From a virus (taxonomy: Duplodnaviria > Caudoviricetes), in IMG/VR virus record IMGVR_UViG_3300032288_001094, positions 1 through 61,482 of that record: DNA of 61,482 nt; one strand, given 5' to 3'. How positions within the stretch are numbered: the first letter of the stretch is position 1; the number at the start of each line of letters is the position of its first letter. A model generated the notes under the pieces. It worked only from the letters and a program-made list of their open reading frames with translations. It searched no databases and was not told where the DNA came from. A program made the translations under genes and the position numbers. Below, one piece after another: positions 1-61,482 of the stretch.

Positions 1-123
1 GCTACGGCACTATCGCTTTCTGGGACTTGACCCAATAAAATGACCTCAACCTTTTTCTCGGGGGCCGTATGAGCCTTGTTGCACTAGCCAACCACATCGC
101 AAGCAAGGGTCGGGACGACGACA
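1..123. repeat. Terminal direct repeat, left copy (circular assembly overlap)
   Basis: Bases 1-123 are identical to 61360-61482; genes run continuously across the junction. Confidence 0.95.
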
Positions 124-2576
124 AGATGCTCGTCCATATGACCCCCGGAGAAGTCCAGGGTCTGCAGGCGCTTGCCTTGGCGCATGGTGGCTCGCTCACC
201 ATCAACCCCGAAACAGGTCTGGTGGAAGCCGGTCTGCTGAAAAAGCTGCTCCCCGCCATCGCGGGCTTTGCCCTTAACTTCATCGCTCCCGGCGTCGGTA
301 CTGCTATTGGTGGGATGCTTGGTTTGGGCGGTGCCGCAGGCACGGCCATCGCAGTTGGCGGACTCACCGGTCTGGCCACTGGCAGTCTCAAGCAGGGCAT
401 CATGGCCGGTCTGGGCGCCTACGGCGGCGCTTCTTTGGCTGGTGGGCTGATGAGTGCTTCTGGGGCCGAAGGTGTTGCAGGCGCAATGGGGGTTCCCGGG
501 GCTGCTACAGGAACCGGCTCTCAAGCAGCTATGTTGGCTGAGCAAACCGCAGGTTTTGGCTCTGAGGGTCTTCAGCGTTTGGCTGAAAGTGCAGCGAAGG
601 CCAAAGGGGCAACACCTAGTCTAGTGCCGTCATTTATGGCGGGGGTTAAGGGGCTCGGCACCGAGGCCGGTCGCACCGCAGCGATGCAAGGCGTTGGTGG
701 AGCTTCTGGTTTGCTGAAGGCAGGTACGGCAGCAATGATTGGCGCAGATGCGTTTGTGCCCACAGCTACCCCGATGCCCTCTGGCGGCGGGTTCCAGTAT
801 CCGCCCCGCATCCGTCCGATGTCGTGGAACCAGTACACGGGCGGTCTGGAGCAGTTGCCAATGTTCTCGGCCATCAACAAGGCTGGTACTGCACCCGCTC
901 CGGCCCCCGCCCCCGCACAGCCAGAAGAACAGCAGCCCGGTGGTTACAACGGTGGCGGCATCGTGGCGCTTGCCGAAGGTGGTGCGTCCACCAACCCCTT
1001 TGAAAAAGAGATTGAGGCGGGCAAACAGGCAACCCCCTACGCCACCGGCACTCGGGCTACGGACGAGGAGCTTCGCGGGATTTACCGTGATCTGCTTGGG
1101 CGGGAAGCTGATCAAGGCGGCTTTGAGTTCTACAAGGCGTCCCAATGGTCGCCCGAACAAATCCGCGCACAGATTCAACAGTCGGATGAGTACCGCAACC
1201 GCGTGATCACGCTTCCGCCGATTACGCCCGGTACGCCTGTGCCTGGACGCCCTGGCGAAGATGTTGAGTATGGCGGCGATACGCGCACGCCTGAGTACAC
1301 CGCGCCTGAGCCCAAAATCACGTACGTTGAGCCGTTTCAGCCCAAGCCCCAGACTATGGAGGAGATGCGCTCTGAATACGAAAAAGGCGGCGGCGCCACC
1401 CGCATGCCCGATATTCAGGTCACACCCACTCCGCTTACGGGCGCAAGCAAGTCTGCGTACGATTACTTGATGGGTCGCGGCGCTTATCCCGTCAATCAAG
1501 TGCTGCCCGGCGGTGCGTCGCTGATGCGTCCTTACTTTGAAGCATCTGGTATCTCCTCTGGGCCGGGGTTCTTTGGGCGCTCAACGATTCCAAGTGAGCC
1601 CACGAGGCAAGAAGCACAGGGTGCTGGTGCTGGTGCTGGTGCTGGTGCTGGTGCTGGTGCTGGTGCTGGTGTCGGTGGTGCTCTGGCTGGTGCTGGTGCT
1701 GGTGCTGGTGTGGGCACTACGACCACTGGTGGAGGCGTAGTAGATTTGCTTGGTGGAACAACCACCGGCGGCACTACAACCACCACAGGCGGCACTACGA
1801 CCATTGGCGGAACCGCAATTAACCCCGAAGTTGGCCCTGCTCAACCCTACACCCCTGTGAGCGGAACGCCGATCACGGACTTCTTGTTTGGCACGCAAGA
1901 CCCGTCGAAGGTTGAAGTGGTGGATCGCAGCACGTACACCGATTCAGCCATGCGAGAACTGTTGGCTGACGAAGCGGCGCTCAATGATCGGCGAGCCGAA
2001 GTAGAAGATGTGCTGAATGTTGAGCAAATTCAGCGTGACATCTTGCAAGCTCAGGAAGAAGCCTATAACCAGCGCCAGATTGAATTGCAGCAGATGCTGC
2101 AAGACGCTTATGCCGGTTACGACTACGGTCAGGGTGATGTAGATTACGACCCGACGTTTGACTACGGCAGTGTTGGTAGCGGCGGTAGGTATACCGAAGA
2201 CGAGATGGCAATGATGGCGGGGCTTCGCAGAGGGGGTCTTGCCGATGTTGCCGCAGCCTCCGCTGCCCGTGGCGGGAATGTTCAGCAGTACAACCTGGGC
2301 GGCTACTCCGATGGCGGGCGCTTGCTGCGCGGCCCCGGTGATGGCGTGAGTGACAGCATCCCTGCAGTCATCGGCAACCGTCAACCCGCGCGTCTGGCCG
2401 ATGGTGAGTTCGTGATCCCCGCTCGCATCGTGTCTGAACTGGGTAATGGTTCGACCGAAGCAGGCGCGCGCAAGCTCTATGCAATGATGGACCGTGTGCA
2501 GCGTGCACGCGCTAAGACAACCGGCAAAGGCAGGGTGGCCAAAAACACCCGCGCCGATAAGCACCTGCCCGCATAA
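69..2576 (+). CDS. Putative internal virion/DNA ejection protein
   Basis: 835 aa. N-terminal GRxxDxMLVHMTPGEV...LTINPETGLVEAG, Gly/Ala-rich hydrophobic segment, C-terminal GPGDGVSDSIPA...LADGEFVIPA; first gene after the tail genes. Confidence 0.6.
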   Translation: MSLVALANHIASKGRDDDKMLVHMTPGEVQGLQALALAHGGSLTINPETGLVEAGLLKKLLPAIAGFALNFIAPGVGTAIGGMLGLGGAAGTAIAVGGLTGLATGSLKQGIMAGLGAYGGASLAGGLMSASGAEGVAGAMGVPGAATGTGSQAAMLAEQTAGFGSEGLQRLAESAAKAKGATPSLVPSFMAGVKGLGTEAGRTAAMQGVGGASGLLKAGTAAMIGADAFVPTATPMPSGGGFQYPPRIRPMSWNQYTGGLEQLPMFSAINKAGTAPAPAPAPAQPEEQQPGGYNGGGIVALAEGGASTNPFEKEIEAGKQATPYATGTRATDEELRGIYRDLLGREADQGGFEFYKASQWSPEQIRAQIQQSDEYRNRVITLPPITPGTPVPGRPGEDVEYGGDTRTPEYTAPEPKITYVEPFQPKPQTMEEMRSEYEKGGGATRMPDIQVTPTPLTGASKSAYDYLMGRGAYPVNQVLPGGASLMRPYFEASGISSGPGFFGRSTIPSEPTRQEAQGAGAGAGAGAGAGAGAGVGGALAGAGAGAGVGTTTTGGGVVDLLGGTTTGGTTTTTGGTTTIGGTAINPEVGPAQPYTPVSGTPITDFLFGTQDPSKVEVVDRSTYTDSAMRELLADEAALNDRRAEVEDVLNVEQIQRDILQAQEEAYNQRQIELQQMLQDAYAGYDYGQGDVDYDPTFDYGSVGSGGRYTEDEMAMMAGLRRGGLADVAAASAARGGNVQQYNLGGYSDGGRLLRGPGDGVSDSIPAVIGNRQPARLADGEFVIPARIVSELGNGSTEAGARKLYAMMDRVQRARAKTTGKGRVAKNTRADKHLPA
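1620..1667 (+). repeat. Perfect (GGTGCT)8 microsatellite encoding (Gly-Ala)8
   Basis: Read directly; a second, shorter run follows near 1686-1710. Confidence 0.9.
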
Positions 2577-2585
2577 GGAAGCATC

Positions 2586-4334
2586 ATGGCTACTGCTCCG
2601 ACTGTTCAACAACAGCAAATTGAATACCTGACCGGCTTTGCGCCGCAGATCGCTCCGTACGCTGAGCGCCTGCTCGGTGGTGCCGAGAGCACGCTGTTTG
2701 AATATGCGCGTGATGCGCAGGGCAACATCCTCAAAGACGAGTCGGGGATGCCCAGGATTTCCGGGTTCAAGCCATACATGCAGTACCAGGGCGAGCGCTT
2801 TGCGCAGTTCAGCCCGCTGCAGCAGCGAGCCTTTGCCGGTGCAGAGCAAATGCGGGCGGCGCCTCAGTTGCGTGATGCTTCAGCCATGCTTGGCACTGCC
2901 GGTCTGCGGGCACTTGCCTACGACCAGTACAAGCCTGCGCAGTTCGGCAATTTTTATCAGCCGGTAGCGTCTTATCAACCCACGGCTTTCACGGCTCCGG
3001 GCGTATCTACCCGCGACTTGACGACCTACCAGATGGGCCCGTCAGAGCGCGTAACTTCCCGTGAGTTGGCGACGCCGCAGATGGCCACGGCCCGGACGGG
3101 TTACACGCCCAACTTGCAGACGTTCCAGATGGGCCCGGCAGAACGCGTTGCTACCGAGACGTTTGCTCGTCCCGGATCGGCAGAAGCCTACATGTCCCCC
3201 TACATGCAGAGTGTGGCGGACATTGAGAAGCGCGAAGCTCAACGCCAAGCGGACATCGCTGCCACTTCTCGCGGTCAACGGTACGCCCGTGCCGGTGCGT
3301 TTGGTGGTGCGCGTCAAGCCATCGAGAACGCCGAAGCTCAGCGCAACCTTGCACAGCAGATGGGCGACATCCAGTCGCGTGGACTGCAGAGCGCGTTTGA
3401 TCGTGCACAACAGCAGTTCAACGCTGAGCAAGCCGCCCGGATTCAGGCGCAGTTGGCCAACCAACAGGCAGGACTGACCACGGGTCAGCAGAACTTGGCC
3501 GCACAGTTGGGTGTGCAGCAGTTGGGAATCCAGACCGGACTTCAGACCGCGCTTGCCAATCTTAGCGCTGAGCAACAGGCCAACGTCCAGAACCAAGCGG
3601 CTCAACTCCAAACGCAGGGCATGTCTGCGCAGCAGGCGTTGCAGGCTGCACTTGCCAATCAGCAAGCGGGCTTGACCACTGGTCAGCAGAACTTGGCGGC
3701 GCAGCTTGGCACCCAACAACTTGGCGCACAGCAAGACCTTCAGGCTCGCCTTGCGGAGCAGCAAGCGCGTATGCAGGCGCAGCAGATGGCTGAGCAGTCT
3801 CGTCAGTTTGGCTACGGCAACCTGATGCAGCAGGCTGGACTCGGCGCTCAATACGGTCAGGCTGCTGCGCAACTCGGTGAACAATCACGCCAATACGGTG
3901 CGGGCCTTGGGTTGCAGGGTCTGCAGGCTGCGATGCAGGCCGGTCAAGGGCTTGGCAACATCGGCCAGACCGAGTTCGGACAGAACATGGCCATCAACCA
4001 ACTGCAAAACCAGTATGGTGGTCAGCAACAGCAGCGCATGCAGGACATCCTGAATGCCCAGTATCAGGACTTCATGAACGCGCAGAACGCGCCGTACCGC
4101 CAACTTGGGTTCATGTCGGACATCATTCGGGGTGTTCCGCTCACGCAGACTGGCACGTCTGTGTACGGTCAGGCACCGTCAATGACTTCGCAACTTGCCG
4201 GTCTGGGTACGGCGGCTATTGGTGCGGGCAAGCTGTTCGGCGGGTTTGCCGAAGGCGGCGAAGTGGAAGATGTCGAGTATCGAGAGAAGCCCGCAGGTCT
4301 GGCTGATCTGGCAATCTACAACATGGGGCGTTGA
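2586..4334 (+). CDS. Putative ejection (DNA pilot-like) protein, Gln/Ala/Gly-rich
   Basis: 582 aa with YMSPYMQSV...AGAFGGARQAI motif and a duplicated LANQQAGLTTGQQNLAAQLG; AAGGAA SD. Confidence 0.6.
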   Translation: MATAPTVQQQQIEYLTGFAPQIAPYAERLLGGAESTLFEYARDAQGNILKDESGMPRISGFKPYMQYQGERFAQFSPLQQRAFAGAEQMRAAPQLRDASAMLGTAGLRALAYDQYKPAQFGNFYQPVASYQPTAFTAPGVSTRDLTTYQMGPSERVTSRELATPQMATARTGYTPNLQTFQMGPAERVATETFARPGSAEAYMSPYMQSVADIEKREAQRQADIAATSRGQRYARAGAFGGARQAIENAEAQRNLAQQMGDIQSRGLQSAFDRAQQQFNAEQAARIQAQLANQQAGLTTGQQNLAAQLGVQQLGIQTGLQTALANLSAEQQANVQNQAAQLQTQGMSAQQALQAALANQQAGLTTGQQNLAAQLGTQQLGAQQDLQARLAEQQARMQAQQMAEQSRQFGYGNLMQQAGLGAQYGQAAAQLGEQSRQYGAGLGLQGLQAAMQAGQGLGNIGQTEFGQNMAINQLQNQYGGQQQQRMQDILNAQYQDFMNAQNAPYRQLGFMSDIIRGVPLTQTGTSVYGQAPSMTSQLAGLGTAAIGAGKLFGGFAEGGEVEDVEYREKPAGLADLAIYNMGR

Positions 4335-6109
4335 GCATGATTCCGAACGTCAACCAGTTCACTGAGCAGTTGCGCATGATGCCGGATCAGGCATTGCAGC
4401 GCATAGCGCAGATGTACAAGCAAGACCCGTACATCCTGCCGATGGTGATTGCTGAGGACATGGCGCGAAAGAAAGTGCGCCAAGCAGCCCAAGCGCAGAT
4501 GGCGCAGGGCCCGCAGCCAAAAGTGGCGGATCAGGCCATCATGTCGATGGGGCAGCAGCCCCAGGCAGCGCCCGGTATCGCCGCCTTACAGGCGCCGAAT
4601 ATGCAGAACATGGCTGATGGCGGGATCGCGGGCTACGATGATTTTGCTGAGCGCAGCGAGCCCGTTGTGCGCATGGCTGAGGGTGGTGCAGTTCAACGGT
4701 TCCAGTCAGGCGGCATGCCCGTATTGCGCATGCTAGAGAACATTCTTAGTATTGACCCTGACTTTGATGAGCAGGGATTGCCGCGTACAAAGCAAGAATC
4801 GGCGTCTATTCGCGCACGACAAGAAGAAGCCCGCGCCAAAAAACAACAGATTGAAGACTATGCCGTTGGTATGAATACGCCGCCGCGCGAATATCAACAG
4901 CGTATGGATCAGTTCTATGGTCGTCGCGGTGTGGCGCCTACCGGTAAGGCAGTGGCAGCGCCTGCGGCCACTGCTGCGCCTACTGCAGCTTCTGCATTGC
5001 GCGAACCCCCGCTGATCAACCCCGAAGTCGGGCCCGGACAACCATACTCTCTCGGTGCCGAACCTTCTTCAAGCACGCTTGCTTCTCCTCCCGCGCAACC
5101 TTCGGCTTCACAAACGGCACTCCAAGCACTGTCTGCTCCTGTATCTGGTGGACGCCAATCGTCCATCTATGACCTTACCAATCCGGCCACTGCGCGCTCT
5201 GTGGCCCAAACACTGGCGCCTACCAACAAGTACGAGACCGCGTTTAATGTCCAGCAGCAGCGCGAGCTTGAGCGACTGGAAGGTCGGGAAGCCGAGCGCG
5301 AGCGAAATAAGCCTACTGGCAAAGCTCGTGAGGGGTTGGAGGCGCTGCTCAAGCAAGAGGGTGAAGGTGCAGCAAAAGAAAGAAGTGACGCTGGTGCGTT
5401 TGCGCTCATCAGTGCTGGCTTGGCAATTGCGTCTGGGGAGTCGCCCAACGCGCTGATGAACATTGCCAAAGGCTTGAACGTCGGCGCTAAGGAATACCAA
5501 GCAGCCATCAAAGACCTCAAGAAGGCAGACCGTGAGCGCAAGCTCATGCTGGCCGACATCGAAGAGGCTCGCCGCCTTGAGGCCAAGGGTGACTACGATA
5601 AGGCAGAAGATCGCAAAGATCAGGCAAACGAACGTAGGACAAGCATCGAACGCTACTCGATGTCTGGCATCATGCAGTTGGGCGTCAGCCAAGACCAGTT
5701 GACCGGCAGCTTGTTCGGTAAGGGTGTAGAGGCGGCGGCACGCCGTGATATTGCAGGCATGGAGATTGGCGCTGCAAATCAGCGGGCTATCGCGGACATC
5801 CTTTCGCGCAGGGAACTTGCAAGCATGCCCGGTGCACAGGAGCGCATGATTGAGCGTCTTGGAGAAGGGGACTTCAACAAGGGTTATCAGCGGTTCCGTC
5901 AAGAAGGGCAGATGCCAAAACTTTATGCTGACTACGAGAAGTTGACTGCTGACACAACACTCAACCCGCTCACAGGCAAAACAAAGGGTCGTGAGTTCCT
6001 TGCCAAGTACCCGACGTTTGACGCCTACATGTCTGCATTTGAATCCTCGCAAGGGGGTGGAGGTCGTGGCCCAAGTGCGGTAAGCTCAGACCCGCTTGGA
6101 ATTCGCTAG
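4331..6109 (+). CDS. Putative ejection/internal virion protein
   Basis: 592 aa, coiled-coil C-terminal half, overlaps the upstream stop (alternative ATG at 4337). Confidence 0.55.
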   Translation: MSMIPNVNQFTEQLRMMPDQALQRIAQMYKQDPYILPMVIAEDMARKKVRQAAQAQMAQGPQPKVADQAIMSMGQQPQAAPGIAALQAPNMQNMADGGIAGYDDFAERSEPVVRMAEGGAVQRFQSGGMPVLRMLENILSIDPDFDEQGLPRTKQESASIRARQEEARAKKQQIEDYAVGMNTPPREYQQRMDQFYGRRGVAPTGKAVAAPAATAAPTAASALREPPLINPEVGPGQPYSLGAEPSSSTLASPPAQPSASQTALQALSAPVSGGRQSSIYDLTNPATARSVAQTLAPTNKYETAFNVQQQRELERLEGREAERERNKPTGKAREGLEALLKQEGEGAAKERSDAGAFALISAGLAIASGESPNALMNIAKGLNVGAKEYQAAIKDLKKADRERKLMLADIEEARRLEAKGDYDKAEDRKDQANERRTSIERYSMSGIMQLGVSQDQLTGSLFGKGVEAAARRDIAGMEIGAANQRAIADILSRRELASMPGAQERMIERLGEGDFNKGYQRFRQEGQMPKLYADYEKLTADTTLNPLTGKTKGREFLAKYPTFDAYMSAFESSQGGGGRGPSAVSSDPLGIR

Positions 6110-6119
6110 GAGATAGCCA

Positions 6120-9100
6120 GTGGACCTCAGTGACGTTCGTGCCAGATTCCCTCAGTACGACAATCTGACCGACAAGCAACTGGCGGATGCACTGCACGCC
6201 AAGTTTTATGCGGACATTCCGAAGGCAGACTTCTACGAGCGCATTGGGCTGACCAAACCCAAGTCCGGGTTTGGTGCCGCCTTTAAGGCGTCTGTTGAAT
6301 CGCTCAAGGGTGAGGCCGCTTTGCTTGGCGGCAAGCTCGGCTTGATGAGCGAGAAGGAAGCTCAGCGGTATCAGGCAGAGCAGGAAGACATTGCGCGGGG
6401 CATTTTCCGCCCCACCAAAGAGGGCTGGCTTGAGGCCCCAGGCACCAAGTTCGGTGAGCTTCTTGGCGGGTCGCTGCCTTACATGGCAGCGCCTGTTGCC
6501 GCAGGCGCTGCGGCTATTCCGCTTGGTGCTGCCGCCCCCATCGCCGCTACTGCCGGTGCAGGTCTGGCGTCTTTGGCGCAATTCACCGGCACCAACCTTG
6601 CTCGCCAACTGGAAGCTCAGAAGGAGCGTGGTGAGGAAGTCTCACTTGAGCGGGCCAGTGGTGCTGCTGCCACAGCCGCCGCCGTCCCTCAAGCCGCGCT
6701 TGACATGGTGAGCTTGAAGGCTCTGCCTCTGGTGCGCAACCTGTTTAAGTCAGTCGGCAAAGACCTGACCGAGGCAGAAGCCAAGCGCATCGCCGAGCAG
6801 GGTTTCAAGCAGACTGTTGCCGACTACGCCAAGACCGGAGCGCGTGTTGCCGGTATTGAAGGCTTGACCGAAGCAGGTCAGCAGTATTTCGAGCGCCTGC
6901 AGGCAGGTCTGTCGATTGCAGACGCCGATGCCCGTGAAGAATACATCGACAGCTTCGTTGGTGGTGCCGTGCTTGGTGCTGGCTTGTCACCTGTTGGCCG
7001 CTTTGTTGAGCGTGGTGGTGAGCAGGGCCGTGCCCAAAAGAAACTGGGTGAGGTTGCCGACGAGCAGCGTAAGGCAGAGCGCGAAGCCCAGGCCAAGCTC
7101 GAAGCGGAAGAAGCCGAGAAGCGCAAGCAGCCCGAGTACCTGACTAAACTGCAGGCGGACTACCAAGCCGCCAAGGCAAAGGACAACGCCTACAAAGCCG
7201 AGATCAAGGCGCTTGACGCGCAGAAGGACGACCCTGCCGCGTTGGCACGGGCCAAAGAGCTTCGCGCTGAACACAAGAACTTCCAAAAGACCGAGCTTTC
7301 AGAAATCGTCAAGGACTACAACAAAGCCGGTGGCGCCAAGTTCTTCAAGCAGTTTGCGGAACAACAGCGCGTTGCGGGCATGACTCCTCTGGAATACCAG
7401 ATGGAGCAGCTTGGTGTTAAGTTTCCTGAACAACCGCCCGAGCAACCGCGTGTATTTACGGGCGAAGGCTTTGAGCCTGCGGCTAAACGCGACGCTGTTG
7501 CAGAGTACGCAACAACGCAGCTTGATCTTGCCCGTCAGCAGGACATGGGGACGTTTACTGAGGCAGATTACGCCCAGTACCTCATGCAAGACCCCGACAT
7601 GGCTAAGCAGCTTGTCGCGGCAAACGCTCAACTTCCTGGGTTTAACAAGAAGCAAAGCACCGCCATTCTGGGCGGCATGAAGCTGCAACTGCAGCAGCAA
7701 GCCAAAGAGTCGTACGCAGGTGCAACCGACTTGCTCAAGGCGCAGCGCACAGAGCCGCAACAACTGTTCTTGGATCAGTGGCAACAAGATCAAGAGGCGC
7801 TTGACGCGGAGCGCAAGGAAAGTGTTTTTGATACCAAGCTGACCGAACTGGTCAACACCGCATTGCAGGGCACGCCTACTGTAGAGGCGCCTGAAGGTGC
7901 AACGGTGGATCGGCGCGGTGCTGTATTCCTGCAGCGTTTGGATGAGGCTATCGCCCAACGAGATGCTGCCGCCAAGGCAGCAGAGCAGGCGTTTGCTGCG
8001 GGCAACCGCGAGGCTGGCGCCGCCAAGAGCAAAGAGCGCGAGAACGCTCAACTGGTGTTGAACCAGATCGAGCAGCAGGGTGGCAACGCATCGCTTATTT
8101 CTAGCCTCCGCAAGGAGCAGGACAGCGCCCTGATGGACGCGGCAGGTCTGATTGACGACTTGCGCAGCGGTATTACCCTGGGCGACAAAGAACAGAAAGG
8201 TGCGGCGTCTTCCACCGCCGAAACGCTTCGCGCCCAAATTGATAAGGCGCGTGCTCGGTACATCGACGCGGCAGTCAAGGAAGCTGCTGCCACTCAGCGG
8301 ATATTTGGCAAGGCGCTATCTCAGGACGACGCGCTTAAGGCTGCACTTCAGATGCAGCAGGTCTTTGATGAGTGGGTGACGCGCTCCGCAGCCAAGCCCC
8401 GAAAAGACGTAGAGGAAGTTCGAGTCAAATCCCCTGCGCAAATGCGGGGGACAAAGATTGTCAAAGGTGCAGAACTGGAAACTTATGACCCACGCCCTCT
8501 TGAGGAGCGTCGGTTTGGTGCCCAGAAGGCTGCTATTGAAGTACTGCAAGAGCAACTTCGTCAAATTTCTAGCCGACTGAGTGCCGTGCCTGAAGAAGGT
8601 CGTCGTGCCGAGTCGCTGCTGCGCCCGCAGTACGCTATAACTGAAGCACAGAAAACGGCGGAAGCGCGTGGTGAGACTGCCGAAACACTGGGTGGTGAAC
8701 TGCGTCGGCGCCGTGAGTATGTGGGCAACCTTATTGATCGTGCGCTTCAGACACGCGAGGGGTTGCCTGATGACGTAGTGCAGGGCCTTGAGCGTGCACG
8801 CGATGCTATTGACGCAGGTCGTGGCGGACGCGATGTGTTGACTGCTGTCAGCCCTGAAGGTAGGGCGGGCCCTGCACCGTTTGCCGCAGGTTTGTTGGAT
8901 GCGGCTGAACAGTTGGCGCAGCGTGCCTTGTCTGGCCGAATGACTACCGTTACGGGTGGTGTCCAGGGTGCGCGTGAACAGAAAGGCTATGACGCACTGG
9001 CGTTCCGCAGAGACGAGATCAACCGCCAGTATCAGGATCAACAGCGGCAGCTTACTTCCGGTGTAGATGAGAATGGTAAGGAACTGACGCCTGCCAAGAA

Positions 9101-12100
9101 GCGCAAGGCGCAGACCCTCTTGGCCACGTATGAGACGCAACTGGAGAATCTGAACAAACGGCTGGCCGGACCTCGGCCCACCGTAGAACCAGTGCGCATG
9201 GGGACGGGTGCAACCACCGGTGAGGATGCCAAGCTGCTGCGTGAGATTGACGACGCCCTGCGGCTGACCACACCCGAAGAAGGTGCGCCTAAACAAGGCG
9301 AACTTTTTGCTGAAAAGGAACTCCCGGCCACCGCATTCGCCCGTGCGACTGCTCGCAATTTTGAAAACTCACCGCCCGTCAAGAAGGCGCGCGCTGCGGT
9401 GGAGCGTGGCAAGAAGTTGCTGGCCGATGTTAAGACCGCTTGGGATGCCAAAGATGCGCAGGACAAAGCGCAGCGCGAACAAAAGGTTGGTGAAACCCAA
9501 GAAGCAATTGCTAAGCAGCGCGAGGTTTACCGCGAAACATTCCAGGCTGCGCTGAAGAAAGCGCAGGTGGCGGAGATTGTTGACCGCTTCCAGAAGGAAA
9601 TTACGGCGGCGCTGCAAAGCCTGCAAGCGGTGAGCAAGGAGCGTGCTGCGGCTGTAGCTGCAGGTGACATGGACGCGGTTCGTCTGATTGATGTAATCCG
9701 TGACGAAGAGCGTGGTGCCCTGCTTCAGTTGCAGTCCGATCTGGCCAAAGCGCTTGAGAAGCCAAGCCAAAACATCGAGCCTGCCAAGACTACCGGCATG
9801 CGCGGCTTTGTTCTGTCGTCTGAAATTCAGGCTGCTGCTGACGAGTGGGTTACGTTTGAGCGGGACCGTCTGACGAAGCTGGAAGGCAAACTTCAGCGCC
9901 TGCAAGGTGCGGACAGAAAGGAAGCCGCCAAAGAAGTGGTTGCGCAGCGTAATGCGGTGCAGGAAGCCACCATCAGCACTGGCCGCGCCATGTCTGGGTT
10001 GGGCTTGCCGGGTGTTCGCGTGCAGGCCGGTCGCGTGGTGCCCATTAAGACCGCCAGTGAGCTTGCCGCTGAAGAGCGCGAGCGCAGAGACGAAGCCCGG
10101 AAATCGGCCGAAGCCAAGGCTGCGGCTACAGCGGAACGCGAGCAGGGTCTTGAGGGTCGCATCCTTGAGATTGGCAACGAAGTTGCCGAGAAGAAAGCTG
10201 CAGTTGACCGTGCCCGCACAGACGCCACCAAAGAGCGTTTGAACGCCGAGATCACAAAACTTGAGCGCGAAGCCTCTTTGCTTGAGGCGCAACTTGGCAC
10301 ACCTGAGTTGAGCCGCACTGAGAAGCGCAAAGCTCGCAAAGCACAGAAGACTGGGTTCACCGGCAAGGGTGTTGGCTCTGAGAAAGAACTGCTCGGTACG
10401 GTCAGCGAAAAGCTACGCGATCTTGAGTCTGATGTGCGCAAGCGTCTGCTTAGCGAAGGGCTTTTAAGGTCTCCTGAACAGGTTACAGCGTTGGCTTCGC
10501 AACAACTGACGCCGTATGAGCGCAGGGTGTTGGAGGGCCGCTTTAAGAAACAAGAGACTGCGACGCAGCGCACCAAGCGTTTGCAGGGCGCATTCGAGGC
10601 AATGGCCGCTGAGAAGAAAGGCGCTGAACGTATTGAAGGTATGTACGAGGGTGTTGAGGGTGTGCTCGACTCCGTGCGTATTGGGGACAAAGACATCTTT
10701 TTCTCACGCGGCGCTACACCAAACCCGTCCACCGCCGAAGGGGTGCGCACGGAGTTGGGCAAGGTATTTCCTAACCTGGGGCGTATACAGATTTACGACA
10801 GTGTTGATGCGCTGATTGCTGCCAACCCTGAATATGAAGGACGCATTCCTTCTGACGCCCGAGGCTTTGTTGATCCTTCAGGCAACAAGGCGTTCTTGAT
10901 TGCCGAGAACATCGACAAGGGCCGTGCATTGGGCGTTCTGCTGCACGAGGTCGGTGCGCATATTGGCTTGCGTAACATGCTTGGCGAAGCACAGTACAAC
11001 GCGCTAGTCAAGGCGGTGGAGTCTTGGGAGAAGCGCAACGACGGCAGTACTGAGTCGCGTGTGGCGCAGGCTGCGCGTCGCCGGGTGGAAGCAGCAGACA
11101 CCCCCGCCAGTCAAGTCAACGACGAGCTTCTGGCCTACGCCATCGAGGAAGCAGTAAATGCGGGCGTCAAACCGTTTGAAACCAAGGGTGTCATTGGCCA
11201 GTGGTTGAGCCGGATTGCGTCGCTGTTCCAGAAGGCGCTCCAGAAGTTTGGTCTGGCGCCCAAGGAGATGACTGCGGCTGAACTGGTGGATATGGCGTTT
11301 GGTGCAGCCGGACTAGAAATGCGCGGCGCTGGAGCTAAGGCAACGGGCAGAGGTAAGGAGAAGCTGCTCTTCACCTACGCCGGTGAGAAGGCGGGTGTTG
11401 CCAAGGAGGCACTGCAAAAAGCCAAGGACATGCTGATCAAGGGAGCCCCCCTTGAAAAAGTATGGAACGAAACCGGGTGGTTCCAAGGGCCAGATAAAAA
11501 GTGGCGCTATGAACTGGACGACAGCAAAGCAGATTTCTCTGGGCTAGATAGGGTCTTTAATGCAGGCATGCAGGCCGGACAGAAAGAGGTCAACACCACG
11601 CTTGGTGAGGTGATGGATCACCCCGATCTGTACGCTGCGTACCCAGACATAAAAAACTTTCAGGTAACGTTGTACGATGATCCGCAGGACAATGTTTACG
11701 GATCTGTCAGCGACAAACGTATGCGCGTCAATATTGGCAAGCCCGATATTGAAGGTACGCTGGTACATGAAGTGCAACACTTGATTCAAGACCGTGAAGG
11801 TTTTGGTAAAGGTGGCAGTGCTACTGGGCAGTACATGCGCGGGTACACCACCAAGATGCTAGAAAGCGTGCGCGCGTCTTACGCACGGCAGCTTGATGAA
11901 GCTACCGACGATTTTGATCGGCGCTACTACGGCGATCGCGTTGCTGCAATGGATGCTGCTGTTGCAGCTTCTAGTAAGGTGCGAGGCGAAGTTGCGCAAA
12001 AAATTCGGGAGGCTAGGGCTAAGTACACTGATTTGTCTCAGCAATACGCTGCGTTTAAGGCTGCGGAAGAAGCCGAAAGAGACGCCGCTCAGAAAGAATA

Positions 12101-15100
12101 CGACGCGCTCAATAAGGACATCGACCAACTGTACGAAGAAATTAAACGCTTAAATGCAGTTAATGTTCTTGACCCGCAAATACGGATTTTGCGCAACCAG
12201 CAAGACGAGTTGCGAAAAAAAGCAAACGCAGCGTTTGATAAATCGCTTGGTTTTTCTTTTGCTAAGGGTCGAGATTTTGTAAAGGCTATTGGCAAAGCGC
12301 GTTCTGAAGTTTTTGATACTAAGCTCAACTACAAAAAAGAAGTTGAAGCTGCCGTCGATAAGGCTATTGCGGATGTTGTAGGAAAGGATGCTTTGCTTGC
12401 CAAGTTTGCAAAGCTGACCATTAGCGACTACGCGTATCAAAACCTGCTCGGTGAAGTCGAAGCGCGTGATGTGGGTGAGCGGCGCACACTGACTGAAGAA
12501 GTTCGCCGTGAAACGCGTCCGTACAGCAGCCAGCCACAACGCGCAGAAGAGATTTTGTTTTCTCGTGCGCCCCAGTACAACGACAGCCTCTCAGATGCAG
12601 GGCTCACCGCCGACAAGATGATCTCGCAGCGACCGGGTGTATACGCCCAGTTCAAGCAGAGCATGTTGGGCATGGGGTTCCGCACCCGCTTCCTTGACGC
12701 GCTTGCCCCCCTGGAAAAGGTTTCGGGGATGCTTGGCGATGCCGTCAAAGGCATGCAGATGATGTACTACCTGCGGATGTACGGCATGCGGATGAACTTC
12801 ACATCCCTTGCGCTGTCCGATGGCGTGCCGCAACTGGTTGAGAAGAAGCGCCGTGATGGTGGCACCGAGTGGGTCATCGAGTCTGTGCCCGGTGTGAACA
12901 TCAAGCAGATTGTCGAGCGCTTGAGCCGCAAGGATGTCATCCAGGCCGCAGGCAGCGCCGATGCTGCCAACCGCTTGTTCACCCTGTATCTGGCCAAACT
13001 GCGTGCCGACAACAAGGGCTACGACAAGCTGAACTTTGGCCGCGCTTCTGCTGAAGCCGAACTCAAGGAGATCGAGGCTGAACTGGCAAGCGGCAAGCTC
13101 TCTGCCGACGACAAGACGCGCGTCAAGCAGCGGCAAGAGCACCTGCTGAAGGTGCGTGACTCGCTGCCTACCGAAGCCGACATTAAGAAGGCGTTTGCTG
13201 AAATCGAAGCTGATCCGGTGTTGAGCAAGGCGTTTGCTGACGCCCGCTCGATGTACAACGAGTTCAACCAGAACCTGCTGCGCTTCATGGTGCAGACAGG
13301 CGCGATGAGCAAAGACGAAGCGGATCGCCTGCTACGGGAGAAGGACTACGTACCGTACTACCGCGTGCGCAACGGTGTTGCTGAACTGATGATCGGTGGC
13401 CTGACGCCTGTTCGCATTGGCAACCTGAAGGACAGCCCGCACCTGCAAGAACTGATGGGTGGCGAGGAGCCGATCTTCAACTTCCTCGACAGCAGCGTGC
13501 AGAACACGTCGATGTTGGTCGATATGGCCATGCGCAACATCGCCGTGAAGAACGCGATGTGGGAGATGGCGTCGGTTGGTCTGGCCAAGATCAGGAAGGC
13601 AGGCAGGGCAGGCGCCCCCAAGAACGCGGTGGAGTTCAAGAAGGATGGTGAAGACTGGTACGCAGTCGTGGACACCGAGCACATCGGCATCCCCTCTGAA
13701 CTGCTGACCAAGGGTCTGGCCGGTATCCCGACCATGTTCCCGCAGGCCATCGAGATCATGGGCATGCCCGCCCGGTTCCTGCGCCGTGCCATCACAGCGT
13801 CGCCTGTCTACGCCGGTCGTCAGTTGTTCCGCGACTCGCTGTCCTCTTACATGGCCAGCGGCTCCAATGCACCTCCGGTGCTCGGCGCTCTGCAGCAGAT
13901 TGGCAAAGCCAGTAGCGTGGACAGGCGCGGCATTACGGGTGGTCAGGTGTTCACGGGAACCTCCGAGGACAAGGCGCGTCTGCTGCGTGAGATGCAAGAA
14001 GGTCGTCCGGGCTGGTCTAAGCTGTTCTCCAAGCTGGAAGCAATGTCGATGGAGGCTGATGCCGCCACCCGCCGCTCCCAGTACCAGAGCTATTTGGATC
14101 AGGGGCTGTCCGAGATGGAAGCCACCTTCATGGCGCTTGAGTCGATGAACTTCGCGCGGCGCGGTATCGACCCAAGCGTGCAGTTGCTGACCACGCTGAT
14201 CCCGTTCATGAACGCGCAGATTCAGTCGCTTGACGTGCTGTACCGTTCGCTGCGCGGCCAGATGCCGATGAACGAGCGGTTGCAGATCAAGGAGAAGCTG
14301 ATCGCTCGTGGCACGATGCTCGCCAGTATGTCCATGATCTACGCGTTGTCGATGCAGGACGATGAGACGTACAAGAACGCGCGGCCTGATGAGAAGTACA
14401 ACAACTGGTTTGTGCCGATCCCTGGCATGGACGAGAAGCTGCGCGTGCCCATCCCGTTTGAACTGGGCTACATCTTCAAGGCGCTGCCCGAAGCGGTGAT
14501 CAACGGCCTGTTTGCCGAGCGTGGTGCAGACGAAGCGTTGGATGCGGCCAAGGGCATCCTGCGCAACATGATCCCTGGTGGTGGCAACTACGGCATCCCT
14601 GCCGCAGTCAAGCCGCTGATCGAGGTGGGCCTGGGCAAGTCCTTCTTCACGGGCCGCGATCTGGAGTCTGGCGCTGAGCAAATGCAGGAGCCTTGGGCCC
14701 GCTACCGGGAGAACACGTCCGAAGCTGCCAAGATTCTGGGACAACTGTTCAACATCTCTCCGATCAAGATCGAGACGCTTGTCAGCGGCTACACCGGTAG
14801 CCTCGGCATGGCGCTCATGCAAGCAGCCAACGTGATCCTGCCCACACCTGAAACCGATCTGCCCGAGAAGCGCATTTCTCAGTTGCCGGTGGTGGGTACG
14901 CTGTTCCAACCCAAGGATGCAGCAAGCATCATCGACGACACGTTCGACCGGCTCAAGGACTACACCGCCGCCAAGGAGACCTACGAAGGGCTCGTGGAGA
15001 AGGGTGAACTGGCCAAGGCTGACGCTTACCTGCGCAACAACATCGAGAAGATTCAGTTGGCGTCCATCTCTGGCGCTTACAAGCAGCAGATCGGTGCCAT

Positions 15101-15239
15101 CACAAAGGCGGAGCGTCAGGTTCGCGGCAGTAGTCTGACGTCTCAGGAGAAGCGTGATCTTCTGGACGATCTGCGTCAGGCGAAAATCTTGGTTGCTTCT
15201 TCGGTGCGGGACTCGCTCGGAAGAATAGAAGCCCGATAA
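6120..15239 (+). CDS. Large polyvalent virion protein with two zincin-like HExxH domains, an LPD23-like region and a C-terminal LPD38-like region
   Basis: 3039 aa, AGGAG SD; LLHEVGAH and LVHEVQH motifs; VWNETGWFQGPDKKWRYELDDS (LPD23-like); RVPIPFELG (LPD38-like). Confidence 0.7.
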   Translation: MDLSDVRARFPQYDNLTDKQLADALHAKFYADIPKADFYERIGLTKPKSGFGAAFKASVESLKGEAALLGGKLGLMSEKEAQRYQAEQEDIARGIFRPTKEGWLEAPGTKFGELLGGSLPYMAAPVAAGAAAIPLGAAAPIAATAGAGLASLAQFTGTNLARQLEAQKERGEEVSLERASGAAATAAAVPQAALDMVSLKALPLVRNLFKSVGKDLTEAEAKRIAEQGFKQTVADYAKTGARVAGIEGLTEAGQQYFERLQAGLSIADADAREEYIDSFVGGAVLGAGLSPVGRFVERGGEQGRAQKKLGEVADEQRKAEREAQAKLEAEEAEKRKQPEYLTKLQADYQAAKAKDNAYKAEIKALDAQKDDPAALARAKELRAEHKNFQKTELSEIVKDYNKAGGAKFFKQFAEQQRVAGMTPLEYQMEQLGVKFPEQPPEQPRVFTGEGFEPAAKRDAVAEYATTQLDLARQQDMGTFTEADYAQYLMQDPDMAKQLVAANAQLPGFNKKQSTAILGGMKLQLQQQAKESYAGATDLLKAQRTEPQQLFLDQWQQDQEALDAERKESVFDTKLTELVNTALQGTPTVEAPEGATVDRRGAVFLQRLDEAIAQRDAAAKAAEQAFAAGNREAGAAKSKERENAQLVLNQIEQQGGNASLISSLRKEQDSALMDAAGLIDDLRSGITLGDKEQKGAASSTAETLRAQIDKARARYIDAAVKEAAATQRIFGKALSQDDALKAALQMQQVFDEWVTRSAAKPRKDVEEVRVKSPAQMRGTKIVKGAELETYDPRPLEERRFGAQKAAIEVLQEQLRQISSRLSAVPEEGRRAESLLRPQYAITEAQKTAEARGETAETLGGELRRRREYVGNLIDRALQTREGLPDDVVQGLERARDAIDAGRGGRDVLTAVSPEGRAGPAPFAAGLLDAAEQLAQRALSGRMTTVTGGVQGAREQKGYDALAFRRDEINRQYQDQQRQLTSGVDENGKELTPAKKRKAQTLLATYETQLENLNKRLAGPRPTVEPVRMGTGATTGEDAKLLREIDDALRLTTPEEGAPKQGELFAEKELPATAFARATARNFENSPPVKKARAAVERGKKLLADVKTAWDAKDAQDKAQREQKVGETQEAIAKQREVYRETFQAALKKAQVAEIVDRFQKEITAALQSLQAVSKERAAAVAAGDMDAVRLIDVIRDEERGALLQLQSDLAKALEKPSQNIEPAKTTGMRGFVLSSEIQAAADEWVTFERDRLTKLEGKLQRLQGADRKEAAKEVVAQRNAVQEATISTGRAMSGLGLPGVRVQAGRVVPIKTASELAAEERERRDEARKSAEAKAAATAEREQGLEGRILEIGNEVAEKKAAVDRARTDATKERLNAEITKLEREASLLEAQLGTPELSRTEKRKARKAQKTGFTGKGVGSEKELLGTVSEKLRDLESDVRKRLLSEGLLRSPEQVTALASQQLTPYERRVLEGRFKKQETATQRTKRLQGAFEAMAAEKKGAERIEGMYEGVEGVLDSVRIGDKDIFFSRGATPNPSTAEGVRTELGKVFPNLGRIQIYDSVDALIAANPEYEGRIPSDARGFVDPSGNKAFLIAENIDKGRALGVLLHEVGAHIGLRNMLGEAQYNALVKAVESWEKRNDGSTESRVAQAARRRVEAADTPASQVNDELLAYAIEEAVNAGVKPFETKGVIGQWLSRIASLFQKALQKFGLAPKEMTAAELVDMAFGAAGLEMRGAGAKATGRGKEKLLFTYAGEKAGVAKEALQKAKDMLIKGAPLEKVWNETGWFQGPDKKWRYELDDSKADFSGLDRVFNAGMQAGQKEVNTTLGEVMDHPDLYAAYPDIKNFQVTLYDDPQDNVYGSVSDKRMRVNIGKPDIEGTLVHEVQHLIQDREGFGKGGSATGQYMRGYTTKMLESVRASYARQLDEATDDFDRRYYGDRVAAMDAAVAASSKVRGEVAQKIREARAKYTDLSQQYAAFKAAEEAERDAAQKEYDALNKDIDQLYEEIKRLNAVNVLDPQIRILRNQQDELRKKANAAFDKSLGFSFAKGRDFVKAIGKARSEVFDTKLNYKKEVEAAVDKAIADVVGKDALLAKFAKLTISDYAYQNLLGEVEARDVGERRTLTEEVRRETRPYSSQPQRAEEILFSRAPQYNDSLSDAGLTADKMISQRPGVYAQFKQSMLGMGFRTRFLDALAPLEKVSGMLGDAVKGMQMMYYLRMYGMRMNFTSLALSDGVPQLVEKKRRDGGTEWVIESVPGVNIKQIVERLSRKDVIQAAGSADAANRLFTLYLAKLRADNKGYDKLNFGRASAEAELKEIEAELASGKLSADDKTRVKQRQEHLLKVRDSLPTEADIKKAFAEIEADPVLSKAFADARSMYNEFNQNLLRFMVQTGAMSKDEADRLLREKDYVPYYRVRNGVAELMIGGLTPVRIGNLKDSPHLQELMGGEEPIFNFLDSSVQNTSMLVDMAMRNIAVKNAMWEMASVGLAKIRKAGRAGAPKNAVEFKKDGEDWYAVVDTEHIGIPSELLTKGLAGIPTMFPQAIEIMGMPARFLRRAITASPVYAGRQLFRDSLSSYMASGSNAPPVLGALQQIGKASSVDRRGITGGQVFTGTSEDKARLLREMQEGRPGWSKLFSKLEAMSMEADAATRRSQYQSYLDQGLSEMEATFMALESMNFARRGIDPSVQLLTTLIPFMNAQIQSLDVLYRSLRGQMPMNERLQIKEKLIARGTMLASMSMIYALSMQDDETYKNARPDEKYNNWFVPIPGMDEKLRVPIPFELGYIFKALPEAVINGLFAERGADEALDAAKGILRNMIPGGGNYGIPAAVKPLIEVGLGKSFFTGRDLESGAEQMQEPWARYRENTSEAAKILGQLFNISPIKIETLVSGYTGSLGMALMQAANVILPTPETDLPEKRISQLPVVGTLFQPKDAASIIDDTFDRLKDYTAAKETYEGLVEKGELAKADAYLRNNIEKIQLASISGAYKQQIGAITKAERQVRGSSLTSQEKRDLLDDLRQAKILVASSVRDSLGRIEAR

Positions 15240-15393
15240 GCCCCTGGTGGATGCACGGCAGCGCCCGTGCATCCTTCAGTTTCAAGGGTACGGCCGCACG
15301 CAGCCCTGCTTCACGCATGGCTTCGAGATCAAGGGCAGGGATGAAGAACCCCTGCCCTCTCTCAATCTTCTCCCACGGGAAGTATTTCCGCAC
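15100..15393 (-). CDS. Small phage protein (YFPWEKIERGQGFFIP motif), possibly DNA-binding
   Basis: GTG start at 15393 overlapping the primase end; motif resembles common small phage proteins; 3' end overlaps the large gene convergently. Confidence 0.5.
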   Translation of the reverse strand: MRKYFPWEKIERGQGFFIPALDLEAMREAGLRAAVPLKLKDARALPCIHQGLIGLLFFRASPAPKKQPRFSPDADRPEDHASPETSDYCREPDAPPL

Positions 15394-18259
15394 TGTTGTC
15401 GATCTCTTCTCTGCGGCTGATGCACAGCGCGTGCACACGCATCTGCGGGCCTTTGGTTCTGGCCATCATGTCCTTGCGCAGCACCTTGACGCTGTAACCC
15501 TCGATGGCGGAAAGCTGCCGCCTGAAGTCCTCATAGCCGTAGGACATGGATACGCAGTGTGAGCGCATCACCGATTCCTCGATGAAGTAGTCCACGAACC
15601 CAGGCTTGTCGATGCCATGCTCCACGCGCCCCATGACGGTACTGCGCGTGATGGATTGATCGACCGGCTCCCCGTTGCCCAGTGACGCCATGAACGACCC
15701 GTTGCTGCGCTTGACCACCACGAAGTGACCGTAGTGGTCACGGGTGAAGGCGTTGAGCACGTCCTCGGCGTTGCGCGAACCTGTGCGCACCACCTTGCGG
15801 GCCTTCTCCACCAACTTGAAGAAGCTGTTGATGATCTCGTCTACTGGGTAGTCGAAGATACCCGCGTAGTTGGAACCGGCCAGGATTGCCCCGGCGACAT
15901 CACACGCGCAGCCGTTGCCCCAGTACCGCTCTTCACCGGTCAGCATCCACTCATGCTTCAGGCGCTCATGCGTCTTGGCCAACACCTTGCGGGCGGTGTC
16001 TTGGTTCTGCACGAGCCACCGGACGTACTTCTCGCCCGCCACCCCGTGGTTGGTGTTGAGCAGGCGCAGGATGTCTTCCTCTTCAGGCGTCCAATTCAGC
16101 TTCTCCTCGGGCGTCCACTCCAACATGCGGAACAACTCACCCTGAGAGGTGTGCTTGCGCACGCCCGACATGAAGTCGTGCATGTGCGTGTTCGATGTCA
16201 AGTAGGCTTGCGTCGCCCAGGAGACAAGGTTCAGACGTTCTCGGTTGTGGTGGGCTTCGGACTTCTCCTTACCCTGACCCTCAGCCAGATCGAAGATCAG
16301 GCCAGGAAACCACTCCATCTCCTGCCGTGACTTGTGTGTGATCTCGTCCGAGGTGAAGGGCAGCGAGTTCAGGTTACCGATGCGCTGCTGCATCGTGACC
16401 GCTGAGGTGGATTTGCCTGTGCGGTACCGGGTTGGATGGCCCCAGACCGAGTTGATCAGGTTCATCGCCATCGTCTTGCCGGTGCCGGAACTGGTCGAAC
16501 CCGCATGGATGGTCAAGCAAGCGAACTGCGTGAAGCGCATCAGCGGTGCGCCAAACGCCATAGTAGAGACGGCCAGGAGGTCGTACAGCCCACGCTGCAC
16601 CATCAGTTCTGGGAACCTGCGCCACTCCTCCAGTGTGCCCGCTGCCCGCGTGTTGCGTGTCAGGTTCTGCAGGTCTGGCATCGGCACGGTGCGCGTGCGG
16701 CCATCGGGAAAGAAGATGCGCCCGGAGTAGACGAAGGAGTTGTCCTCCTGCCACCCGTACTGCTGCGGAATCTTGATCGCGCGCTTGTTGACGCTCGCTT
16801 CCTCCACGCAGGCCCGGATGTACTCCACCAGATTCTTGTCGTTGCCCGCGCCGAACGCAGCCATGATGTTCTGCTGCGCCAGGGACTTGAGCAGTTCGTC
16901 CTTGCTGACCACCGCCCGCTGAGCAAACAGCACATCGGCAGGAGCGTTGGGGCGATTGGCCACCATGTGGACGGTGTGCTCATTGTCCTTGTTCAGGATG
17001 TCCACCACGAACATGTCGTACGGCAGGATCATGACCTGCTTCTTGCGCTTGGTGCCGTCGGCTTCTTCAACGATCCGGTCAGCGTACACGCCGCCGTTGG
17101 CGCCGTATGCGTAGCCCTTGGGAGGCGTCGGGCGCACCACCTTGATGGTGGGCGCTTCAGGATCATCCGGGTCGCTCGGCTTGATCTCGACTTCCTTCTC
17201 GGTGTTGTCGGCCACCAGTTCCCGGCCCAGGGCCAGGGGGTTGGTTATCTTGCCGAAGTGCTTGCACTTCTGGCATACACCGGGGTTCTCGCTGTCGAAC
17301 TTGATGCAGGGGTACGGCCCCTTGATCTCGCGCAGCTTGGCCTGCATGCGCTCGTCATCGTACGGGTGGAGTTGGCTCAGCCAGATCGAAGCCTTCTCAC
17401 CATCGGCACAGTACTTGGCCTGACTCAGCCACCCACGCCACAGCGGCTCCATGCCATCGTCCGTGGCGTTGTCCACGTAGTGCTGAAGCTGCAAGCAGCC
17501 GTCGCCATCGCCGGTCTTGGCCATTATGTGTTTGAACCGCACGACGCTGTTGGCGAGCATCTGCACGCCTGTCTTGGTCGCGTTGACTGGGCGCTGCCCA
17601 GGCAGGTTCATGCCTTCGGCGTAGGGCGTAGGCGCCTTGTCCCCGAGCAGGTCGCGCAGCTTGGCGAAGAACTCCTGGGCATCGACGGGCGCATCACCTT
17701 CAGCCAGTACCTCCACCGGGCGCGGCTCGCCATACTTCTTCTTGAAGTTCTTGGTGCCAGGAACGCGCAACACCCGTGCGGCGTCTGCCGTGACGGTGTT
17801 GTCGATGGCAAGCGAGCGCTCCTTGCACAGACGCTTGAACGTCTCGGCAATCGGCTTCCACTCACCTACCGTCAGCGGCTTTTCAAACGTCCAGTAGCAA
17901 TGCAGACCACCGCCTGAAGCAATGATCCAGGGCTTGCCAAAGGCATCGAGCCCCGTGTCTGCGAGAAACCTATCCAGTGCCTCCTGCGCTGCTTCCTTGC
18001 TCTCGTACCCATCCATGTCGATGAACAAGGACTTGATGTACTCAGCGTTGTCTGCGGTGCGACTGCCCTTATCGGCAAACGTCGCAAGCGCAAAGTAGAT
18101 GTCCTGCTGACCCTCCAACCACTGATCTACGTATGGACGTATCTCAGTGATGTCTTCGATGAAGACGTGCTGTTTTCTCTTGGAGGAGAGTTCTGCCGCG
18201 CAGTAGTACCCGTGACCGGGAGACGGCAGGACAGCCGCTAAGAAATCTAGCGGTTCCAT
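15362..18259 (-). CDS. Primase-helicase (RepB/AEP-type primase, Zn motif, DUF927, P-loop helicase)
   Basis: 965 aa; LFIDMD, SGGGLHCYW, DAARVLRVPGT primase motifs; C..CxxC; Walker A SSGTGKT; SDE Walker B. Confidence 0.85.
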   Translation of the reverse strand: MEPLDFLAAVLPSPGHGYYCAAELSSKRKQHVFIEDITEIRPYVDQWLEGQQDIYFALATFADKGSRTADNAEYIKSLFIDMDGYESKEAAQEALDRFLADTGLDAFGKPWIIASGGGLHCYWTFEKPLTVGEWKPIAETFKRLCKERSLAIDNTVTADAARVLRVPGTKNFKKKYGEPRPVEVLAEGDAPVDAQEFFAKLRDLLGDKAPTPYAEGMNLPGQRPVNATKTGVQMLANSVVRFKHIMAKTGDGDGCLQLQHYVDNATDDGMEPLWRGWLSQAKYCADGEKASIWLSQLHPYDDERMQAKLREIKGPYPCIKFDSENPGVCQKCKHFGKITNPLALGRELVADNTEKEVEIKPSDPDDPEAPTIKVVRPTPPKGYAYGANGGVYADRIVEEADGTKRKKQVMILPYDMFVVDILNKDNEHTVHMVANRPNAPADVLFAQRAVVSKDELLKSLAQQNIMAAFGAGNDKNLVEYIRACVEEASVNKRAIKIPQQYGWQEDNSFVYSGRIFFPDGRTRTVPMPDLQNLTRNTRAAGTLEEWRRFPELMVQRGLYDLLAVSTMAFGAPLMRFTQFACLTIHAGSTSSGTGKTMAMNLINSVWGHPTRYRTGKSTSAVTMQQRIGNLNSLPFTSDEITHKSRQEMEWFPGLIFDLAEGQGKEKSEAHHNRERLNLVSWATQAYLTSNTHMHDFMSGVRKHTSQGELFRMLEWTPEEKLNWTPEEEDILRLLNTNHGVAGEKYVRWLVQNQDTARKVLAKTHERLKHEWMLTGEERYWGNGCACDVAGAILAGSNYAGIFDYPVDEIINSFFKLVEKARKVVRTGSRNAEDVLNAFTRDHYGHFVVVKRSNGSFMASLGNGEPVDQSITRSTVMGRVEHGIDKPGFVDYFIEESVMRSHCVSMSYGYEDFRRQLSAIEGYSVKVLRKDMMARTKGPQMRVHALCISRREEIDNSAEILPVGED

Positions 18260-18272
18260 AGGACTCCTCGGT

Positions 18273-18464
18273 TTATTCGCTGAAGGGCAGGGGAATTTGC
18301 TTGGGGTTCAGCGAATCGGCGGATCGTTCCTTTTCTCGGTCAGTTGTCTGGCGCTTGGCCAACTCTTGGGCTACCTCTGGCGGCAGTGCGCCCATAACCA
18401 TCGTCATGTACACCTGACGCTCGAACTCGTCGTCGCTCAGGCTTGAATATTGAATTCCTGACAT
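18273..18464 (-). CDS. Small protein with C-terminal clamp-binding-like motif
   Basis: Start MSGIQY at 18464 after GGAG; ends KQIPLPFSE. Confidence 0.55.
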   Translation of the reverse strand: MSGIQYSSLSDDEFERQVYMTMVMGALPPEVAQELAKRQTTDREKERSADSLNPKQIPLPFSE

Positions 18465-18718
18465 GCTTTTCTCCATGCTTGTTCTGCGTCTGTGGCCTTC
18501 TGCAAGATGTGGAGAAGGCGCTCGACTGTGGGACGGTATGCGTTGTTGACGGTTGACTTGGCCGTCATCCAGTTGTAGATGGTCTGGCGCGATGCGCCCG
18601 TGATCTCCGCAATCTGGGTGACAGGGAAGTCTAAGTGCACCGCCCATCGGCCAAGCTGATTGCCTAGCGTTCGGGGCGCTGCCTTGACGGTGTTAAGGGT
18701 TTTTACTGAGTAGGACAT
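18437..18718 (-). CDS. XRE/Cro-like HTH protein
   Basis: VTQIAEITGASRQTIYNWMT helix-turn-helix. Confidence 0.75.
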   Translation of the reverse strand: MSYSVKTLNTVKAAPRTLGNQLGRWAVHLDFPVTQIAEITGASRQTIYNWMTAKSTVNNAYRPTVERLLHILQKATDAEQAWRKACQEFNIQA

Positions 18719-18721
18719 GTT

Positions 18722-18744
18722 GAATAAGGGGGCCGAAGCCCCCC
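18722..18744 (-). terminator. Hairpin with cUUCGg loop after the SSB-like gene, probable weak intrinsic terminator
   Basis: Minus strand GGGGGC-TTCG-GCCCCC then TTATTC. Confidence 0.6.
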
Positions 18745-18750
18745 AGTGAA

Positions 18751-19662
18751 TTACTCATCATCCCAGTCTGCTGCGAGCTTAGCCAAAGATGACTTGCCTG
18801 CGGCAGGGGGTTCATCCGACTTGCCTTTGCGAACGGTCGGCTCTACGGACTCGTCCTCAGCCTCCGGCGCAGGCTCAGCCTTGGCCTTCTTCGTAGCCTT
18901 GGGCTTGCTGCCCTCCATCGCCAGGGGAGCCGGTGCAGCCACATTGTCCGTCTTGGCTACGGTCATGGTGATGGCACGCTTGGCGTCCTCGGTCTGACCC
19001 TGCTTGACGGCGACTTCGTACTCGCTCTCGTCGAGCCACCGCACAGGCTTGAAGAAGAGCTTGGGCGCTTCGGCCTTGGTGTCGAACTGCATGCGGGTGA
19101 CCATCATCTCAGGGCTTGCCTGATTGGCCACCACGTAGCGGGCGTAGGCTTGCAGCGGGCGCTTGTCGCCTTCCTCCTTGCCGAAGATGGACGTGGCGGG
19201 CAGTTGAAGCTGCATCACGTCGCCTTCGATGTCGTTGGCCAGGACAACGGCCAGACGCTGCGAGAAGCGGCAGGCGCGGGACTCACCCATGCCGGAACCC
19301 TTGACGTTCTGCGGGCAGGTGGCGCAGCGATCTGACTGCTTGTTTGCAGCGTCGGGGCTAGGCGTCTCGCCATCAGCAGACCAGCAGTCAGGGGCGCTCA
19401 CTGCCTCACCGTCGTACGCCTTGGCGTAGAAGGTGCGTCCAATCTTGGGAGCGGCGTTGACGATCACCACATCGAGGTAGCGCTCATCAATCGCAGCGAC
19501 CTCCTTGCCACCAACGAGCAGGCGGAACACGCCACCCTTGATGGAGATGCGCTTGCCGCCACCACCGGCACCACCGGCGAGGGACTTGGCGATGTCGGAC
19601 AGTTCGCCTTTCTTGGCGAAGGCGGGGACGTTGGAACCAGAAAAGAGAGCGATGTTGCTCAA
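18751..19662 (-). CDS. Putative single-stranded DNA-binding/annealing protein
   Basis: 303 aa; conserved Cys cluster (PDCWS, CATCPQN, RACR); acidic-aromatic tail ADWDDE; sits in the replication module. Confidence 0.6.
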   Translation of the reverse strand: MSNIALFSGSNVPAFAKKGELSDIAKSLAGGAGGGGKRISIKGGVFRLLVGGKEVAAIDERYLDVVIVNAAPKIGRTFYAKAYDGEAVSAPDCWSADGETPSPDAANKQSDRCATCPQNVKGSGMGESRACRFSQRLAVVLANDIEGDVMQLQLPATSIFGKEEGDKRPLQAYARYVVANQASPEMMVTRMQFDTKAEAPKLFFKPVRWLDESEYEVAVKQGQTEDAKRAITMTVAKTDNVAAPAPLAMEGSKPKATKKAKAEPAPEAEDESVEPTVRKGKSDEPPAAGKSSLAKLAADWDDE

Positions 19663-19673
19663 GATGTTTCTCC

Positions 19674-20063
19674 TTAGCGGGGCTTGGTCACAGAAATATC
19701 GAACTCAGACGTGCTGCTGAGTCCAGGGGGATGCAGGTCAGGGTTCTCTTCCAAGAACGTCTGCATGTTGGTTTGCGCGATGCGCTTCTCCAAGAGGTCA
19801 ACGGCGTCGTGCTCGACGACGAACTTCTTGAAGCTGTCCCAGTCCTGGGTGTAGAACCGGGTCTTCTCCTTGAGCGTGATCGTGCCGAACTCGGTGCGGG
19901 CAGACTTGGTGCCGAGCGCCATCATCTGATCCTTCATGGCGTTCTTCACGTCCTGCTGCTGAGCCTTGATCGTTTCGATCTGCTTGTCGAGGTCTTGGAT
20001 GGCCACGCGCATCTTCACGTAGATGCGGGCCAACTTGTCGAGTGGAATGGTGTCGTCTGTCAC
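19674..20063 (-). CDS. Conserved coiled-coil phage replication-module protein
   Basis: GTG at 20063 with AGGAG SD; DWDSFKKFV...LLEKRI...PPG pattern. Confidence 0.65.
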   Translation of the reverse strand: MTDDTIPLDKLARIYVKMRVAIQDLDKQIETIKAQQQDVKNAMKDQMMALGTKSARTEFGTITLKEKTRFYTQDWDSFKKFVVEHDAVDLLEKRIAQTNMQTFLEENPDLHPPGLSSTSEFDISVTKPR

Positions 20064-20081
20064 TTGTTTCTCCTGTTGTTG

Positions 20082-20117
20082 TGTCAAAGAGTATACATTG
20101 TCCAGTCAGGTCTACAA
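20082..20117 (-). promoter_or_regulatory. Sigma70-like promoter overlapped by a TGTCNA-N4-TNGACA-like site
   Basis: Minus TTGTAG-16-TATACT; plus tgtcaa-agag-tataca at 20082-20097. Confidence 0.5.
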
Positions 20118-21680
20118 CCCCCTTTCTTTGATTTCGCTGTTGAACAGGCTCACGAGCATGGCGTTGTCGTCCACCTTCTCCGTGAGCGCCTTGAACATCT
20201 TCTTCTCCACGGGTGAACCCTCGATGTGGATCACCGTCACCTTGTCCGAGTCCTGGCCTTTGCGGTCTGCGCGAGCCACGCACTGGGTGTACTGCTCGAC
20301 GCTCATCAGCGGGCCATAGAAGATCACCGTGTCGGCAGCGGTCAGCGTGATGCCATGCGCCGTAGCCTGCGGCTGCATGACGAGCACCCTCGGGTTGGGT
20401 TGCGTCTGGAAGCGCTTGATGATGTCGCCGCGCTTGGTGGCCGTCACGCCGCCGTGAATCTGCTCATTGGCAACACCGTTCTTGTTCAAGAAGTCGCTGA
20501 TGGTGTCGATGGCTGAGCGGAACAGCGCGAAGATGATCACCTTCCTCTCCGTTTGATCAAGCGCTTCCATCAGCACGTTCAGGCGCGGGGTGGCGTCGAA
20601 CTCGACGGTCTCCTTGGTGTCGGTGTAGGCCACACCTGCGCTGATCTGCAGCAGCTTGTTCAAGGCAGCAGCGGCGTTGACTGCGGTGATCGTCTCTCCT
20701 GCAGCCATGACAAGCATCTGGGTCTTGAGCAGGTTGTAGTACTTGGCCTGCTGCGGCGTGAGCGGTACCTCGCGGGTGGTCGTCAGCACCGGGGGTAGGT
20801 CGAGACACTGGGCTTTGGTGTAGCGGATCGCCGGTTGCAGCGCCTCGTGCACCTTCTCGGCAGCGTCGGCCTTGGGCGCCCACTTGAACATGGTGATCTT
20901 GTTCATCACCGCGTCGCGCCATGCCGTGTAGAACTTGGGCACGTTGTTCGGGTTGACGAGCTTGGCCAGACCGTACGCATCCACCGGGGACTGCGATGCA
21001 GGTGTGCCGGTCATCATCCACAGGTACGTGTCGGGTGTGAGGATGGAAGCAAGCGCCTTCCACCGCTTGGTCTGCGGGTTCTTGTAGGCATTGGCTTCGT
21101 CCACGATGATCAGGTCGAACCGGCCATCGTTCTTCACCTCGTTGGCGATCAGCGCCAGCCCCTCGTAGTTGACGATCACGAACTCGTAGTTCTCTTGGAT
21201 CAACTCGATGCGCCGTGCAGCCTGCGGGTGGTGCGCCACCACCGCGCTGCGGTGGATCACGCTGTTGCCCAGGTCTTGCATCCATGCACTGTGCATGATC
21301 GACAGCGGGCATAGGATCAGGCAGCGTCGAACCTCACCGCGCTTCATCAGGTAGTCAGCCGCCCACAGAGCAGAGAGCGTCTTGCCGGTGCCGGGTTCGG
21401 ACAGGACAAAGGCGCGGCGGTTGAGTGTGAGGAAGGAGGCTGTCTCCTTCTGGTGGGCCATCGGCTTGAAGCGCCCAGGCCAGTCGTAGCGTCCGAAGAT
21501 CGGCGAGGGTACGTTCTTCACCCCCAGGTTCTTGAGCACGCGCACTTCATCCAGACCCCAGTAGACGGCCACGTCGTAGCCTCCACCAGGGCGAGGAATC
21601 GCCTTGCTCTTCGGGATCAGGGAATACCTGTCCGGGCTGCGCGTCTTGAAGATGAGCAGCTTGTTGTCGATGACTTCCAT
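20112..21680 (-). CDS. SNF2-family (SF2) helicase
   Basis: EPGTGKT, IIVDEA, MTGTP, HGITLT, QCVARADRKGQ motifs. Confidence 0.9.
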   Translation of the reverse strand: MEVIDNKLLIFKTRSPDRYSLIPKSKAIPRPGGGYDVAVYWGLDEVRVLKNLGVKNVPSPIFGRYDWPGRFKPMAHQKETASFLTLNRRAFVLSEPGTGKTLSALWAADYLMKRGEVRRCLILCPLSIMHSAWMQDLGNSVIHRSAVVAHHPQAARRIELIQENYEFVIVNYEGLALIANEVKNDGRFDLIIVDEANAYKNPQTKRWKALASILTPDTYLWMMTGTPASQSPVDAYGLAKLVNPNNVPKFYTAWRDAVMNKITMFKWAPKADAAEKVHEALQPAIRYTKAQCLDLPPVLTTTREVPLTPQQAKYYNLLKTQMLVMAAGETITAVNAAAALNKLLQISAGVAYTDTKETVEFDATPRLNVLMEALDQTERKVIIFALFRSAIDTISDFLNKNGVANEQIHGGVTATKRGDIIKRFQTQPNPRVLVMQPQATAHGITLTAADTVIFYGPLMSVEQYTQCVARADRKGQDSDKVTVIHIEGSPVEKKMFKALTEKVDDNAMLVSLFNSEIKERGL

Positions 21681-21687
21681 GTTTCTC

Positions 21688-21918
21688 CTACTTGTTGTCG
21701 GCGCGGTTGGCGCTCTTGCTTCTCATACGCAGGTTGCTCTTGGCGGAGGTACCACCGCTGCGCATAGGCTTGATGTGGTCTACATCCTTGCCGTCACCTT
21801 TTTGGGCAGCGCCCGACTTCTCCATCAAGCGTCGAGCCTTGACGCGCTCAGCACGCTTCTTGATCTGCTCGGGTGTGCCTTGGTAGTTGTCGTATTCAGA
21901 GCGGTAGTTCCTTGCCAT
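21688..21918 (-). CDS. Small HNH-family protein
   Basis: Start MARNYRSEY with AGGAG SD; GDGKDVDH...SNLR...N motif. Confidence 0.75.
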   Translation of the reverse strand: MARNYRSEYDNYQGTPEQIKKRAERVKARRLMEKSGAAQKGDGKDVDHIKPMRSGGTSAKSNLRMRSKSANRADNK

Positions 21919-21926
21919 GATTGCTC

Positions 21927-22592
21927 CTAATGCTTGGGGTTGAACGTGCAAGTGGTGACGGGGCACCAACCGCACAGTGGTGACTGAGACGGGTTCCACA
22001 CATCGGTGGCGTGCGCTGTCTCCAACTTGGCCACGCGCTCCTTGTAGCGCCACCATGCTTCATCGGCCTCACCGCGCAGCATGGCGTGGGTGGTCATCGT
22101 TTCCTTGACCAAGAAGAACAGCGCCGACTTGACCTGCCTGATATGGGGGAAGTGGGTGAAGACCATCAGCGACATCAGAACAAGCTGATCCTTGTCCGGG
22201 TACTTGTTGTTACCTGTTTTCCAGTCAACCACCTTGGCCGACAGGTTGTCATCGTCGATGATCAGCAGATCGGCAATGCCGCGCACCCACCGGTTGGGAT
22301 CGTTGAAGCCGCAAGGCTGCAGGTCACGCGTCACACCCATCTCGTGCTCGAACAGCTTGCGTCCGGGCTTGTTGAGTACTGCATCCACTACCGGCTTGAA
22401 CTGCGCGTACTTCTCAGGGATGGGCGTGCCCTCCTTGCCATAGTCCTCGATGGCCTTGTGCACATCCTTGCCGTAGATGGTGTGCGTCGTCTCTTGGAAC
22501 GGGTAGTTCCGCAAGACCTTGACCTCGTGGTAGCGGCGAGCGCAGCCCTCAAAATCCTTGAGGCCGCTGTGTGACCATGTAACGCTTGTCAT
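21927..22592 (-). CDS. PD-(D/E)XK Cas4-like exonuclease
   Basis: WSHS...C, RGIADL...VVDWKTG, C-terminal CGWCP...C. Confidence 0.85.
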   Translation of the reverse strand: MTSVTWSHSGLKDFEGCARRYHEVKVLRNYPFQETTHTIYGKDVHKAIEDYGKEGTPIPEKYAQFKPVVDAVLNKPGRKLFEHEMGVTRDLQPCGFNDPNRWVRGIADLLIIDDDNLSAKVVDWKTGNNKYPDKDQLVLMSLMVFTHFPHIRQVKSALFFLVKETMTTHAMLRGEADEAWWRYKERVAKLETAHATDVWNPSQSPLCGWCPVTTCTFNPKH

Positions 22593-22909
22593 TTGAACTT
22601 CGCTGATTGAATGGCTTTGGCTAGATGCATGGCGAACTCATGCACGAACCTCTCGTTGCGATACAGCGGGCTGTTCATCTCGTAGAGAAGGGCGTGCACC
22701 AACTCGTGCCAGAAGGTCTCACTCATCTGGATGTCGGTGTACTTGCGACCATCGGCGTGGTTTGCTTGGCCAATCTGTATGCGACCGGCGTCGTACCAAA
22801 CACACCCGCGCTCACGCGCACGCTGCATCGACTGGATGATGTCCACCGAGTACATCTTGTCCCCTACCTTGATGCGGCGGGGGATGGGTGGGGCTTGTTT
22901 GCTTGTCAT
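22589..22909 (-). CDS. Small HExxH metallopeptidase-like protein
   Basis: TFWHELVHALL plus downstream NE. Confidence 0.65.
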   Translation of the reverse strand: MTSKQAPPIPRRIKVGDKMYSVDIIQSMQRARERGCVWYDAGRIQIGQANHADGRKYTDIQMSETFWHELVHALLYEMNSPLYRNERFVHEFAMHLAKAIQSAKFK

Positions 22910-22931
22910 CGTTTCTCCTTCGTTGTGTTGG

Positions 22932-24908
22932 TCATCCCTTGGCTAATCCGTAGCGCCTGTTGTAGCCCACATCGGTCTTGAGTGGCAGACCGGGCAGGTA
23001 CGGTACAGGCGCGACCATCTGCGCGAATATCCAAGTCTTCGCGTCTTCTGCTTCTTCCTCTGGCACCACGGCAATCAGTTCATCATGCACCGTGCCTGCC
23101 ACAGGGTACTTCTTCGCAACCCTGAGCATGCCGTCGGTCATGACGCACCGCGCCGTGCCCTGGACAATGTTGTTGGTGACCTTGCCGCCGTACAGACTGA
23201 CGCGCTTGTTGCCGTCAGCGTACGTCCATACGACCTTGCCACCATCGCCCTTGTCCGGGCGGAGATCAGGATACCGCATCGCCATACCACTTGGCAAGAT
23301 GATCTGCTCCTTGCGGAACGTGATGCACTTGTGCTTGTACTCCTTGCCCCGGTACAGGCTATGGTCGATGAGTTCCTGGCACAGGTTCCAGAACGCCACC
23401 ACCTGCTCAGACGCGGCGCGGTACTTGTCGATGATGGCCTTGGCTGCGAGGCAGTGGATGAGTAGCTCCTTGCTTGTGCAGGTGTGGGGAATCTGCTCCA
23501 TGCGCTTGATGTTGTCCTCCCATGATAGGAAGCGGTCTACATCGGCAACCGTCACGCCCAGGGTCTTGGCATCCTCTTTGGTGTAGCGCACGGGGGGTGC
23601 GCCCAGGAACCCGGTGAGAAGCTGCGCAGCGAACGACGCCCAACCCAACTGGTAGCCTGCACCCAGTAGCGCGGACTTGGCGGACTGTCTCTCTACTGGG
23701 TGGCTGTCTTTGGTCATGCCGGGGATGTTGAACATCTGTGCGCCGAAGGCGGCATACGGGTCACCACCGGCACGGAACACGTCTAGTAGAGCCTCGTTAT
23801 CCGAAAGAACCGCAAGGACGCGGGGCTCGATTTGCGAAAGGTCACCAGCAACCAGTACGTGCCCTTGCGGGGCCATGATGGAGTTTCGGAGGAAGCTGCC
23901 ACGTTTCAAGTTCTGCATGTTGATGGCGCTGCCTTTGCTCGCCGTCCACCGGCCAGTGCCTGCGCCGAAGTAACTCAGCGGTACCGGTAACCGGCCACGA
24001 AATGCGATGTCCAGAAAACGCTGCGCTCGCGTACGCTCGCTTGTTGACTTGACCTTGAGTCGGGCCTCGCAGAGGAGTGCAACGTCGTCCCTGTCCCCGT
24101 TGATAAGCGACTGGAATAGCGCATCGTTCTTAGCAAGCGCATAAGTTTCTTTACCTGTCGTCTTGCTAATCTTCGTTGGCGGCTCCACGCCAAGCCCTCG
24201 GAGCGCTTGAGCAAACTGTTCGTTTGAAGCAAGCGAAGCCTCATCCACGCCGAGCCTCTGTAGTAGTCCTTCACGGGCGTTCCTTTCGTCTTCGATGGCC
24301 TCAGCCAACATCACCCGGTCGAGTTCCAACAAGGGGCGGGTGTACATCTTGAGTGTCATGTCGATGAGGCGCAACTCCTTGGCGGGGTAGCCTGGAAGCA
24401 AGCGATCAAAGATGCCCTCGCACAACACCACGTCATGCTTGCAGTACTCGGCCAGTTCTGTCTCCACCTCGAAGGAGATCGACTCCAACATCCCGTCCGT
24501 GCTGTGCACCGCTTGGCCCTTGGGCGGTAGCTCAAAGTCCTCAGCGAGTTTGGCCAGACTGTTGCCCACTTCAATGCCGCGCAGTGCACGCGCCATACTC
24601 AGGGTGTCGAAGATGAAGCAGGGCTGCGCTCCGTAGCGCCAGGACAGGATGGTCACGTCGAACTGCGCGTTGTGCGCCAGTACCGCCGTTGTAGACCAGT
24701 CAATGCCATCCACCCAGGCTTGGATGTCCTTGCCTCGTACCCACACAGGGCGGGCGTCTTCGCCCACTTCCTTCCAACACAGGCCCCACGCCTTGAAGCG
24801 CGGGTCGCGTACGTACTCTTCCGTGGTCATCTTGGAGAGGGTGTATTCCCGTCTGTCCCACGCTGTTTCAAAATCTACTACAAGCACCCTCTTGAAAGGT
24901 AAGCTCAA
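22932..24908 (-). CDS. polA: Family A DNA polymerase with 3'-5' exonuclease
   Basis: VDFET, AHNAQFD, YCKHD exonuclease motifs; TGRW, DLSQIEPR (A), RQSAKSALLGAGY (B), TVHDE (C). Confidence 0.93.
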   Translation of the reverse strand: MSLPFKRVLVVDFETAWDRREYTLSKMTTEEYVRDPRFKAWGLCWKEVGEDARPVWVRGKDIQAWVDGIDWSTTAVLAHNAQFDVTILSWRYGAQPCFIFDTLSMARALRGIEVGNSLAKLAEDFELPPKGQAVHSTDGMLESISFEVETELAEYCKHDVVLCEGIFDRLLPGYPAKELRLIDMTLKMYTRPLLELDRVMLAEAIEDERNAREGLLQRLGVDEASLASNEQFAQALRGLGVEPPTKISKTTGKETYALAKNDALFQSLINGDRDDVALLCEARLKVKSTSERTRAQRFLDIAFRGRLPVPLSYFGAGTGRWTASKGSAINMQNLKRGSFLRNSIMAPQGHVLVAGDLSQIEPRVLAVLSDNEALLDVFRAGGDPYAAFGAQMFNIPGMTKDSHPVERQSAKSALLGAGYQLGWASFAAQLLTGFLGAPPVRYTKEDAKTLGVTVADVDRFLSWEDNIKRMEQIPHTCTSKELLIHCLAAKAIIDKYRAASEQVVAFWNLCQELIDHSLYRGKEYKHKCITFRKEQIILPSGMAMRYPDLRPDKGDGGKVVWTYADGNKRVSLYGGKVTNNIVQGTARCVMTDGMLRVAKKYPVAGTVHDELIAVVPEEEAEDAKTWIFAQMVAPVPYLPGLPLKTDVGYNRRYGLAKG

Positions 24909-25183
24909 TGTTTGATCTCCTCATCGTTGCACTTGATGGTGTCCGCGAATACTTCTGCTGATGCGTGGACGATAGATGCGGCCTCAAGAAAGTTGGCGTT
25001 CAGTCCCAACGTGGTGAGATACCCGTCAGCGCTGGCCACCACCAACACGCCTTGCGTGTCCTCTTCGACGAACGTGCGCAGCATCAGCTTGATCGCCTTG
25101 ATCAACGCCTTCTGCTGATCCTGCGGCATCGCAGCGATCTGCGAGTCCATCTTGGCGTAGTACGCCTTGTCGTCGTCATTCAT
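24905..25183 (-). CDS. Hypothetical protein
   Basis: ORF coupled to both neighbours; likely start MNDDDK after AGGAG. Confidence 0.6.
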   Translation of the reverse strand: MNDDDKAYYAKMDSQIAAMPQDQQKALIKAIKLMLRTFVEEDTQGVLVVASADGYLTTLGLNANFLEAASIVHASAEVFADTIKCNDEEIKH

Positions 25184-25478
25184 TACTTCTCCTAGCATGT
25201 AGCCACTCCTGTAGTTGGTTGATGTTGTCTTCGTTGATCACGAAGGTCGTGCCCCCTGCGGCTCTTATCTTGGCCATCTCTGCTTCTTGTAGGGCTGTGG
25301 TTTTCCCTTTGCCTGCCTTGGCTTCCACCGAGAAGAAGTGTCCGCTGATGCAGCACAGGAAGTCGGGCACACCTGCGTGGCCGTAGCCGCTGCCGATGGG
25401 CATGGCGTAGTAAGCGCCGTGCTTCTCCAGGATCGCCTTGATCTTGTCCTTGACCTTCCGTTCGGGTGTTGCGGCCAT
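25176..25478 (-). CDS. VRR-NUC domain nuclease (resolvase-like)
   Basis: TPERKVK...GVPDFL...VEAKAG...LQ motif; AGGAG SD. Confidence 0.85.
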   Translation of the reverse strand: MAATPERKVKDKIKAILEKHGAYYAMPIGSGYGHAGVPDFLCCISGHFFSVEAKAGKGKTTALQEAEMAKIRAAGGTTFVINEDNINQLQEWLHARRSNE

Positions 25479-25498
25479 GTGTACTCCTGTGTTGGGGT

Positions 25499-25648
25499 GA
25501 GGGGGTGATGCAGATTCCTAGCCCCCTCGGTCTAGGTTAAGGAGGTGCCTGCGCAGCCTACATTCTTGGGCGGCACTGCGCAGGCGGCAATGGTGAGTCG
25601 CATCTGCAAGGCTTGTCACTGTTACCTAATCATGCAGCCGCCGTTAGG
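25499..25648 (-). ncRNA. Candidate multiply pseudoknotted structured RNA, family unknown
   Basis: Intergenic 165 bp with six complementary helices, two of them crossing; see findings. Confidence 0.55.
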
Positions 25649-25940
25649 ATTTCTTTGCTTCTTCTACTTCGATCAGCTTGTCGATGTAGTGCCGCGCCTT
25701 CTTGAGGTCTTGGATGCCGCCCTTCAAGCGCCATCGTGAGAGGTACTTGACGGCGTTGCCGTCCAAGTAGCCAAGATTCCAGTCAAGGATAACGTCCCAG
25801 GTTTCGTACTGGTGCGCTTTGTAGTGGGCGCCACCTTCTTGACGAGCGTTTGCTCCTCCTTGTGTGGATTGGTGTGCAGGTTGAAGCGAAGGTCTTGCGC
25901 TGTCCCCTTCGTCGTAAACCGAAACGTGCACGTCTGACAC
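25644..25940 (-). CDS. DUF3310 (SaV-like) protein; start uncertain
   Basis: GGAHY...GNAVKYLSRW..KGGIQDLKKARHYI. Confidence 0.8.
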   Translation of the reverse strand: MSDVHVSVYDEGDSARPSLQPAHQSTQGGANARQEGGAHYKAHQYETWDVILDWNLGYLDGNAVKYLSRWRLKGGIQDLKKARHYIDKLIEVEEAKKS

Positions 25941-26023
25941 TCGTATCTCCTTCGTTTTAGTCCACCAGTTGTGGTTCGGGTTTCAAGGGTTCGGCTACTG
26001 GCGCCGCACTCGGGGCACTGCAT
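25724..26023 (-). CDS. NrdR-N-like zinc-ribbon protein
   Basis: MQCPECG...ETR...RRRYECQTCTFRFTT. Confidence 0.7.
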   Translation of the reverse strand: MQCPECGASSRTLETRTTTGGLKRRRYECQTCTFRFTTKGTAQDLRFNLHTNPHKEEQTLVKKVAPTTKRTSTKPGTLSLTGILATWTATPSSTSHDGA

Positions 26024-26376
26024 CTCAACAACTCCATGATCTTTATCTGCCGCTGCTTGGTGCGGTATGCGGCCTGCTTCTCTGCATCAGATTTACGCTG
26101 CCGCTTGGCGTCTCGCCCCGCACCGAGTTTGTAAATCTTAGCCACATCACACCCGCGCCGGTCTTTCTCCCACCCGCTGATGTGGGCAGCGCCTGCGCGA
26201 TGGAGTTCGCGTGTGTATTGGAGTACGGTCACGTAGTGAAGGCCCGTCTCGGTGGCCAGTTCTTGGCAGGTGTAGGTGCCTTCGAGGAGGAGCTTTATAA
26301 GGTGTGCCTGCGTGATGGCGTTGATCTTGATCTGGCGCTTACCCTTTTGGCTTGGCGGCGTTGGCTTGTATGGCAT
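25957..26376 (-). CDS. Winged-HTH DNA-binding protein
   Basis: TCQELATETGLHYVTVLQYTREL...HISGW. Confidence 0.6.
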   Translation of the reverse strand: MPYKPTPPSQKGKRQIKINAITQAHLIKLLLEGTYTCQELATETGLHYVTVLQYTRELHRAGAAHISGWEKDRRGCDVAKIYKLGAGRDAKRQRKSDAEKQAAYRTKQRQIKIMELLRCSAPSAAPVAEPLKPEPQLVD

Positions 26377-26595
26377 TCAGTTGTTCCTGTAGTTGCTTGA
26401 TCTTCTCGTACGCGCACACGTAGTGCTCCGGCCCCCACGACCAGCAGTCATGCGTGTGGCTTTCGATTTGATTGATGTAGTTGTTTATATCCTTGGCGAG
26501 TCTGTCCCCATCTGGCGTGGTGCGCCCGTCAGGGGTCACGGTGTCTACCCGGCGCAGCAGTTCATGGCAGCGCATCAGTAGGGTGATGTGGTTCA
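26339..26595 (-). CDS. Hypothetical protein
   Basis: Likely start MNHIT; HTHDCWSWGPEHYVCA motif. Confidence 0.5.
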
Positions 26596-26822
26596 TTTCT
26601 TTTCCTTCTCCCATTCGCCGCGCGAGTCCCATCCGGCCTCGTGCCCTTTAGTCCATGCAATAGACCAAGCAATGCACCACAGGTCGTAGGAACCATCGAG
26701 CGGGAACTTGCATCCCTCGACCTTCTTCATCATCGCCTTCATGTCTTTGCGCTTGATGATCCGCTCCCACGCCTTGTCTCGGTCGGGGTTGTGGATGGGT
26801 ACGTCATCGAACAAACCTTTTC

Positions 26823-27122
26823 TCATTTCGTTCCCCTTTCTCTGATTTCTTTGGCGACCCACTCCAAGCCGCCGTCGAGGTCAACGACCAACTGAGCGCA
26901 GGCTTCGCGCTCTCGCTGCGCCGCCACCGCCATCACGTGATCAAGCAAATGCTTGAGATGGCCGGTAAGTGTGATGCGGCCTTGTCCTATCTGATAAATC
27001 TCGTGCTCCACAACAAGGGCGGCGAAGCGTTCAATCCTTGCGGTGAACTCCTCAAAAGAAGCAAGGCCAGTCTGATCAAACCCCGCCTCCCGCGCCATGC
27101 GAATCAGTTCTTCCTTGGTCAT
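26823..27122 (-). CDS. Hypothetical protein (MTKEELIRMAREAG...EREACA type)
   Basis: Pattern familiar from small phage accessory proteins; AGGAG SD. Confidence 0.6.
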   Translation of the reverse strand: MTKEELIRMAREAGFDQTGLASFEEFTARIERFAALVVEHEIYQIGQGRITLTGHLKHLLDHVMAVAAQREREACAQLVVDLDGGLEWVAKEIRERGTK

Positions 27123-27343
27123 GTCTCCTCCTGTTCAATCGGCACATCGCGCCATTCGCCGTGGACTTCCCCGATAGGTATCGGGTCACCGAAGCCCATG
27201 CTGATGGTTCCCATACTGGGCCTCTCCCACCACTGCTGAAGGATGCGTCTTTTTACCGAGCGGAAAACTGATTCGTCCGGGAAGGACTCTACTGGCTCAC
27301 TCACCATGCGCTCCACGAAGCGCAGTCTGTTTGTCGGGGTCAT
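27119..27343 (-). CDS. Hypothetical protein
   Basis: 74 aa, coupled ATGA overlaps, RILQQWW...EWRDVP. Confidence 0.6.
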   Translation of the reverse strand: MTPTNRLRFVERMVSEPVESFPDESVFRSVKRRILQQWWERPSMGTISMGFGDPIPIGEVHGEWRDVPIEQEET

Positions 27344-27573
27344 GTCTTCTCTCCTAGTCGTTCGCGCAGGGCGGTGATGGCGTCATTGACGGCTTGCTCG
27401 TCAATCACTCCGGGGTGATCGGCTTCAGTTTCCAACGCCTCCAACGCCTGCCGCAGCAGGGCGGTGTCGTCTTGGGTGTAGAGGGGTGTATGTGGAGGGC
27501 ACCAGTTGGGAGGCGGCTCATCTTTGTAAACGTCGCCGTCGCTATCCATCCACGCCACCGGCTCATTGCTCAT
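27340..27573 (-). CDS. Hypothetical protein (EPVAWM / LRQALEAL motifs)
   Basis: Start MSNEPVAW overlapping the upstream TGA. Confidence 0.55.
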   Translation of the reverse strand: MSNEPVAWMDSDGDVYKDEPPPNWCPPHTPLYTQDDTALLRQALEALETEADHPGVIDEQAVNDAITALRERLGEKT

Positions 27574-27689
27574 ACCATCCCCCACAAGTAAGTGACCAAC
27601 ACCGCCACCGTTACGAACGGGGCGAGGAACACCACGATCAGGGCAGCAAGCAGCCATGCCGTGGCAAGCCATTCAGTCAGCCATTTCAT
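27570..27689 (-). CDS. 39-aa membrane peptide (not in the ORF track)
   Basis: MKWLTEWLATAWLLAALIVVFLAPFVTVAVLVTYLWGMV; ATGA-coupled at both ends, GGAG SD. Confidence 0.55.
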   Translation of the reverse strand: MKWLTEWLATAWLLAALIVVFLAPFVTVAVLVTYLWGMV

Positions 27690-28048
27690 GCTGCTGCTCC
27701 TTCTCTCTTGGCTTTTTGCCGTGCGCGGTAGCGTCGATCACGTTCACGCCGAAGCGCACGCTCGTGCTCCAACTTGTCCTCTGACTTCACCCCGAGACTC
27801 GGGGCGATCACAGGGATGTACACCTCCCGATACCACTTGACCACTTCGGGCAACCGATACATCACCCGGTTGGGATGCGTTCGGAACCCGCAGTCCCTAC
27901 CGCGCAAGGAAACTTTCGGCGCACCGTCTACATGCAATGCTTTCGCCAGAGCCTGTGTGGTGATGCCTAGCTTTTCTGCGATCTCCGCAACGGTGTGCAA
28001 TGGCTTGCGCCCCTTACTGCGCTGCATATCAGCGATGTCCCACCTCAT
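27686..28048 (-). CDS. HTH DNA-binding protein (excisionase/Nu1-like)
   Basis: TVAEIAEKLGITTQAL...YRLPEVVKWY. Confidence 0.55.
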   Translation of the reverse strand: MRWDIADMQRSKGRKPLHTVAEIAEKLGITTQALAKALHVDGAPKVSLRGRDCGFRTHPNRVMYRLPEVVKWYREVYIPVIAPSLGVKSEDKLEHERALRRERDRRYRARQKAKREGAAA

Positions 28049-28164
28049 GACACCCACCCCGCCCATGCAGCAAACACCACCAGTGCAATGCAGAGGAAGG
28101 CCACCGCGCCGATCAGCGCGAAGTGGCCCAGTGCGTCGATGTCGTCTTCTTCGTACCGATTCAT
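28045..28164 (-). CDS. Small single-TM protein
   Basis: MNRYEEDD followed by a hydrophobic helix; AAGGAG SD. Confidence 0.5.
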   Translation of the reverse strand: MNRYEEDDIDALGHFALIGAVAFLCIALVVFAAWAGWVS

Positions 28165-28175
28165 GGGCCTTCTCC

Positions 28176-28979
28176 TTACTGGGGGATGGGGTAGGACAGC
28201 TTCTCGGGCAGCACCAACTTGCTGACGGCTTGCCCACGGCAGAACAACTGAATGGCGCGCTCTACCTTCTTGGCTGTCTCCAGGCGTGCAGCGCCGATCC
28301 ACGCACCACCCGCAGCCTGCAGCAGGTACTCGCGCAGGCGGATGGCAGCGTTCTCGTGCGGGCCACTGATCTCGCCAGTAGCCATGATCTCACCGAAGCG
28401 CTTGAGCTTGTCTCGGGATTCGCCCGCTTGCTCGGCGCAGAAGTAGCACGCTGTGATTGCCGCAGTCGTCAGGAACCTGCGACGCTGCGCGGACAGTGAG
28501 TGCGCAAACCGCAGGGGCTCCGAGTACTTCTCGATGTAGTCCTGTAACTGCGACACCGACTTCTGGTGCACGTCACTACCCATGTTGCCGAGCAGCACAC
28601 GCGCTATGGCCACGATGTTGCGGTCGATCCAGTCCTCACCACCCGCGATCTTGATGGCGTCATGCGCCTGCCGTGGAATGTGTTGGTCGATCATCTGCGC
28701 AGCTAGGCGCGGGACGTTGCGCGTGACGAGGAACGTCACCGGCTTGTTGTACACCGTCACTGCGAACAGGCGATGCTGCCCATCGGCAAGCGTGCCGTCC
28801 TCGTAGAAGGCGATGCCCTGGTGCGACACCTGCCACCGGCCCTCCGACATATCCTTGGCGTAGCGATGCGCGATGTCCTCTCGCATGTGGCGGTTGTTGG
28901 TGTTCTGGGCTAGCCACTGGTGGGCCAGGGCGGGTGAGACTGAGACGAACTCGGTCGTGATCTTTGCTTTTCTTGCCAT
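28176..28979 (-). CDS. ParB/Srx-like DGQHR domain protein
   Basis: NR...YAKDM...GTLADGQHRLFAV; AGGAG SD. Confidence 0.75.
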   Translation of the reverse strand: MARKAKITTEFVSVSPALAHQWLAQNTNNRHMREDIAHRYAKDMSEGRWQVSHQGIAFYEDGTLADGQHRLFAVTVYNKPVTFLVTRNVPRLAAQMIDQHIPRQAHDAIKIAGGEDWIDRNIVAIARVLLGNMGSDVHQKSVSQLQDYIEKYSEPLRFAHSLSAQRRRFLTTAAITACYFCAEQAGESRDKLKRFGEIMATGEISGPHENAAIRLREYLLQAAGGAWIGAARLETAKKVERAIQLFCRGQAVSKLVLPEKLSYPIPQ

Positions 28980-29257
28980 GTTGTTTCTCCTAAAAGAGTG
29001 CTGGTGGTAGTCCCGCCACCGGATCGGGTTTTGGTTGTCGCTTGGGTTTGTATGGACGGCCCTTCCACGTTGGGAAGGGCCAGACTTTGGGCGGCGGGTC
29101 TAGTGCTTCTTCTGCACGACGATTGGTTTTGCGAGTAGCCATCGGTCACCCAGTTGACGCACAGACTTGACCCACTGCCGTTGGTTGTGGCGCTGTGTAT
29201 GGATGGGTACGTAGTCCACCGCAAACAACTGACGCACCATCTTCAGTGCTTTGGTTT

Positions 29258-29431
29258 TCATTGGTTCACCTCCTCGATAGATTCGACAGCCCAGTCAGCG
29301 TCGCCGTGCGCCCAGTCTGGATCGTTCTCAATCTCATCAAGCGCCAACTCTTCGGCCTCATCTTGAGATTCAGCATCGACCATCACCGTGACGTAGGACG
29401 TGCGGCACAGTTCAACAGCAAAGCGCTTCAT
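29258..29431 (-). CDS. Small acidic hypothetical protein
   Basis: MKRFAVEL...VDAESQDEAEELA. Confidence 0.5.
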   Translation of the reverse strand: MKRFAVELCRTSYVTVMVDAESQDEAEELALDEIENDPDWAHGDADWAVESIEEVNQ

Positions 29432-29433
29432 AC

Positions 29434-29874
29434 TCAAACCCTCCCAAAGAAGAACGCCACGAAGCGTTGCTTCCACGTCAGGTTGTAGTGCGGCTGCGGT
29501 ACAGGCATCTCAATAAATTTGATCTCGCCCAATGTCGGCGGCGCCTTCAGCGCTTCCATCTCTTCTGCCGACACAATCGGCGCTGCAGGTACAGCCGCTG
29601 CCTTCTTCGAGTACTTGCCACTCTTCACATACTTGCGCTTGGGTACGATTTTGGCCAGATCGCGCTCGCGCTTGGCCTTTGCCTTGGCTTTCTTCTGTCG
29701 GCTACGCTCGTAGGCCATGACCCCGTACACGTACTGCGGCTTGCACCCCACATCGAGCGCCACTTGCGTGGGCGGTACACCACTGGCCAACAGTTCTCGA
29801 ATCATCGCGGACTTGTTGATCTTGGTGGGGGTGATTGTGGTGACGTTGTTGGTGGTTTGTTGAGTTTGGTTCAT
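29434..29874 (-). CDS. HTH protein with basic region, candidate autoregulated repressor
   Basis: NKSAMIRELLASGVPPTQVALDVGCKPQYVYGV; AGGAG SD; directly downstream of a promoter and palindromic site. Confidence 0.6.
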   Translation of the reverse strand: MNQTQQTTNNVTTITPTKINKSAMIRELLASGVPPTQVALDVGCKPQYVYGVMAYERSRQKKAKAKAKRERDLAKIVPKRKYVKSGKYSKKAAAVPAAPIVSAEEMEALKAPPTLGEIKFIEMPVPQPHYNLTWKQRFVAFFFGRV

Positions 29875-29914
29875 GCTATTTCTCCTGTTGATTTGAGACT
29901 CGGGTCTTTGCCCG

Positions 29915-29949
29915 AGTCCAAGTTTAGACAATGTATCGTTGGGTTGCAA
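29915..29949 (-). promoter_or_regulatory. Sigma70 promoter with overlapping palindromic site
   Basis: Minus TTGCAA-17-TAAACT; plus agtcca-agtt-tagaca at 29915-29930 covers the -10 box. Confidence 0.6.
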
Positions 29950-29955
29950 GCCCCC

Positions 29956-31080
29956 TCAGTGCATCTGAACTCCTGCAAACAAATCTTCCAAAATGTCACG
30001 GGCAGGTTGCCCGTCGTACAGCATCTCCTCAGCCCAGGCCAACACCTCATCGGTCAGCCGGTTCTTGTTCATCTGGCGCTTGGCCACCACTGGGTCTTCG
30101 GGATAGATGTGCTCGGCAATCAGGTTGATGAGCGTGGTGGGGCGTCCAAACGCGGCATCGTCGAGCGCTTCCTGCAACTCGACCTCAAGGGTGTACTCGG
30201 GAATGAACGCGCCCTTGACCTGATGCACACCATCCAGACCATCGTCGCCCACAGCGCCCCAGTCGTAGCCCTTGTTCCAACCCCAGTCGTCCACATCCTT
30301 GACGCTCGGGTCACGGTCAGTGGGCAGCGCATCCCAGTCGATGGCAGCGCAGGCATCGGCAAGGAACTGCAGATACACCACGTCGATCTTCTCCTTGTCA
30401 CCATGCGCACCCTCGTAGCCCACGCTGATGTTGGTGCACTCGGGGATCAGGCCGGTGAACTCTGCGGTATCGGTGTAAACACCAGTGTTGTCAGGCGAGA
30501 GGAACAGCGCGTCGTATGACGCAGCGTTGAGCGCATCGGCCAGGGCCATAGCGAAGGTGTCGGAGCAGCAGCGCCCACCGAACTGGTGCGTAATCACGCT
30601 GTCGATACCCTTGCGGTCGAAGGCAATGGCGCGGTCGAACTGCAGCAGCGTGGCGTCGTCGTAGTCGGCCAGGAACTTGGCACCGATACCGCCGCACTCC
30701 TCACCCTGACTGAAGATGTAGTAGCCAGGGACACCGCTGTGCATGAGGTGCATCAGCACGGCCACACCTGCACCATCGTCAGCGCCCAGGCATTGATCCT
30801 TCATGCCTGCACTCCAGTGCGTATCGGACTTATCCACCACGTTGTCGCCGCCTGTGCGGTGCACCGTGTCCACGTGAGCGATGAAGAGGGTTCTGTTATC
30901 TGTACTTTCTCTGGCATCCACGTGCATGTTGCCTGCTGCATCAATGCTGCAACCCAGGTGCTCGGGCAGGTTGTTCATCAGCCACATCAGCAGCGTGGCA
31001 ACCTCGGGCGATCCATGTGGGCGGCGCAGGGACAGCGCAGCGTCGAGGGTCTTGAACAGGATGGTGTTGGTCTGTGTCAT
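29956..31080 (-). CDS. M20/M28-family zinc peptidase
   Basis: AHVDT, LGADDGAG, GEECG, FDR, YTD, GYEGAH metal-ligand pattern; AAGGAG SD before MTQTN. Confidence 0.85.
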   Translation of the reverse strand: MTQTNTILFKTLDAALSLRRPHGSPEVATLLMWLMNNLPEHLGCSIDAAGNMHVDARESTDNRTLFIAHVDTVHRTGGDNVVDKSDTHWSAGMKDQCLGADDGAGVAVLMHLMHSGVPGYYIFSQGEECGGIGAKFLADYDDATLLQFDRAIAFDRKGIDSVITHQFGGRCCSDTFAMALADALNAASYDALFLSPDNTGVYTDTAEFTGLIPECTNISVGYEGAHGDKEKIDVVYLQFLADACAAIDWDALPTDRDPSVKDVDDWGWNKGYDWGAVGDDGLDGVHQVKGAFIPEYTLEVELQEALDDAAFGRPTTLINLIAEHIYPEDPVVAKRQMNKNRLTDEVLAWAEEMLYDGQPARDILEDLFAGVQMH

Positions 31081-31100
31081 GGTGTTTCTCCTTGTGTTGA

Positions 31101-32420
31101 TCATTCAGTTTCTTCTTCGCCGCGCAACTCGGCGATCTCGTCGGCGTCATCGTCCTCGTGGTACCACTGGCCGTCGATCTCTACGCACTCATCACGCAGG
31201 TCGTACTCGTCGTTGTGCTTGCACACAATGCGTCGGTCACCATCGGGATACCACTCGCCGTCACGGTCTACGAATACGCAGTCGCTCTGCTCTTGGTAAT
31301 CACCATCGACATCACACACGATGTCGTTGTCGTGCAGGTAGTCACAGTGGTAGTAGTTGCCGTTGACCTCGACTGACTCGTCGTAGGTGAACCAGTACTC
31401 GTTGCCACTGCGTCCGTAGCCATACACGAACTCGTTGTCACGGCAAGAAGGACAGATGCGGTAGTCCTCGTGATACCCGGCGTAGGTGGCGTCGTCCTCG
31501 TCGAACGAGTCGCCGCAGTGCTCGCACGTCGCAGACTCCGCCTCGTCTGGCTCACCGCCCGTGTTGTTGCAGGTGTACTCAGCCTCGCAATCCTCGACGA
31601 TGTGTAGGAACTTGCTGCCGTCAGGCTCCAGGCCCATACGCACACCCTGCTCATCACCATCGAGGTAGGGCGCGAGGAACGACTCGCTCCACCCGTTGCG
31701 GCGCTTGATGTACGCGAAGCGTGAGCCGTTCCACCCGCTGTCCTTCTCGTAGCCCTGCGCCCTGAGCCATGCCTCCAGTTGCTCGTCGGCGTTGCTGTAG
31801 CCACCATTGCGGTCACGTTTGTAGGAACGCACGAAGCGCTTGCCGTTGGCATCCTCGCAGCACAGGCAGCGGCCACAGATCACGCCGTCAGCCTCACGGC
31901 GCAGCGCCAAGTGCCACCCATACTCGGGCTTGTACACGCTGTACGGATGCTCGTCGATGTCGCTGTTCTCCCACGACATGCACGACTTGGGCCCCTGCTG
32001 CACACCCTGCACGATCTCCTCGACTGTGCGAGCGAAGTACATGGAAGACTTCAGTGGTGAGTGCAGGGCCACGAGATCACGGACGTAGTGATCAGGCAGC
32101 ATCGGGAAGTGGCGCATGAGGTAGCGCCCCATCGTTGTCGTCACCACCCGGTCGGCCTCACCTGCACGCTCGTCACGGGTGTAGGCAATCTTGAACGGGT
32201 CGGACTCGGACGTGTGCGGCCACTCAAGCAGGAGCAGGTGCCAGTCAGCAGGGCGGCACAGGCGCATCGCTGCGTCCACGATGGGGTGCAGGGGGAAAGC
32301 GTGTCGTTGGCGGTTGAACCAACGGCGGTATTTGGCCACGACCCACGACGCATCACGGAACACAATGCCCATCAGCACCTCGTCGTAGTCGGGGTCAAGT
32401 TTCTCAAGGTTGTAAGACAT
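31101..32420 (-). CDS. Conserved phage protein with SCM / APYLD motifs and Cys/His/acidic C-terminal repeats
   Basis: GPKSCMSW, CGRCL, APYLDG, CEHC...CPSC; GGAGG SD. Confidence 0.65.
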   Translation of the reverse strand: MSYNLEKLDPDYDEVLMGIVFRDASWVVAKYRRWFNRQRHAFPLHPIVDAAMRLCRPADWHLLLLEWPHTSESDPFKIAYTRDERAGEADRVVTTTMGRYLMRHFPMLPDHYVRDLVALHSPLKSSMYFARTVEEIVQGVQQGPKSCMSWENSDIDEHPYSVYKPEYGWHLALRREADGVICGRCLCCEDANGKRFVRSYKRDRNGGYSNADEQLEAWLRAQGYEKDSGWNGSRFAYIKRRNGWSESFLAPYLDGDEQGVRMGLEPDGSKFLHIVEDCEAEYTCNNTGGEPDEAESATCEHCGDSFDEDDATYAGYHEDYRICPSCRDNEFVYGYGRSGNEYWFTYDESVEVNGNYYHCDYLHDNDIVCDVDGDYQEQSDCVFVDRDGEWYPDGDRRIVCKHNDEYDLRDECVEIDGQWYHEDDDADEIAELRGEEETE

Positions 32421-32505
32421 GATTGAAACCTCCAGTTGAAAGGAACTACAGAAAGGACGGGGAGCCGAAGCTCCCCACGAGATGGGGAGAAATCTCCCCA
32501 AACTT

Positions 32506-33477
32506 TTAGGCGGCAGCGAGTGCCAACTCCACCGCCCGGTTCTTCAGCGTGTCGCCTGGGCCCCACAGGGCGGATGCCTTGCGGTTCTCCTCGTTGTGTG
32601 CACGGATGTGGTGATCCGTGTACTCGGTCACTGCGTTGAGCCAACCCCACGCAGTCTCTTGCGCTGTCTCAAGCACGGCACCCTTGGCCGCGCCGTTGAA
32701 CAACTCCATCACCCGCACGAACCCACGCGACTCGCGCACTGCATCGGCGTCCTTGGCACCGGTCTTGAACAGGTGGACGGTCATGTCCTCGGCCAGGGTG
32801 CGGGACACCTTGATGCCTGCCAGTAGGCGGGCGGTTTCCATAAAGGAGCGGAACTCCTCGTTGGCGTTCTCCATCACACCGCGCACCTCGTCTGCCTTGA
32901 ACTCAGACCGGTGCGTCACCCGCACTGCGGCCTTGGCATCGCGTGCCATGCTCAGGGTGTTGTTGCACACCACGCGCACTGTCGTCCACCGGGCCTCGGT
33001 TGCGAGCGATCCATCCGCACTGGTGGAGAGCAGGGCATAGGGCACAACCTTGTCCGAGTACCCATCGACGCATACGCCTTCGGCGAGCTTGGCGGTAGCA
33101 AAGTACCGCTTGCCACCAAACAAAACCCCGGCGCTTTCAATCGTCATGCCACCGGCCTGCGCCCAGTCACGGAAGAACTCCAGCACCTCACGGGGCTGAA
33201 CCACCTTGTAGCTGTCGGAGACAACGCCCAGTGCATCCTTCGTGTCCGAACGGAACAGCACCACCTTGTCCTTCACCACCTTCATCTGGTCTGCGTTCTG
33301 CCCACGCTCGGTGGCGTAGCGCACGTAGCCACGCTGCACCTCGTAGTCCATGCCTGCGGCGGCTTGCCAGTCTTCAATAGACTGGTTCGGAACCATCAGT
33401 TGCCCCAGGCCGTGCCACTCGCGCTGAGTGGATGCGTATTGAGCGACGCCGTTCTTGATCATGATTTGATGTGCCAT
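32506..33477 (-). CDS. DUF932 phage/plasmid protein
   Basis: WHGLG, YKVVQP, SAGVLFGG, TVRVVCNNTL, TAWGWLNAVTEYTDH; AAGGAG SD. Confidence 0.85.
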   Translation of the reverse strand: MAHQIMIKNGVAQYASTQREWHGLGQLMVPNQSIEDWQAAAGMDYEVQRGYVRYATERGQNADQMKVVKDKVVLFRSDTKDALGVVSDSYKVVQPREVLEFFRDWAQAGGMTIESAGVLFGGKRYFATAKLAEGVCVDGYSDKVVPYALLSTSADGSLATEARWTTVRVVCNNTLSMARDAKAAVRVTHRSEFKADEVRGVMENANEEFRSFMETARLLAGIKVSRTLAEDMTVHLFKTGAKDADAVRESRGFVRVMELFNGAAKGAVLETAQETAWGWLNAVTEYTDHHIRAHNEENRKASALWGPGDTLKNRAVELALAAA

Positions 33478-33815
33478 TTGGTTTCTCCTTTGAGAGTCGG
33501 GGCGGAAGTCCCGCCGCCCCATCGGGTTGTCCAATGGTGGACAGTGTACACCCTTCCCAAACCTATGGGAAGTATCGGGCTGAAAAAAACTGGGGAGAAA
33601 TCTCCCCGGTCACTGGATGGTGTGGCGCACGTACCCATACCGGTGCAGCACGCGCTTGGCTGCGTCGTATGCGTCCTGTCGGGTGGGCCTGATGACCACC
33701 AGCGGAGCACCGGGCGCGATGCGTGAACCTCTGTAGTGCAGATGTGCGTGCCAGTGCCCATCCGCCTCGTGGCTCAGGTCAATCGTGGCCAGCGCCAGTG
33801 TGATGCCGCTTCTAT

Positions 33816-34034
33816 TCATACCATTGCCTCCATCGCCTTGACCCACACCTCGGCGGCAGCGTGCGCCCCCTCACGGGTGTCGTAGCGGTTGCTGCTCACG
33901 TGGTCGTCGCCTGCGTAGCAGTACACGTAGTAGCCCCAGGTTGTCTCGGTCACGTTGAAGCACACCGACGCGTTGAAGAACCTGTCTTCGGACGAGAAGA
34001 GGAAGTCGGTGTTGTTGATGCTTTTGATGTTCAT
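33816..34034 (-). CDS. Hypothetical early protein
   Basis: 72 aa, AAGGA SD, coupled overlap. Confidence 0.5.
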   Translation of the reverse strand: MNIKSINNTDFLFSSEDRFFNASVCFNVTETTWGYYVYCYAGDDHVSSNRYDTREGAHAAAEVWVKAMEAMV

Positions 34035-34245
34035 GCTTGGTTCCTTTGGCTCAGGTACATGTTGAAGAACTTGGTGAACAGGTCGGGGAACGCCGCGCGC
34101 AGTCGCTCCTTGTTGTGGCTATCCGCCACGAAGTAGGCGTGGGCGATGTAGCTTGCGAAGTGCCCGCCGACGGACATCATGCCTGCGGCGTGCGTGAAGT
34201 CGTCGTCACTGGTGGGTCTGGGTTGAATGTGGGTGATGTTGTCTT

Positions 34246-34425
34246 TCACTTGGCTTCTCCTTTCACTTGGTAGATCAGGTTGTTCAGTCGGTGGAGTGCC
34301 GCCTCGTTGAAGTTGGTGCACTGCTCCCACTTGGCTCTGTCCTGCATGAACTCTGCGGTGTGGCGCACTAGCGCCTCGATGATGTGCAGTTGGTACAGCA
34401 GTTCTTCTTGCTCGGTCTTGGTCAT
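34246..34425 (-). CDS. Hypothetical early protein
   Basis: AAGGAG SD immediately after palindrome copy 3. Confidence 0.5.
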   Translation of the reverse strand: MTKTEQEELLYQLHIIEALVRHTAEFMQDRAKWEQCTNFNEAALHRLNNLIYQVKGEAK

Positions 34426-34455
34426 GATCACTCTCCTTGGGGAGATTTCTCCCCG

Positions 34456-35115
34456 TCATTGCTGCCAGAAAAGAAACCACGGGTCGCGGGCAGCACTTCG
34501 CTTGCCGTGGATGGGTGTGCAATATGTGTACAGGTATTTCAGCCGGGTTAACTCCTCTCGGGTTATATAGGTCAGTGGATTGGCTTCCTCCATCGTGGGT
34601 TTTATTGGCGTGCCCTTGAGTTTTGATTTGGACGTGGCGGTATCTCGTATTTGTTTGAGCAGGGTGGCGTAATAACCGAAGAAGGTTTCGTGGGGTTTGT
34701 ATTCGGCCTGGTTTTTATTGGCCACCATCGACCTGTACCGCAGGTAGGTGTTGCTTGCCCACTGGAACTCGTCACGCACGGCGTTGAGCAGGGCGGCGTT
34801 CCAGTTCTCGCGTCTGGTGCGAGCGTGGGCTGCATAGGTTCGGTCAGGCATGACGCTGTTCTTGAAGTGATCGCGTTCGCGCCGGTCGATGGCGTCGAGG
34901 TAGACAGGCGACACCCTGCTGTGGGAGGTGTGCCGGGCTTGTTCACGTTCGCGCTTGGTCATCGCCTTGTAGGGTTTGGGCGGACAGCACGCGTTGCAGG
35001 AGGATTCGAGGCGCAGCTTGCGCCCTGACCAACGCCGGAAGAAGCGCATGGGGAGGTCACGAGAGCACAGCGTGCAGCGCTGCGTGGTGGGTGTGGAGAG
35101 GGTGTTGAGTGTCAT
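34456..35115 (-). CDS. Hypothetical protein with N-terminal CxxC...CxxC zinc finger
   Basis: CTLC...CNAC; lies next to the long inverted repeat. Confidence 0.55.
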   Translation of the reverse strand: MTLNTLSTPTTQRCTLCSRDLPMRFFRRWSGRKLRLESSCNACCPPKPYKAMTKREREQARHTSHSRVSPVYLDAIDRRERDHFKNSVMPDRTYAAHARTRRENWNAALLNAVRDEFQWASNTYLRYRSMVANKNQAEYKPHETFFGYYATLLKQIRDTATSKSKLKGTPIKPTMEEANPLTYITREELTRLKYLYTYCTPIHGKRSAARDPWFLFWQQ

Positions 35116-35135
35116 GGTAGTGTCAGTTTGGTGTA

Positions 35136-35445
35136 AGGGTTTGGGTAGCTGACCGGCTCCTCACTAGGTCTGGGCGCAACATTGGGTAAGAGCAAGTCGT
35201 TGATTCTACTCAGGGTGCAGCTACTACTACCCAACTACCCATTTTTTTGGGCATACACAACCGGCAAAGTTTTTTTAAGAAAAAAGCTGGCGTTCTTGGA
35301 CGTACAACAACAAATCTTTTTGGTGTACCTCTATATATATGGGTAGTTGGGTAGTAGTAGTAGTAGTTCGTTACAAAACAACGGCTTACGCTTACCCAAT
35401 GTTGCGCCCGTAGGTAGTGAGGAGGTGGGTAGCTACCCAAAACCT
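35136..35445. repeat. Long imperfect inverted repeat with AT-rich spacer (candidate replication origin)
   Basis: Arms 35136-35242 and 35339-35445 are near reverse complements. Confidence 0.8.
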
Positions 35446-35499
35446 AGGGTAAACCCTGACAAAAGTTGGACACGGGGAGAAGTCTCCCCGGTCGGGCCT

Positions 35500-35697
35500 T
35501 CAGCGGCGCCCTTTGATGGGCAGTGAGGCGAGCTTTATTTCTTGCCAAGTCTCGTAGCGCTCGGCGTTGTCGAGGGCGCGTTGCTTGCGGCGGTTGTCTT
35601 CGCCTCTGCGGACGCACTCGGCGCGGAGTTCGGCAAGGCGGGCTTTGATGTGCTCGGGGATGTTGGAGCCGAGACGCAGGTTGAGTTGCTTGGACAT
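35500..35697 (-). CDS. Hypothetical early protein
   Basis: 65 aa, AGGAG SD. Confidence 0.55.
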   Translation of the reverse strand: MSKQLNLRLGSNIPEHIKARLAELRAECVRRGEDNRRKQRALDNAERYETWQEIKLASLPIKGRR

Positions 35698-35712
35698 GGT
35701 GATCTCCTGGGG

Positions 35713-35946
35713 TTAGATTTTTTGGAAGGTGTAGGTCAGGCAGTCGCAGGCAAGGACGCCTGCATCTGTGGCGTCGTGGCGGTTCTTAAACTCCGGTTCG
35801 TCGCTGACGCCGATGCAGTACCCCGGCTTGTAGTCGAGAAGCCACTCGTTGAGTTGATCCTGTTCGTCGTCGGTCAAGCCAGTGGCATCGTCGTTGACGA
35901 GTGCAGACGCCCAGAAGTCGGGCAGGATGTAGGTCACAGTTAGCAT
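35713..35946 (-). CDS. Conserved small phage protein (LPxFWASALVNDDATGL)
   Basis: GGAGG SD before ATG at 35946. Confidence 0.6.
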   Translation of the reverse strand: MLTVTYILPDFWASALVNDDATGLTDDEQDQLNEWLLDYKPGYCIGVSDEPEFKNRHDATDAGVLACDCLTYTFQKI

Positions 35947-36049
35947 GGAAACCTCCAGAGTCAAAACTTGCGGTTATAAGGACGGAATAGGCGCAACCCC
36001 CTCGCGCTGAGGGAGTGCGCCAGGAATCGGGGAGAAATCTCCCCAGGGA

Positions 36050-36475
36050 TCAGGCAAGGGCCTTGACGACGGCCTTCAGACGCGCCACATCGCCATCAAA
36101 CGCCGCCAGGAACCGAGCAAACGCCGCCTTCTCTGCGGCAGTCGTGCGGGTGGGCGCAACCGGGTCGGTGTGCTTGCTGGTCTTGCGGCTGATGTGGTAG
36201 CGGAACTTGGCCTTGGCCGCGTTGACGACGCGCTCGTGGGCGGCACTGCGCTTGGCGCGCGGCGTTGCCACGATCTTGCGAGCCTGCGCTTCGCTGATGG
36301 GCTTGCCATCGGCCTCAAGGTAGCCGAGCAGGAAGTTGGTGCAGAAGCCTTCCTCCCACGCGGCTTGCGTTGCGGGCTCGGCCTTGACGTAGGCTTTGTG
36401 CCAGACCAGGGAATGATCCAGGGTCTGACGAGCATGGGCGCCGAGTTGCCAAGCGAATTGATTGAGTGTTGCCAT
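36050..36475 (-). CDS. First gene of the early arm, hypothetical
   Basis: GGAGG SD; flanked on both sides by GGGGAGA palindromes. Confidence 0.6.
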   Translation of the reverse strand: MATLNQFAWQLGAHARQTLDHSLVWHKAYVKAEPATQAAWEEGFCTNFLLGYLEADGKPISEAQARKIVATPRAKRSAAHERVVNAAKAKFRYHISRKTSKHTDPVAPTRTTAAEKAAFARFLAAFDGDVARLKAVVKALA

Positions 36476-36779
36476 GATGGATACCTCCGAGTGATGTGGG
36501 GAGATTTCTCCCCGAGTTGTCGGCGGGACGATTCCCAACCGATGAATCTATTTTACCAAATGGGGTTTTCTGGGATTTTGAAAAACTGGGTATCTCGACC
36601 CCCACCATACCCCCACCCCCCGATATTGACAGCGAGGGGGCGGAGTTGTGTGAACACTAATCCCCAACCACACTCCACATTTTTTCAAAACTCAATATCT
36701 CAGCCACCAAAATAAACCCCCACCCCCATATAAAGCCAAAATAAATACCCCCCGGCATATTACAAAAATCCCAATAACT

Positions 36780-36799
36780 CTTGTCAAATATTTGACAAG
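36780..36799. promoter_or_regulatory. Perfect 20-bp palindrome CTTGTCAAATATTTGACAAG at the divergence point
   Basis: Read directly; contains TTGACA on both strands. Confidence 0.7.
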
Positions 36800-36891
36800 C
36801 ACAGGCGAAAAAAAGCCCCGCGCTTTGCAGCCGGGGCCAGATCAGTTTTAGCAACTGAAGGAGAAACAAACGCAACCAACCAAGGCAACGC

Positions 36892-36921
36892 TTGCACGCT
36901 ACCCGGTACCCACTATACACT
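36892..36921 (+). promoter_or_regulatory. Candidate promoter of the packaging operon
   Basis: TTGCAC-18-TACACT upstream of ATG 36955. Confidence 0.4.
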
Positions 36922-36954
36922 CCGCCCAATTACGGACGCAAGCCCCGCATCGAA

Positions 36955-37542
36955 ATGCTTGACCACCTGCTTGATTTTCAGCCCCCGATGGCCACTCTTG
37001 ACGAGGTGGTACCGTTGGACAAGGCGACTTCGGATGAAATCCTGGCCGCTCAAGTATCCACCACAGACTGGCTCAAGGAGATGGGCGCCACCAACGCCGA
37101 AGAATCCCAACAGGCAGTAGCCGCATCCCAAGCGCGGCAGGCTTTTCAGGCCATGACTACCCAGTCACCGGAGGAACAGCGCAAGGCGCTCATCCAGTTG
37201 AAGACTCCACCCGCTGTGCGGCACCTCACGGGCATGTTGGTGGCCTATGACTGGGCGTTTGTGGAGCAGGCCAAGGAGCTTCGCGGCTACGCCGTGAGCC
37301 AAATCCTTGAAGAAACCAAGCACCCCGACGCAAAAATCCGGCTGAAAGCGCTCGATATGCTCGGGCGGGTCACTGAAGTGGCGCTGTTCACGGAGCGGGT
37401 GGAGGTCAAGAAGACCGATCTGTCGGATGCCGAGATCGAAGCCAAGATCAAGGAGAAGATCAACCGCTTCATGGGGGTTACGGACGTCATAGATATCGCG
37501 TCCGAGGACGAAACCACCGCACAAACCCCCGATGAGACTTGA
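36955..37542 (+). CDS. Putative terminase small subunit
   Basis: Directly upstream of and overlapping terL; RLKALDMLG motif. Confidence 0.6.
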   Translation: MLDHLLDFQPPMATLDEVVPLDKATSDEILAAQVSTTDWLKEMGATNAEESQQAVAASQARQAFQAMTTQSPEEQRKALIQLKTPPAVRHLTGMLVAYDWAFVEQAKELRGYAVSQILEETKHPDAKIRLKALDMLGRVTEVALFTERVEVKKTDLSDAEIEAKIKEKINRFMGVTDVIDIASEDETTAQTPDET

Positions 37543-39070
37543 TCAACTCACGTCTCTGACACCGCGCGAGCTTTCGGCCATCCAGGCCGCGCTCCCAACC
37601 CTGTCTCTGCAGGAAAAAATCGAGCTTTTCGACGCTCTGGAGGAAAAAGAGCGCCGGATGTCCAGAAATCTGGCCAAAACCAACCTCATCGGCTTCGCCA
37701 AGCACGTCTATCCGGGGTTTAAGGTGGGGCCCCACCACAAAAAGCTCGCTCGCATCTTCGAGGACGTGCTCGCGGGCAAGAAAAAGCGCGTGATCGTCAA
37801 CATCGCGCCCCGCATGGGCAAGTCAGAGTTCAGTTCCTACTTGTTTCCGGCGTACTTCTTGGGTAAATTTCCCGAGAAGAAGATCATCATGGGCACGCAC
37901 ACAGCGGGCCTGTCTGAAGACTTTGGTCGAAGGATTCGCAACTTGGTTGCGAGTGAGGAGTATGCCGAACTCTTCCCAGAAACCATCATCGCCGAGGATC
38001 AGAAGGCCGCTGGGAAGTGGTCTACATCCAAGGGTGGGCAGTACTACGCTGCGGGTGTTGGTGGCGCTCTGGCTGGTCGCGGTGCTGATCTATTCGTTAT
38101 TGATGATCCTCACTCTGAGCAAGATGTAAAGATCAACAGCCGCCTCGCGTTCGACACGGCGTGGAACTGGTTCCAAACAGGCCCGCTGCAGCGCTTGATG
38201 CCGGGTGGTGCCATCATCGTCATCATGACCCGGTGGTCGCTACTGGACCTTACCGGACGGCTCATCGACTACCAGACCAAGAACCCCGACGCCGACCAGT
38301 GGGAGATCGTGGAACTGCCCGCGATCCTGAACGAGGGCACGGAGAACGAGAAGTCTCTGTGGCCAGACCAGTGGCCACTAGACCAACTCAAATCTAAGAA
38401 GGCCAACCTCGACCCCAGGTTCTGGAACGCGCAGTACATGCAGCAGCCCACGGCAGACTCCTCTGCCATCGTGGGGCGGCAGCACTGGCGGTTATGGCCA
38501 AAAGACGATCCGCCCCAGTGCGAGTACGTGATCCAGTCCTGGGACACGGCGTTCGAGACAAAGACCACCTCCGACTACAGCGCCTGCACCACCTGGGGTG
38601 TTTGGTACAACGAGGAAGAGGGCGACGCCCCGCAGTTGATCCTGCTCGATGCGTTCAAAGACCGGATGGCGTTTCCCGAGTTGAAACAGATCGCGCTCAA
38701 GCATTACAAGGAGTGGGAGCCCGACGCGTTCATCGTGGAAAAGAAGGCCGCAGGCGCGCCGCTGATCTATGAACTGAGGAACATGGGCATCCCTGTGGCT
38801 GAGTACACACCGTCACGCGGCAACGACAAGGTGGTGCGGATGAACGCGGTGGCAGACCTGTTCTTCTCTGGGAAAGTCTGGGCGCCCGACACGCGGTGGG
38901 CCCGGGAGGTGATCGAGGAGATGGCGGCGTTCCCAGTAGGCGAGAACGACGACTACGTGGATACTACGACCCAAGCCCTGCTGCGCTTCCGCCAGGGCGG
39001 GTTCATTAGCCTGGACTCTGATGAGGCCGAGCAGGGCTACTTCACGCCACGCAAAGCGGCGTACTACTGA
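37532..39070 (+). CDS. terL: Terminase large subunit
   Basis: APRMGKS Walker A, LFVIDDPH Walker B, QSWDTA and DDYVD nuclease motifs. Confidence 0.93.
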   Translation: MRLDQLTSLTPRELSAIQAALPTLSLQEKIELFDALEEKERRMSRNLAKTNLIGFAKHVYPGFKVGPHHKKLARIFEDVLAGKKKRVIVNIAPRMGKSEFSSYLFPAYFLGKFPEKKIIMGTHTAGLSEDFGRRIRNLVASEEYAELFPETIIAEDQKAAGKWSTSKGGQYYAAGVGGALAGRGADLFVIDDPHSEQDVKINSRLAFDTAWNWFQTGPLQRLMPGGAIIVIMTRWSLLDLTGRLIDYQTKNPDADQWEIVELPAILNEGTENEKSLWPDQWPLDQLKSKKANLDPRFWNAQYMQQPTADSSAIVGRQHWRLWPKDDPPQCEYVIQSWDTAFETKTTSDYSACTTWGVWYNEEEGDAPQLILLDAFKDRMAFPELKQIALKHYKEWEPDAFIVEKKAAGAPLIYELRNMGIPVAEYTPSRGNDKVVRMNAVADLFFSGKVWAPDTRWAREVIEEMAAFPVGENDDYVDTTTQALLRFRQGGFISLDSDEAEQGYFTPRKAAYY

Positions 39071-39086
39071 TTAGGAAAGGCCAGAC

Positions 39087-41594
39087 ATGGCAACGAACAT
39101 CGACAAGGCGCTGTACTCTGCCCCCACCGGCATCGAAGAGTTGGCGCAGGCAGAACCCGAGCTTGAGATTGAGATCATTGACCCCGAAGAGGTCAACATC
39201 GGCATCGACGGTATGGAGATTAGCCTCACCCCGGAGCCCAAGACCGCTGAGGACTTCGACGCCAACCTCGCTGAGTATCTGGACTCGGGCTTCATTGAGG
39301 GTCTGGGCGGCGACCTGATGGCCGACATCGACCAAGACAAAGCCTCCCGCAAAGAGTGGGAGAAGGCGTACGTGGACGGCCTGAAGTTGTTGGGCCTGCA
39401 GATGGAGGAGAGGACGGAGCCGTGGAACGGCGCCTGTGGTGTGTTCCACCCGATGATCACGGAAGCCGTTGTGCGCTTCCAGTCTGAGATGATCACCGAG
39501 ACATTCCCCGCAGCGGGCCCGGTCAAGACCAAGATCATCGGCAAAGAGACGCCTGAGAAGAAAGAGTCGGCTGTCCGCGTCGAGGACGACATGAACTTTG
39601 AACTCACGGAAGTGATGAAGGAGTTCCGCCCCGAGCACGAGCGCATGCTGTGGAGCCTGCCCGCCACCGGCTCAGCGTTCAAGAAGGTGTACTACGACCC
39701 TAATTTAGGAAGACAAGTTTCCATGTTCGTGCCTGCGGAGGACATCATCCTGCCGTACGGCACCACTGACATGGATACGTGCCGCCGCTTGGCGCACGTC
39801 ATGCGCAAGAGCAAGAACGACCTCGTTAAGTTGCAAGCCGCAGGCTTCTACCGCGAAGTAGAACTGGGTGAGCCGGATAAGAACAAGTCCGACATCCAGC
39901 AGGCCAAGGACAAGGAGACGGGCTTCAGTGATCTCAATGATGATCGCTTCACGCTCATGGAGGTGCACGTCGATCTGCACATCCCAGACGATCCGTTTGG
40001 CGAAGGTGACAGCGAGATCGCTGTGCCCTATGTCGTGACCCTGATCCGGGGCACGAACACCATCCTGAGCATTTACAGGAACTGGAACGAGGATGACCCC
40101 CTCAAGCTCAAGCGCCAACACTTCGTGCATTACCAGTACGTCCCTGGCTTCGGGGCGTATGGCTTTGGCCTGTTCCATCTTATCGGTGGCTTTGCAAAGA
40201 GTGCTACTTCGCTCATGCGTCAGCTTGTTGACGCTGGCACTCTGTCTAACCTCCCTGGTGGACTGAAGAGCCGTGGATTGAGAATTAAGGGGGATGACAC
40301 CCCCATCGCTCCGGGCGAGTTCCGCGATGTCGATGTGGCCAGTGGCAACATCCGCGACAGCATCCTGCCGCTGCCCTACAAGGAGCCGTCCGGCGTTCTG
40401 TATCAACTCCTCGGCAACATCGTTGACGAAGGCCGTCGCTTCGCCGCCACCGCTGACATGAAGGTCAGCGACATGTCGGCCCAGGCGCCCGTGGGCACGA
40501 CCCTGGCGTTGCTTGAGCGTCAGTTGAAAATATTGACGGCAGTCCAGGCCCGCACGCACTACTCGCTCAAGCAGGAGTTCAAGCTCCTCAAGAGCATCAT
40601 CCGCGACTACACCGACCCGGACTACACCTACGACCCTGAGTACGGCACCAAGCGAGCCAAGCAGAGCGACTACGATCAGGTCGATGTCATCCCGGTGAGC
40701 GACCCCAATGCGGCCACGATGTCGCAGCGGGTGGTGCAGTACCAAGCCGTCATCCAGATGGCGCAGATGGCCCCGGATATTTACGACCTGCCGCAGTTGC
40801 ACCGGTCGATGCTCGACGTGTTGGGTATCAAGAACGCGGACAAGCTCGTCCCGCTGCCGGACGAAGAGAAGCCAACTGATCCGGTCACTGAGAACCAGAA
40901 CATCCTCAAGCTCAAGCCGGTCAAGGCGTTCTTGCACCAAGATCACGACGCTCACATCGCTGTGCACAACATGATGATGCAAGACCCGGCGATTGCTGCG
41001 CAGTTGGGCCAGAACCCGCAGGCGCAGCAGTTGTTTGCCGCGCTCCAGGCGCATATTGCTGAACACATCGGCTACAAGATGCGCAAGGCAGTTGAGGCTC
41101 AGTTGGGCATGCCGCTGCCTCCCGAGGACGAGGAACTGCCGCCGCAGATGGAGATCGCACTGTCCACCATGATGGCGCAGGCTGCACAGCAGGTGGTGCA
41201 GCAGAACCAGCAGCAGGCCGCGATGATGCAGGCTCAGCAGCAGGCACAAGACCCCGTGATCCAGATGCAGCAGGCCGAGTTGCAGCTTCGTCAGCAGGAG
41301 TTGCAGATCAAGGCCCAGGAGATGCAGGTCAAAGCGCAGACGGCTCAGCAAGAAATCGCGCTCAAGGCGCAGAAGATGGCCATCGACGCTACGGCTGTTG
41401 CGGACAAGCAGGAGCTTGAGCAAGAGCGCGTCAAGGGAGACCTTCAGCTTCGCGGCATGCAGGTGGCAGCGGAGATTGAGAAAGACAAGGCCAAGATGCA
41501 GGCCGACAGTGAGCGTGATGGCGTCCGGCTGGGCGTCGAGATCGCCAAAGCCCGTGCTGATACAGCACGCCAATCCACTAGGAACACCAAGTGA
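39087..41594 (+). CDS. Portal protein (P22-like, long C-terminal coiled coil)
   Basis: 835 aa after terL; GSAFKKVYYD, YGFGL; Gln-rich C-terminal barrel. Confidence 0.8.
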   Translation: MATNIDKALYSAPTGIEELAQAEPELEIEIIDPEEVNIGIDGMEISLTPEPKTAEDFDANLAEYLDSGFIEGLGGDLMADIDQDKASRKEWEKAYVDGLKLLGLQMEERTEPWNGACGVFHPMITEAVVRFQSEMITETFPAAGPVKTKIIGKETPEKKESAVRVEDDMNFELTEVMKEFRPEHERMLWSLPATGSAFKKVYYDPNLGRQVSMFVPAEDIILPYGTTDMDTCRRLAHVMRKSKNDLVKLQAAGFYREVELGEPDKNKSDIQQAKDKETGFSDLNDDRFTLMEVHVDLHIPDDPFGEGDSEIAVPYVVTLIRGTNTILSIYRNWNEDDPLKLKRQHFVHYQYVPGFGAYGFGLFHLIGGFAKSATSLMRQLVDAGTLSNLPGGLKSRGLRIKGDDTPIAPGEFRDVDVASGNIRDSILPLPYKEPSGVLYQLLGNIVDEGRRFAATADMKVSDMSAQAPVGTTLALLERQLKILTAVQARTHYSLKQEFKLLKSIIRDYTDPDYTYDPEYGTKRAKQSDYDQVDVIPVSDPNAATMSQRVVQYQAVIQMAQMAPDIYDLPQLHRSMLDVLGIKNADKLVPLPDEEKPTDPVTENQNILKLKPVKAFLHQDHDAHIAVHNMMMQDPAIAAQLGQNPQAQQLFAALQAHIAEHIGYKMRKAVEAQLGMPLPPEDEELPPQMEIALSTMMAQAAQQVVQQNQQQAAMMQAQQQAQDPVIQMQQAELQLRQQELQIKAQEMQVKAQTAQQEIALKAQKMAIDATAVADKQELEQERVKGDLQLRGMQVAAEIEKDKAKMQADSERDGVRLGVEIAKARADTARQSTRNTK

Positions 41595-41785
41595 TCCAAG
41601 AATTCGCACGCGTATTGCGCGACCAAATACGCAACGACATGAACAACTACGCCGATGACTTGGCGGGTGGTTCGTGCCGCTCCTTTGAGGAATATCAGAA
41701 GCTCTGCGGCGTCATCCAAGGTCTGGCGATGGCGGAGCGTTACATCCTTGACCTTGCAAAGAAAGCCGAAGATGCAGATGACTGA
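41591..41785 (+). CDS. Conserved small protein
   Basis: LAGG..SFEEYQKLCGVIQGL; coupled between portal and GroES. Confidence 0.7.
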   Translation: MIQEFARVLRDQIRNDMNNYADDLAGGSCRSFEEYQKLCGVIQGLAMAERYILDLAKKAEDADD

Positions 41786-42212
41786 AGCAGGACTACTGCT
41801 ACCCCCAGGGATTACCCTGCCCCAAACGATCCAACCGCAGGAAGCCCCTGCCGAGGACGCAAGCGACGAGCAAAAAGCTACCCAGCTTCCCGAGCCCACG
41901 GGCTGGAAGTTGCTGTGCATCGTACCCGATGTTTCTCAGACTTTTGAGAATTCATCGTTGCTGAAGGCCGACTCCTTCATGAAGCAGGAAGAACACGCCA
42001 CCACGGTGCTGTTCGTGCTGAAGGTTGGGCCCGACGCATACAAAGACACCGCCAAGTTTCCCAACGGGGCATGGTGTAAGGCTGGAGATTTTGTCCTCGT
42101 GCGCACCTACTCGGGCACACGGTTCAAGATTTACGGCAAGGAGTTTCGTCTGATCAATGACGATCAGGTCGATGCTGTTGTGCAAGACCCTCGCGGCCTC
42201 ACCCGCGCTTGA
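41778..42212 (+). CDS. groES: GroES-like co-chaperonin
   Basis: PTGWKLL, VLKVGPDAY, KAGDFVL, YSGT, EFRLINDDQV fit the Cpn10 pattern. Confidence 0.8.
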   Translation: MTEAGLLLPPGITLPQTIQPQEAPAEDASDEQKATQLPEPTGWKLLCIVPDVSQTFENSSLLKADSFMKQEEHATTVLFVLKVGPDAYKDTAKFPNGAWCKAGDFVLVRTYSGTRFKIYGKEFRLINDDQVDAVVQDPRGLTRA

Positions 42213-42223
42213 AGGAGTGATTT

Positions 42224-43186
42224 ATGGCAATCGATAAAGAAGAGTTCAAGTTCCCTGACGAGAAAGACACCGACATTAAGGTCGAGATCGAAGGCGAAGG
42301 CGAAGGCGATGTAGAGATCGAAGTCGTTGACGATACGCCTGAGCGAGATCGCGGTCGCAAACCCCTGGACAAAGAGGTTTCAGACCCTACCGACGAGGAG
42401 ATTGAGTCCTACTCGGACAAGGTGCAGTCTCGCATCAAGGAACTGACGCACGCACGTCACGACGAGCGCCGTCAGAAAGAGGCTGTGGCCAGGGAAAAGG
42501 CTGAACTGGAGCGTCTTGCACAGCAGCTTATCGCCGAGAACAACCGGCTCAAGCACAGCTACAACGAAGGCCAGGAGGTTCTGGTTAACTCTGCCCGCAA
42601 GGAAGCGGAGTCCGAACTAGAAATGGCGCGTCGCAAACTGAAGGAAGCCCAAGAATCCTTCGACACCGACGCCATCATTGCGGCTCAGGAGTCGTTGGCC
42701 GAGGCCAAGTATCGTGTTGAAGAAGCCAAAAGATTCCGTCCGCAGGCTTTACAGACCCGAGAAATTCCGGTACAAACTCAGCAACAACCACAAACTCAGG
42801 TTCAACCCGACGAGAAATCCCTGCGCTGGCAGGCTAAAAACCAGTGGTTCGGGCAACCTGGGTTTGAGGAATACACCAGCTACGCACTAGGGCTGCACCA
42901 GAAGCTAGTCAACGGGGGTGTTGACCCTCGCTCCGATGAGTATTTCGACCAGATTGACGGTCGCATGAAGTCGAAGTTCCCCGAAATTTTCGGTGGTAAC
43001 GAAGACAAGCCGAAGACGGGTGAGGTTCAAAAGAAACCCACTACGGTCGTGGCTCCCGCCGCCCGCACGACGAGCGCCGGAAAAATCCGTCTGACCCAAA
43101 CACAAGTTGCTTTGGCTAAGAAGCTGGGCCTGACCCCACAGCAATACGCTGCACAAGTGGCAAAACTGGAGAACCGAAATGGCTGA
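42224..43186 (+). CDS. Putative capsid scaffolding protein
   Basis: Acidic N-terminus, coiled coil, C-terminal LTQTQVALAKKLGLTPQQYA; upstream of the capsid gene. Confidence 0.65.
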   Translation: MAIDKEEFKFPDEKDTDIKVEIEGEGEGDVEIEVVDDTPERDRGRKPLDKEVSDPTDEEIESYSDKVQSRIKELTHARHDERRQKEAVAREKAELERLAQQLIAENNRLKHSYNEGQEVLVNSARKEAESELEMARRKLKEAQESFDTDAIIAAQESLAEAKYRVEEAKRFRPQALQTREIPVQTQQQPQTQVQPDEKSLRWQAKNQWFGQPGFEEYTSYALGLHQKLVNGGVDPRSDEYFDQIDGRMKSKFPEIFGGNEDKPKTGEVQKKPTTVVAPAARTTSAGKIRLTQTQVALAKKLGLTPQQYAAQVAKLENRNG

Positions 43187-43634
43187 AACTCAAAACCGTA
43201 TGCCTCGTGACTTGCAGTCACGCGAAAAATCTGCTCGGGTTGTGTATACACCTCCGAGTTCGCTGCCCGACCCGACTCCTGAGCCGGGGTATTCGTATCG
43301 TTGGATCGCTACGCATATTCTGGGACAGGCAGACCCCACCAACGTGTCTCGCAAGTTGCGCGATGGTTGGGAACCGGTTAAGGCGGCAGACCATCCTGAA
43401 CTGATGCTGGTGGGTAACACCAATGGCAACGTCGAGATCGGTGGACTGATGCTGTGCAAACAACCGACCGAAAGGGTCCAAGCACGGGATGAGTACTACC
43501 AGAGACAGGCGCAAGCTCAGATGGATTCAGTGGACAACCACTTCATGCGAAACAATGATCCACGGATGCCGTTGTTCTCGGATCGCAAGTCCAGTTCGAC
43601 GCGCGGAGGTGGGTTCGGTTCTGGTTCCAAATAA
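43179..43634 (+). CDS. Conserved head-module protein
   Basis: GYSYRWI...GWEPV...GGLMLCK. Confidence 0.7.
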   Translation: MAETQNRMPRDLQSREKSARVVYTPPSSLPDPTPEPGYSYRWIATHILGQADPTNVSRKLRDGWEPVKAADHPELMLVGNTNGNVEIGGLMLCKQPTERVQARDEYYQRQAQAQMDSVDNHFMRNNDPRMPLFSDRKSSSTRGGGFGSGSK

Positions 43635-43645
43635 GGAGTCTTTAC

Positions 43646-44254
43646 ATGGCTGCTACCGCCGCACCTTACGGTCTTAAGCCCGTAAACCGTGTTGACGGCC
43701 TCCCCTATGCCGGAGAGACGCGTCAACTTCTAATTGACCCCGCCGGTTACGGCACCAACCTGTTCTATGGCCAAGTTGTGAAGATTCACACTGACGGCTA
43801 CATCAATCTCGTGACTGAGACTGGTGGAACGGGTGACGCATTCCCCGCAGGCACCATTGGTGTCTTCGTGGGTTGCTCGTACACCAATACGCAGGGTCAG
43901 ACTGTGTTCGCTCAGTACTACCCCGCCAACGCCCTGAACGGTGTGGCATACGTCGTGGATGATGACCGCGCCGTGTTCCAAGCCCAGGCTGATGGCTCGG
44001 TTGGTCAGACCAAGCTGGGTCAGAACATGTTCTTCGCCGCTGCTCAGAGCGGTACGGCAGGCACGGGTGGCTCTACCACCTCGGGCAACTCGCTGTCGGC
44101 CCTGAGCGCCACGTCGCAAGCTGGCACCGCTGGCTTCCGTCTGGTCGGTTTCGTCAACGCTCCCGGTTCGACCGTGGGTGATGCCAAGACCGATGTGTTG
44201 GTGAAGTTCAACATCGGCCAGCATTCGTACACGAATGCAACTGGCGTTGCCTGA
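43646..44254 (+). CDS. Putative capsid decoration/minor head protein
   Basis: APYGLKPV, GVFVGCSY; immediately before the major capsid gene. Confidence 0.55.
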   Translation: MAATAAPYGLKPVNRVDGLPYAGETRQLLIDPAGYGTNLFYGQVVKIHTDGYINLVTETGGTGDAFPAGTIGVFVGCSYTNTQGQTVFAQYYPANALNGVAYVVDDDRAVFQAQADGSVGQTKLGQNMFFAAAQSGTAGTGGSTTSGNSLSALSATSQAGTAGFRLVGFVNAPGSTVGDAKTDVLVKFNIGQHSYTNATGVA

Positions 44255-44270
44255 TAAGGAGTGATCTGAA

Positions 44271-45200
44271 ATGGCAATCTCTCGTGCCCAACTACTCAAG
44301 GAACTCCTGCCCGGTCTGAACGCCCTGTTCGGCATGGAGTACGCTCGCTACGGCGAAGAGCATAAGGAAATCTACGAGACTGAAAAGTCCGAGCGTTCCT
44401 TTGAAGAAGAAACCAAGCTGGCTGGCTTCAGTGCCGCTCCGGTGAAGAACGAAGGTCAGGCAATCCAGTACGACAACGCACAGGAAGCCTTTACCGCTCG
44501 TTACAACCACGAGACTATCGCCCTTGGCTTCTCGATCACCGAGGAAGCAGTGGAAGACAACCTGTATGACAGTCTGTCTGCCCGCTACACCAAGGCTCTG
44601 GCCCGTGCAATGGCGTACACCAAGCAGGTGAAGGCCGCTTCGGTGATCAACAACGGCTTCAACGGCACCTATGCCGGTGGTGACGGTGTTTCGCTGTTCG
44701 GCAACAACTCGTCTGGCACCCGTGTGGGCCACACCCTGGTTTCCGGTGGTGTGAACTACAACAGCCCGACCGTTGGTGTGGACCTGAACGAAACCGCCCT
44801 TGAAAACGCTGTGATCCAGATCGCAGCGTGGACGGACGAACGTGGTCTGCTGATCGCCGCCAAGCCCACCAAGATGGTGATCCCGCCCTCGCTGATGTTC
44901 GTTGCCAAGCGTCTGCTTGACACCGAACTGCGCGTGGCTACTGCTGATAACGACATCAACGCTATCAAGCAGATGGGTGCCATCCCCGGTGGCTACACCG
45001 TCAACCACTTCTTGACCGACACGAACGGCTGGTACCTGCTGACCGACGTTCCCAACGGCATGAAGCATTTCGAGCGTGTGGCCATGTCCACCTCGATGGA
45101 CGGTGACTTCGACACCGGCAACGTGCGCTACAAGGCCCGCGAGCGTTATTCGTTCGGCTGGTCTGATCCGCTGGGTATCTGGGGTTCTCCCGGAGCCTAA
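44271..45200 (+). CDS. Major capsid protein (Mu gpT-like, HK97 fold)
   Basis: MAISRAQLLKELLPGLNALFG...RYKARERYSFGWSDP; strong SD; followed by a terminator. Confidence 0.85.
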   Translation: MAISRAQLLKELLPGLNALFGMEYARYGEEHKEIYETEKSERSFEEETKLAGFSAAPVKNEGQAIQYDNAQEAFTARYNHETIALGFSITEEAVEDNLYDSLSARYTKALARAMAYTKQVKAASVINNGFNGTYAGGDGVSLFGNNSSGTRVGHTLVSGGVNYNSPTVGVDLNETALENAVIQIAAWTDERGLLIAAKPTKMVIPPSLMFVAKRLLDTELRVATADNDINAIKQMGAIPGGYTVNHFLTDTNGWYLLTDVPNGMKHFERVAMSTSMDGDFDTGNVRYKARERYSFGWSDPLGIWGSPGA

Positions 45201-45211
45201 GTGGTTCTACG

Positions 45212-45243
45212 GAAAAGGGGGCTTCGGCCCCCTTTTCTTTTTT
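45212..45243 (+). terminator. Rho-independent terminator
   Basis: GAAAAGGGGGC-TTCG-GCCCCCTTTTC followed by a T run. Confidence 0.9.
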
Positions 45244-45271
45244 CTGCGGCGGGTGTATAAACTCGACAGTC

Positions 45272-45340
45272 CCAAGATTCCAACCTGCTTGCTGACCGGC
45301 TTGGCGGACTGACCTCACAGACAGCAAGCGCAATTTGAGG
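45272..45340 (+). ncRNA. Candidate double-pseudoknot RNA downstream of the capsid gene (possibly the Mu-gpT-DE motif)
   Basis: Three crossing helices, three GAC linkers, last helix covers the SD of the next gene. Confidence 0.6.
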
Positions 45341-45349
45341 AATTGAAGC

Positions 45350-45655
45350 ATGGCTTCCACTACCTTCTCCGGCCCGGTTACTTCGACCAATGGCTTTATC
45401 GGTTCCATCACGGGCAACATCACGGGTAACGTGACGGGTAACGTGACTGGTAATGTCACGGGCGCTCTGACCTCGACCACCACGACTTCGGCCGCACTTG
45501 GTGCAATCGGCAATGCGGTTAATACGTCCGGCAAGGCTCTGGGCAAAACCCTGTACAACACCACGACCAAGACTTTCTACGTGGCGCAAGGCTCCACTGC
45601 GGGCAGCACGTGGATTGATGCAGGCGACGGCACTACGACCATCACTCCTGCCTAA
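45350..45655 (+). CDS. Virion protein (MASTTFSGPV type) with GN[IV]T repeats
   Basis: 101 aa; GSIT-GNIT-GNVT-GNVT-GNVT. Confidence 0.7.
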   Translation: MASTTFSGPVTSTNGFIGSITGNITGNVTGNVTGNVTGALTSTTTTSAALGAIGNAVNTSGKALGKTLYNTTTKTFYVAQGSTAGSTWIDAGDGTTTITPA

Positions 45656-45667
45656 TAGGAGCGCATC

Positions 45668-46168
45668 ATGGCGATGCAATATGACGTTAAATCAGCGCAC
45701 CTAGCTGCGTCTGGTGTAGCGGTCAGCTACCGTACGCGTCTCAAGGGTGCGATTGTTTCGGCCAATGCCAGTGCTGCCACGCGCAACACGGTGTACGCCA
45801 ACAATCTGGCTCAGACCGGCACGTACGGGCGTTCAACCACCACGGTAACGGTGACCATCACTGATCACGGGCTTGCCACTGGCGACCGCGTATGGCTGTC
45901 TTTTTCGGCAGGCACTGGCGGCACGGCGACGACCAACGTGTACGCTGTGACGGTATCCAACGCCAACACGTTCACGGTTACGGATACTGCGTCGGGCACC
46001 ATCACTGGAAGTCCTGCAGTTACCATGTACGCCGATCTCTTGTTGGAGGCTGACTCGTACAACCCGACAGCGTTCAACGTGATCATTCCCGGTGAGGGCA
46101 TCCTGGCCGAGAACGGTATCTACGTTGGCTTGGTCAGTAACGTCACCACGACGATCTTTTATGGCTAA
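45668..46168 (+). CDS. Putative virion protein with an inserted beta domain
   Basis: MAMQYDVKS...IPGEGIL...TIFYG; AGGAG SD. Confidence 0.65.
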   Translation: MAMQYDVKSAHLAASGVAVSYRTRLKGAIVSANASAATRNTVYANNLAQTGTYGRSTTTVTVTITDHGLATGDRVWLSFSAGTGGTATTNVYAVTVSNANTFTVTDTASGTITGSPAVTMYADLLLEADSYNPTAFNVIIPGEGILAENGIYVGLVSNVTTTIFYG

Positions 46169-46415
46169 ATCACCGGCATGGCAGCGCAAGGAAGGGAAGA
46201 ACCCCAAGGGCGGCTTGAACGCCAAGGGGCGAGCCTCCTACAACGCCGCGAATCCAGGGAAGCCCGGACTGAAGGCTCCACAGCCGGAGGGCGGGCCACG
46301 CCGCGACTCTTTCTGCGCCCGCATGAAGGGTATGAAAAAGAAGTTGACGAGCGAAAAGACCGCAAAAGATCCGAATTCGAGGATTAACAAAAGCCTGCGG
46401 GCTTGGAACTGTTAA
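46161..46415 (+). CDS. Small basic protein (DUF6321-like)
   Basis: MAKSPAWQRKEGKNPKGGLNAKGRASY...RRDSFCARM. Confidence 0.7.
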   Translation: MAKSPAWQRKEGKNPKGGLNAKGRASYNAANPGKPGLKAPQPEGGPRRDSFCARMKGMKKKLTSEKTAKDPNSRINKSLRAWNC

Positions 46416-46424
46416 GGAAAACCC

Positions 46425-46787
46425 ATGGCACTCGAAAATTTCCGTAAGATTGCGGCGAACTACAAAGACGATCCCGACGTTCAAGCCATGCTTCAGCGAG
46501 CCGAGCAACGGGCGGCAGCGGCACCCAAGCCCATGCCCCGTCCGATGCCCACAAAGCCTCGTCCTGGGACTACTTCGGACAGGCCGGTCGGTGGTCGTGT
46601 TGTTATGTCCGGCAACACCCCCGCGCCCACCCCTGGTGGTGTAGGTCGCGGCACCCCGATGACCATGCGCAAGGGTGGCAAAGCCGAAGGCATGAAGAAG
46701 TATGCCAATGGCGGCTCAGTTGGCTCTGCTTCCAAGCGTGCTGATGGCATTGCCTCACGCGGAAAGACCAAGTGCAAGATGTACTGA
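46425..46787 (+). CDS. Small basic virion-associated protein
   Basis: MRKGG, YANGG, RADGIASRGKTK. Confidence 0.65.
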   Translation: MALENFRKIAANYKDDPDVQAMLQRAEQRAAAAPKPMPRPMPTKPRPGTTSDRPVGGRVVMSGNTPAPTPGGVGRGTPMTMRKGGKAEGMKKYANGGSVGSASKRADGIASRGKTKCKMY

Positions 46788-46788
46788 C

Positions 46789-47037
46789 ATGGAACTGATG
46801 ATATGGAACATCATCTTGTCCTTCTTGTCAGCGATCATCCTCTGGGTGATCAAGTCGCATTCGGACGAGGTGAAGCGCATTCAGATTCTCCTCAACCGCA
46901 CGCGGGAGGAGATCGCCAAGGAGTACGTCACGAAGTCGGACGTGCACGACGATATGAACCGGGTGATTGCTCGGTTGGATCGGCTTGAGGGCAAGCTGGA
47001 CGCCTACATGAAGGAGCAGAGAAGTGCCCTCAGTTAG
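46789..47037 (+). CDS. Small N-terminal TM/coiled-coil protein
   Basis: MELMIWNIIL...LLNRTREEIAKEYVTK...LDRLEGKLD. Confidence 0.65.
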   Translation: MELMIWNIILSFLSAIILWVIKSHSDEVKRIQILLNRTREEIAKEYVTKSDVHDDMNRVIARLDRLEGKLDAYMKEQRSALS

Positions 47038-47437
47038 CGGTAAGCAGCATCGGTTCATGGCGGCGGTGGCTTCAAACCCCAAGTTCGCCAAGAAAGCAGG
47101 CGTCCCCCAGGCTGTGGGGGAAGAGTTCTTGAAAGCGGACAAGGGCCGCAAGTTCAAAGAAGGTGGCGAAATGAAAGAGTCCAAGGCGATGGTGAAGAAG
47201 GAGATCGGCTTCATGAAGAAGGCCGGTGCTCCCCGTTCAATGATCAAACATGAGGAATCCGAAATGAAGGGCATGAAGAAGATGGCGACCGGTGGCATCA
47301 CCAACGCCAAGATGGGTACCGTCAAGACCGCTGCCCCGAGCCGCGATGGTGTGGCCACCAAGGGCAAGACCAAGGGCACGATGGTCAAGATGGCCGCATC
47401 GAAGCCCCTGGGTATGAAGCGCGGCGGCAAGTGCTGA
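47024..47437 (+). CDS. Small basic virion-associated protein
   Basis: MPSVSGKQHRFMAAVA; three xxGG motifs. Confidence 0.65.
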   Translation: MPSVSGKQHRFMAAVASNPKFAKKAGVPQAVGEEFLKADKGRKFKEGGEMKESKAMVKKEIGFMKKAGAPRSMIKHEESEMKGMKKMATGGITNAKMGTVKTAAPSRDGVATKGKTKGTMVKMAASKPLGMKRGGKC

Positions 47438-47438
47438 C

Positions 47439-47729
47439 ATGATGCCGAGCCGGGGGATGGGGGCAATCGCCCCCTCCAAGATGCCCAAGAAGAAGGTCAT
47501 CCGACGCAAGGATGACCCGAACGACGTTGACATGTACGCCGAAGGCGGGACCACCAAGTCCAAGGTCAACGAAGCGGGCAACTACACCAAGCCCGGTATG
47601 CGCAAGTCGCTCTTCGAGAAGATCAAGGGGCAGGCTACGCAGGGCACGGCGGCAGGTCAGTGGAGCGCCCGCAAGGCGCAGCTTCTGGCCAAGCAGTACA
47701 AGGCTAAGGGCGGCGGGTACCGTGACTAA
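47439..47729 (+). CDS. DUF5872-like protein, N-terminal half
   Basis: NYTKP...GQWSARKAQLLAKQYKAKGGGY. Confidence 0.65.
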   Translation: MMPSRGMGAIAPSKMPKKKVIRRKDDPNDVDMYAEGGTTKSKVNEAGNYTKPGMRKSLFEKIKGQATQGTAAGQWSARKAQLLAKQYKAKGGGYRD

Positions 47730-47958
47730 GAAGTCGCAGCAGTCGCTGAAGGACTGGACTGACCAGAAGTGGAGAACCAAAAGTGGTAAACCGTCTAGTA
47801 AAACTGGTGAGCGATACCTTCCAGAAGCTGCGATCAAAGCTCTTTCCCCCCAAGAGTACGCCGCCTCAACCCGAGCAAAGCGAGCAGGCAAAGCCTCCGG
47901 CAAGCAGTTCGTAGCGCAACCCAAGGCCATCGCCAAGAAGACCGCGAGGTTCAGATGA
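47722..47958 (+). CDS. DUF5872-like protein, C-terminal half
   Basis: SQQSLKDWTDQKW...ERYLP; GTG start overlapping the upstream stop. Confidence 0.65.
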   Translation: MTKKSQQSLKDWTDQKWRTKSGKPSSKTGERYLPEAAIKALSPQEYAASTRAKRAGKASGKQFVAQPKAIAKKTARFR

Positions 47959-48923
47959 GTAACGCAACTTTAGGAACGATGGGCGGTACTGGCGCTATCG
48001 ACCCTTTGACCGGACGCATTGACCTCGGTACCGGTAGCAACAGCTACGCTCCTGGGTATGGGCCCCGTGTAAACCCTATGCCGTTTCGTGGCATGCCTGC
48101 GCGGAATCCGCAAGACCGTATGCCTGTGTCGAAGCCGGGTGTGTTTGGGCCTCAACTTGCCGAACTAATTGGGCGACTTCCCCCAACTAATCCAGAACAA
48201 GCCAATGTCATGCTTACGGGTTCCGAGCAGCTAAACAACAGTGGGCGAGCTGTGGCTAATCCACCGACGCCGGGTGGGGTGGATATGGCCGGGTTAAAGC
48301 CGTCCGATATTATGGGGGCGCTGGGACAGCCAGGACGGGGAACTTCGCCGCAACAGTGGAGAAACTTTGTTGGCTCCCTTGACCAGCCTGCTCCTCCGGC
48401 GCAACAACCCCAGTTCAACCCCTTCATGGGTGGCTTGGGCGGTCTGTTCAATCAGATGGGCGGCTACGGCATGGGCTACAACCCCTACATGGGCGGCGGC
48501 TTCGGCGGCTTTGGTGGTGGCTTTGGCGGCGGCTTCAACCCCTACATGGGCGGCGGCTTCAACCCCTACATGGGCGGCGGCTTCAACCCCTACATGGGCG
48601 GCGGCTTCGGCGGCGGTCAGCAGGGCTTCGGCGGCGGCTTCAACCCCTATATGGGCGGCAATAGCTTCGGCGGCTTTGGTGGTGGCCAGGGCTTTGGTAG
48701 CTTCGGCGGCGGCTTCAACCCCTATATGGGCAGTGGTCAAGGCTTTGGCGGTGGTCAAGGCTTTGGCGCTAGTTTCGGCGGCGGTCAAGGATTTGGTGGG
48801 TATAACTCGCAAGGCGGCGCGAGCCCGTTTGGTGGTGGGTTCGGTGGCGGGTTCGGTAGCCGTGGATTTATGAATCAGATGGGTGGCGGCTTCGGCGGCG
48901 GTTTTGACCCCTCGATGATTTAA
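47955..48923 (+). CDS. Low-complexity Gly/Phe-rich protein with GGFNPYM repeats
   Basis: 322 aa, ATGA-coupled; 24-bp tandem unit three times at 48525-48596. Confidence 0.65.
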   Translation: MSNATLGTMGGTGAIDPLTGRIDLGTGSNSYAPGYGPRVNPMPFRGMPARNPQDRMPVSKPGVFGPQLAELIGRLPPTNPEQANVMLTGSEQLNNSGRAVANPPTPGGVDMAGLKPSDIMGALGQPGRGTSPQQWRNFVGSLDQPAPPAQQPQFNPFMGGLGGLFNQMGGYGMGYNPYMGGGFGGFGGGFGGGFNPYMGGGFNPYMGGGFNPYMGGGFGGGQQGFGGGFNPYMGGNSFGGFGGGQGFGSFGGGFNPYMGSGQGFGGGQGFGASFGGGQGFGGYNSQGGASPFGGGFGGGFGSRGFMNQMGGGFGGGFDPSMI

Positions 48924-48934
48924 GGCGTACCAAC

Positions 48935-49882
48935 GTGACAACTTCAGGCGTAGCAGCGTTCGATCTTGACCTCAACGAACTTGTTGAGGAAGCCTTTGAG
49001 CGTGCCGGTAGCGAGATGCGCACCGGTTATGACTTGCGCACGGCCCGTCGCAGCCTGAACTTGCTGTTTGCCGACTGGGGCAACCGTGGCGTCAACATGT
49101 GGACGTTCGAGCAGAACGTCATCACCCTGGCCACTGGTCAGCCGACCTACGCGCTGCCGGATGACACGGTGGATTTGCTCGATCACGTCATCCGCACCAA
49201 CGCCAACGTCCCCAACAACCAAGCCGACCTGACCATCACCCGGATCAGCGTCAGCACCTACGCCACTATCCCCAACAAGCTGATCCAAGGCCGACCCATT
49301 CAGGTTTGGATTCAGAAGCTGTCAGGCCAGGACTCCGTGCTTGCCGGGACGCTGCAGGCCACCATACTGGATAGCACCACGTCGATCCCCATTACATCGC
49401 TTGCCGGTGTACCCAACGCGGGCTTCATCAAGATCGACAACGAACTGATCGCCTACAACGAGGTGCAGCCCGCTAGTGGCGGCAACCCGGCGTTGCTGCT
49501 GAACTGCGCCCGTGGCCAAGCCGGTACGACCGCTGCAGGCCACTCGTCTGGTGCAGCCATCATCCTGTCGCAGAAGAACAGCATCACGGTGTGGCCAACG
49601 CCTAATCCGGGCACTACCTACCAGTTTGTGTACTGGCGCCTGCGCCGCCTGCAGGACGCCGGTGGTGGCGTCAAGACGATGGACGTGCCGTTTCGCTTCC
49701 TGCCCTGCCTCGTGGCCGGTCTGGCGTACTACATTGCACTGAAGGTTCCCGATGGGCTGCAGCGCCTGGACATCCTCAAGGCCCAGTACGACGAGGCTTG
49801 GCAGACTGCTGCCGGTGAGGATCAGGAGAAGGCGGCTGTTCGGTTCGTGCCCCGGCAGATGTACATCGGGAGCGGTACCTAA
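48935..49882 (+). CDS. Putative head-to-tail adaptor
   Basis: EEAFERAG...TARRSLN...W.NRG...PFRFLPCLVAGLAYY; position in the tail module. Confidence 0.6.
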   Translation: MTTSGVAAFDLDLNELVEEAFERAGSEMRTGYDLRTARRSLNLLFADWGNRGVNMWTFEQNVITLATGQPTYALPDDTVDLLDHVIRTNANVPNNQADLTITRISVSTYATIPNKLIQGRPIQVWIQKLSGQDSVLAGTLQATILDSTTSIPITSLAGVPNAGFIKIDNELIAYNEVQPASGGNPALLLNCARGQAGTTAAGHSSGAAIILSQKNSITVWPTPNPGTTYQFVYWRLRRLQDAGGGVKTMDVPFRFLPCLVAGLAYYIALKVPDGLQRLDILKAQYDEAWQTAAGEDQEKAAVRFVPRQMYIGSGT

Positions 49883-50311
49883 ATGGGGAACCGATTCGCG
49901 TCAGGCAAGAATGCGATTGCGCAGTGTGACCGCTGCGACTTTCGCTTCAAGCTCACGCAGTTGCGCAAGGAGATCATCAAGACCAAGAACTACAACCTCT
50001 TGGTCTGCCCGACGTGTTGGGATCCTGATCAACCGCAGTTGCAACTGGGCATGTACCCGGTCGATGACCCGCAAGGTCTGCGTGATCCGCGTCCTGATCT
50101 GAGCTACGTACAGTCGGGCAATACGGGTTTGCAGATCACGGACACGACGGCAACTACCCAGGATGGGGTGGGTTTCCCGAGTGAGGGTAGTCGGGACTTC
50201 CAGTGGGGGTGGAACCCTGTTGGAGGTGCGCGGGGGCCGGATGATGGGCTGACGCCCAACAACCTTGTATTAACCGTCCAAATTGGTACAGTCACAGTCG
50301 TGACGGCATAG
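49883..50311 (+). CDS. Zinc-ribbon virion-module protein
   Basis: CDRC...VCPTCWD.DQPQ. Confidence 0.7.
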   Translation: MGNRFASGKNAIAQCDRCDFRFKLTQLRKEIIKTKNYNLLVCPTCWDPDQPQLQLGMYPVDDPQGLRDPRPDLSYVQSGNTGLQITDTTATTQDGVGFPSEGSRDFQWGWNPVGGARGPDDGLTPNNLVLTVQIGTVTVVTA

Positions 50312-50320
50312 GAGCAAAAA

Positions 50321-50503
50321 ATGGCAGGCGTTAAAGAAATGCTGAAGAAGCACATGGCGAAGGGCGCAGGCGCGCACCCTGATGCCGACGTGAAGAAAAT
50401 GCGTGCGGGTGGCAAGACCAACAGCGATATGCTGAAGATGGGCCGTAATCTGGCCAAGGTTGCCAACCAGAAGAACCCTGGCCGCAAGCAGAAAGGCGTC
50501 TGA
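50321..50503 (+). CDS. Small basic protein
   Basis: AGGAG SD; KMRAGG motif. Confidence 0.6.
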   Translation: MAGVKEMLKKHMAKGAGAHPDADVKKMRAGGKTNSDMLKMGRNLAKVANQKNPGRKQKGV

Positions 50504-50504
50504 C

Positions 50505-50702
50505 ATGGCAACCTACAAGACCCCCAAGCCGGTGGCTACACCGGTTGTTGGCGCTGACGACATCAAGAAGGCGCTGCGCATGGACGTGTCCGTGGCCAAC
50601 ATGCACTCCAACGAGTACAAGGGCACGAAGACTGACGGCATCAAGATTCGTGGCACTGGCTGCGCTACCAAAGGTGTGATGGCTCGCGGCCCGATGGCGT
50701 GA
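50505..50702 (+). CDS. Small basic protein
   Basis: GIKIRGTGCATKGVMARGPMA. Confidence 0.6.
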   Translation: MATYKTPKPVATPVVGADDIKKALRMDVSVANMHSNEYKGTKTDGIKIRGTGCATKGVMARGPMA

Positions 50703-50709
50703 GGCGTAG

Positions 50710-51396
50710 ATGAACTACACGCAACTCAGCAACGCCATCCAGGCGTACACCGAAAACCCGAGCAGCGATTTCGTTGCTCAAATACCCGTTTTCGTTCAAC
50801 AGGCTGAGCAGCGCATCTACAACTCGGTGCAGTTTCCGTCGCTTCGTAAGAACGTCACAGGCTACACCACGGCAAACAACAAGTATCTTCAGTGCCCGAC
50901 AGACTTTCTGGCGGTGTACTCGATGGCGGCAGTTGATGCCGCCGGTTCGTACGAGTACTTGTTGAACAAGGACGTGAACTTCATTCGGCAGGCGTACCCA
51001 AACCCCAACGACGACAAGGCAATCCCTCGTTACTACGCTTTGTTTGGTCCGCGCTCAGATAACGAAGACGAGTTGTCGTTCATCCTTGGCCCTACGCCAG
51101 ATGCGTCCTACATCATTGAGTTGCACTACTTCTACTACCCCGAGTCAATTACAGTGGCCGCTGATGGCCGCACGTGGTTGGGTGACAACTTCGATACGGT
51201 TCTGTTGTACGGCTCGCTCGTGGAAGCCTACACTTACATGAAGGGTGAGCAGGACATACTCACGCTGTACAACCAGAAGTACATGGAAGCCCTGCAACTT
51301 GCTAAGCGCCTGGGTGATGGTCTGGAGCGCAGCGATACGTACCGCAGCGGTCAGTCGCGTCTGGCCCCACTGCCGCAGAATAACGGGGTCAAGTAA
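50710..51396 (+). CDS. Putative tail tubular/adaptor protein
   Basis: MNYTQL...AEQRI...PRYYA...GPTPD...LLYGSLVEAY. Confidence 0.6.
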   Translation: MNYTQLSNAIQAYTENPSSDFVAQIPVFVQQAEQRIYNSVQFPSLRKNVTGYTTANNKYLQCPTDFLAVYSMAAVDAAGSYEYLLNKDVNFIRQAYPNPNDDKAIPRYYALFGPRSDNEDELSFILGPTPDASYIIELHYFYYPESITVAADGRTWLGDNFDTVLLYGSLVEAYTYMKGEQDILTLYNQKYMEALQLAKRLGDGLERSDTYRSGQSRLAPLPQNNGVK

Positions 51397-51830
51397 TGCC
51401 CATCGACCAGGGTGCGACAAATCAGTTCAGGGTGGGGTTGGCATCTAGCCAGTTCAACTTCAACACTGATACGTTCAAGATAGCGCTCTACACGGGCGGG
51501 GCAACACTCGGGCCAACTACGGCTGCGTACACTACAGCGAATGAAGTTCCTGCCGGGGCCGGGTACACCACGGGTGGTGAAGTGCTAACAGTTTCTGTTG
51601 CACCTACTACTGGCTCCGACCCCAACAACACGATCATGTACCTGTCGTTTGCCACTGCGACATGGAGCCCGGCGTCGTTTACGTGCCGTGGGGCGTTGAT
51701 CTATAAGGTTGGTGGGGGCAACCCCACTGTTTGCGTCCTCGACTTCGGCGGCGACAAAACCGCCGTAACTTCTTTTGAGGTGCGGTTCCCAACTGCGGAC
51801 AGCACCAACGCGATCATCCGCATTGCATAG
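51396..51830 (+). CDS. Tail-associated protein
   Basis: TFKIALYT...GYTTGG...VLDFGGDK. Confidence 0.65.
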   Translation: MPIDQGATNQFRVGLASSQFNFNTDTFKIALYTGGATLGPTTAAYTTANEVPAGAGYTTGGEVLTVSVAPTTGSDPNNTIMYLSFATATWSPASFTCRGALIYKVGGGNPTVCVLDFGGDKTAVTSFEVRFPTADSTNAIIRIA

Positions 51831-51838
51831 GAGTCAAC

Positions 51839-52411
51839 ATGACCACTGAAATTGCCAAAGCCGCAGACTTCGTTGCAAGCGGCCTGATTGCTGGAGCACA
51901 AGGTCAGGAGCAGGCCACGGCTGTGGGCCGCTACAAACTGGAGTGCCGTGACAAGGACGGAAACCTGAAGTGGGTTGTTGAAGAAGACAACCTCGTGGTC
52001 AACGTCGGTCTTCAGTACATGGCCGGTGTGGCGTTGACTTCTACTACGCAGATCACGACATGGTATCTGGGCCTGATCACTGGCCCCGGCGTGACCACGA
52101 GTGCCACGGACACGATGTCGTCCAAGGGTTGGACTGAGTTCACGGGCTATAGCAACTCGACCCGTGTGACCCCGACGTTCACGGCGGCGACCAATGCCAA
52201 CCCCTCGGTGGTGACCAACTCGGGCACCCCGGCCAACTTCAACATCAATGCCTCTGGCACGGTGGGCGGTGCGTTTTTGACCAGTGGCTCTGCCAAAAGC
52301 GGTACAACGGGTACTCTGTTCTCGGAGAAAGCCTTCTCTGCTCCCGGGGACCGCACGGTGGTTAGCGGCGACATTATCGCGGTCACGTACACCTTCAGCC
52401 TCGCCGGTTGA
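51839..52411 (+). CDS. Tail-associated protein
   Basis: NLVVNVG...WYLGL...GAFL...GTLFS; AGGAG SD. Confidence 0.65.
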   Translation: MTTEIAKAADFVASGLIAGAQGQEQATAVGRYKLECRDKDGNLKWVVEEDNLVVNVGLQYMAGVALTSTTQITTWYLGLITGPGVTTSATDTMSSKGWTEFTGYSNSTRVTPTFTAATNANPSVVTNSGTPANFNINASGTVGGAFLTSGSAKSGTTGTLFSEKAFSAPGDRTVVSGDIIAVTYTFSLAG

Positions 52412-52420
52412 GGATGAGTT

Positions 52421-53203
52421 GTGGCAGAGGGCGGATGGGGTTCCGGCACCTGGGGTCAGGCCGGTTGGGGTGATTCCGTTTATGACCGGGCCGTCGATGA
52501 GTCGGCTACCGGTACGGACACCCTCGCCGCCGCTGCCACCTTTGCTTCTTCTCTTTCTGAGACAGCCACCGGCACAGACACGGTAGCTGCTGCCGCCACA
52601 CTTGGCGCGACCATCACGGAAGCTGCTGAGGGGCAAGATACTGTTTCCGCTGCGGCCACCTTCGACTCCACCATCACGGAGTCCGCCACTGGTACGGACG
52701 ACATCAGCGCAGCGCAGACATTCGCTTCTTCTGTTTCTGAATCCGCCACCGGGTCAGACGACATCAGCGCAACGCAGACGTTCAATGGGCAAATAGCAGA
52801 AACCGCCACGGGCACGGATACCGTTGACTCAGCGTTCCTGTTCAACGCCTTCATCACAGAGTCTGCCACAGGCACGGACGATGTTTCTGTTGCGGCCAAC
52901 TTTGGAACTTCAATATCCGAGTCCGCTACAGGTATTGATACCGCCTCGACCGCAGCGACGTTTGCAGGTACTATTTCCGAAACCGCTACTGGAACAGATG
53001 TAAATGCAGCGGCAGCACAGTTTGTTGCCGCGATCCAAGAACTTGCCATCGCCACCGACGCTCTTACCGGAAGAAAACTCTGGGAACTCATTGATGACAC
53101 CCAGACAGCGAATTGGCAAAATATCAGCAACACCCAGTCGTCCGGTTGGACACAGGTGCCTGACACGCAAGTAGCGGGCTGGACGACAATTCCGACGACA
53201 TAG
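52421..53203 (+). CDS. Tail-associated protein with 19-aa E[ST]ATGxD repeats
   Basis: About ten tandem repeats; Trp/Gly N-terminal motif. Confidence 0.65.
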   Translation: MAEGGWGSGTWGQAGWGDSVYDRAVDESATGTDTLAAAATFASSLSETATGTDTVAAAATLGATITEAAEGQDTVSAAATFDSTITESATGTDDISAAQTFASSVSESATGSDDISATQTFNGQIAETATGTDTVDSAFLFNAFITESATGTDDVSVAANFGTSISESATGIDTASTAATFAGTISETATGTDVNAAAAQFVAAIQELAIATDALTGRKLWELIDDTQTANWQNISNTQSSGWTQVPDTQVAGWTTIPTT

Positions 53204-53213
53204 GAGCACCTGA

Positions 53214-55808
53214 ATGCCTACCTCATACACCTCCCTCTTGGGTCTGGCTCTGCCTGTCACGGGCGAACTGTCCGGCACCTGGGGCGACACGGTTAACGAC
53301 TACATCACCAAGTATCTGGACGCGGCTGTCGCAGGCGCTCAGACCATCAGCGGCTCTCAAACGGCAGTCACTCTGTCCGTGACCACGGCATCTAGCCTGA
53401 CCCAAGTCGGCTCCGGGGCAACGGGCTCTGCTCAGTACCAGATCATCAACTGCACGGGCAACCCGGCAGGTCTGCTGACGATCACCGCTCCTGCGGCGAG
53501 CAAGGTGTACTTGGTCCTGAACGCGACTTCGACTTCTCAGTCGGTCAAGGTGGTGGGTGCAGGCCCGACCACGGGCGTGACGATGGTGTCAGGCGAGAAG
53601 GCACTGATTGCCTGGAACGGTTCGGACTTCGTGAAGGTGGCAACTACTGCGCCCGGTGCGGCGGCAGGATCGAACACCCAAGTCCAGTACAACAGCAGCG
53701 GAAACTTGGCGGGTTCTGCCAACCTGACGTTTGACGGCACGACCCTCACGGCAGCGAACTTTGCTGATTCCTCCCTGACCTCTGGCCGGGTGGTGTACGC
53801 CACCACGAGCGGGAACCTGACCGACAGCGCAAACCTGCTGTACTCCGGCACTGACCTGACCGTCTACGGCATCACAGTCGGCCGTGGCGCGGGTGCTGTG
53901 TCCACCAACACTGCGGTGGGTGCGAGTGCGTTGGCGGCAAATACGACAGGGGCGTTTAACTCGGCCTATGGGCAACAGGCTCTTTCCGCGAATACCTCGG
54001 CCCAGTTCAACAGTGCGTTTGGCTTTAGAAGCCTTCGTGATAACACGACTGGAGCATCAAATAGTGCGTTTGGGTATGCGGCACTGATACAAAACACCAC
54101 GGGCAACTACAACGTGGCGATGGGTGACTCGGCACTGTTCTCCAACACCACTGCATCAAGTAACACCGCTGTTGGTTATCGGGCGGCATATAGCAACACT
54201 ACCGGCATCTACAACGCGGCCTTTGGGGACTCAGCCCTCTATTTCAACACCAGTGCTTCCAACAACACTGCTGTTGGTTATCAGGCGGTGTATGCCAATA
54301 CGACCGGCGTTCAAAACACGGGGCTTGGAGCATACGCACTTCGTTCAAACACCGCATCCAGCAACTCAACTGCTGTTGGTTATGTAGCCCTTTACAACTC
54401 AACCGGAGCGGACAACACCGCTGTAGGTAGTTACGCCGGATATTCAACAACTACCGGGCTCTCCAACGCCATGTTTGGTAGTTCCACGATGCAGTTCAAC
54501 ACGACTGGATCGTATAACTCCGCTTTTGGCGCTCAAAGCCTCGCTTCAAATACAACCGGGGCGGAAAATTCTGCTTTTGGGTATGGAGCCTTTGCGCTAA
54601 ACACCACGGGTAACTACAACACTGCGTTAGGCAAGGATGCACTTCGCTCCAACACCACCGCTTCCAACAACACGGCTGTTGGGTATCAGGCGGGGTATAC
54701 AAACACGACGGGCAGCGTCACGGCACTTGGATACTACGCCGCACGTTCCAATACAACCGGCACCATTACTGCTGTTGGTGTCTCGGCCCTGCTCAGCAAC
54801 ACGACGGGTACCGGAAATACCGGGGTTGGCACGCTGGCCGGGTACAACAACTCCACCGGAGACAACAACACCGCTGTTGGTTACTACGCCGCGTACAGCA
54901 CCGGAAACGCATCAGGCGTAACCGCAATTGGCTCTCTCGCCATGTACATCGGTGGCGGCACTCCTACGGGATCAACCGCTGTCGGTGCTCAGGCGCTGTA
55001 TCAGACTTCCTCTGCATACAACACCGCTGTCGGTTATCAGGCGGGATATGCACAAACGACTGCTCAATGGAACACGCTGATTGGCGCGAATGCAGGAGAT
55101 TCGATTACCACTGGCAGTTACAACGTCTGTGTTGGAAGGGGGGCGGGTGACGCACTTACGACAGGTGATGCAAACACCTTTGTCGGCTCAGGTGGAATTA
55201 CTGGCGGGGCGGGTTCTGCCATCACAACCGGTGCCAAAAACACCATCATTGGTTGCTACACCGGCAACCAAGGTGGCCTCGACATCCGCACCTCAAACAA
55301 CTATGCGGTTATTTCTGATGGTGATGGAAACCGTCTGATCAGCACCGCAGCAGGCCAGACCTTGGCGCTTGGCAACAGTGCAGTTCCCAATTCCGGCACC
55401 GGCATCACCTTCCCCGCCACGCAGTCTGCATCGTCTGACGCGAACACGTTGGATGATTATGAGGAGGGGACTTGGACTCCTGCGGACGCAAGCGGCGCAG
55501 GATTGACGTTCACCAGTGTCACAGCGCAGTACACCAAGATTGGCAACATGGTGTACATCAACGCAACGCTGACGTACCCGTCAACCGCCGATGCGTCGCA
55601 GGCGAAGATTTCCGGCTTGCCGTTTGCAACAACCAATGTGGGGCAACTGATCTATTGCAACCCGGGAGTTACTACCACAGGATCTGGTCAAGGTTGGATT
55701 CCAAACAGTTCAACTACTGCAACTCTTGTAGGGCAAGCAAACGCAGCGAGGACAAACGCAAACCTAAGCACTTTGACGCTTTATTTCACCGGGGCATACC
55801 CCGTATAA
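53214..55808 (+). CDS. Tail fibre / receptor-binding protein
   Basis: 864 aa; N-terminal GELSGTWG anchor; many 14-aa NTAVGxxALxxNTT repeats; LDDYEEGTWTP C-terminal domain. Confidence 0.75.
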   Translation: MPTSYTSLLGLALPVTGELSGTWGDTVNDYITKYLDAAVAGAQTISGSQTAVTLSVTTASSLTQVGSGATGSAQYQIINCTGNPAGLLTITAPAASKVYLVLNATSTSQSVKVVGAGPTTGVTMVSGEKALIAWNGSDFVKVATTAPGAAAGSNTQVQYNSSGNLAGSANLTFDGTTLTAANFADSSLTSGRVVYATTSGNLTDSANLLYSGTDLTVYGITVGRGAGAVSTNTAVGASALAANTTGAFNSAYGQQALSANTSAQFNSAFGFRSLRDNTTGASNSAFGYAALIQNTTGNYNVAMGDSALFSNTTASSNTAVGYRAAYSNTTGIYNAAFGDSALYFNTSASNNTAVGYQAVYANTTGVQNTGLGAYALRSNTASSNSTAVGYVALYNSTGADNTAVGSYAGYSTTTGLSNAMFGSSTMQFNTTGSYNSAFGAQSLASNTTGAENSAFGYGAFALNTTGNYNTALGKDALRSNTTASNNTAVGYQAGYTNTTGSVTALGYYAARSNTTGTITAVGVSALLSNTTGTGNTGVGTLAGYNNSTGDNNTAVGYYAAYSTGNASGVTAIGSLAMYIGGGTPTGSTAVGAQALYQTSSAYNTAVGYQAGYAQTTAQWNTLIGANAGDSITTGSYNVCVGRGAGDALTTGDANTFVGSGGITGGAGSAITTGAKNTIIGCYTGNQGGLDIRTSNNYAVISDGDGNRLISTAAGQTLALGNSAVPNSGTGITFPATQSASSDANTLDDYEEGTWTPADASGAGLTFTSVTAQYTKIGNMVYINATLTYPSTADASQAKISGLPFATTNVGQLIYCNPGVTTTGSGQGWIPNSSTTATLVGQANAARTNANLSTLTLYFTGAYPV

Positions 55809-55854
55809 CTACGCCGGATAACTAGCGCGGTCGGATTCAACGAAAGGAAACATC

Positions 55855-56112
55855 ATGTCTCTCACCAAAGAAACCACTGTCGATCAGATCACCGTCACGG
55901 AGAACGGCGTCGTGCTGTTCCGGGAAGCCACGCGCATCCTTGAGGACGGTGCTGAGATCAGCAAGAAGTACCACCGCAGCAGCCTCACGCCTGGGCAAGA
56001 CCTGACCGGGGTTCCGGCAAACGTGGCTGCGATCTGTAACGTGGTGTGGACCCCCGCAGTCATCGCTGCCTTCCAAGCAGCCCAACAAGCCAACCAACCC
56101 GCAGGAGCCTGA
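55855..56112 (+). CDS. Conserved protein downstream of the fibre (possible chaperone)
   Basis: VDQITV.ENG...YHR...PG.D; AAGGA SD. Confidence 0.65.
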   Translation: MSLTKETTVDQITVTENGVVLFREATRILEDGAEISKKYHRSSLTPGQDLTGVPANVAAICNVVWTPAVIAAFQAAQQANQPAGA

Positions 56113-56114
56113 AA

Positions 56115-56363
56115 ATGACGGAAGTCGCAACCCCTGTTACCTCTGTTGAAACCCCGACCGCTGAAGAAGTCGCACGCCACTACAGCGCCGCGATGGACAG
56201 CGTGAACCTGCTGAACGCCGGTAAGCCCGAAGGCATGGAAGATGCCGACTGGGCCGATTGCGTTAAGCGCAACGTCGAGCACCTGAAGATCATGGTCGCC
56301 AAAGAGTGGATGCAGGATCAAGACCTTGCCCCGCTGAACGCTGCCATCGCTGCCAACGAATAA
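56115..56363 (+). CDS. Hypothetical protein
   Basis: HYSAAMDSVNL...RNVEHLKIM; AGGAG SD. Confidence 0.6.
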   Translation: MTEVATPVTSVETPTAEEVARHYSAAMDSVNLLNAGKPEGMEDADWADCVKRNVEHLKIMVAKEWMQDQDLAPLNAAIAANE

Positions 56364-56372
56364 GGAGTACCC

Positions 56373-56564
56373 ATGCAACCCACCAACGACACCCCCATCA
56401 ACCTGACCCTGGGTCTGGTCAACGCCATCCTGCAATACCTGGGCACCCGGCCTTACGCCGAAGTGTTCCCCCTGGTGGCTGAGATTCAAGCCCAGGCTAC
56501 GCCGCAGGTGCCCATGCCTGAAGCCGCTCAAGGCCAAACTCAACCTGACCCCACGGTGCAGTGA
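56373..56564 (+). CDS. Hypothetical protein
   Basis: ILQYLGTRPYAEV; AAGGAG SD. Confidence 0.6.
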   Translation: MQPTNDTPINLTLGLVNAILQYLGTRPYAEVFPLVAEIQAQATPQVPMPEAAQGQTQPDPTVQ

Positions 56565-56929
56565 TGGACGAAACCAAGCCTGCTGAAACGGCCAAAGAAG
56601 TTGCCGGTAAAAGCATCGGCAGGTTTGGTCTGTTCTACATCACCCTGATCGTCCTGATCGGGGTGGGCTCCTCCTACTTCCTGTCTGACTCGGCCATCAC
56701 GGCGGTGATGACGATGATCGGTGGCGCACTGGTTGCCCTCATCAACATGATGAACGGTATCGCCGGTACTGCTGAGAAGCAGGAGAAGCCCGAGTTCAAG
56801 GTCATCCAGACCCTGATCGACAAGTTGGATCGCCTGGACAAGCCCGAGCAGCCCATGAAGGTGACTGTGCAGGGCGACAAGGTGACGGTCAGCAAGGGTG
56901 ACGATGTGGTCACCGCCACGAGGGAGTAG
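56561..56929 (+). CDS. Two-TM membrane protein, holin candidate
   Basis: Two hydrophobic helices; upstream of the endolysin. Confidence 0.5.
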   Translation: MMDETKPAETAKEVAGKSIGRFGLFYITLIVLIGVGSSYFLSDSAITAVMTMIGGALVALINMMNGIAGTAEKQEKPEFKVIQTLIDKLDRLDKPEQPMKVTVQGDKVTVSKGDDVVTATRE

Positions 56930-56931
56930 TC

Positions 56932-57207
56932 ATGGCATGGTCAGACGTACTCAAGGCAGTCATTCCCATCGTGGTGGCTGCGCTTGCTTGGCTACTTGGA
57001 CAGGTTGCATCCTTCTCGGAGCGTCTGACCAAGATCGAAGGCTCAATGCCTGCGCTCATCACCAAGGAAGGTGTGCCGACTGACAGCCCCATCAGCGCAG
57101 AGCGCAGGCAGATTCAGAAAGAGCAACTGATGGCCCATATCAATGAGTTGCAGGTCAAGGTCAGGCTGCTTGAGGAGCGTGAGCGTATTGCCAGGGGGAA
57201 CAAGTAA
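56932..57207 (+). CDS. Single-TM coiled-coil protein, lysis module
   Basis: N-terminal TM helix. Confidence 0.55.
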   Translation: MAWSDVLKAVIPIVVAALAWLLGQVASFSERLTKIEGSMPALITKEGVPTDSPISAERRQIQKEQLMAHINELQVKVRLLEERERIARGNK

Positions 57208-57689
57208 TGTTTGAAATCCTGAGTGGTGGCCTACTGGGTAGCATCTTTGGTGGCCTGTTCCGGCTTGCCCCGGAAGTCCTGAAGTTCATGGACAAGGGCA
57301 ATGAGCGCAAGCATGAACTGGCGATGTTCACGCTCCAGACCGATCTGGAGAAGATGCGGGGCCAGTTCAAGATGGAAGAGAAGTACGTTGACTACAGCGT
57401 CAACCAACTCGATGCCATCAAAGAAGCCTTCAAAGAGCAAGCCACGACTGCCAAAGAAGCCGGATGGTTTGTGGCGGCAGTCTCTGCCCTTGTCCGCCCC
57501 GGCATCACCTGGGCGCTGTTCTTCATGTACGCCACGGTCAAGGCGGCTGCAATCTACATGGCGTTCCAGTCTGGTGGGCACTGGTCTGAGGTGATGACTC
57601 GGGTGTGGGATGCTGATGACTTTGCCATGCTCAACATGTGCCTGACGTTCTGGTTTGTTGGAAGAAGCATTGAGAAGTACCAGAAGTGA
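57207..57689 (+). CDS. Holin-like membrane protein
   Basis: ALVRPGITW...FWFVGRSIEK pattern; directly before the endolysin. Confidence 0.6.
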   Translation: MFEILSGGLLGSIFGGLFRLAPEVLKFMDKGNERKHELAMFTLQTDLEKMRGQFKMEEKYVDYSVNQLDAIKEAFKEQATTAKEAGWFVAAVSALVRPGITWALFFMYATVKAAAIYMAFQSGGHWSEVMTRVWDADDFAMLNMCLTFWFVGRSIEKYQK

Positions 57690-58156
57690 CCACGGAAGCC
57701 ATCAAACTGGCGGGCGACATTCTGGTCAAGCCCTTTGAGGGTTATGCCAAGCGCCTTCCAAACGGTGACTGCACCGCCTACCCTGATCCGGGTACGAACG
57801 GTGATCCTTGGACTATCGGGTGGGGCTGTACTGGCCCCGGCATCCAACCCGGCACGATCTGGACGGTGGAAACTGCCCAGGCAGAACTCGATAAGCACCT
57901 GCTGCACTTCTGTGCGGGGGTGCTGAAACTATCTCCCAAACTCCTGAAAGAACCCCCTCGACGGCTTGCCGCAATCATCAGTTTCGCGTATAACTGCGGG
58001 CTAGGAAACTACCGCATTTCCACGCTGAAAAAGCGGGTAGACGCTCAGGATTGGGCGGGTGCGTGCGAAGAGATCGTCAAGTGGAACAAGGCCGCAGGCC
58101 GCGTGCTGAAGGGGTTAACCCGTAGACGCGAAGCCGAAGCCGCACTCTTGAGATAA
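57686..58156 (+). CDS. Endolysin, GH24 phage lysozyme
   Basis: FEG...AYPDP...WTIGWG, SFAYNCG, GLTRRREAE. Confidence 0.9.
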   Translation: MTTEAIKLAGDILVKPFEGYAKRLPNGDCTAYPDPGTNGDPWTIGWGCTGPGIQPGTIWTVETAQAELDKHLLHFCAGVLKLSPKLLKEPPRRLAAIISFAYNCGLGNYRISTLKKRVDAQDWAGACEEIVKWNKAAGRVLKGLTRRREAEAALLR

Positions 58157-58158
58157 CC

Positions 58159-60024
58159 ATGCCCTTACAGAAAATCCTGTTCAAGCCCGGAGTCAACCGC
58201 GAGAACACGCGGTACACGACCGAGGGTGGATGGTACGAGTGCGACAAAGTTCGCTTCCGTCAAGGCAACCCCGAAGTCATCGGCGGGTGGCAGCGCATTT
58301 CTGCAAACACGTTCTTGGGCGTCTGCCGTTCACTGTGGAACTGGGTAACGCTCGGTAACTTGAACTTGATCGGTGTTGGCACCAACCTAAAGTTCTACAT
58401 CGAAAGCGGCGGCATATACAACGACATAACCCCTATCCGTTCGACGGTCACCATTAACAACAACCCGTTTGCGCTGACTGCATCGACTACGGTGACAGTG
58501 ACGGACACGGCACACGGCTGCGTCACAGGGGACTTTGTTACCTTCAGCGGCGCTACGGATATTGGCGGTGTGGGCACCAACGTGACCGCAGCAGTGCTCA
58601 ATCGGGAATTTCAGGTCACAGTCCTGACGCCCGACACCTACACCATCACTATCTCTGTCACGCCGAACGCCACGGCTATTGCAGGCTCTCCGGGTGGCGG
58701 TGCGGCAGTTGTTGCCGCGTATCAGATCAACGTCGGCCCTGCGTTTGCTATCCCCCTGACCGGTTGGGGCGCAGGCGCTTGGAGTGCAGGTGCGTGGGGT
58801 GTTGGTGGGACATCCAACACGGCTATTCGGCTGTGGAGCCAGGGTAACTGGGGCGAAGACTTGGTTTTCGCTCCGCGTGGGGGCAGCATCTACTACTGGG
58901 ATGCCACTACTGGCGTGACTACCCGTGGCTTTGACCTAGCCACCGCCGTTGGCGCGTCCGATGTGCCCACAGTGCAAAACGAAATCTTCATCTCCGACAT
59001 CAACCGCTTCCTGTTTGCGTTGGGCTGCAACGACTACGGTTCGTCAACGCTTGACCCCATGCTGATCCGTTGGTCAGATCAAGAAGACGCATACAACTGG
59101 ACACCTGCGGCCACCAATCAAGCGGGTAGCTTGCGTCTATCTCACGGCTCAGAGATTGTTACGGCGGTGCAAGCGCGTCAGGAAATCGTGGTGTTTACAG
59201 ACTCTGCGCTGTATTCGCTTCAGTATCTGGATGCACCGATCTTCTGGGGTGCTCAACTTCTTGGCGACAACATCTCCATCGTCGGCCCCAACGCTGCTGT
59301 AATTGCCTCGGGCGTGATCTACTGGATGGGGGTGGATAAGTTCTACGCTTACGATGGCCGCGTGCAGACGCTCAACTGCGACCTGCGGCGCTACGTGTTT
59401 CAGGACTTTAACCAAGCACAGTCGGTCCAGGTCTTTGCCGGTACGAACGAAGGCTTCAACGAAGTTTGGTGGTTCTACTGCTCTGCCAACTCCACCGCCG
59501 TAGACAAGTACGTTATCTACAACTACCTTGAGAACATCTGGTACTACGGCACGATGGGCCGCACTGCTTGGCTTGATTCAGGTCTTCGCGACTACCCGAT
59601 GGCGGCCACCTACAGTCAGAACCTCGTCAATCACGAGCAAGGACTGGACAACAACGAGACGGGCACTGCCACCGCCATCAACGCATACATATCGTCGTCT
59701 GAGTTCGACATTGGCGACGGGCACAACTTCGGGTTTGTCTGGCGCATACTGCCTGACCTGACGTTTGAGAATTCGACGGCCAACACGCCCACCGTCAACA
59801 TGACGCTCTATGGGCTGTACAACTCAGGCTCAGGCAGCATCGACAACGCAGGGCAAGCGGTCGTCAAGGGCTCGACGTACGCCATCACCGAAGAGTTTAC
59901 CGGGCAGATTTATACCCGTGTGCGTGGGCGGCAGATGATCTTCAAGATCGACTCCAACCAACTGGGTACGACGTGGCAGCTTGGTGCGCCTCGCATCGAC
60001 ATTAGGCCGGATGGACGCAGATGA
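58159..60024 (+). CDS. Putative tail nozzle/stabilisation protein (P22 gp10 / T7 gp12-like)
   Basis: 621 aa, beta-propeller-like; IRWSDQE, EVWWFY. Confidence 0.6.
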   Translation: MPLQKILFKPGVNRENTRYTTEGGWYECDKVRFRQGNPEVIGGWQRISANTFLGVCRSLWNWVTLGNLNLIGVGTNLKFYIESGGIYNDITPIRSTVTINNNPFALTASTTVTVTDTAHGCVTGDFVTFSGATDIGGVGTNVTAAVLNREFQVTVLTPDTYTITISVTPNATAIAGSPGGGAAVVAAYQINVGPAFAIPLTGWGAGAWSAGAWGVGGTSNTAIRLWSQGNWGEDLVFAPRGGSIYYWDATTGVTTRGFDLATAVGASDVPTVQNEIFISDINRFLFALGCNDYGSSTLDPMLIRWSDQEDAYNWTPAATNQAGSLRLSHGSEIVTAVQARQEIVVFTDSALYSLQYLDAPIFWGAQLLGDNISIVGPNAAVIASGVIYWMGVDKFYAYDGRVQTLNCDLRRYVFQDFNQAQSVQVFAGTNEGFNEVWWFYCSANSTAVDKYVIYNYLENIWYYGTMGRTAWLDSGLRDYPMAATYSQNLVNHEQGLDNNETGTATAINAYISSSEFDIGDGHNFGFVWRILPDLTFENSTANTPTVNMTLYGLYNSGSGSIDNAGQAVVKGSTYAITEEFTGQIYTRVRGRQMIFKIDSNQLGTTWQLGAPRIDIRPDGRR

Positions 60025-61397
60025 GTTTCCTTATCGAGAATGTCACCGTCCCGGCACCGCCCAATCTGCCTCTGGCTCCACGGGACTACGAGTCGCGTTA
60101 TCACGAGCAGTTCAACAACGTCCTGCGCCTGTACTTCAACCGACTCGACGCACTGCTGAGGGGCCTCGTGACTACCACCACACCCATCCCAATCTCCATC
60201 GGCGGCACCAACACGGATGCCTTTGGGCGGCTGCGGGTCAGTCAGCCCTACACGCTCTTTGATTCTCAGCAACGCTACGCTGCGGACAACCAGTTTGATA
60301 CGAGCACGGTCAACGGCGCATCCACCACGTTCCTGACCAACGAATCCACGGTGCAGATGTCGGTGGCCGCAACCACCAACTCCGAAGCAGTGCGGCAGAC
60401 GTTCCGCTCCATGTCCTACCAACCGGGCAAGGGGCTGTTGGTGCTTGCCACCTTTGCCATGAACACGCTCACGGCCAACATCCGGCAGCGTGTGGGGTAC
60501 TTCAACACCCAGAACGGCGTGTTCTTCCAGGCTAACGGCACAACGCTGTCGATGGTCATGCGCTCTGATTCTCTGCCCACGCCGGGAACGCCGAGCGACA
60601 TCCGCACCGTCAACCAAGCCGACTGGAACGGCGACAAGTTGGACGGCACCGGGGCATCAGGCTACACGCTTGATCCGAGCAAGACGCAGATTTTCTGGTG
60701 CGACTTTGAGTGGTTGGGTGTGGGCTCGGTGCGTACCGGGTTTGTGATCAACGGGCAGTACATCGTCTGCCACACGTTCAACAACGCCAACGAGATTGGC
60801 TCGGTCTACATGACCACGGCCATCCTGCCGGTGCGCTACGAGATCACGAACCTGTCCAACGCCACCACCGCGAGCATGAAGCAGATTTGCTCGACGGTCA
60901 TTTCTGAGGGCGGCTACGAGCAGTATTCTCCAAGCCACTTGGCGCGGCGCACGACCAAACTCGCCACTATTGGTTTGACGTTTTTGCCGGTTGTGTCGAT
61001 CCGTCTGGCCCCCACGGCGCTTGGCGCAGTGGTGCTTCCTGGCCGGATGCAGTTGCTTCCCATCACGGGTCAAAACTACGAAGTCGGGCTGTTCTTCAAC
61101 GCAACGCTGACTGGCGCTTCTTGGTCGGCTGTCCCAACGGACTCCAACGTGCAGATGGATACCTCTGCCACGGCCATGACAGGCGGCACCTTGGTGCAGA
61201 CAGACTATGTGTCCTCAAGCGGCTCTGGCGGTACTCAGCCTCTGGTTGACCCCGCCGGTTACAACTGGGCTTTGCAGTTGGGCGTGTCTCTGGCCGGGGC
61301 CAGTGATGTCTTGACGCTTGCCATCCGCACGGTGGATTCTGCAACCCCGTCAGGCGACTGCTACGGCACTATCGCTTTCTGGGACTTGACCCAATAA
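60021..61397 (+). CDS. Virion-associated protein
   Basis: 458 aa; LRLYFN, DAFGRLRVS, DFEWLGVG motifs. Confidence 0.65.
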   Translation: MSFLIENVTVPAPPNLPLAPRDYESRYHEQFNNVLRLYFNRLDALLRGLVTTTTPIPISIGGTNTDAFGRLRVSQPYTLFDSQQRYAADNQFDTSTVNGASTTFLTNESTVQMSVAATTNSEAVRQTFRSMSYQPGKGLLVLATFAMNTLTANIRQRVGYFNTQNGVFFQANGTTLSMVMRSDSLPTPGTPSDIRTVNQADWNGDKLDGTGASGYTLDPSKTQIFWCDFEWLGVGSVRTGFVINGQYIVCHTFNNANEIGSVYMTTAILPVRYEITNLSNATTASMKQICSTVISEGGYEQYSPSHLARRTTKLATIGLTFLPVVSIRLAPTALGAVVLPGRMQLLPITGQNYEVGLFFNATLTGASWSAVPTDSNVQMDTSATAMTGGTLVQTDYVSSSGSGGTQPLVDPAGYNWALQLGVSLAGASDVLTLAIRTVDSATPSGDCYGTIAFWDLTQ

Positions 61398-61482
61398 AAT
61401 GACCTCAACCTTTTTCTCGGGGGCCGTATGAGCCTTGTTGCACTAGCCAACCACATCGCAAGCAAGGGTCGGGACGACGACA
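61360..61482. repeat. Terminal direct repeat, right copy
   Basis: Identical to 1-123. Confidence 0.95.

What the first reader, a model, noticed from the sequence alone, without database searches (positions are those of the whole stretch)
25499..25648. Compact multi-pseudoknot RNA candidate upstream of the resolvase-polymerase genes
Seen: this is the only sizeable gap among tightly coupled genes, and it is almost fully paired (plus coordinates). A: 25499-505/25522-528 (7 bp). B: 25509-515/25602-608 (7 bp). C: 25517-521/25532-536 (5 bp). D: 25547-556/25576-585 (10-bp hairpin). E: 25587-596/25616-625 (with a 2x2 internal loop). F: 25625-629/25644-648. One strand each of B and C lies in the loop of A, and the other strand of B lies in the loop of E, giving a loop-loop contact plus a second pseudoknot. 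It ends about 10 nt before the VRR-NUC SD. Inference: this topology is typical of ribozymes and riboswitches rather than terminators. I cannot assign a family; it is my best candidate for an undescribed RNA controlling DNA replication genes.
Basis: partly seen in the sequence, partly recalled or inferred. Interest (0 to 1): 0.85.

Follow-up and report, generated by a model that had tools for sequence, protein, structure and literature searches.

The report
New triple-pseudoknot RNA in phages
The gap between two phage genes encodes a real, conserved, intricately knotted RNA of about 150 bases that matches no catalogued RNA family and sits where early genes give way to DNA-replication genes; what it does is still unknown.

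Summary
All six complementarities exist. Five (A-E) are backed by compensatory changes in relatives. F is not conserved. A seventh helix (G) was missed: the 5' flank at the upstream stop codon pairs with the D-hairpin loop. The RNA lies on the gene (minus) strand, window 25495-25643, and fills the whole DUF3310/VRR-NUC gap. A covariance model found full-length copies in 100 of 100 viral loci and 78 of 80 metagenome loci, and one copy per genome. Paired cells: 90.7% and 96.8%, against 65-68% when shuffled; covariation score 0.64-0.69 against 0.16. G.U outnumbers A.C 159 to 25. Rfam 15 has no match, nor do 50,697 GenBank phage records. Function is unproven. It is not simply a 5' leader: in 10 distinct loci a terminator and/or promoter separates it from the next gene. 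My best guess (0.3) is an mRNA-partition module whose 3' pseudoknot (7+5 bp, tail R-Y-Y) mimics a tRNA acceptor arm and is cut by RNase P. A riboswitch or operator (0.27) and a new self-cleaving ribozyme (0.13) remain open.

The parts
25495..25643 (-). Whole structured RNA element, from just after the upstream stop codon to the R-Y-Y-N tail
   Evidence: Model hits at 25495-25629, extended 5' by helix G
25637..25642 (-). Helix G, 5' strand (GGCGGC); new here
   Evidence: Pairs with the D loop. 72 of 85 distinct relatives have at least 6 contiguous Watson-Crick pairs, against 5.2% non-cognate; 64 sequence variants
25569..25574 (-). Helix G, 3' strand (GCCGCC), at the start of the D-hairpin loop
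25616..25626 (-). Helix E, 5' strand
   Evidence: 89.8-93.0% paired; all 9 modelled pairs change on both sides
25586..25596 (-). Helix E, 3' strand
25597..25615 (-). Conserved loop of hairpin E (CAAGCCU, then the B 5' strand, then GCGAC). U-G-Y-R-A at 25598-25602 looks like a T-loop pentad; that consensus is recalled, not tested
   Evidence: Column conservation
25602..25608 (-). Helix B, 5' strand (UGCAGAU), inside the E loop
   Evidence: 98.8% and 99.3% paired. Pair types UA41/AU32, UA61/CG24, AU74/UA11, replicated. B is not in the model
25509..25515 (-). Helix B, 3' strand (AUCUGCA), in loop 3 of the A/C pseudoknot
25576..25585 (-). Helix D, 5' strand
   Evidence: 97.1% paired; 10 of 10 pairs change on both sides
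25547..25556 (-). Helix D, 3' strand
25537..25546 (-). Pyrimidine-rich linker (ACCUCCUUAA); a Y-C-C core is kept across the family
25532..25536 (-). Helix C, 5' strand (stem 1 of the H-type pseudoknot)
   Evidence: 83 of 85 have a perfect partner, against 8.7% null; 21 strand combinations (19 perfect)
25517..25521 (-). Helix C, 3' strand
25522..25528 (-). Helix A, 5' strand (GAGGGGG; stem 2)
   Evidence: 99.5% paired; 4 of 7 pairs change on both sides
25499..25505 (-). Helix A, 3' strand (CCCCCUC)
25495..25498 (-). Conserved single-stranded tail ACCC. Family pattern: R (A76/G9), Y (C81/U4), Y (C68/U14/A2/G1), H
25644..25646 (-). Stop codon of the upstream DUF3310 ORF, 1 nt before helix G
   Evidence: Family-wide the stop lies inside or overlapping the G strand in 44 of 74 loci
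25476..25488 (-). AGGAG (25484-25488) and ATG (25476-25478) of the VRR-NUC-like gene; outside the conserved structure
25625..25648 (-).
25644..25940 (-). Upstream gene: DUF3310 (PHROG 'nucleotide kinase')
   Evidence: Pfam PF11753, E 3.8e-10; phrog_236, E 4.1e-23
25176..25478 (-). Downstream gene: VRR-NUC-like endonuclease
   Evidence: phrog_93 endonuclease, E 1.4e-16; annotated as VRR-NUC in relatives
24905..25198 (-). 97-aa acidic protein ('p95') that co-occurs with the element
22932..24908 (-). Family A DNA polymerase
   Evidence: PF00476, E 1.8e-25

Best explanation
SHOWN: a single-copy structured RNA of about 150 nt is transcribed from the gene strand. It has seven elements. (1) Helix G joins the 5' flank at the upstream stop codon to the loop of hairpin D. 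(2) Hairpin E has an invariant loop. (3) Hairpin D. (4) A Y-C-C linker. (5) An H-type pseudoknot has stem C (5 bp), stem A (6-8 bp, mostly 7), loop 1 of 1-5 nt and loop 3 of mostly 10-11 nt. (6) Helix B ties the E loop to loop 3. (7) A single-stranded tail reads R-Y-Y. The RNA occupies the junction between the small early genes and the replication module. INFERRED (my commitment, about 0.3): it is a self-contained mRNA-partition module. Once the ribosome has left the upstream stop codon, the RNA folds. The coaxial C+A stack (11-13 bp, mode 12) with its R-C-C tail then resembles a tRNA acceptor/T arm. Host RNase P cuts in loop 1, at the 5' edge of stem A. This severs the early mRNA from the replication-gene mRNA. 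The upstream RNA keeps a knotted 3' end (G/D/E). The downstream mRNA starts with hairpin A just ahead of its ribosome-binding site. On this view the module does the same job that a terminator plus promoter does at this junction in relatives that lack it.
For: Structure and strand. Pseudoknot geometry: A+C is 12 bp in 49 of 85 and 32 of 64 sequences, with a range of 10-13. The tail is conserved beyond the helix although neither the search pattern nor base pairing demands it, and C-to-U changes would keep pairing with G. Independence of context: the downstream ORF family varies (55 of 82 VRR-NUC, at least 14 other clusters), and so does the upstream ORF. In 10 distinct loci the element is followed by a terminator and/or a TTGACA promoter, so it cannot be only a 5' leader. 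Relatives without it (0 of 39 hits) have either an overlapping upstream ORF or a terminator plus TTGACAAAGT promoter at the same junction. On the VRR-NUC tree the element's absence forms essentially one clade, and L048, which carries element, terminator and promoter together, lies inside that clade. Feasibility from the literature: an H-type pseudoknot carrying a 3' RCCA motif is cut in loop 1 by bacterial RNase P in vitro, and pseudoknotted plant-virus tRNA-like structures are RNase P substrates (PMC12710915, abstract and introduction read). RNase P binds the T-stem-loop/acceptor stack and pairs with the substrate's 3' end (PMC4919913, passages read).
Against: There is no direct evidence of cleavage, and no RNA data were available. 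The fourth tail base is A in only 12 of 85. The base before stem A is C in 73 of 85, whereas the RNase P paper reports U as preferred (section heading). ARAGORN finds nothing tRNA-like in the window or in 45 loci. Helices G, D, E and B and about 25 near-invariant unpaired bases are far more than an RNase P site needs, which points instead to ligand binding, catalysis or a specific macromolecular partner. The same paper states that RNase P targeting of pseudoknots in vivo is an open question. Stack length varies from 10 to 13 bp.
Confidence: 0.3

Rival explanations
1. Riboswitch or protein-responsive translational operator. The knotted fold is an aptamer or protein-binding site whose state controls ribosome access to the gene that starts 13-22 nt downstream, for example through the pyrimidine-rich linker pairing with the Shine-Dalgarno sequence, or through a protein spreading from the pseudoknot over the A/U-rich spacer.
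For: The fold is complex, with many invariant unpaired bases. It ends 13-22 nt before a start codon in 59 of 82 distinct loci, each with an SD. VRR-NUC is the next ORF in 55 of 82. In the window the linker holds CUCCU, complementary to AGGAG. A pseudoknot operator upstream of T4 gene 32 is a known precedent (passage in PMC10690425).
Against: The SD lies outside the conserved structure, and I found no conserved alternative pairing. In 10 distinct loci a promoter and/or terminator separates the element from the gene, and VRR-NUC then looks leaderless. The linker's Y-C-C core is kept in those loci too, so it is not there for the SD. The first helix overlaps the upstream stop codon in 44 of 74 loci, so every upstream translation event unfolds the 'aptamer'. 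The one co-occurring protein (p95) is acidic, has no RNA-binding fold match, and its co-occurrence is explained by shared descent.
Confidence: 0.27
2. A new class of self-cleaving ribozyme that cuts the polycistronic transcript at the early/replication junction.
For: It has a compact multi-pseudoknot core with invariant bases. It lies in an intergenic position on the gene strand, independent of the flanking genes, in one copy per genome. Relatives have a terminator plus promoter in its place.
Against: No hit to any Rfam ribozyme family. By eye its helix order matches none of the HDV-like or twister topologies, which I recalled rather than tested. No candidate cleavage site can be named.
Confidence: 0.13
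3. A protective or polymerase-modifying element. It would be either a knotted block to exonucleases or Rho that stabilises the neighbouring mRNA, or a put/EAR-like RNA that makes RNA polymerase read through terminators into the replication genes.
For: The 5' end is pinned into a pseudoknot (helix G). It sits at the early/replication boundary. Four distinct loci have an intrinsic terminator right after it (L086, L122, L048, L135).
Against: In the window no convincing terminator follows it on the minus strand down to 16.5 kb. Most loci have none within the spacer. Invariant loops are not needed for a simple block.
Confidence: 0.12
4. A trans-acting small RNA, released from the early transcript, that binds a host or phage factor, for example as a tRNA-acceptor decoy.
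For: It is independent of context, and in some loci it lies at the 3' end of the upstream transcript before a terminator. It has an acceptor-like stack and tail.
Against: It was lost in the clade that gained its own promoter at the junction, which fits a cis role better. No promoter of its own is seen upstream.
Confidence: 0.1
5. A chance set of inverted repeats, or a DNA-level site such as an origin or operator.
For: The MFE z-scores are unremarkable.
Against: There is massive covariation in two data sets. G.U outnumbers A.C 159 to 25, so the pairing is strand-specific.
Confidence: 0.02

Closest known systems
Plant-virus tRNA-like structures with a pseudoknotted acceptor arm (TYMV, TMV), and model H-type pseudoknots with a 3' RCCA that RNase P cleaves (PMC12710915)
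   Same: An H-type pseudoknot whose two stems stack to about 12 bp, followed by a single-stranded R-C-C. Extra upstream helices or pseudoknots are present.
   Different: This one is internal to a dsDNA-phage polycistronic mRNA, not at a genomic 3' end. The terminal A is not conserved. No canonical T or D loops are present. Cleavage and aminoacylation are untested.
Phage P1/P7 C4 antisense RNA precursor (RNase P-processed phage RNA; recalled, not read here)
   Same: A phage operon-embedded structured RNA that the host tRNA-processing enzyme matures.
   Different: The Rfam search found no C4 match. The size and fold differ, and no antisense targets were identified.
Riboswitch aptamers built on H-type pseudoknots (preQ1-II, SAM-II; recalled)
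   Same: A pseudoknotted fold with invariant unpaired bases close to a ribosome-binding site.
   Different: No Rfam match. The SD is not part of the fold. The element can be separated from the gene by a promoter. It has three interlocked pseudoknots.
T4 gene 32 leader pseudoknot (mentioned in PMC10690425)
   Same: A pseudoknot followed by an unstructured A/U-rich stretch leading to the RBS of a replication-module gene.
   Different: The downstream gene is a nuclease rather than an SSB. The fold is far more complex. No binding protein has been identified.
Dicistrovirus intergenic-region IRES (abstract of PMC8002689, seen only in the listing)
   Same: A triple-pseudoknot RNA that fills an intergenic region just upstream of the next ORF.
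   Different: The downstream genes here have ordinary SD and AUG. There is no sequence or topological match. The host is bacterial.
Unnamed candidate structured RNAs from IMG/VR (Fremin et al. 2023, PMC10690425)
   Same: The same data source. That paper reports 8,495 candidates, including 11 'typically upstream of resolvase genes'.
   Different: I could not check whether this motif is among them, because the supplements are closed. The main text does not mention VRR, DUF3310 or nuclease (0 occurrences each).

Membership tests
Any Rfam 15 family | Covariance-model match at or near the gathering score | tested here: not met
   Window 25000-26100 at E<=10: 2 matches, neither in the gap. Twelve diverse loci: 3 matches, none covering the element. 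Trp_leader scores 29.9 bits against a cut-off of 41 over the element's 3' end and the terminator of L122
H-type pseudoknot | Two stems in which loop bases of stem 1 pair downstream; a short loop 1 over a 6-7 bp stem 2; a longer loop 3 | tested here: met
   C is 5 bp in 83 of 85. A is 6-8 bp. L1 is 1-5 nt. L3 is 10-11 nt in 82 of 85. Both stems covary
tRNA-like structure / RNase P substrate | Acceptor/T-like coaxial stack of about 12 bp | tested here: inconclusive
   A+C is 12 in 49 of 85 and 32 of 64, with a range of 10-13. Coaxial stacking is inferred, not shown
tRNA-like structure / RNase P substrate | Single-stranded 3' R-C-C-A after the stem | tested here: inconclusive
   R in 85 of 85, C in 81 of 85, C in 68 of 85, but A at the fourth place in only 12 of 85. 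The tail is internal, not a 3' end, in most loci
tRNA-like structure / RNase P substrate | Recognised as tRNA-like by a tRNA finder; T and D loops | tested here: not met
   ARAGORN finds 0 genes in the window and in 45 loci. A U-G-Y-R-A pentad in the E loop is only a recalled resemblance to a T-loop
tRNA-like structure / RNase P substrate | Cleavage by RNase P at the 5' edge of the acceptor-like stem | not testable with these tools
   Needs an enzyme assay or end mapping
Riboswitch | Conserved structured aptamer with covariation | tested here: met
Riboswitch | Lies in the 5' UTR of the regulated gene, with an expression platform that shares bases with the aptamer | tested here: not met
   The SD is outside the conserved fold. 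A promoter and/or terminator intervenes in 10 distinct loci. The upstream stop codon lies inside or overlapping the first helix in 44 of 74 loci
Riboswitch | Specific ligand binding | not testable with these tools
   -
Known self-cleaving ribozyme classes | Match to the class model or topology | tested here: not met
   No Rfam hit. The topological comparison was from recall only

The most novel reading that the evidence does not exclude
The element is a new class of functional RNA in its own right: either a self-cleaving ribozyme or a ligand-sensing riboswitch. It is specialised for the junction between early and DNA-replication genes of a large group of uncultivated freshwater and marine phages. 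If instead it is processed by RNase P, it would be the first tRNA-like 'punctuation' element described in a dsDNA-phage mRNA.
Probability: 0.4. Interest if true: 0.9.

Novelty: new variant of a known kind. Interest (0 to 1): 0.74.

Why it matters
Complex-folded RNAs with three interlocked pseudoknots and dozens of invariant bases are rare, and historically they have turned out to be ribozymes, riboswitches or RNP scaffolds. It has very strong covariation, so a structure model is already in hand for probing, crystallography or cryo-EM. It sits at a regulatory boundary of phage development that relatives solve with a terminator and promoter, so it may reveal an RNA-based way to partition or time phage gene expression. 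The RNase P paper calls it an open question whether RNase P targets pseudoknots in vivo. This element would make that question directly testable.

Tried and rejected
- Single-sequence MFE z-scores were not significant on either strand. MFE cannot see pseudoknots.
- The sigma-70 and terminator scan found nothing in the gap, and no convincing minus-strand terminator downstream. One search failed on the size limit and was redone.
- Rfam gave no match.
- ARAGORN found nothing.
- The first viral pattern scan had a typing error of mine (one A too many) and found 0. It was corrected.
- The genome contigs pattern scan gave 7 stretches. None is a full element by model R2; one is a partial 16.2-bit match.
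- Cultured phages: blastn of two element variants against 50,697 records gave no match. Model search of phages Rollin, Xp15 and RHph_TM3_14A gave nothing above 8.2 bits.
- RNA evidence: no RNA holder is listed for this stretch.
Handles were used instead; L123 was not held.
- Model R2, built to align helix C, still mis-registered part of C, so C was tested with my own script.
- p95 as a protein partner: it co-occurs in 38 of 41 element loci against 0 of 39 others, and in 61 of 76 element loci. But the tree needs only 3 changes, L048 has the element without p95, the protein is acidic, and the fold search gave nothing below E = 0.27. Rejected as evidence.
- Stop-codon read-through or frameshift stimulator: in the window, the frame after the TAA closes again at the sixth codon. 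Rejected.
- Linker as anti-SD: its Y-C-C core persists where no SD follows. Not supported.
- The mutual-information scan found no further long-range pairs.
- Complex prediction, the protein atlas and the large protein searches were not used.

Full report
**Setting.** The window is a complete 61,482-bp phage genome with direct terminal repeats.
- From about 19.6 to 32.5 kb the genes run on the minus strand and abut or overlap. The 165-nt gap 25479-25643 is the only sizeable one.
- Upstream, in the direction of transcription, lies a 98-aa DUF3310 protein (PF11753, E 3.8e-10; PHROG 'nucleotide kinase').
- Downstream lie a 100-aa VRR-NUC-like endonuclease (phrog_93, E 1.4e-16), a 97-aa protein with no family, and a family A DNA polymerase.

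**The observation.**
- Thermodynamic folding of the single sequence is unremarkable. The z-score is -0.52 on the gene strand and -0.95 on the other.
- Simple scans find no promoter or terminator in the gap.
- Rfam 15 has nothing at E<=10.
- On the window alone, the finding could therefore have been chance.

**Relatives.**
- The VRR-NUC protein retrieved 80 viral loci.
- BLASTN of the gap showed it is alignable in close relatives at about 83%. Two blocks recur in distant ones: the helix A hairpin and the B partner in the E loop.
- An alignment of 12 sequences already showed compensatory changes in A, C, D and E, plus G.U pairs that work only on the gene strand.
- Model R1 (helices E, D and A only) found full-length matches in the window and 41 of the 80 loci. 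All are on the gene strand. Three weak antisense partial hits scored E 0.29-0.9.
- R1 matched 100 of 100 sources searched, giving 85 distinct sequences.
Of the 80 loci returned, 78 carry the element. That is 65 distinct sequences, 16 shared with the first set.
- Four of four near-complete relatives have exactly one copy, as does the window.

**Covariation.**
- First set: 90.7% of 3140 cells pair, against 64.8% after shuffling. The covariation score is 0.640 against 0.161 (0 of 500 shuffles reach it). Sliding the partners by 1-3 columns gives 0.07-0.10.
- Metagenome set: 96.8% against 68.2%, and 0.691 against 0.157.
- Helix B, the loop-loop contact, was never in the model. The search pattern did not force complementarity at its variable positions. 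It is still 98.8% and 99.3% paired, with UA/AU, UA/CG and AU/UA swaps.
- Helix C crosses A and could not be modelled, so I tested it with a script. 83 of 85 distinct sequences have a perfect 5-bp partner just upstream, against 8.7% when strands from different sequences are combined. There are 21 strand combinations, 19 of them perfect.
- A mutual-information scan ranks exactly these helices on top and nothing else.
- G.U pairs outnumber A.C 159 to 25. The structure is therefore RNA of the gene strand, not DNA and not the antisense strand.

- Helix F is not kept even in the closest relatives.
- The 5' flank forms a further pseudoknot, helix G, with the first bases of the D loop.
  - In the window this is GGCGGC 25637-25642 with GCCGCC 25569-25574.
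  - 72 of 85 sequences have at least 6 contiguous Watson-Crick pairs there, against 5.2% of non-cognate combinations. There are 64 different helix sequences.
- The element therefore has a 5' pseudoknot (G+D) with hairpin E inserted, and a 3' H-type pseudoknot (C+A). Helix B bridges the two.
- Near-invariant unpaired bases are CAAGCC and U-G-Y-R-A in the E loop, G-A-A before B, a Y-C-C core in the linker, and an R-Y-Y tail after A.

**Context.**
- The element ends 13-22 nt before a start codon in 59 of 82 distinct loci with a callable downstream ORF. The distance is 23-36 nt in 9, more than 36 nt in 9, and 4-12 nt in 5, where the start is probably mis-called. Start codons in the 13-22 nt class are preceded by an SD.
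- The next ORF is VRR-NUC in 55 of 82. Other small ORFs take its place in the rest.
- The stop codon of the upstream ORF lies inside or overlapping the G strand in 44 of 74 loci. It lies 1-6 nt before it in 14, and 7-35 nt before it in 16.
- In 10 distinct loci the element is not in the next gene's leader.
  - L086, L122, L048 and L135 have an intrinsic terminator after it.
  - L104, L132, L103, L153, L101 and L160 have a TTGACA-type promoter after it, with a leaderless-looking ATG.
- The 39 VRR-NUC loci without the element (0 hits with R2) have one of two arrangements at the same place. Either the upstream ORF overlaps VRR-NUC, or there is a terminator plus a TTGACAAAGT promoter.
- On a VRR-NUC tree the label needs only 3 changes. 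The element-less loci form essentially one clade. L048, which has element, terminator and promoter together, lies inside it. L059 counts as element-less only because its upstream DNA is cut off.

**What it is not.**
- No Rfam family matches in 12 further loci.
- No tRNA or tmRNA is found.
- It is absent from 50,697 GenBank phage records by BLASTN and from three cultured phages with VRR-NUC relatives by model search.
- It is not in the GTDB representative genomes: 7 pattern hits, none a full element.
- Literature searches turned up no description.
- Fremin et al. 2023 predicted 8,495 unnamed candidates from IMG/VR, including 11 upstream of 'resolvase' genes. Its main text mentions neither VRR nor DUF3310. 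Its supplements, which I could not open, may list this motif.

**Mechanism.** What is shown is the fold, the strand, the copy number and the position. The rest is inference.
- The promoter and terminator cases, the variable neighbours and the overlap with the upstream stop codon argue that the element is a self-contained module of the polycistronic early transcript, not a classical 5' leader.
- Its replacement by a terminator plus promoter in one clade argues for a cis role in uncoupling upstream from downstream expression.
- The 3' domain is a textbook H-type pseudoknot. Its stems total 11-13 bp, with a mode of 12. A conserved R-C-C follows.
- This is the architecture that bacterial RNase P cleaves in loop 1 in vitro, provided an RCCA motif follows (PMC12710915). 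RNase P gauges the acceptor/T stack and pairs with the substrate's 3' end (PMC4919913).
- I therefore commit, at about 0.3, to RNase P-dependent partition of the mRNA.
- The weakness is that G, D, E, B and the invariant loops are more than such a site needs. This keeps three other readings alive: a riboswitch or operator (0.27), a new self-cleaving ribozyme (0.13), and a protective or antitermination role (0.12).
- A 97-aa acidic protein co-occurs with the element (38 of 41 against 0 of 39; 61 of 76). This is explained by shared descent. Its confident model (pLDDT 82.4) has no significant structural neighbour.

**Verdict.** This is a genuine, abundant and previously uncurated RNA family with an unusually intricate and very well supported structure. 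Its function is open and experimentally tractable.

Noticed in passing
L016, L017, L020, L022, L023, L025-L027, L036-L038, L042, L050, L052, L053, L060-L062, L064, L069, L071 (70 nt before the VRR-NUC start); also after the element in L104, L132, L103, L153, L101: A conserved promoter-like box, TTGACAAAGT followed by a -10-like hexamer, precedes VRR-NUC in many relatives. Sometimes the ATG lies only about 6 nt after the -10, so the mRNA looks leaderless. Often an intrinsic terminator lies just upstream.
   Followed up: partly
window 24905-25198 (-): A 97-aa acidic protein with no Pfam or PHROG family. AF2 predicts helix-helix-beta hairpin-helix (pLDDT 82.4) with no PDB fold neighbour below E = 0.27. 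It follows VRR-NUC in 38 of 41 element-bearing loci and in 0 of 39 others. Its start overlaps the end of VRR-NUC by 23 nt.
   Followed up: partly
window 25598-25602 (-): The 3' part of the E loop reads U-G-Y-R-A in most family members. This matches the T-loop pentad consensus as I recall it, and it lies next to helix B, where an elbow-like contact would sit.
   Followed up: no
window 6120-15239 (+): A 3039-aa ORF with LPD38 and LPD23 'large polyvalent protein' domains, probably an injected polyvalent protein.
   Followed up: no
window 15362-18259 (-) and 32506-33534 (-): A DUF927 protein (primase/helicase-like; that reading is recalled) and a DUF932 protein flank the minus-strand gene block.
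   Followed up: no
window 34001-36000: There is a GC-skew spike (0.176) at the switch between the minus-strand and plus-strand gene blocks. The best terminator-like hairpin of the block is at 33592-33607 on the minus strand.
   Followed up: no
L073, L056, L080, L048, L160, L086, L122 (just 3' of the element): Divergent family members carry an extra small palindromic hairpin between the tail and the SD or terminator.
   Followed up: no
L211, L213 (metagenome loci): Two element-bearing contigs carry TARA names, so the family is probably not confined to fresh water. Most DNA runs that share words with the window are labelled freshwater, but only at small shares that I did not lay.
   Followed up: no

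Follow-up and report, generated by a model that had tools for sequence, protein, structure and literature searches.

The window, by which we mean the whole stretch of DNA that was analysed, is a virus record of 61,482 bp, complete and carrying terminal repeats (IMG/VR IMGVR_UViG_3300032288_001094; Caudoviricetes). On its + strand, a major capsid protein gene is followed by an intrinsic terminator, the hairpin of which stands 11 nt past the stop codon, by a -10-like box, and by an RNA element that begins 72 nt past the same stop codon and leads into a gene encoding a putative capsid cement (decoration) protein (Table 1). A model search found a single copy of the element in the window. Elsewhere on the + strand, a 3039-aa ORF at 6120-15239 carries the large-polyvalent-protein domains LPD38 and LPD23, and a 322-aa glycine-rich ORF at 47955-48923 contains many GGFNPYMGG-like repeats and had no Pfam match; no phage RNA polymerase was found among the eight large window ORFs that were scanned.

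Table 1. Features of the locus between the capsid gene and the cement-like gene (positions in the window).
Feature	Position	Strand	Remarks
Major capsid protein gene	44271..45200	+	Pfam PF25209, 47.8 bits; PF10124 Mu-like_gpT, 25.5 bits (cut-off 20.1); PHROG 371 major head protein
Intrinsic terminator of capsid gene	45211..45246	+	12-bp stem, 4-nt loop, T run; hairpin 45211-45238 (terminator scan)
-10-like box	45254..45261	+	TG then TATAAA; predicted transcription start near A45268
P1 5' strand	45272..45276	+	pairs with 45300-45304; CCAAG/CTTGG
L1 linker	45277..45285	+	5-9 nt across the family, pyrimidine-rich
P2 5' strand	45286..45294	+	pairs with 45322-45330; 9 bp including wobble 45286/45330
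Unpaired A between P2 and P2.1	45295	+	A in 93/95
P2.1 5' strand	45296..45298	+	pairs with 45305-45307; 3-bp helix added in this analysis
P1 3' strand	45300..45304	+	apical loop of the P2/P2.1 hairpin
P2.1 3' strand	45305..45307	+	brackets the P1 3' strand together with 45296-45298
Unpaired A and C	45308..45309	+	A 95/95, C 94/95; followed by 3-nt spacer 45310-45312, then P3
P3 5' strand	45313..45317	+	pairs with 45336-45340
Unpaired G and A	45320..45321	+	just 5' of the P2 3' strand; G 94/95, A 95/95
P2 3' strand	45322..45330	+	partner of 45286-45294
P3 3' strand	45336..45340	+	contains Shine-Dalgarno GAGG 45337-45340, 9 nt before ATG
Downstream gene	45350..45655	+	101 aa; conserved N-terminal anchor, five GN[IV]TG repeats, variable remainder; capsid cement/decoration-like family

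The element folds as one long hairpin, composed of P2 and P2.1, whose apical loop pairs with the 5' tail (P1) and whose internal loop pairs with the 3' tail (P3), giving an RNA of about 80 bases with four helices and the overall shape of a three-way junction locked by two pseudoknots; from P1 to P3 it spans 64-74 nt across the family. A first-pass annotation, made from the letters of the window, had described a double pseudoknot in the order P1-P2-P1'-P3-P2'-P3', and the letters and coordinates that it gave for P1, P3 and a 7-bp P2 (45287-45293/45323-45329) agree with the window sequence. All three helices are present, but P2 extends over 9 bp in the window rather than 7, and the fourth helix, P2.1, had been overlooked.

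Taken by itself, the window is only modest evidence for this fold, and the comparative data are decisive. The minimum free energy of its nested fold (-24.0 kcal/mol) shows no excess of stability over shuffled sequences (-24.3 +/- 3.3 kcal/mol, z 0.10), and among 1000 dinucleotide shuffles of 45262-45349, 32 could form three helices that cross in this order and measure 5, 7 and 5 bp or more, and one equalled the best score of the window. A search of viral contigs with the capsid protein returned at least 600 stretches, 599 of them confirmed relatives, and the best 80 (79-93% identity) were taken for comparison. The DNA 3' of the capsid stop codons in the relatives presents complementary segments in the same order, spelled in quite different letters. 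In a structure-blind MAFFT alignment of 65 distinct sequences, P1, P2 and P3 were paired in 88.0% of cells, as against 29.8-42.3% with slid partners, and 21/21 pairs had changed on both sides, with 265 compensatory cells compared to 73.9 +/- 8.4 in shuffles.

Two models were built, R1 from P1 and P3 only and R2 from P2 and P2.1 only, so that the unmodelled helices served as the test in each case. R1 gave one + strand match in the window, one in phage DSL-LC04 and matches in 76 of the 80 loci (the best 80 of at least 600); the four loci it missed either end soon after the capsid gene or have other ORFs following the capsid gene within the flank. In the R1 alignment (A2), the unmodelled P2 was 90.9% paired and 10/10 of its pairs had changed on both sides. 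R2 matched 95 of 98 sources, and in the 95-sequence alignment obtained with it (A4) the unmodelled P1 was 98.7% paired and the unmodelled P3 columns stood at 80.6% and 84.7%; a per-sequence search located a P3 of at least 5 bp in 95/95 of these sequences, and 6/6 P3 columns change on both sides. The middle pair of P2.1 occurs as all four Watson-Crick types (UA 44, AU 37, CG 9 and GC 5 of 95), with 100% of cells paired, and an outer P2.1 pair has also switched in two sequences.

Genome contigs contributed 27 additional matches among 53 loci, many of which are incomplete, and our own parser recovered the crossing architecture in 36 sequences outside the alignment used to build R1. With a second seed, a capsid protein 56% identical to that of the window, the element was detected in 50 of the best 80 loci of at least 600, three of which lie on contigs already sampled, and the resulting alignment (A5) had the unmodelled P1 98.7% paired and P2.1 100% paired. 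The element is thus abundant among the best loci of both capsid searches. Altogether, 139 distinct sequences were obtained, with 14 versions of P1, 33 fully paired versions of P2 and 6 versions of P2.1, and the 14 distinct, fully complementary P1 strand pairs account for 140 of 145 sequences; all covariation counts given here are per sequence and not per evolutionary event, the metagenomic relatives not being independent of one another.

All significant model matches lie on the strand of the capsid gene, and G-U or U-G cells outnumber A-C or C-A cells (82 vs. 28), indicating that the structure is selected in the + strand RNA. The compensatory changes across the 139 distinct sequences show that the double pseudoknot is real and is read as + strand RNA. 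The architecture proposed in the first-pass annotation was therefore correct, and the covariation among relatives that it had suggested looking for is present in all helices, on structure-blind and cross-modelled alignments and again with the second capsid seed. Fold, strand, position and the link to the downstream gene family, which is described below, are established. The same data bear on a signal at the DNA level, such as a homing-endonuclease target or a recombination site, and on chance complementarity. Homing endonuclease genes have indeed inserted nearby in several relatives, but the insertions are found upstream of the promoter and not inside the element, and the letters of the helices differ completely between lineages while pairing persists. 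Covariation and the asymmetry between strands contradict both readings, to which we assign next to no probability.

Two alternative pairings were tried and not adopted. A long P1 preferred by the parser, in which 45267-45272 pairs with 45306-45311 over 6 bp, would be a competitor of P2.1 and would occupy the A and C that are invariant in the junction; it conflicts with the fully paired P2.1 and is limited to five near-identical sequences of the window type (the window, L003, L051, L066 and L068), among which there is too little variation to test it. A 5' hairpin between the P1 5' strand and the start of P2 was paired in 75.6% of cells compared to 35.5-48.2% with slid partners and had 15 compensatory cells compared to 5.5 +/- 1.9, while its pair-type measures did not rise above shuffles, and we consider it weak.

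Five unpaired bases, A45295, A45308, C45309, G45320 and A45321, are nearly invariant (93-95 of 95 sequences) though every helix has changed. They sit at the meeting point of P2, P2.1 and P3 and flank the P3 5' strand on both sides, which makes the junction the obvious site at which a partner might read the fold. These bases belong to the GAC triplets at 45294, 45307 and 45320 that had been annotated as three linkers spaced by exactly 13 nt. The triplets are there, as are further GACs at 45265 and 45311, but they are not linkers, since two of their bases pair with bases of other GACs: G45294 of the first with C45322 of the third, forming the innermost P2 pair, and C45296 of the first with G45307 of the second. 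The innermost P2 pair itself varies (GC 71, AU 14, GU 3, UA 1, unpaired 5 and gapped 1 of 95). As for the spacing, it is true of the window but peculiar to its subgroup; the first two GACs stand 13 nt apart in 83/95 sequences, whereas the second and third are separated by 11 nt in 77/95 and by 13 nt in just 8/95.

The TATAAA at 45256-45261, which the first-pass annotation had considered a possible promoter box, is present in the window, and its suggestion of a separate promoter is probably right. Among the 95 relatives, a -10-like box is located 5-13 nt upstream of P1 in 88; in 78 the TAnnn[T/A] hexamer stops 7-10 nt short of P1, with a mode of 9 nt (41 sequences), and it reads TATATT in 43 and TATAAA in 12. 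A -35 hexamer beginning with TTG at a spacing of 16-18 nt accompanies 52 of the 88 boxes, and an exact TTGACA 14 of them. TGTATAAA was found once in the 61-kb window, both strands counted. The predicted start column, about 3 nt before P1, is A in 55/95 sequences, and from these sequence features we infer that transcription starts about 3 nt upstream of P1. Contigs from RNA libraries cover 45260-45387 in three of four runs, with depth near zero over 45196-45259; they represent relatives of 85-99% similarity and are uninformative on transcript starts and levels. Terminator and promoter also overlap in the window (45211-45261) and related loci: where the element directly follows the terminator, the -35-like TTG falls inside the terminator loop, often exactly 17 nt before the -10 box. 

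At its other end the element adjoins the ribosome-binding site. The first-pass annotation had taken the P3 3' strand to be the Shine-Dalgarno (SD) sequence of 45350..45655 and had proposed that the fold masks it. The first statement holds in the window, where SD and P3 overlap by 4 nt, and masking is plausible for the subgroup of the window, but it is not general: in the 95 sequences the SD overlaps P3 in only 24, begins 0-1 nt after it in 56 and begins 2-6 nt after it in 15. Thus, the P3 3' strand overlaps the SD or lies within 1 nt of it in 80/95 sequences, while the SD itself is unpaired in most of them, and simple masking can be neither the general nor the whole mechanism. Of 46 sequences inspected from the second set, 10 lack a P3 of 5 bp or longer, and in these the SD appears, by eye from the sequence, to lie in a small local hairpin. 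One subgroup of A5 (L144, L146, L148, L150, L152, L154, L155 and L164) keeps P1, P2, P2.1 and the junction bases without a recognisable P3, and its SD is, by eye, in or beside a small A/U-rich local hairpin. L1 was also tried as an anti-SD sequence on account of a 5-nt match in the window (45277-45281/45339-45343), but this was rejected, as matched L1/SD pairs scored 8.2 compared to 8.56 +/- 0.22 for permuted ones in the 95 sequences, with 949 of 1000 permutations scoring at least as high, and hence no covariation.

The tight coupling to the SD would not be expected of a put-like processive antiterminator, which would act on RNA polymerase and allow read-through of a long structural operon. 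The element does stand directly after a promoter, and some 16 kb of structural genes on the + strand come after it, but terminator-like sites downstream are not in excess (16 against 15.6 +/- 4.1 expected), and one genome has two copies of the element in front of two adjacent genes. We therefore regard antitermination as very unlikely.

No Rfam 15 family matches the element, and its family is absent from that catalogue. The Rfam comparison, which the first-pass annotation had recommended, gave 0 matches at the gathering score in the window and 0 in 20 related loci; at E <= 10, matches within 45150-45420 fell only on the terminator hairpin or on coding sequence at 45383-45420, with none inside 45262-45349, and at E <= 1 none fell on the element in 14 diverse loci. 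The same annotation had mentioned the Mu-gpT-DE motif, which is Rfam RF03012 (PMC7657543), as a possible identity, but this lead was not confirmed, there being no match on the element in the window, the 20 loci, the 14 loci or five complete genomes. When RF03012 was run against the window and its four complete relatives, 0/5 exceeded the 49-bit cut-off, and the weak matches (<=15.1 bits) were all away from the element. Both RNAs occur in metagenomic phage sequence, where a gpT-like major head gene precedes them; compared by model score and length, however, they differ, the RF03012 model having 53 positions (gathering score 49 bits) whereas the element spans 64-74 nt. A literature search on Mu-gpT-DE, on phage pseudoknots and capsids, and on double pseudoknots with a decoration protein found no description of the element. 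A catalogue from 2023 lists 8,495 unnamed candidate structured RNAs from IMG/VR intergenic regions, some within 25 nt of gene starts; its main text does not describe the element, which may be among the unnamed candidates (PMC10690425).

Three groups of known RNAs resemble the element in part, and we take them as functional analogies and not as relatives. In phage T4, the 5' leader of gene 32 likewise contains a pseudoknot, which is linked to translational control (PMC10690425). This leader differs in being a single H-type knot, compared to the four-helix double pseudoknot of the element, and in that the gene 32 protein binds nucleic acid, whereas the product downstream of the element is cement-like and no nucleic-acid-binding domain was found in it. 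The exonuclease-resistant RNAs of flaviviruses and plant viruses join two pseudoknots to a three-way junction, the 5' end taking part in one of the pseudoknots. Here the likeness in topology is loose, since the wiring is reversed, the 5' tail of the element pairing with the apical loop and its 3' tail with the internal loop; moreover, the element comes from a bacterial virus and no Rfam xrRNA family matches it. In translational riboswitches of the SAM-II and preQ1-II kinds, a pseudoknot has its 3' strand at or in the SD and conserved unpaired bases adjoin it, as in the element, but there is no match in sequence or structure, the element precedes a structural gene, and its SD is outside the helix in most members.

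This last likeness raises the idea of a small-molecule riboswitch, in which the junction would form a ligand pocket and the ligand would stabilise P3 and alter ribosome access. An architecture like that of pseudoknot riboswitches acting on translation, invariant unpaired bases on both sides of the P3 5' strand, and a P3 that adjoins or overlaps the SD would all suit such a sensor. However, the gene it would regulate encodes a virion structural protein rather than a metabolic or transport function, no ligand suggests itself, no known riboswitch family matches, and alternative pairings are little supported (the 5' hairpin and the L1/SD pairing described above), so that we find a riboswitch distinctly improbable. 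Small ribozymes are common in phages, and the junction, which is compact and pseudoknotted and has an invariant C besides a few invariant purines, could be that of a new ribozyme, one that cleaves itself and so processes the transcript close to the cement gene. Yet hammerhead, twister, pistol, hatchet and HDV-like models had no match in the Rfam scans of the window, the 20 loci and the 14 loci, and the probable promoter directly upstream would make processing unnecessary, which leaves this possibility as slight as that of antitermination. A resemblance to the hammerhead, a CUGANGA-like string after P1 in the main type, was rejected as it is absent from the other lineages and has no Rfam hammerhead match.

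The gene that follows the element belongs to one family across the relatives. In 103 of 105 element matches, those with enough downstream sequence, a readable ORF of the cement-like family begins at the 3' end of the element, and the other two loci end right after the start codon. The ORFs start with MAxTTFSGPV-type sequences in 82 cases, with MGFATHLGPW in 14 and otherwise in nine (four MALSTTQSIW-like, three close variants of MAxTTFSGPV, one MANPHFQNM and one locus ending after two codons). Members of about 150 aa that carry the three N-terminal types align over their full length, and in many other members the first ~17 residues are common and the remainders hypervariable. The protein of the window is a short form with five GN[IV]TG pentapeptide repeats, its relatives ranging from 63 to 248 aa with unrelated C-terminal parts.

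Sequence searches with the downstream protein were uninformative: no solved structure came up as a meaningful match (best E 0.13 and 0.48), neither PHROGs nor Pfam was of use, and the ESM Atlas returned unnamed viral clusters only. An AlphaFold (AF2) model of a relative of about 150 aa (L016; pLDDT 66.6), with which the 101-aa protein of the window shares only the N-terminal segment, had as its top three fold matches in the PDB 7eel_H of cyanophage Pam1, 8h89_J of Ralstonia phage GP4 and 7dn2_1 of Helicobacter phage KHP30. The best matches were all cement proteins (of Pam1, GP4 and KHP30/KHP40), the top three having E-values of 1e-4 to 8e-4 and TM scores of 0.39-0.53. The family thus combines a fold like that of solved cement proteins, as predicted through the model of this relative, with a gene beside the major capsid gene. 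In the capsid of GP4, 540 capsid copies are accompanied by 540 cement copies (PMC9698820). From the fold matches and this stoichiometry, we hold with medium confidence that the downstream gene most likely encodes a cement or decoration protein that is required in large quantity. It is unlikely that this product regulates its own synthesis through its conserved N-terminal arm, because three different N-terminal arms accompany one invariant RNA core.

A fold that starts within a few nucleotides of the predicted start of a conserved promoter, ends at the ribosome-binding site of one gene family and keeps five junction bases leads us to infer a cis-acting leader that couples the 5' end to the SD. 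We propose that the element is the 5' leader of the cement-protein mRNA, with a promoter of its own placed just past the terminator of the capsid gene. Such a leader would fold compactly, with the apical loop of P2 and P2.1 gripping the first nucleotides of the transcript (P1) and the internal loop pairing with the stretch that ends at or contains the SD (P3), so that the 5' end and the ribosome-binding site of the mRNA would be tied into one tertiary unit. Tied in this way, the fold would set translation initiation and the 5'-end stability of the cement mRNA, probably gated through a partner that reads the invariant junction, be it a protein, a small ligand, the ribosome or a nuclease. The product would be a protein of which related phages need roughly as much as of the capsid protein, and the suggestion of the first-pass annotation that a translational switch sets the ratio of capsid to downstream virion protein, here cement, is a reasonable one. 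RNAs as elaborate as this one, which has four helices, two pseudoknots and an invariant junction, usually serve a specific molecular task, such as ligand sensing, catalysis or recognition of a protein or the ribosome. On the other hand, a plain 5' hairpin would suffice for stabilisation, leaving the complexity unexplained. On balance, we give about an even chance to a cis-acting leader that sets or gates cement translation and 5'-end stability.

The main rival is a purely protective knot, which would bury the 5' end and block 5'-end-dependent RNases or 5'-to-3' exonucleases, yielding a long-lived cement mRNA with neither gating nor a partner; the riboswitch, the antiterminator and the ribozyme are less likely than this. 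P1 begins about 3 nt past the predicted transcription start, the fold brings together a three-way junction, two pseudoknots and a set of invariant bases at the junction, the cement product would be needed in high copy number, and the persistence of the element across phages of 30-62% G+C would fit a mechanical role independent of the host. However, protection leaves the close tracking of the SD by the P3 3' strand unexplained, and no Rfam xrRNA family match was obtained, and we judge it unlikely on the whole. Given the invariant five-base junction, the two interlocked pseudoknots and the spread across freshwater and marine phages over this range of G+C, the element could conceivably represent a new functional class of RNA fold in phage late mRNAs, either the first riboswitch-like sensor of a virion structural gene or a nuclease-blocking knot of a bacterial virus, although we put this forward only as a doubtful possibility. 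If the cis-acting leader does gate cement synthesis, it would show how a phage with host-type promoters matches the supply of its decoration protein to capsid assembly.

Viral contigs from freshwater and from the sea contain the element, and so do phage contigs mis-binned into many MAGs. Isolates carry it as well, namely phage DSL-LC04 (34.8 bits with R1 and 49.2 bits with R2) and Pelagibacter phage HTVC023P (56 bits); HTVC027P gave a weak match (15.2 bits, E 0.26), and an uncultured Manatee Spring phage, the capsid protein of which is just 38% identical, scored 29 bits. With R2, filters off and E <= 1, none was detected in Roseobacter phage CRP-902, Alcaligenes phage vB_Af_QDWS535, Caulobacter phage RW and Planktothrix phage Pag-Yong1.

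As a compact unit of promoter, leader and SD, the module resembles a natural expression cassette, which moves as a unit and has duplicated. The promoter stays with the RNA where a homing endonuclease gene separates the RNA from the capsid gene. In L014, a GIY-YIG + NUMOD3 homing endonuclease gene (4054-4806) lies between the capsid terminator and the promoter-RNA module; the same insert, judged by its N-terminal motif, occurs in L004, L019, L036 and L051, and in loci of this type the RNA still has a full TTGACA-type promoter, which follows the insert. At the same spot, L005 (4015-4617) has an inserted ORF of another kind, about 200 aa long, and similar ORFs occur in L008, L011, L045, L054, L066 and L077; by eye the L005 ORF has an HNH-like C-terminal motif, and it had no Pfam match at E <= 0.01. 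While four other complete relatives have a single module, one complete genome (G005, the record of L077) carries two tandem promoter-RNA-gene modules on its minus strand (321-409 and 64004-64099), each before one of two paralogous cement-like genes. In the second copy P2.1 is 4 bp long, one base having been added on each side.
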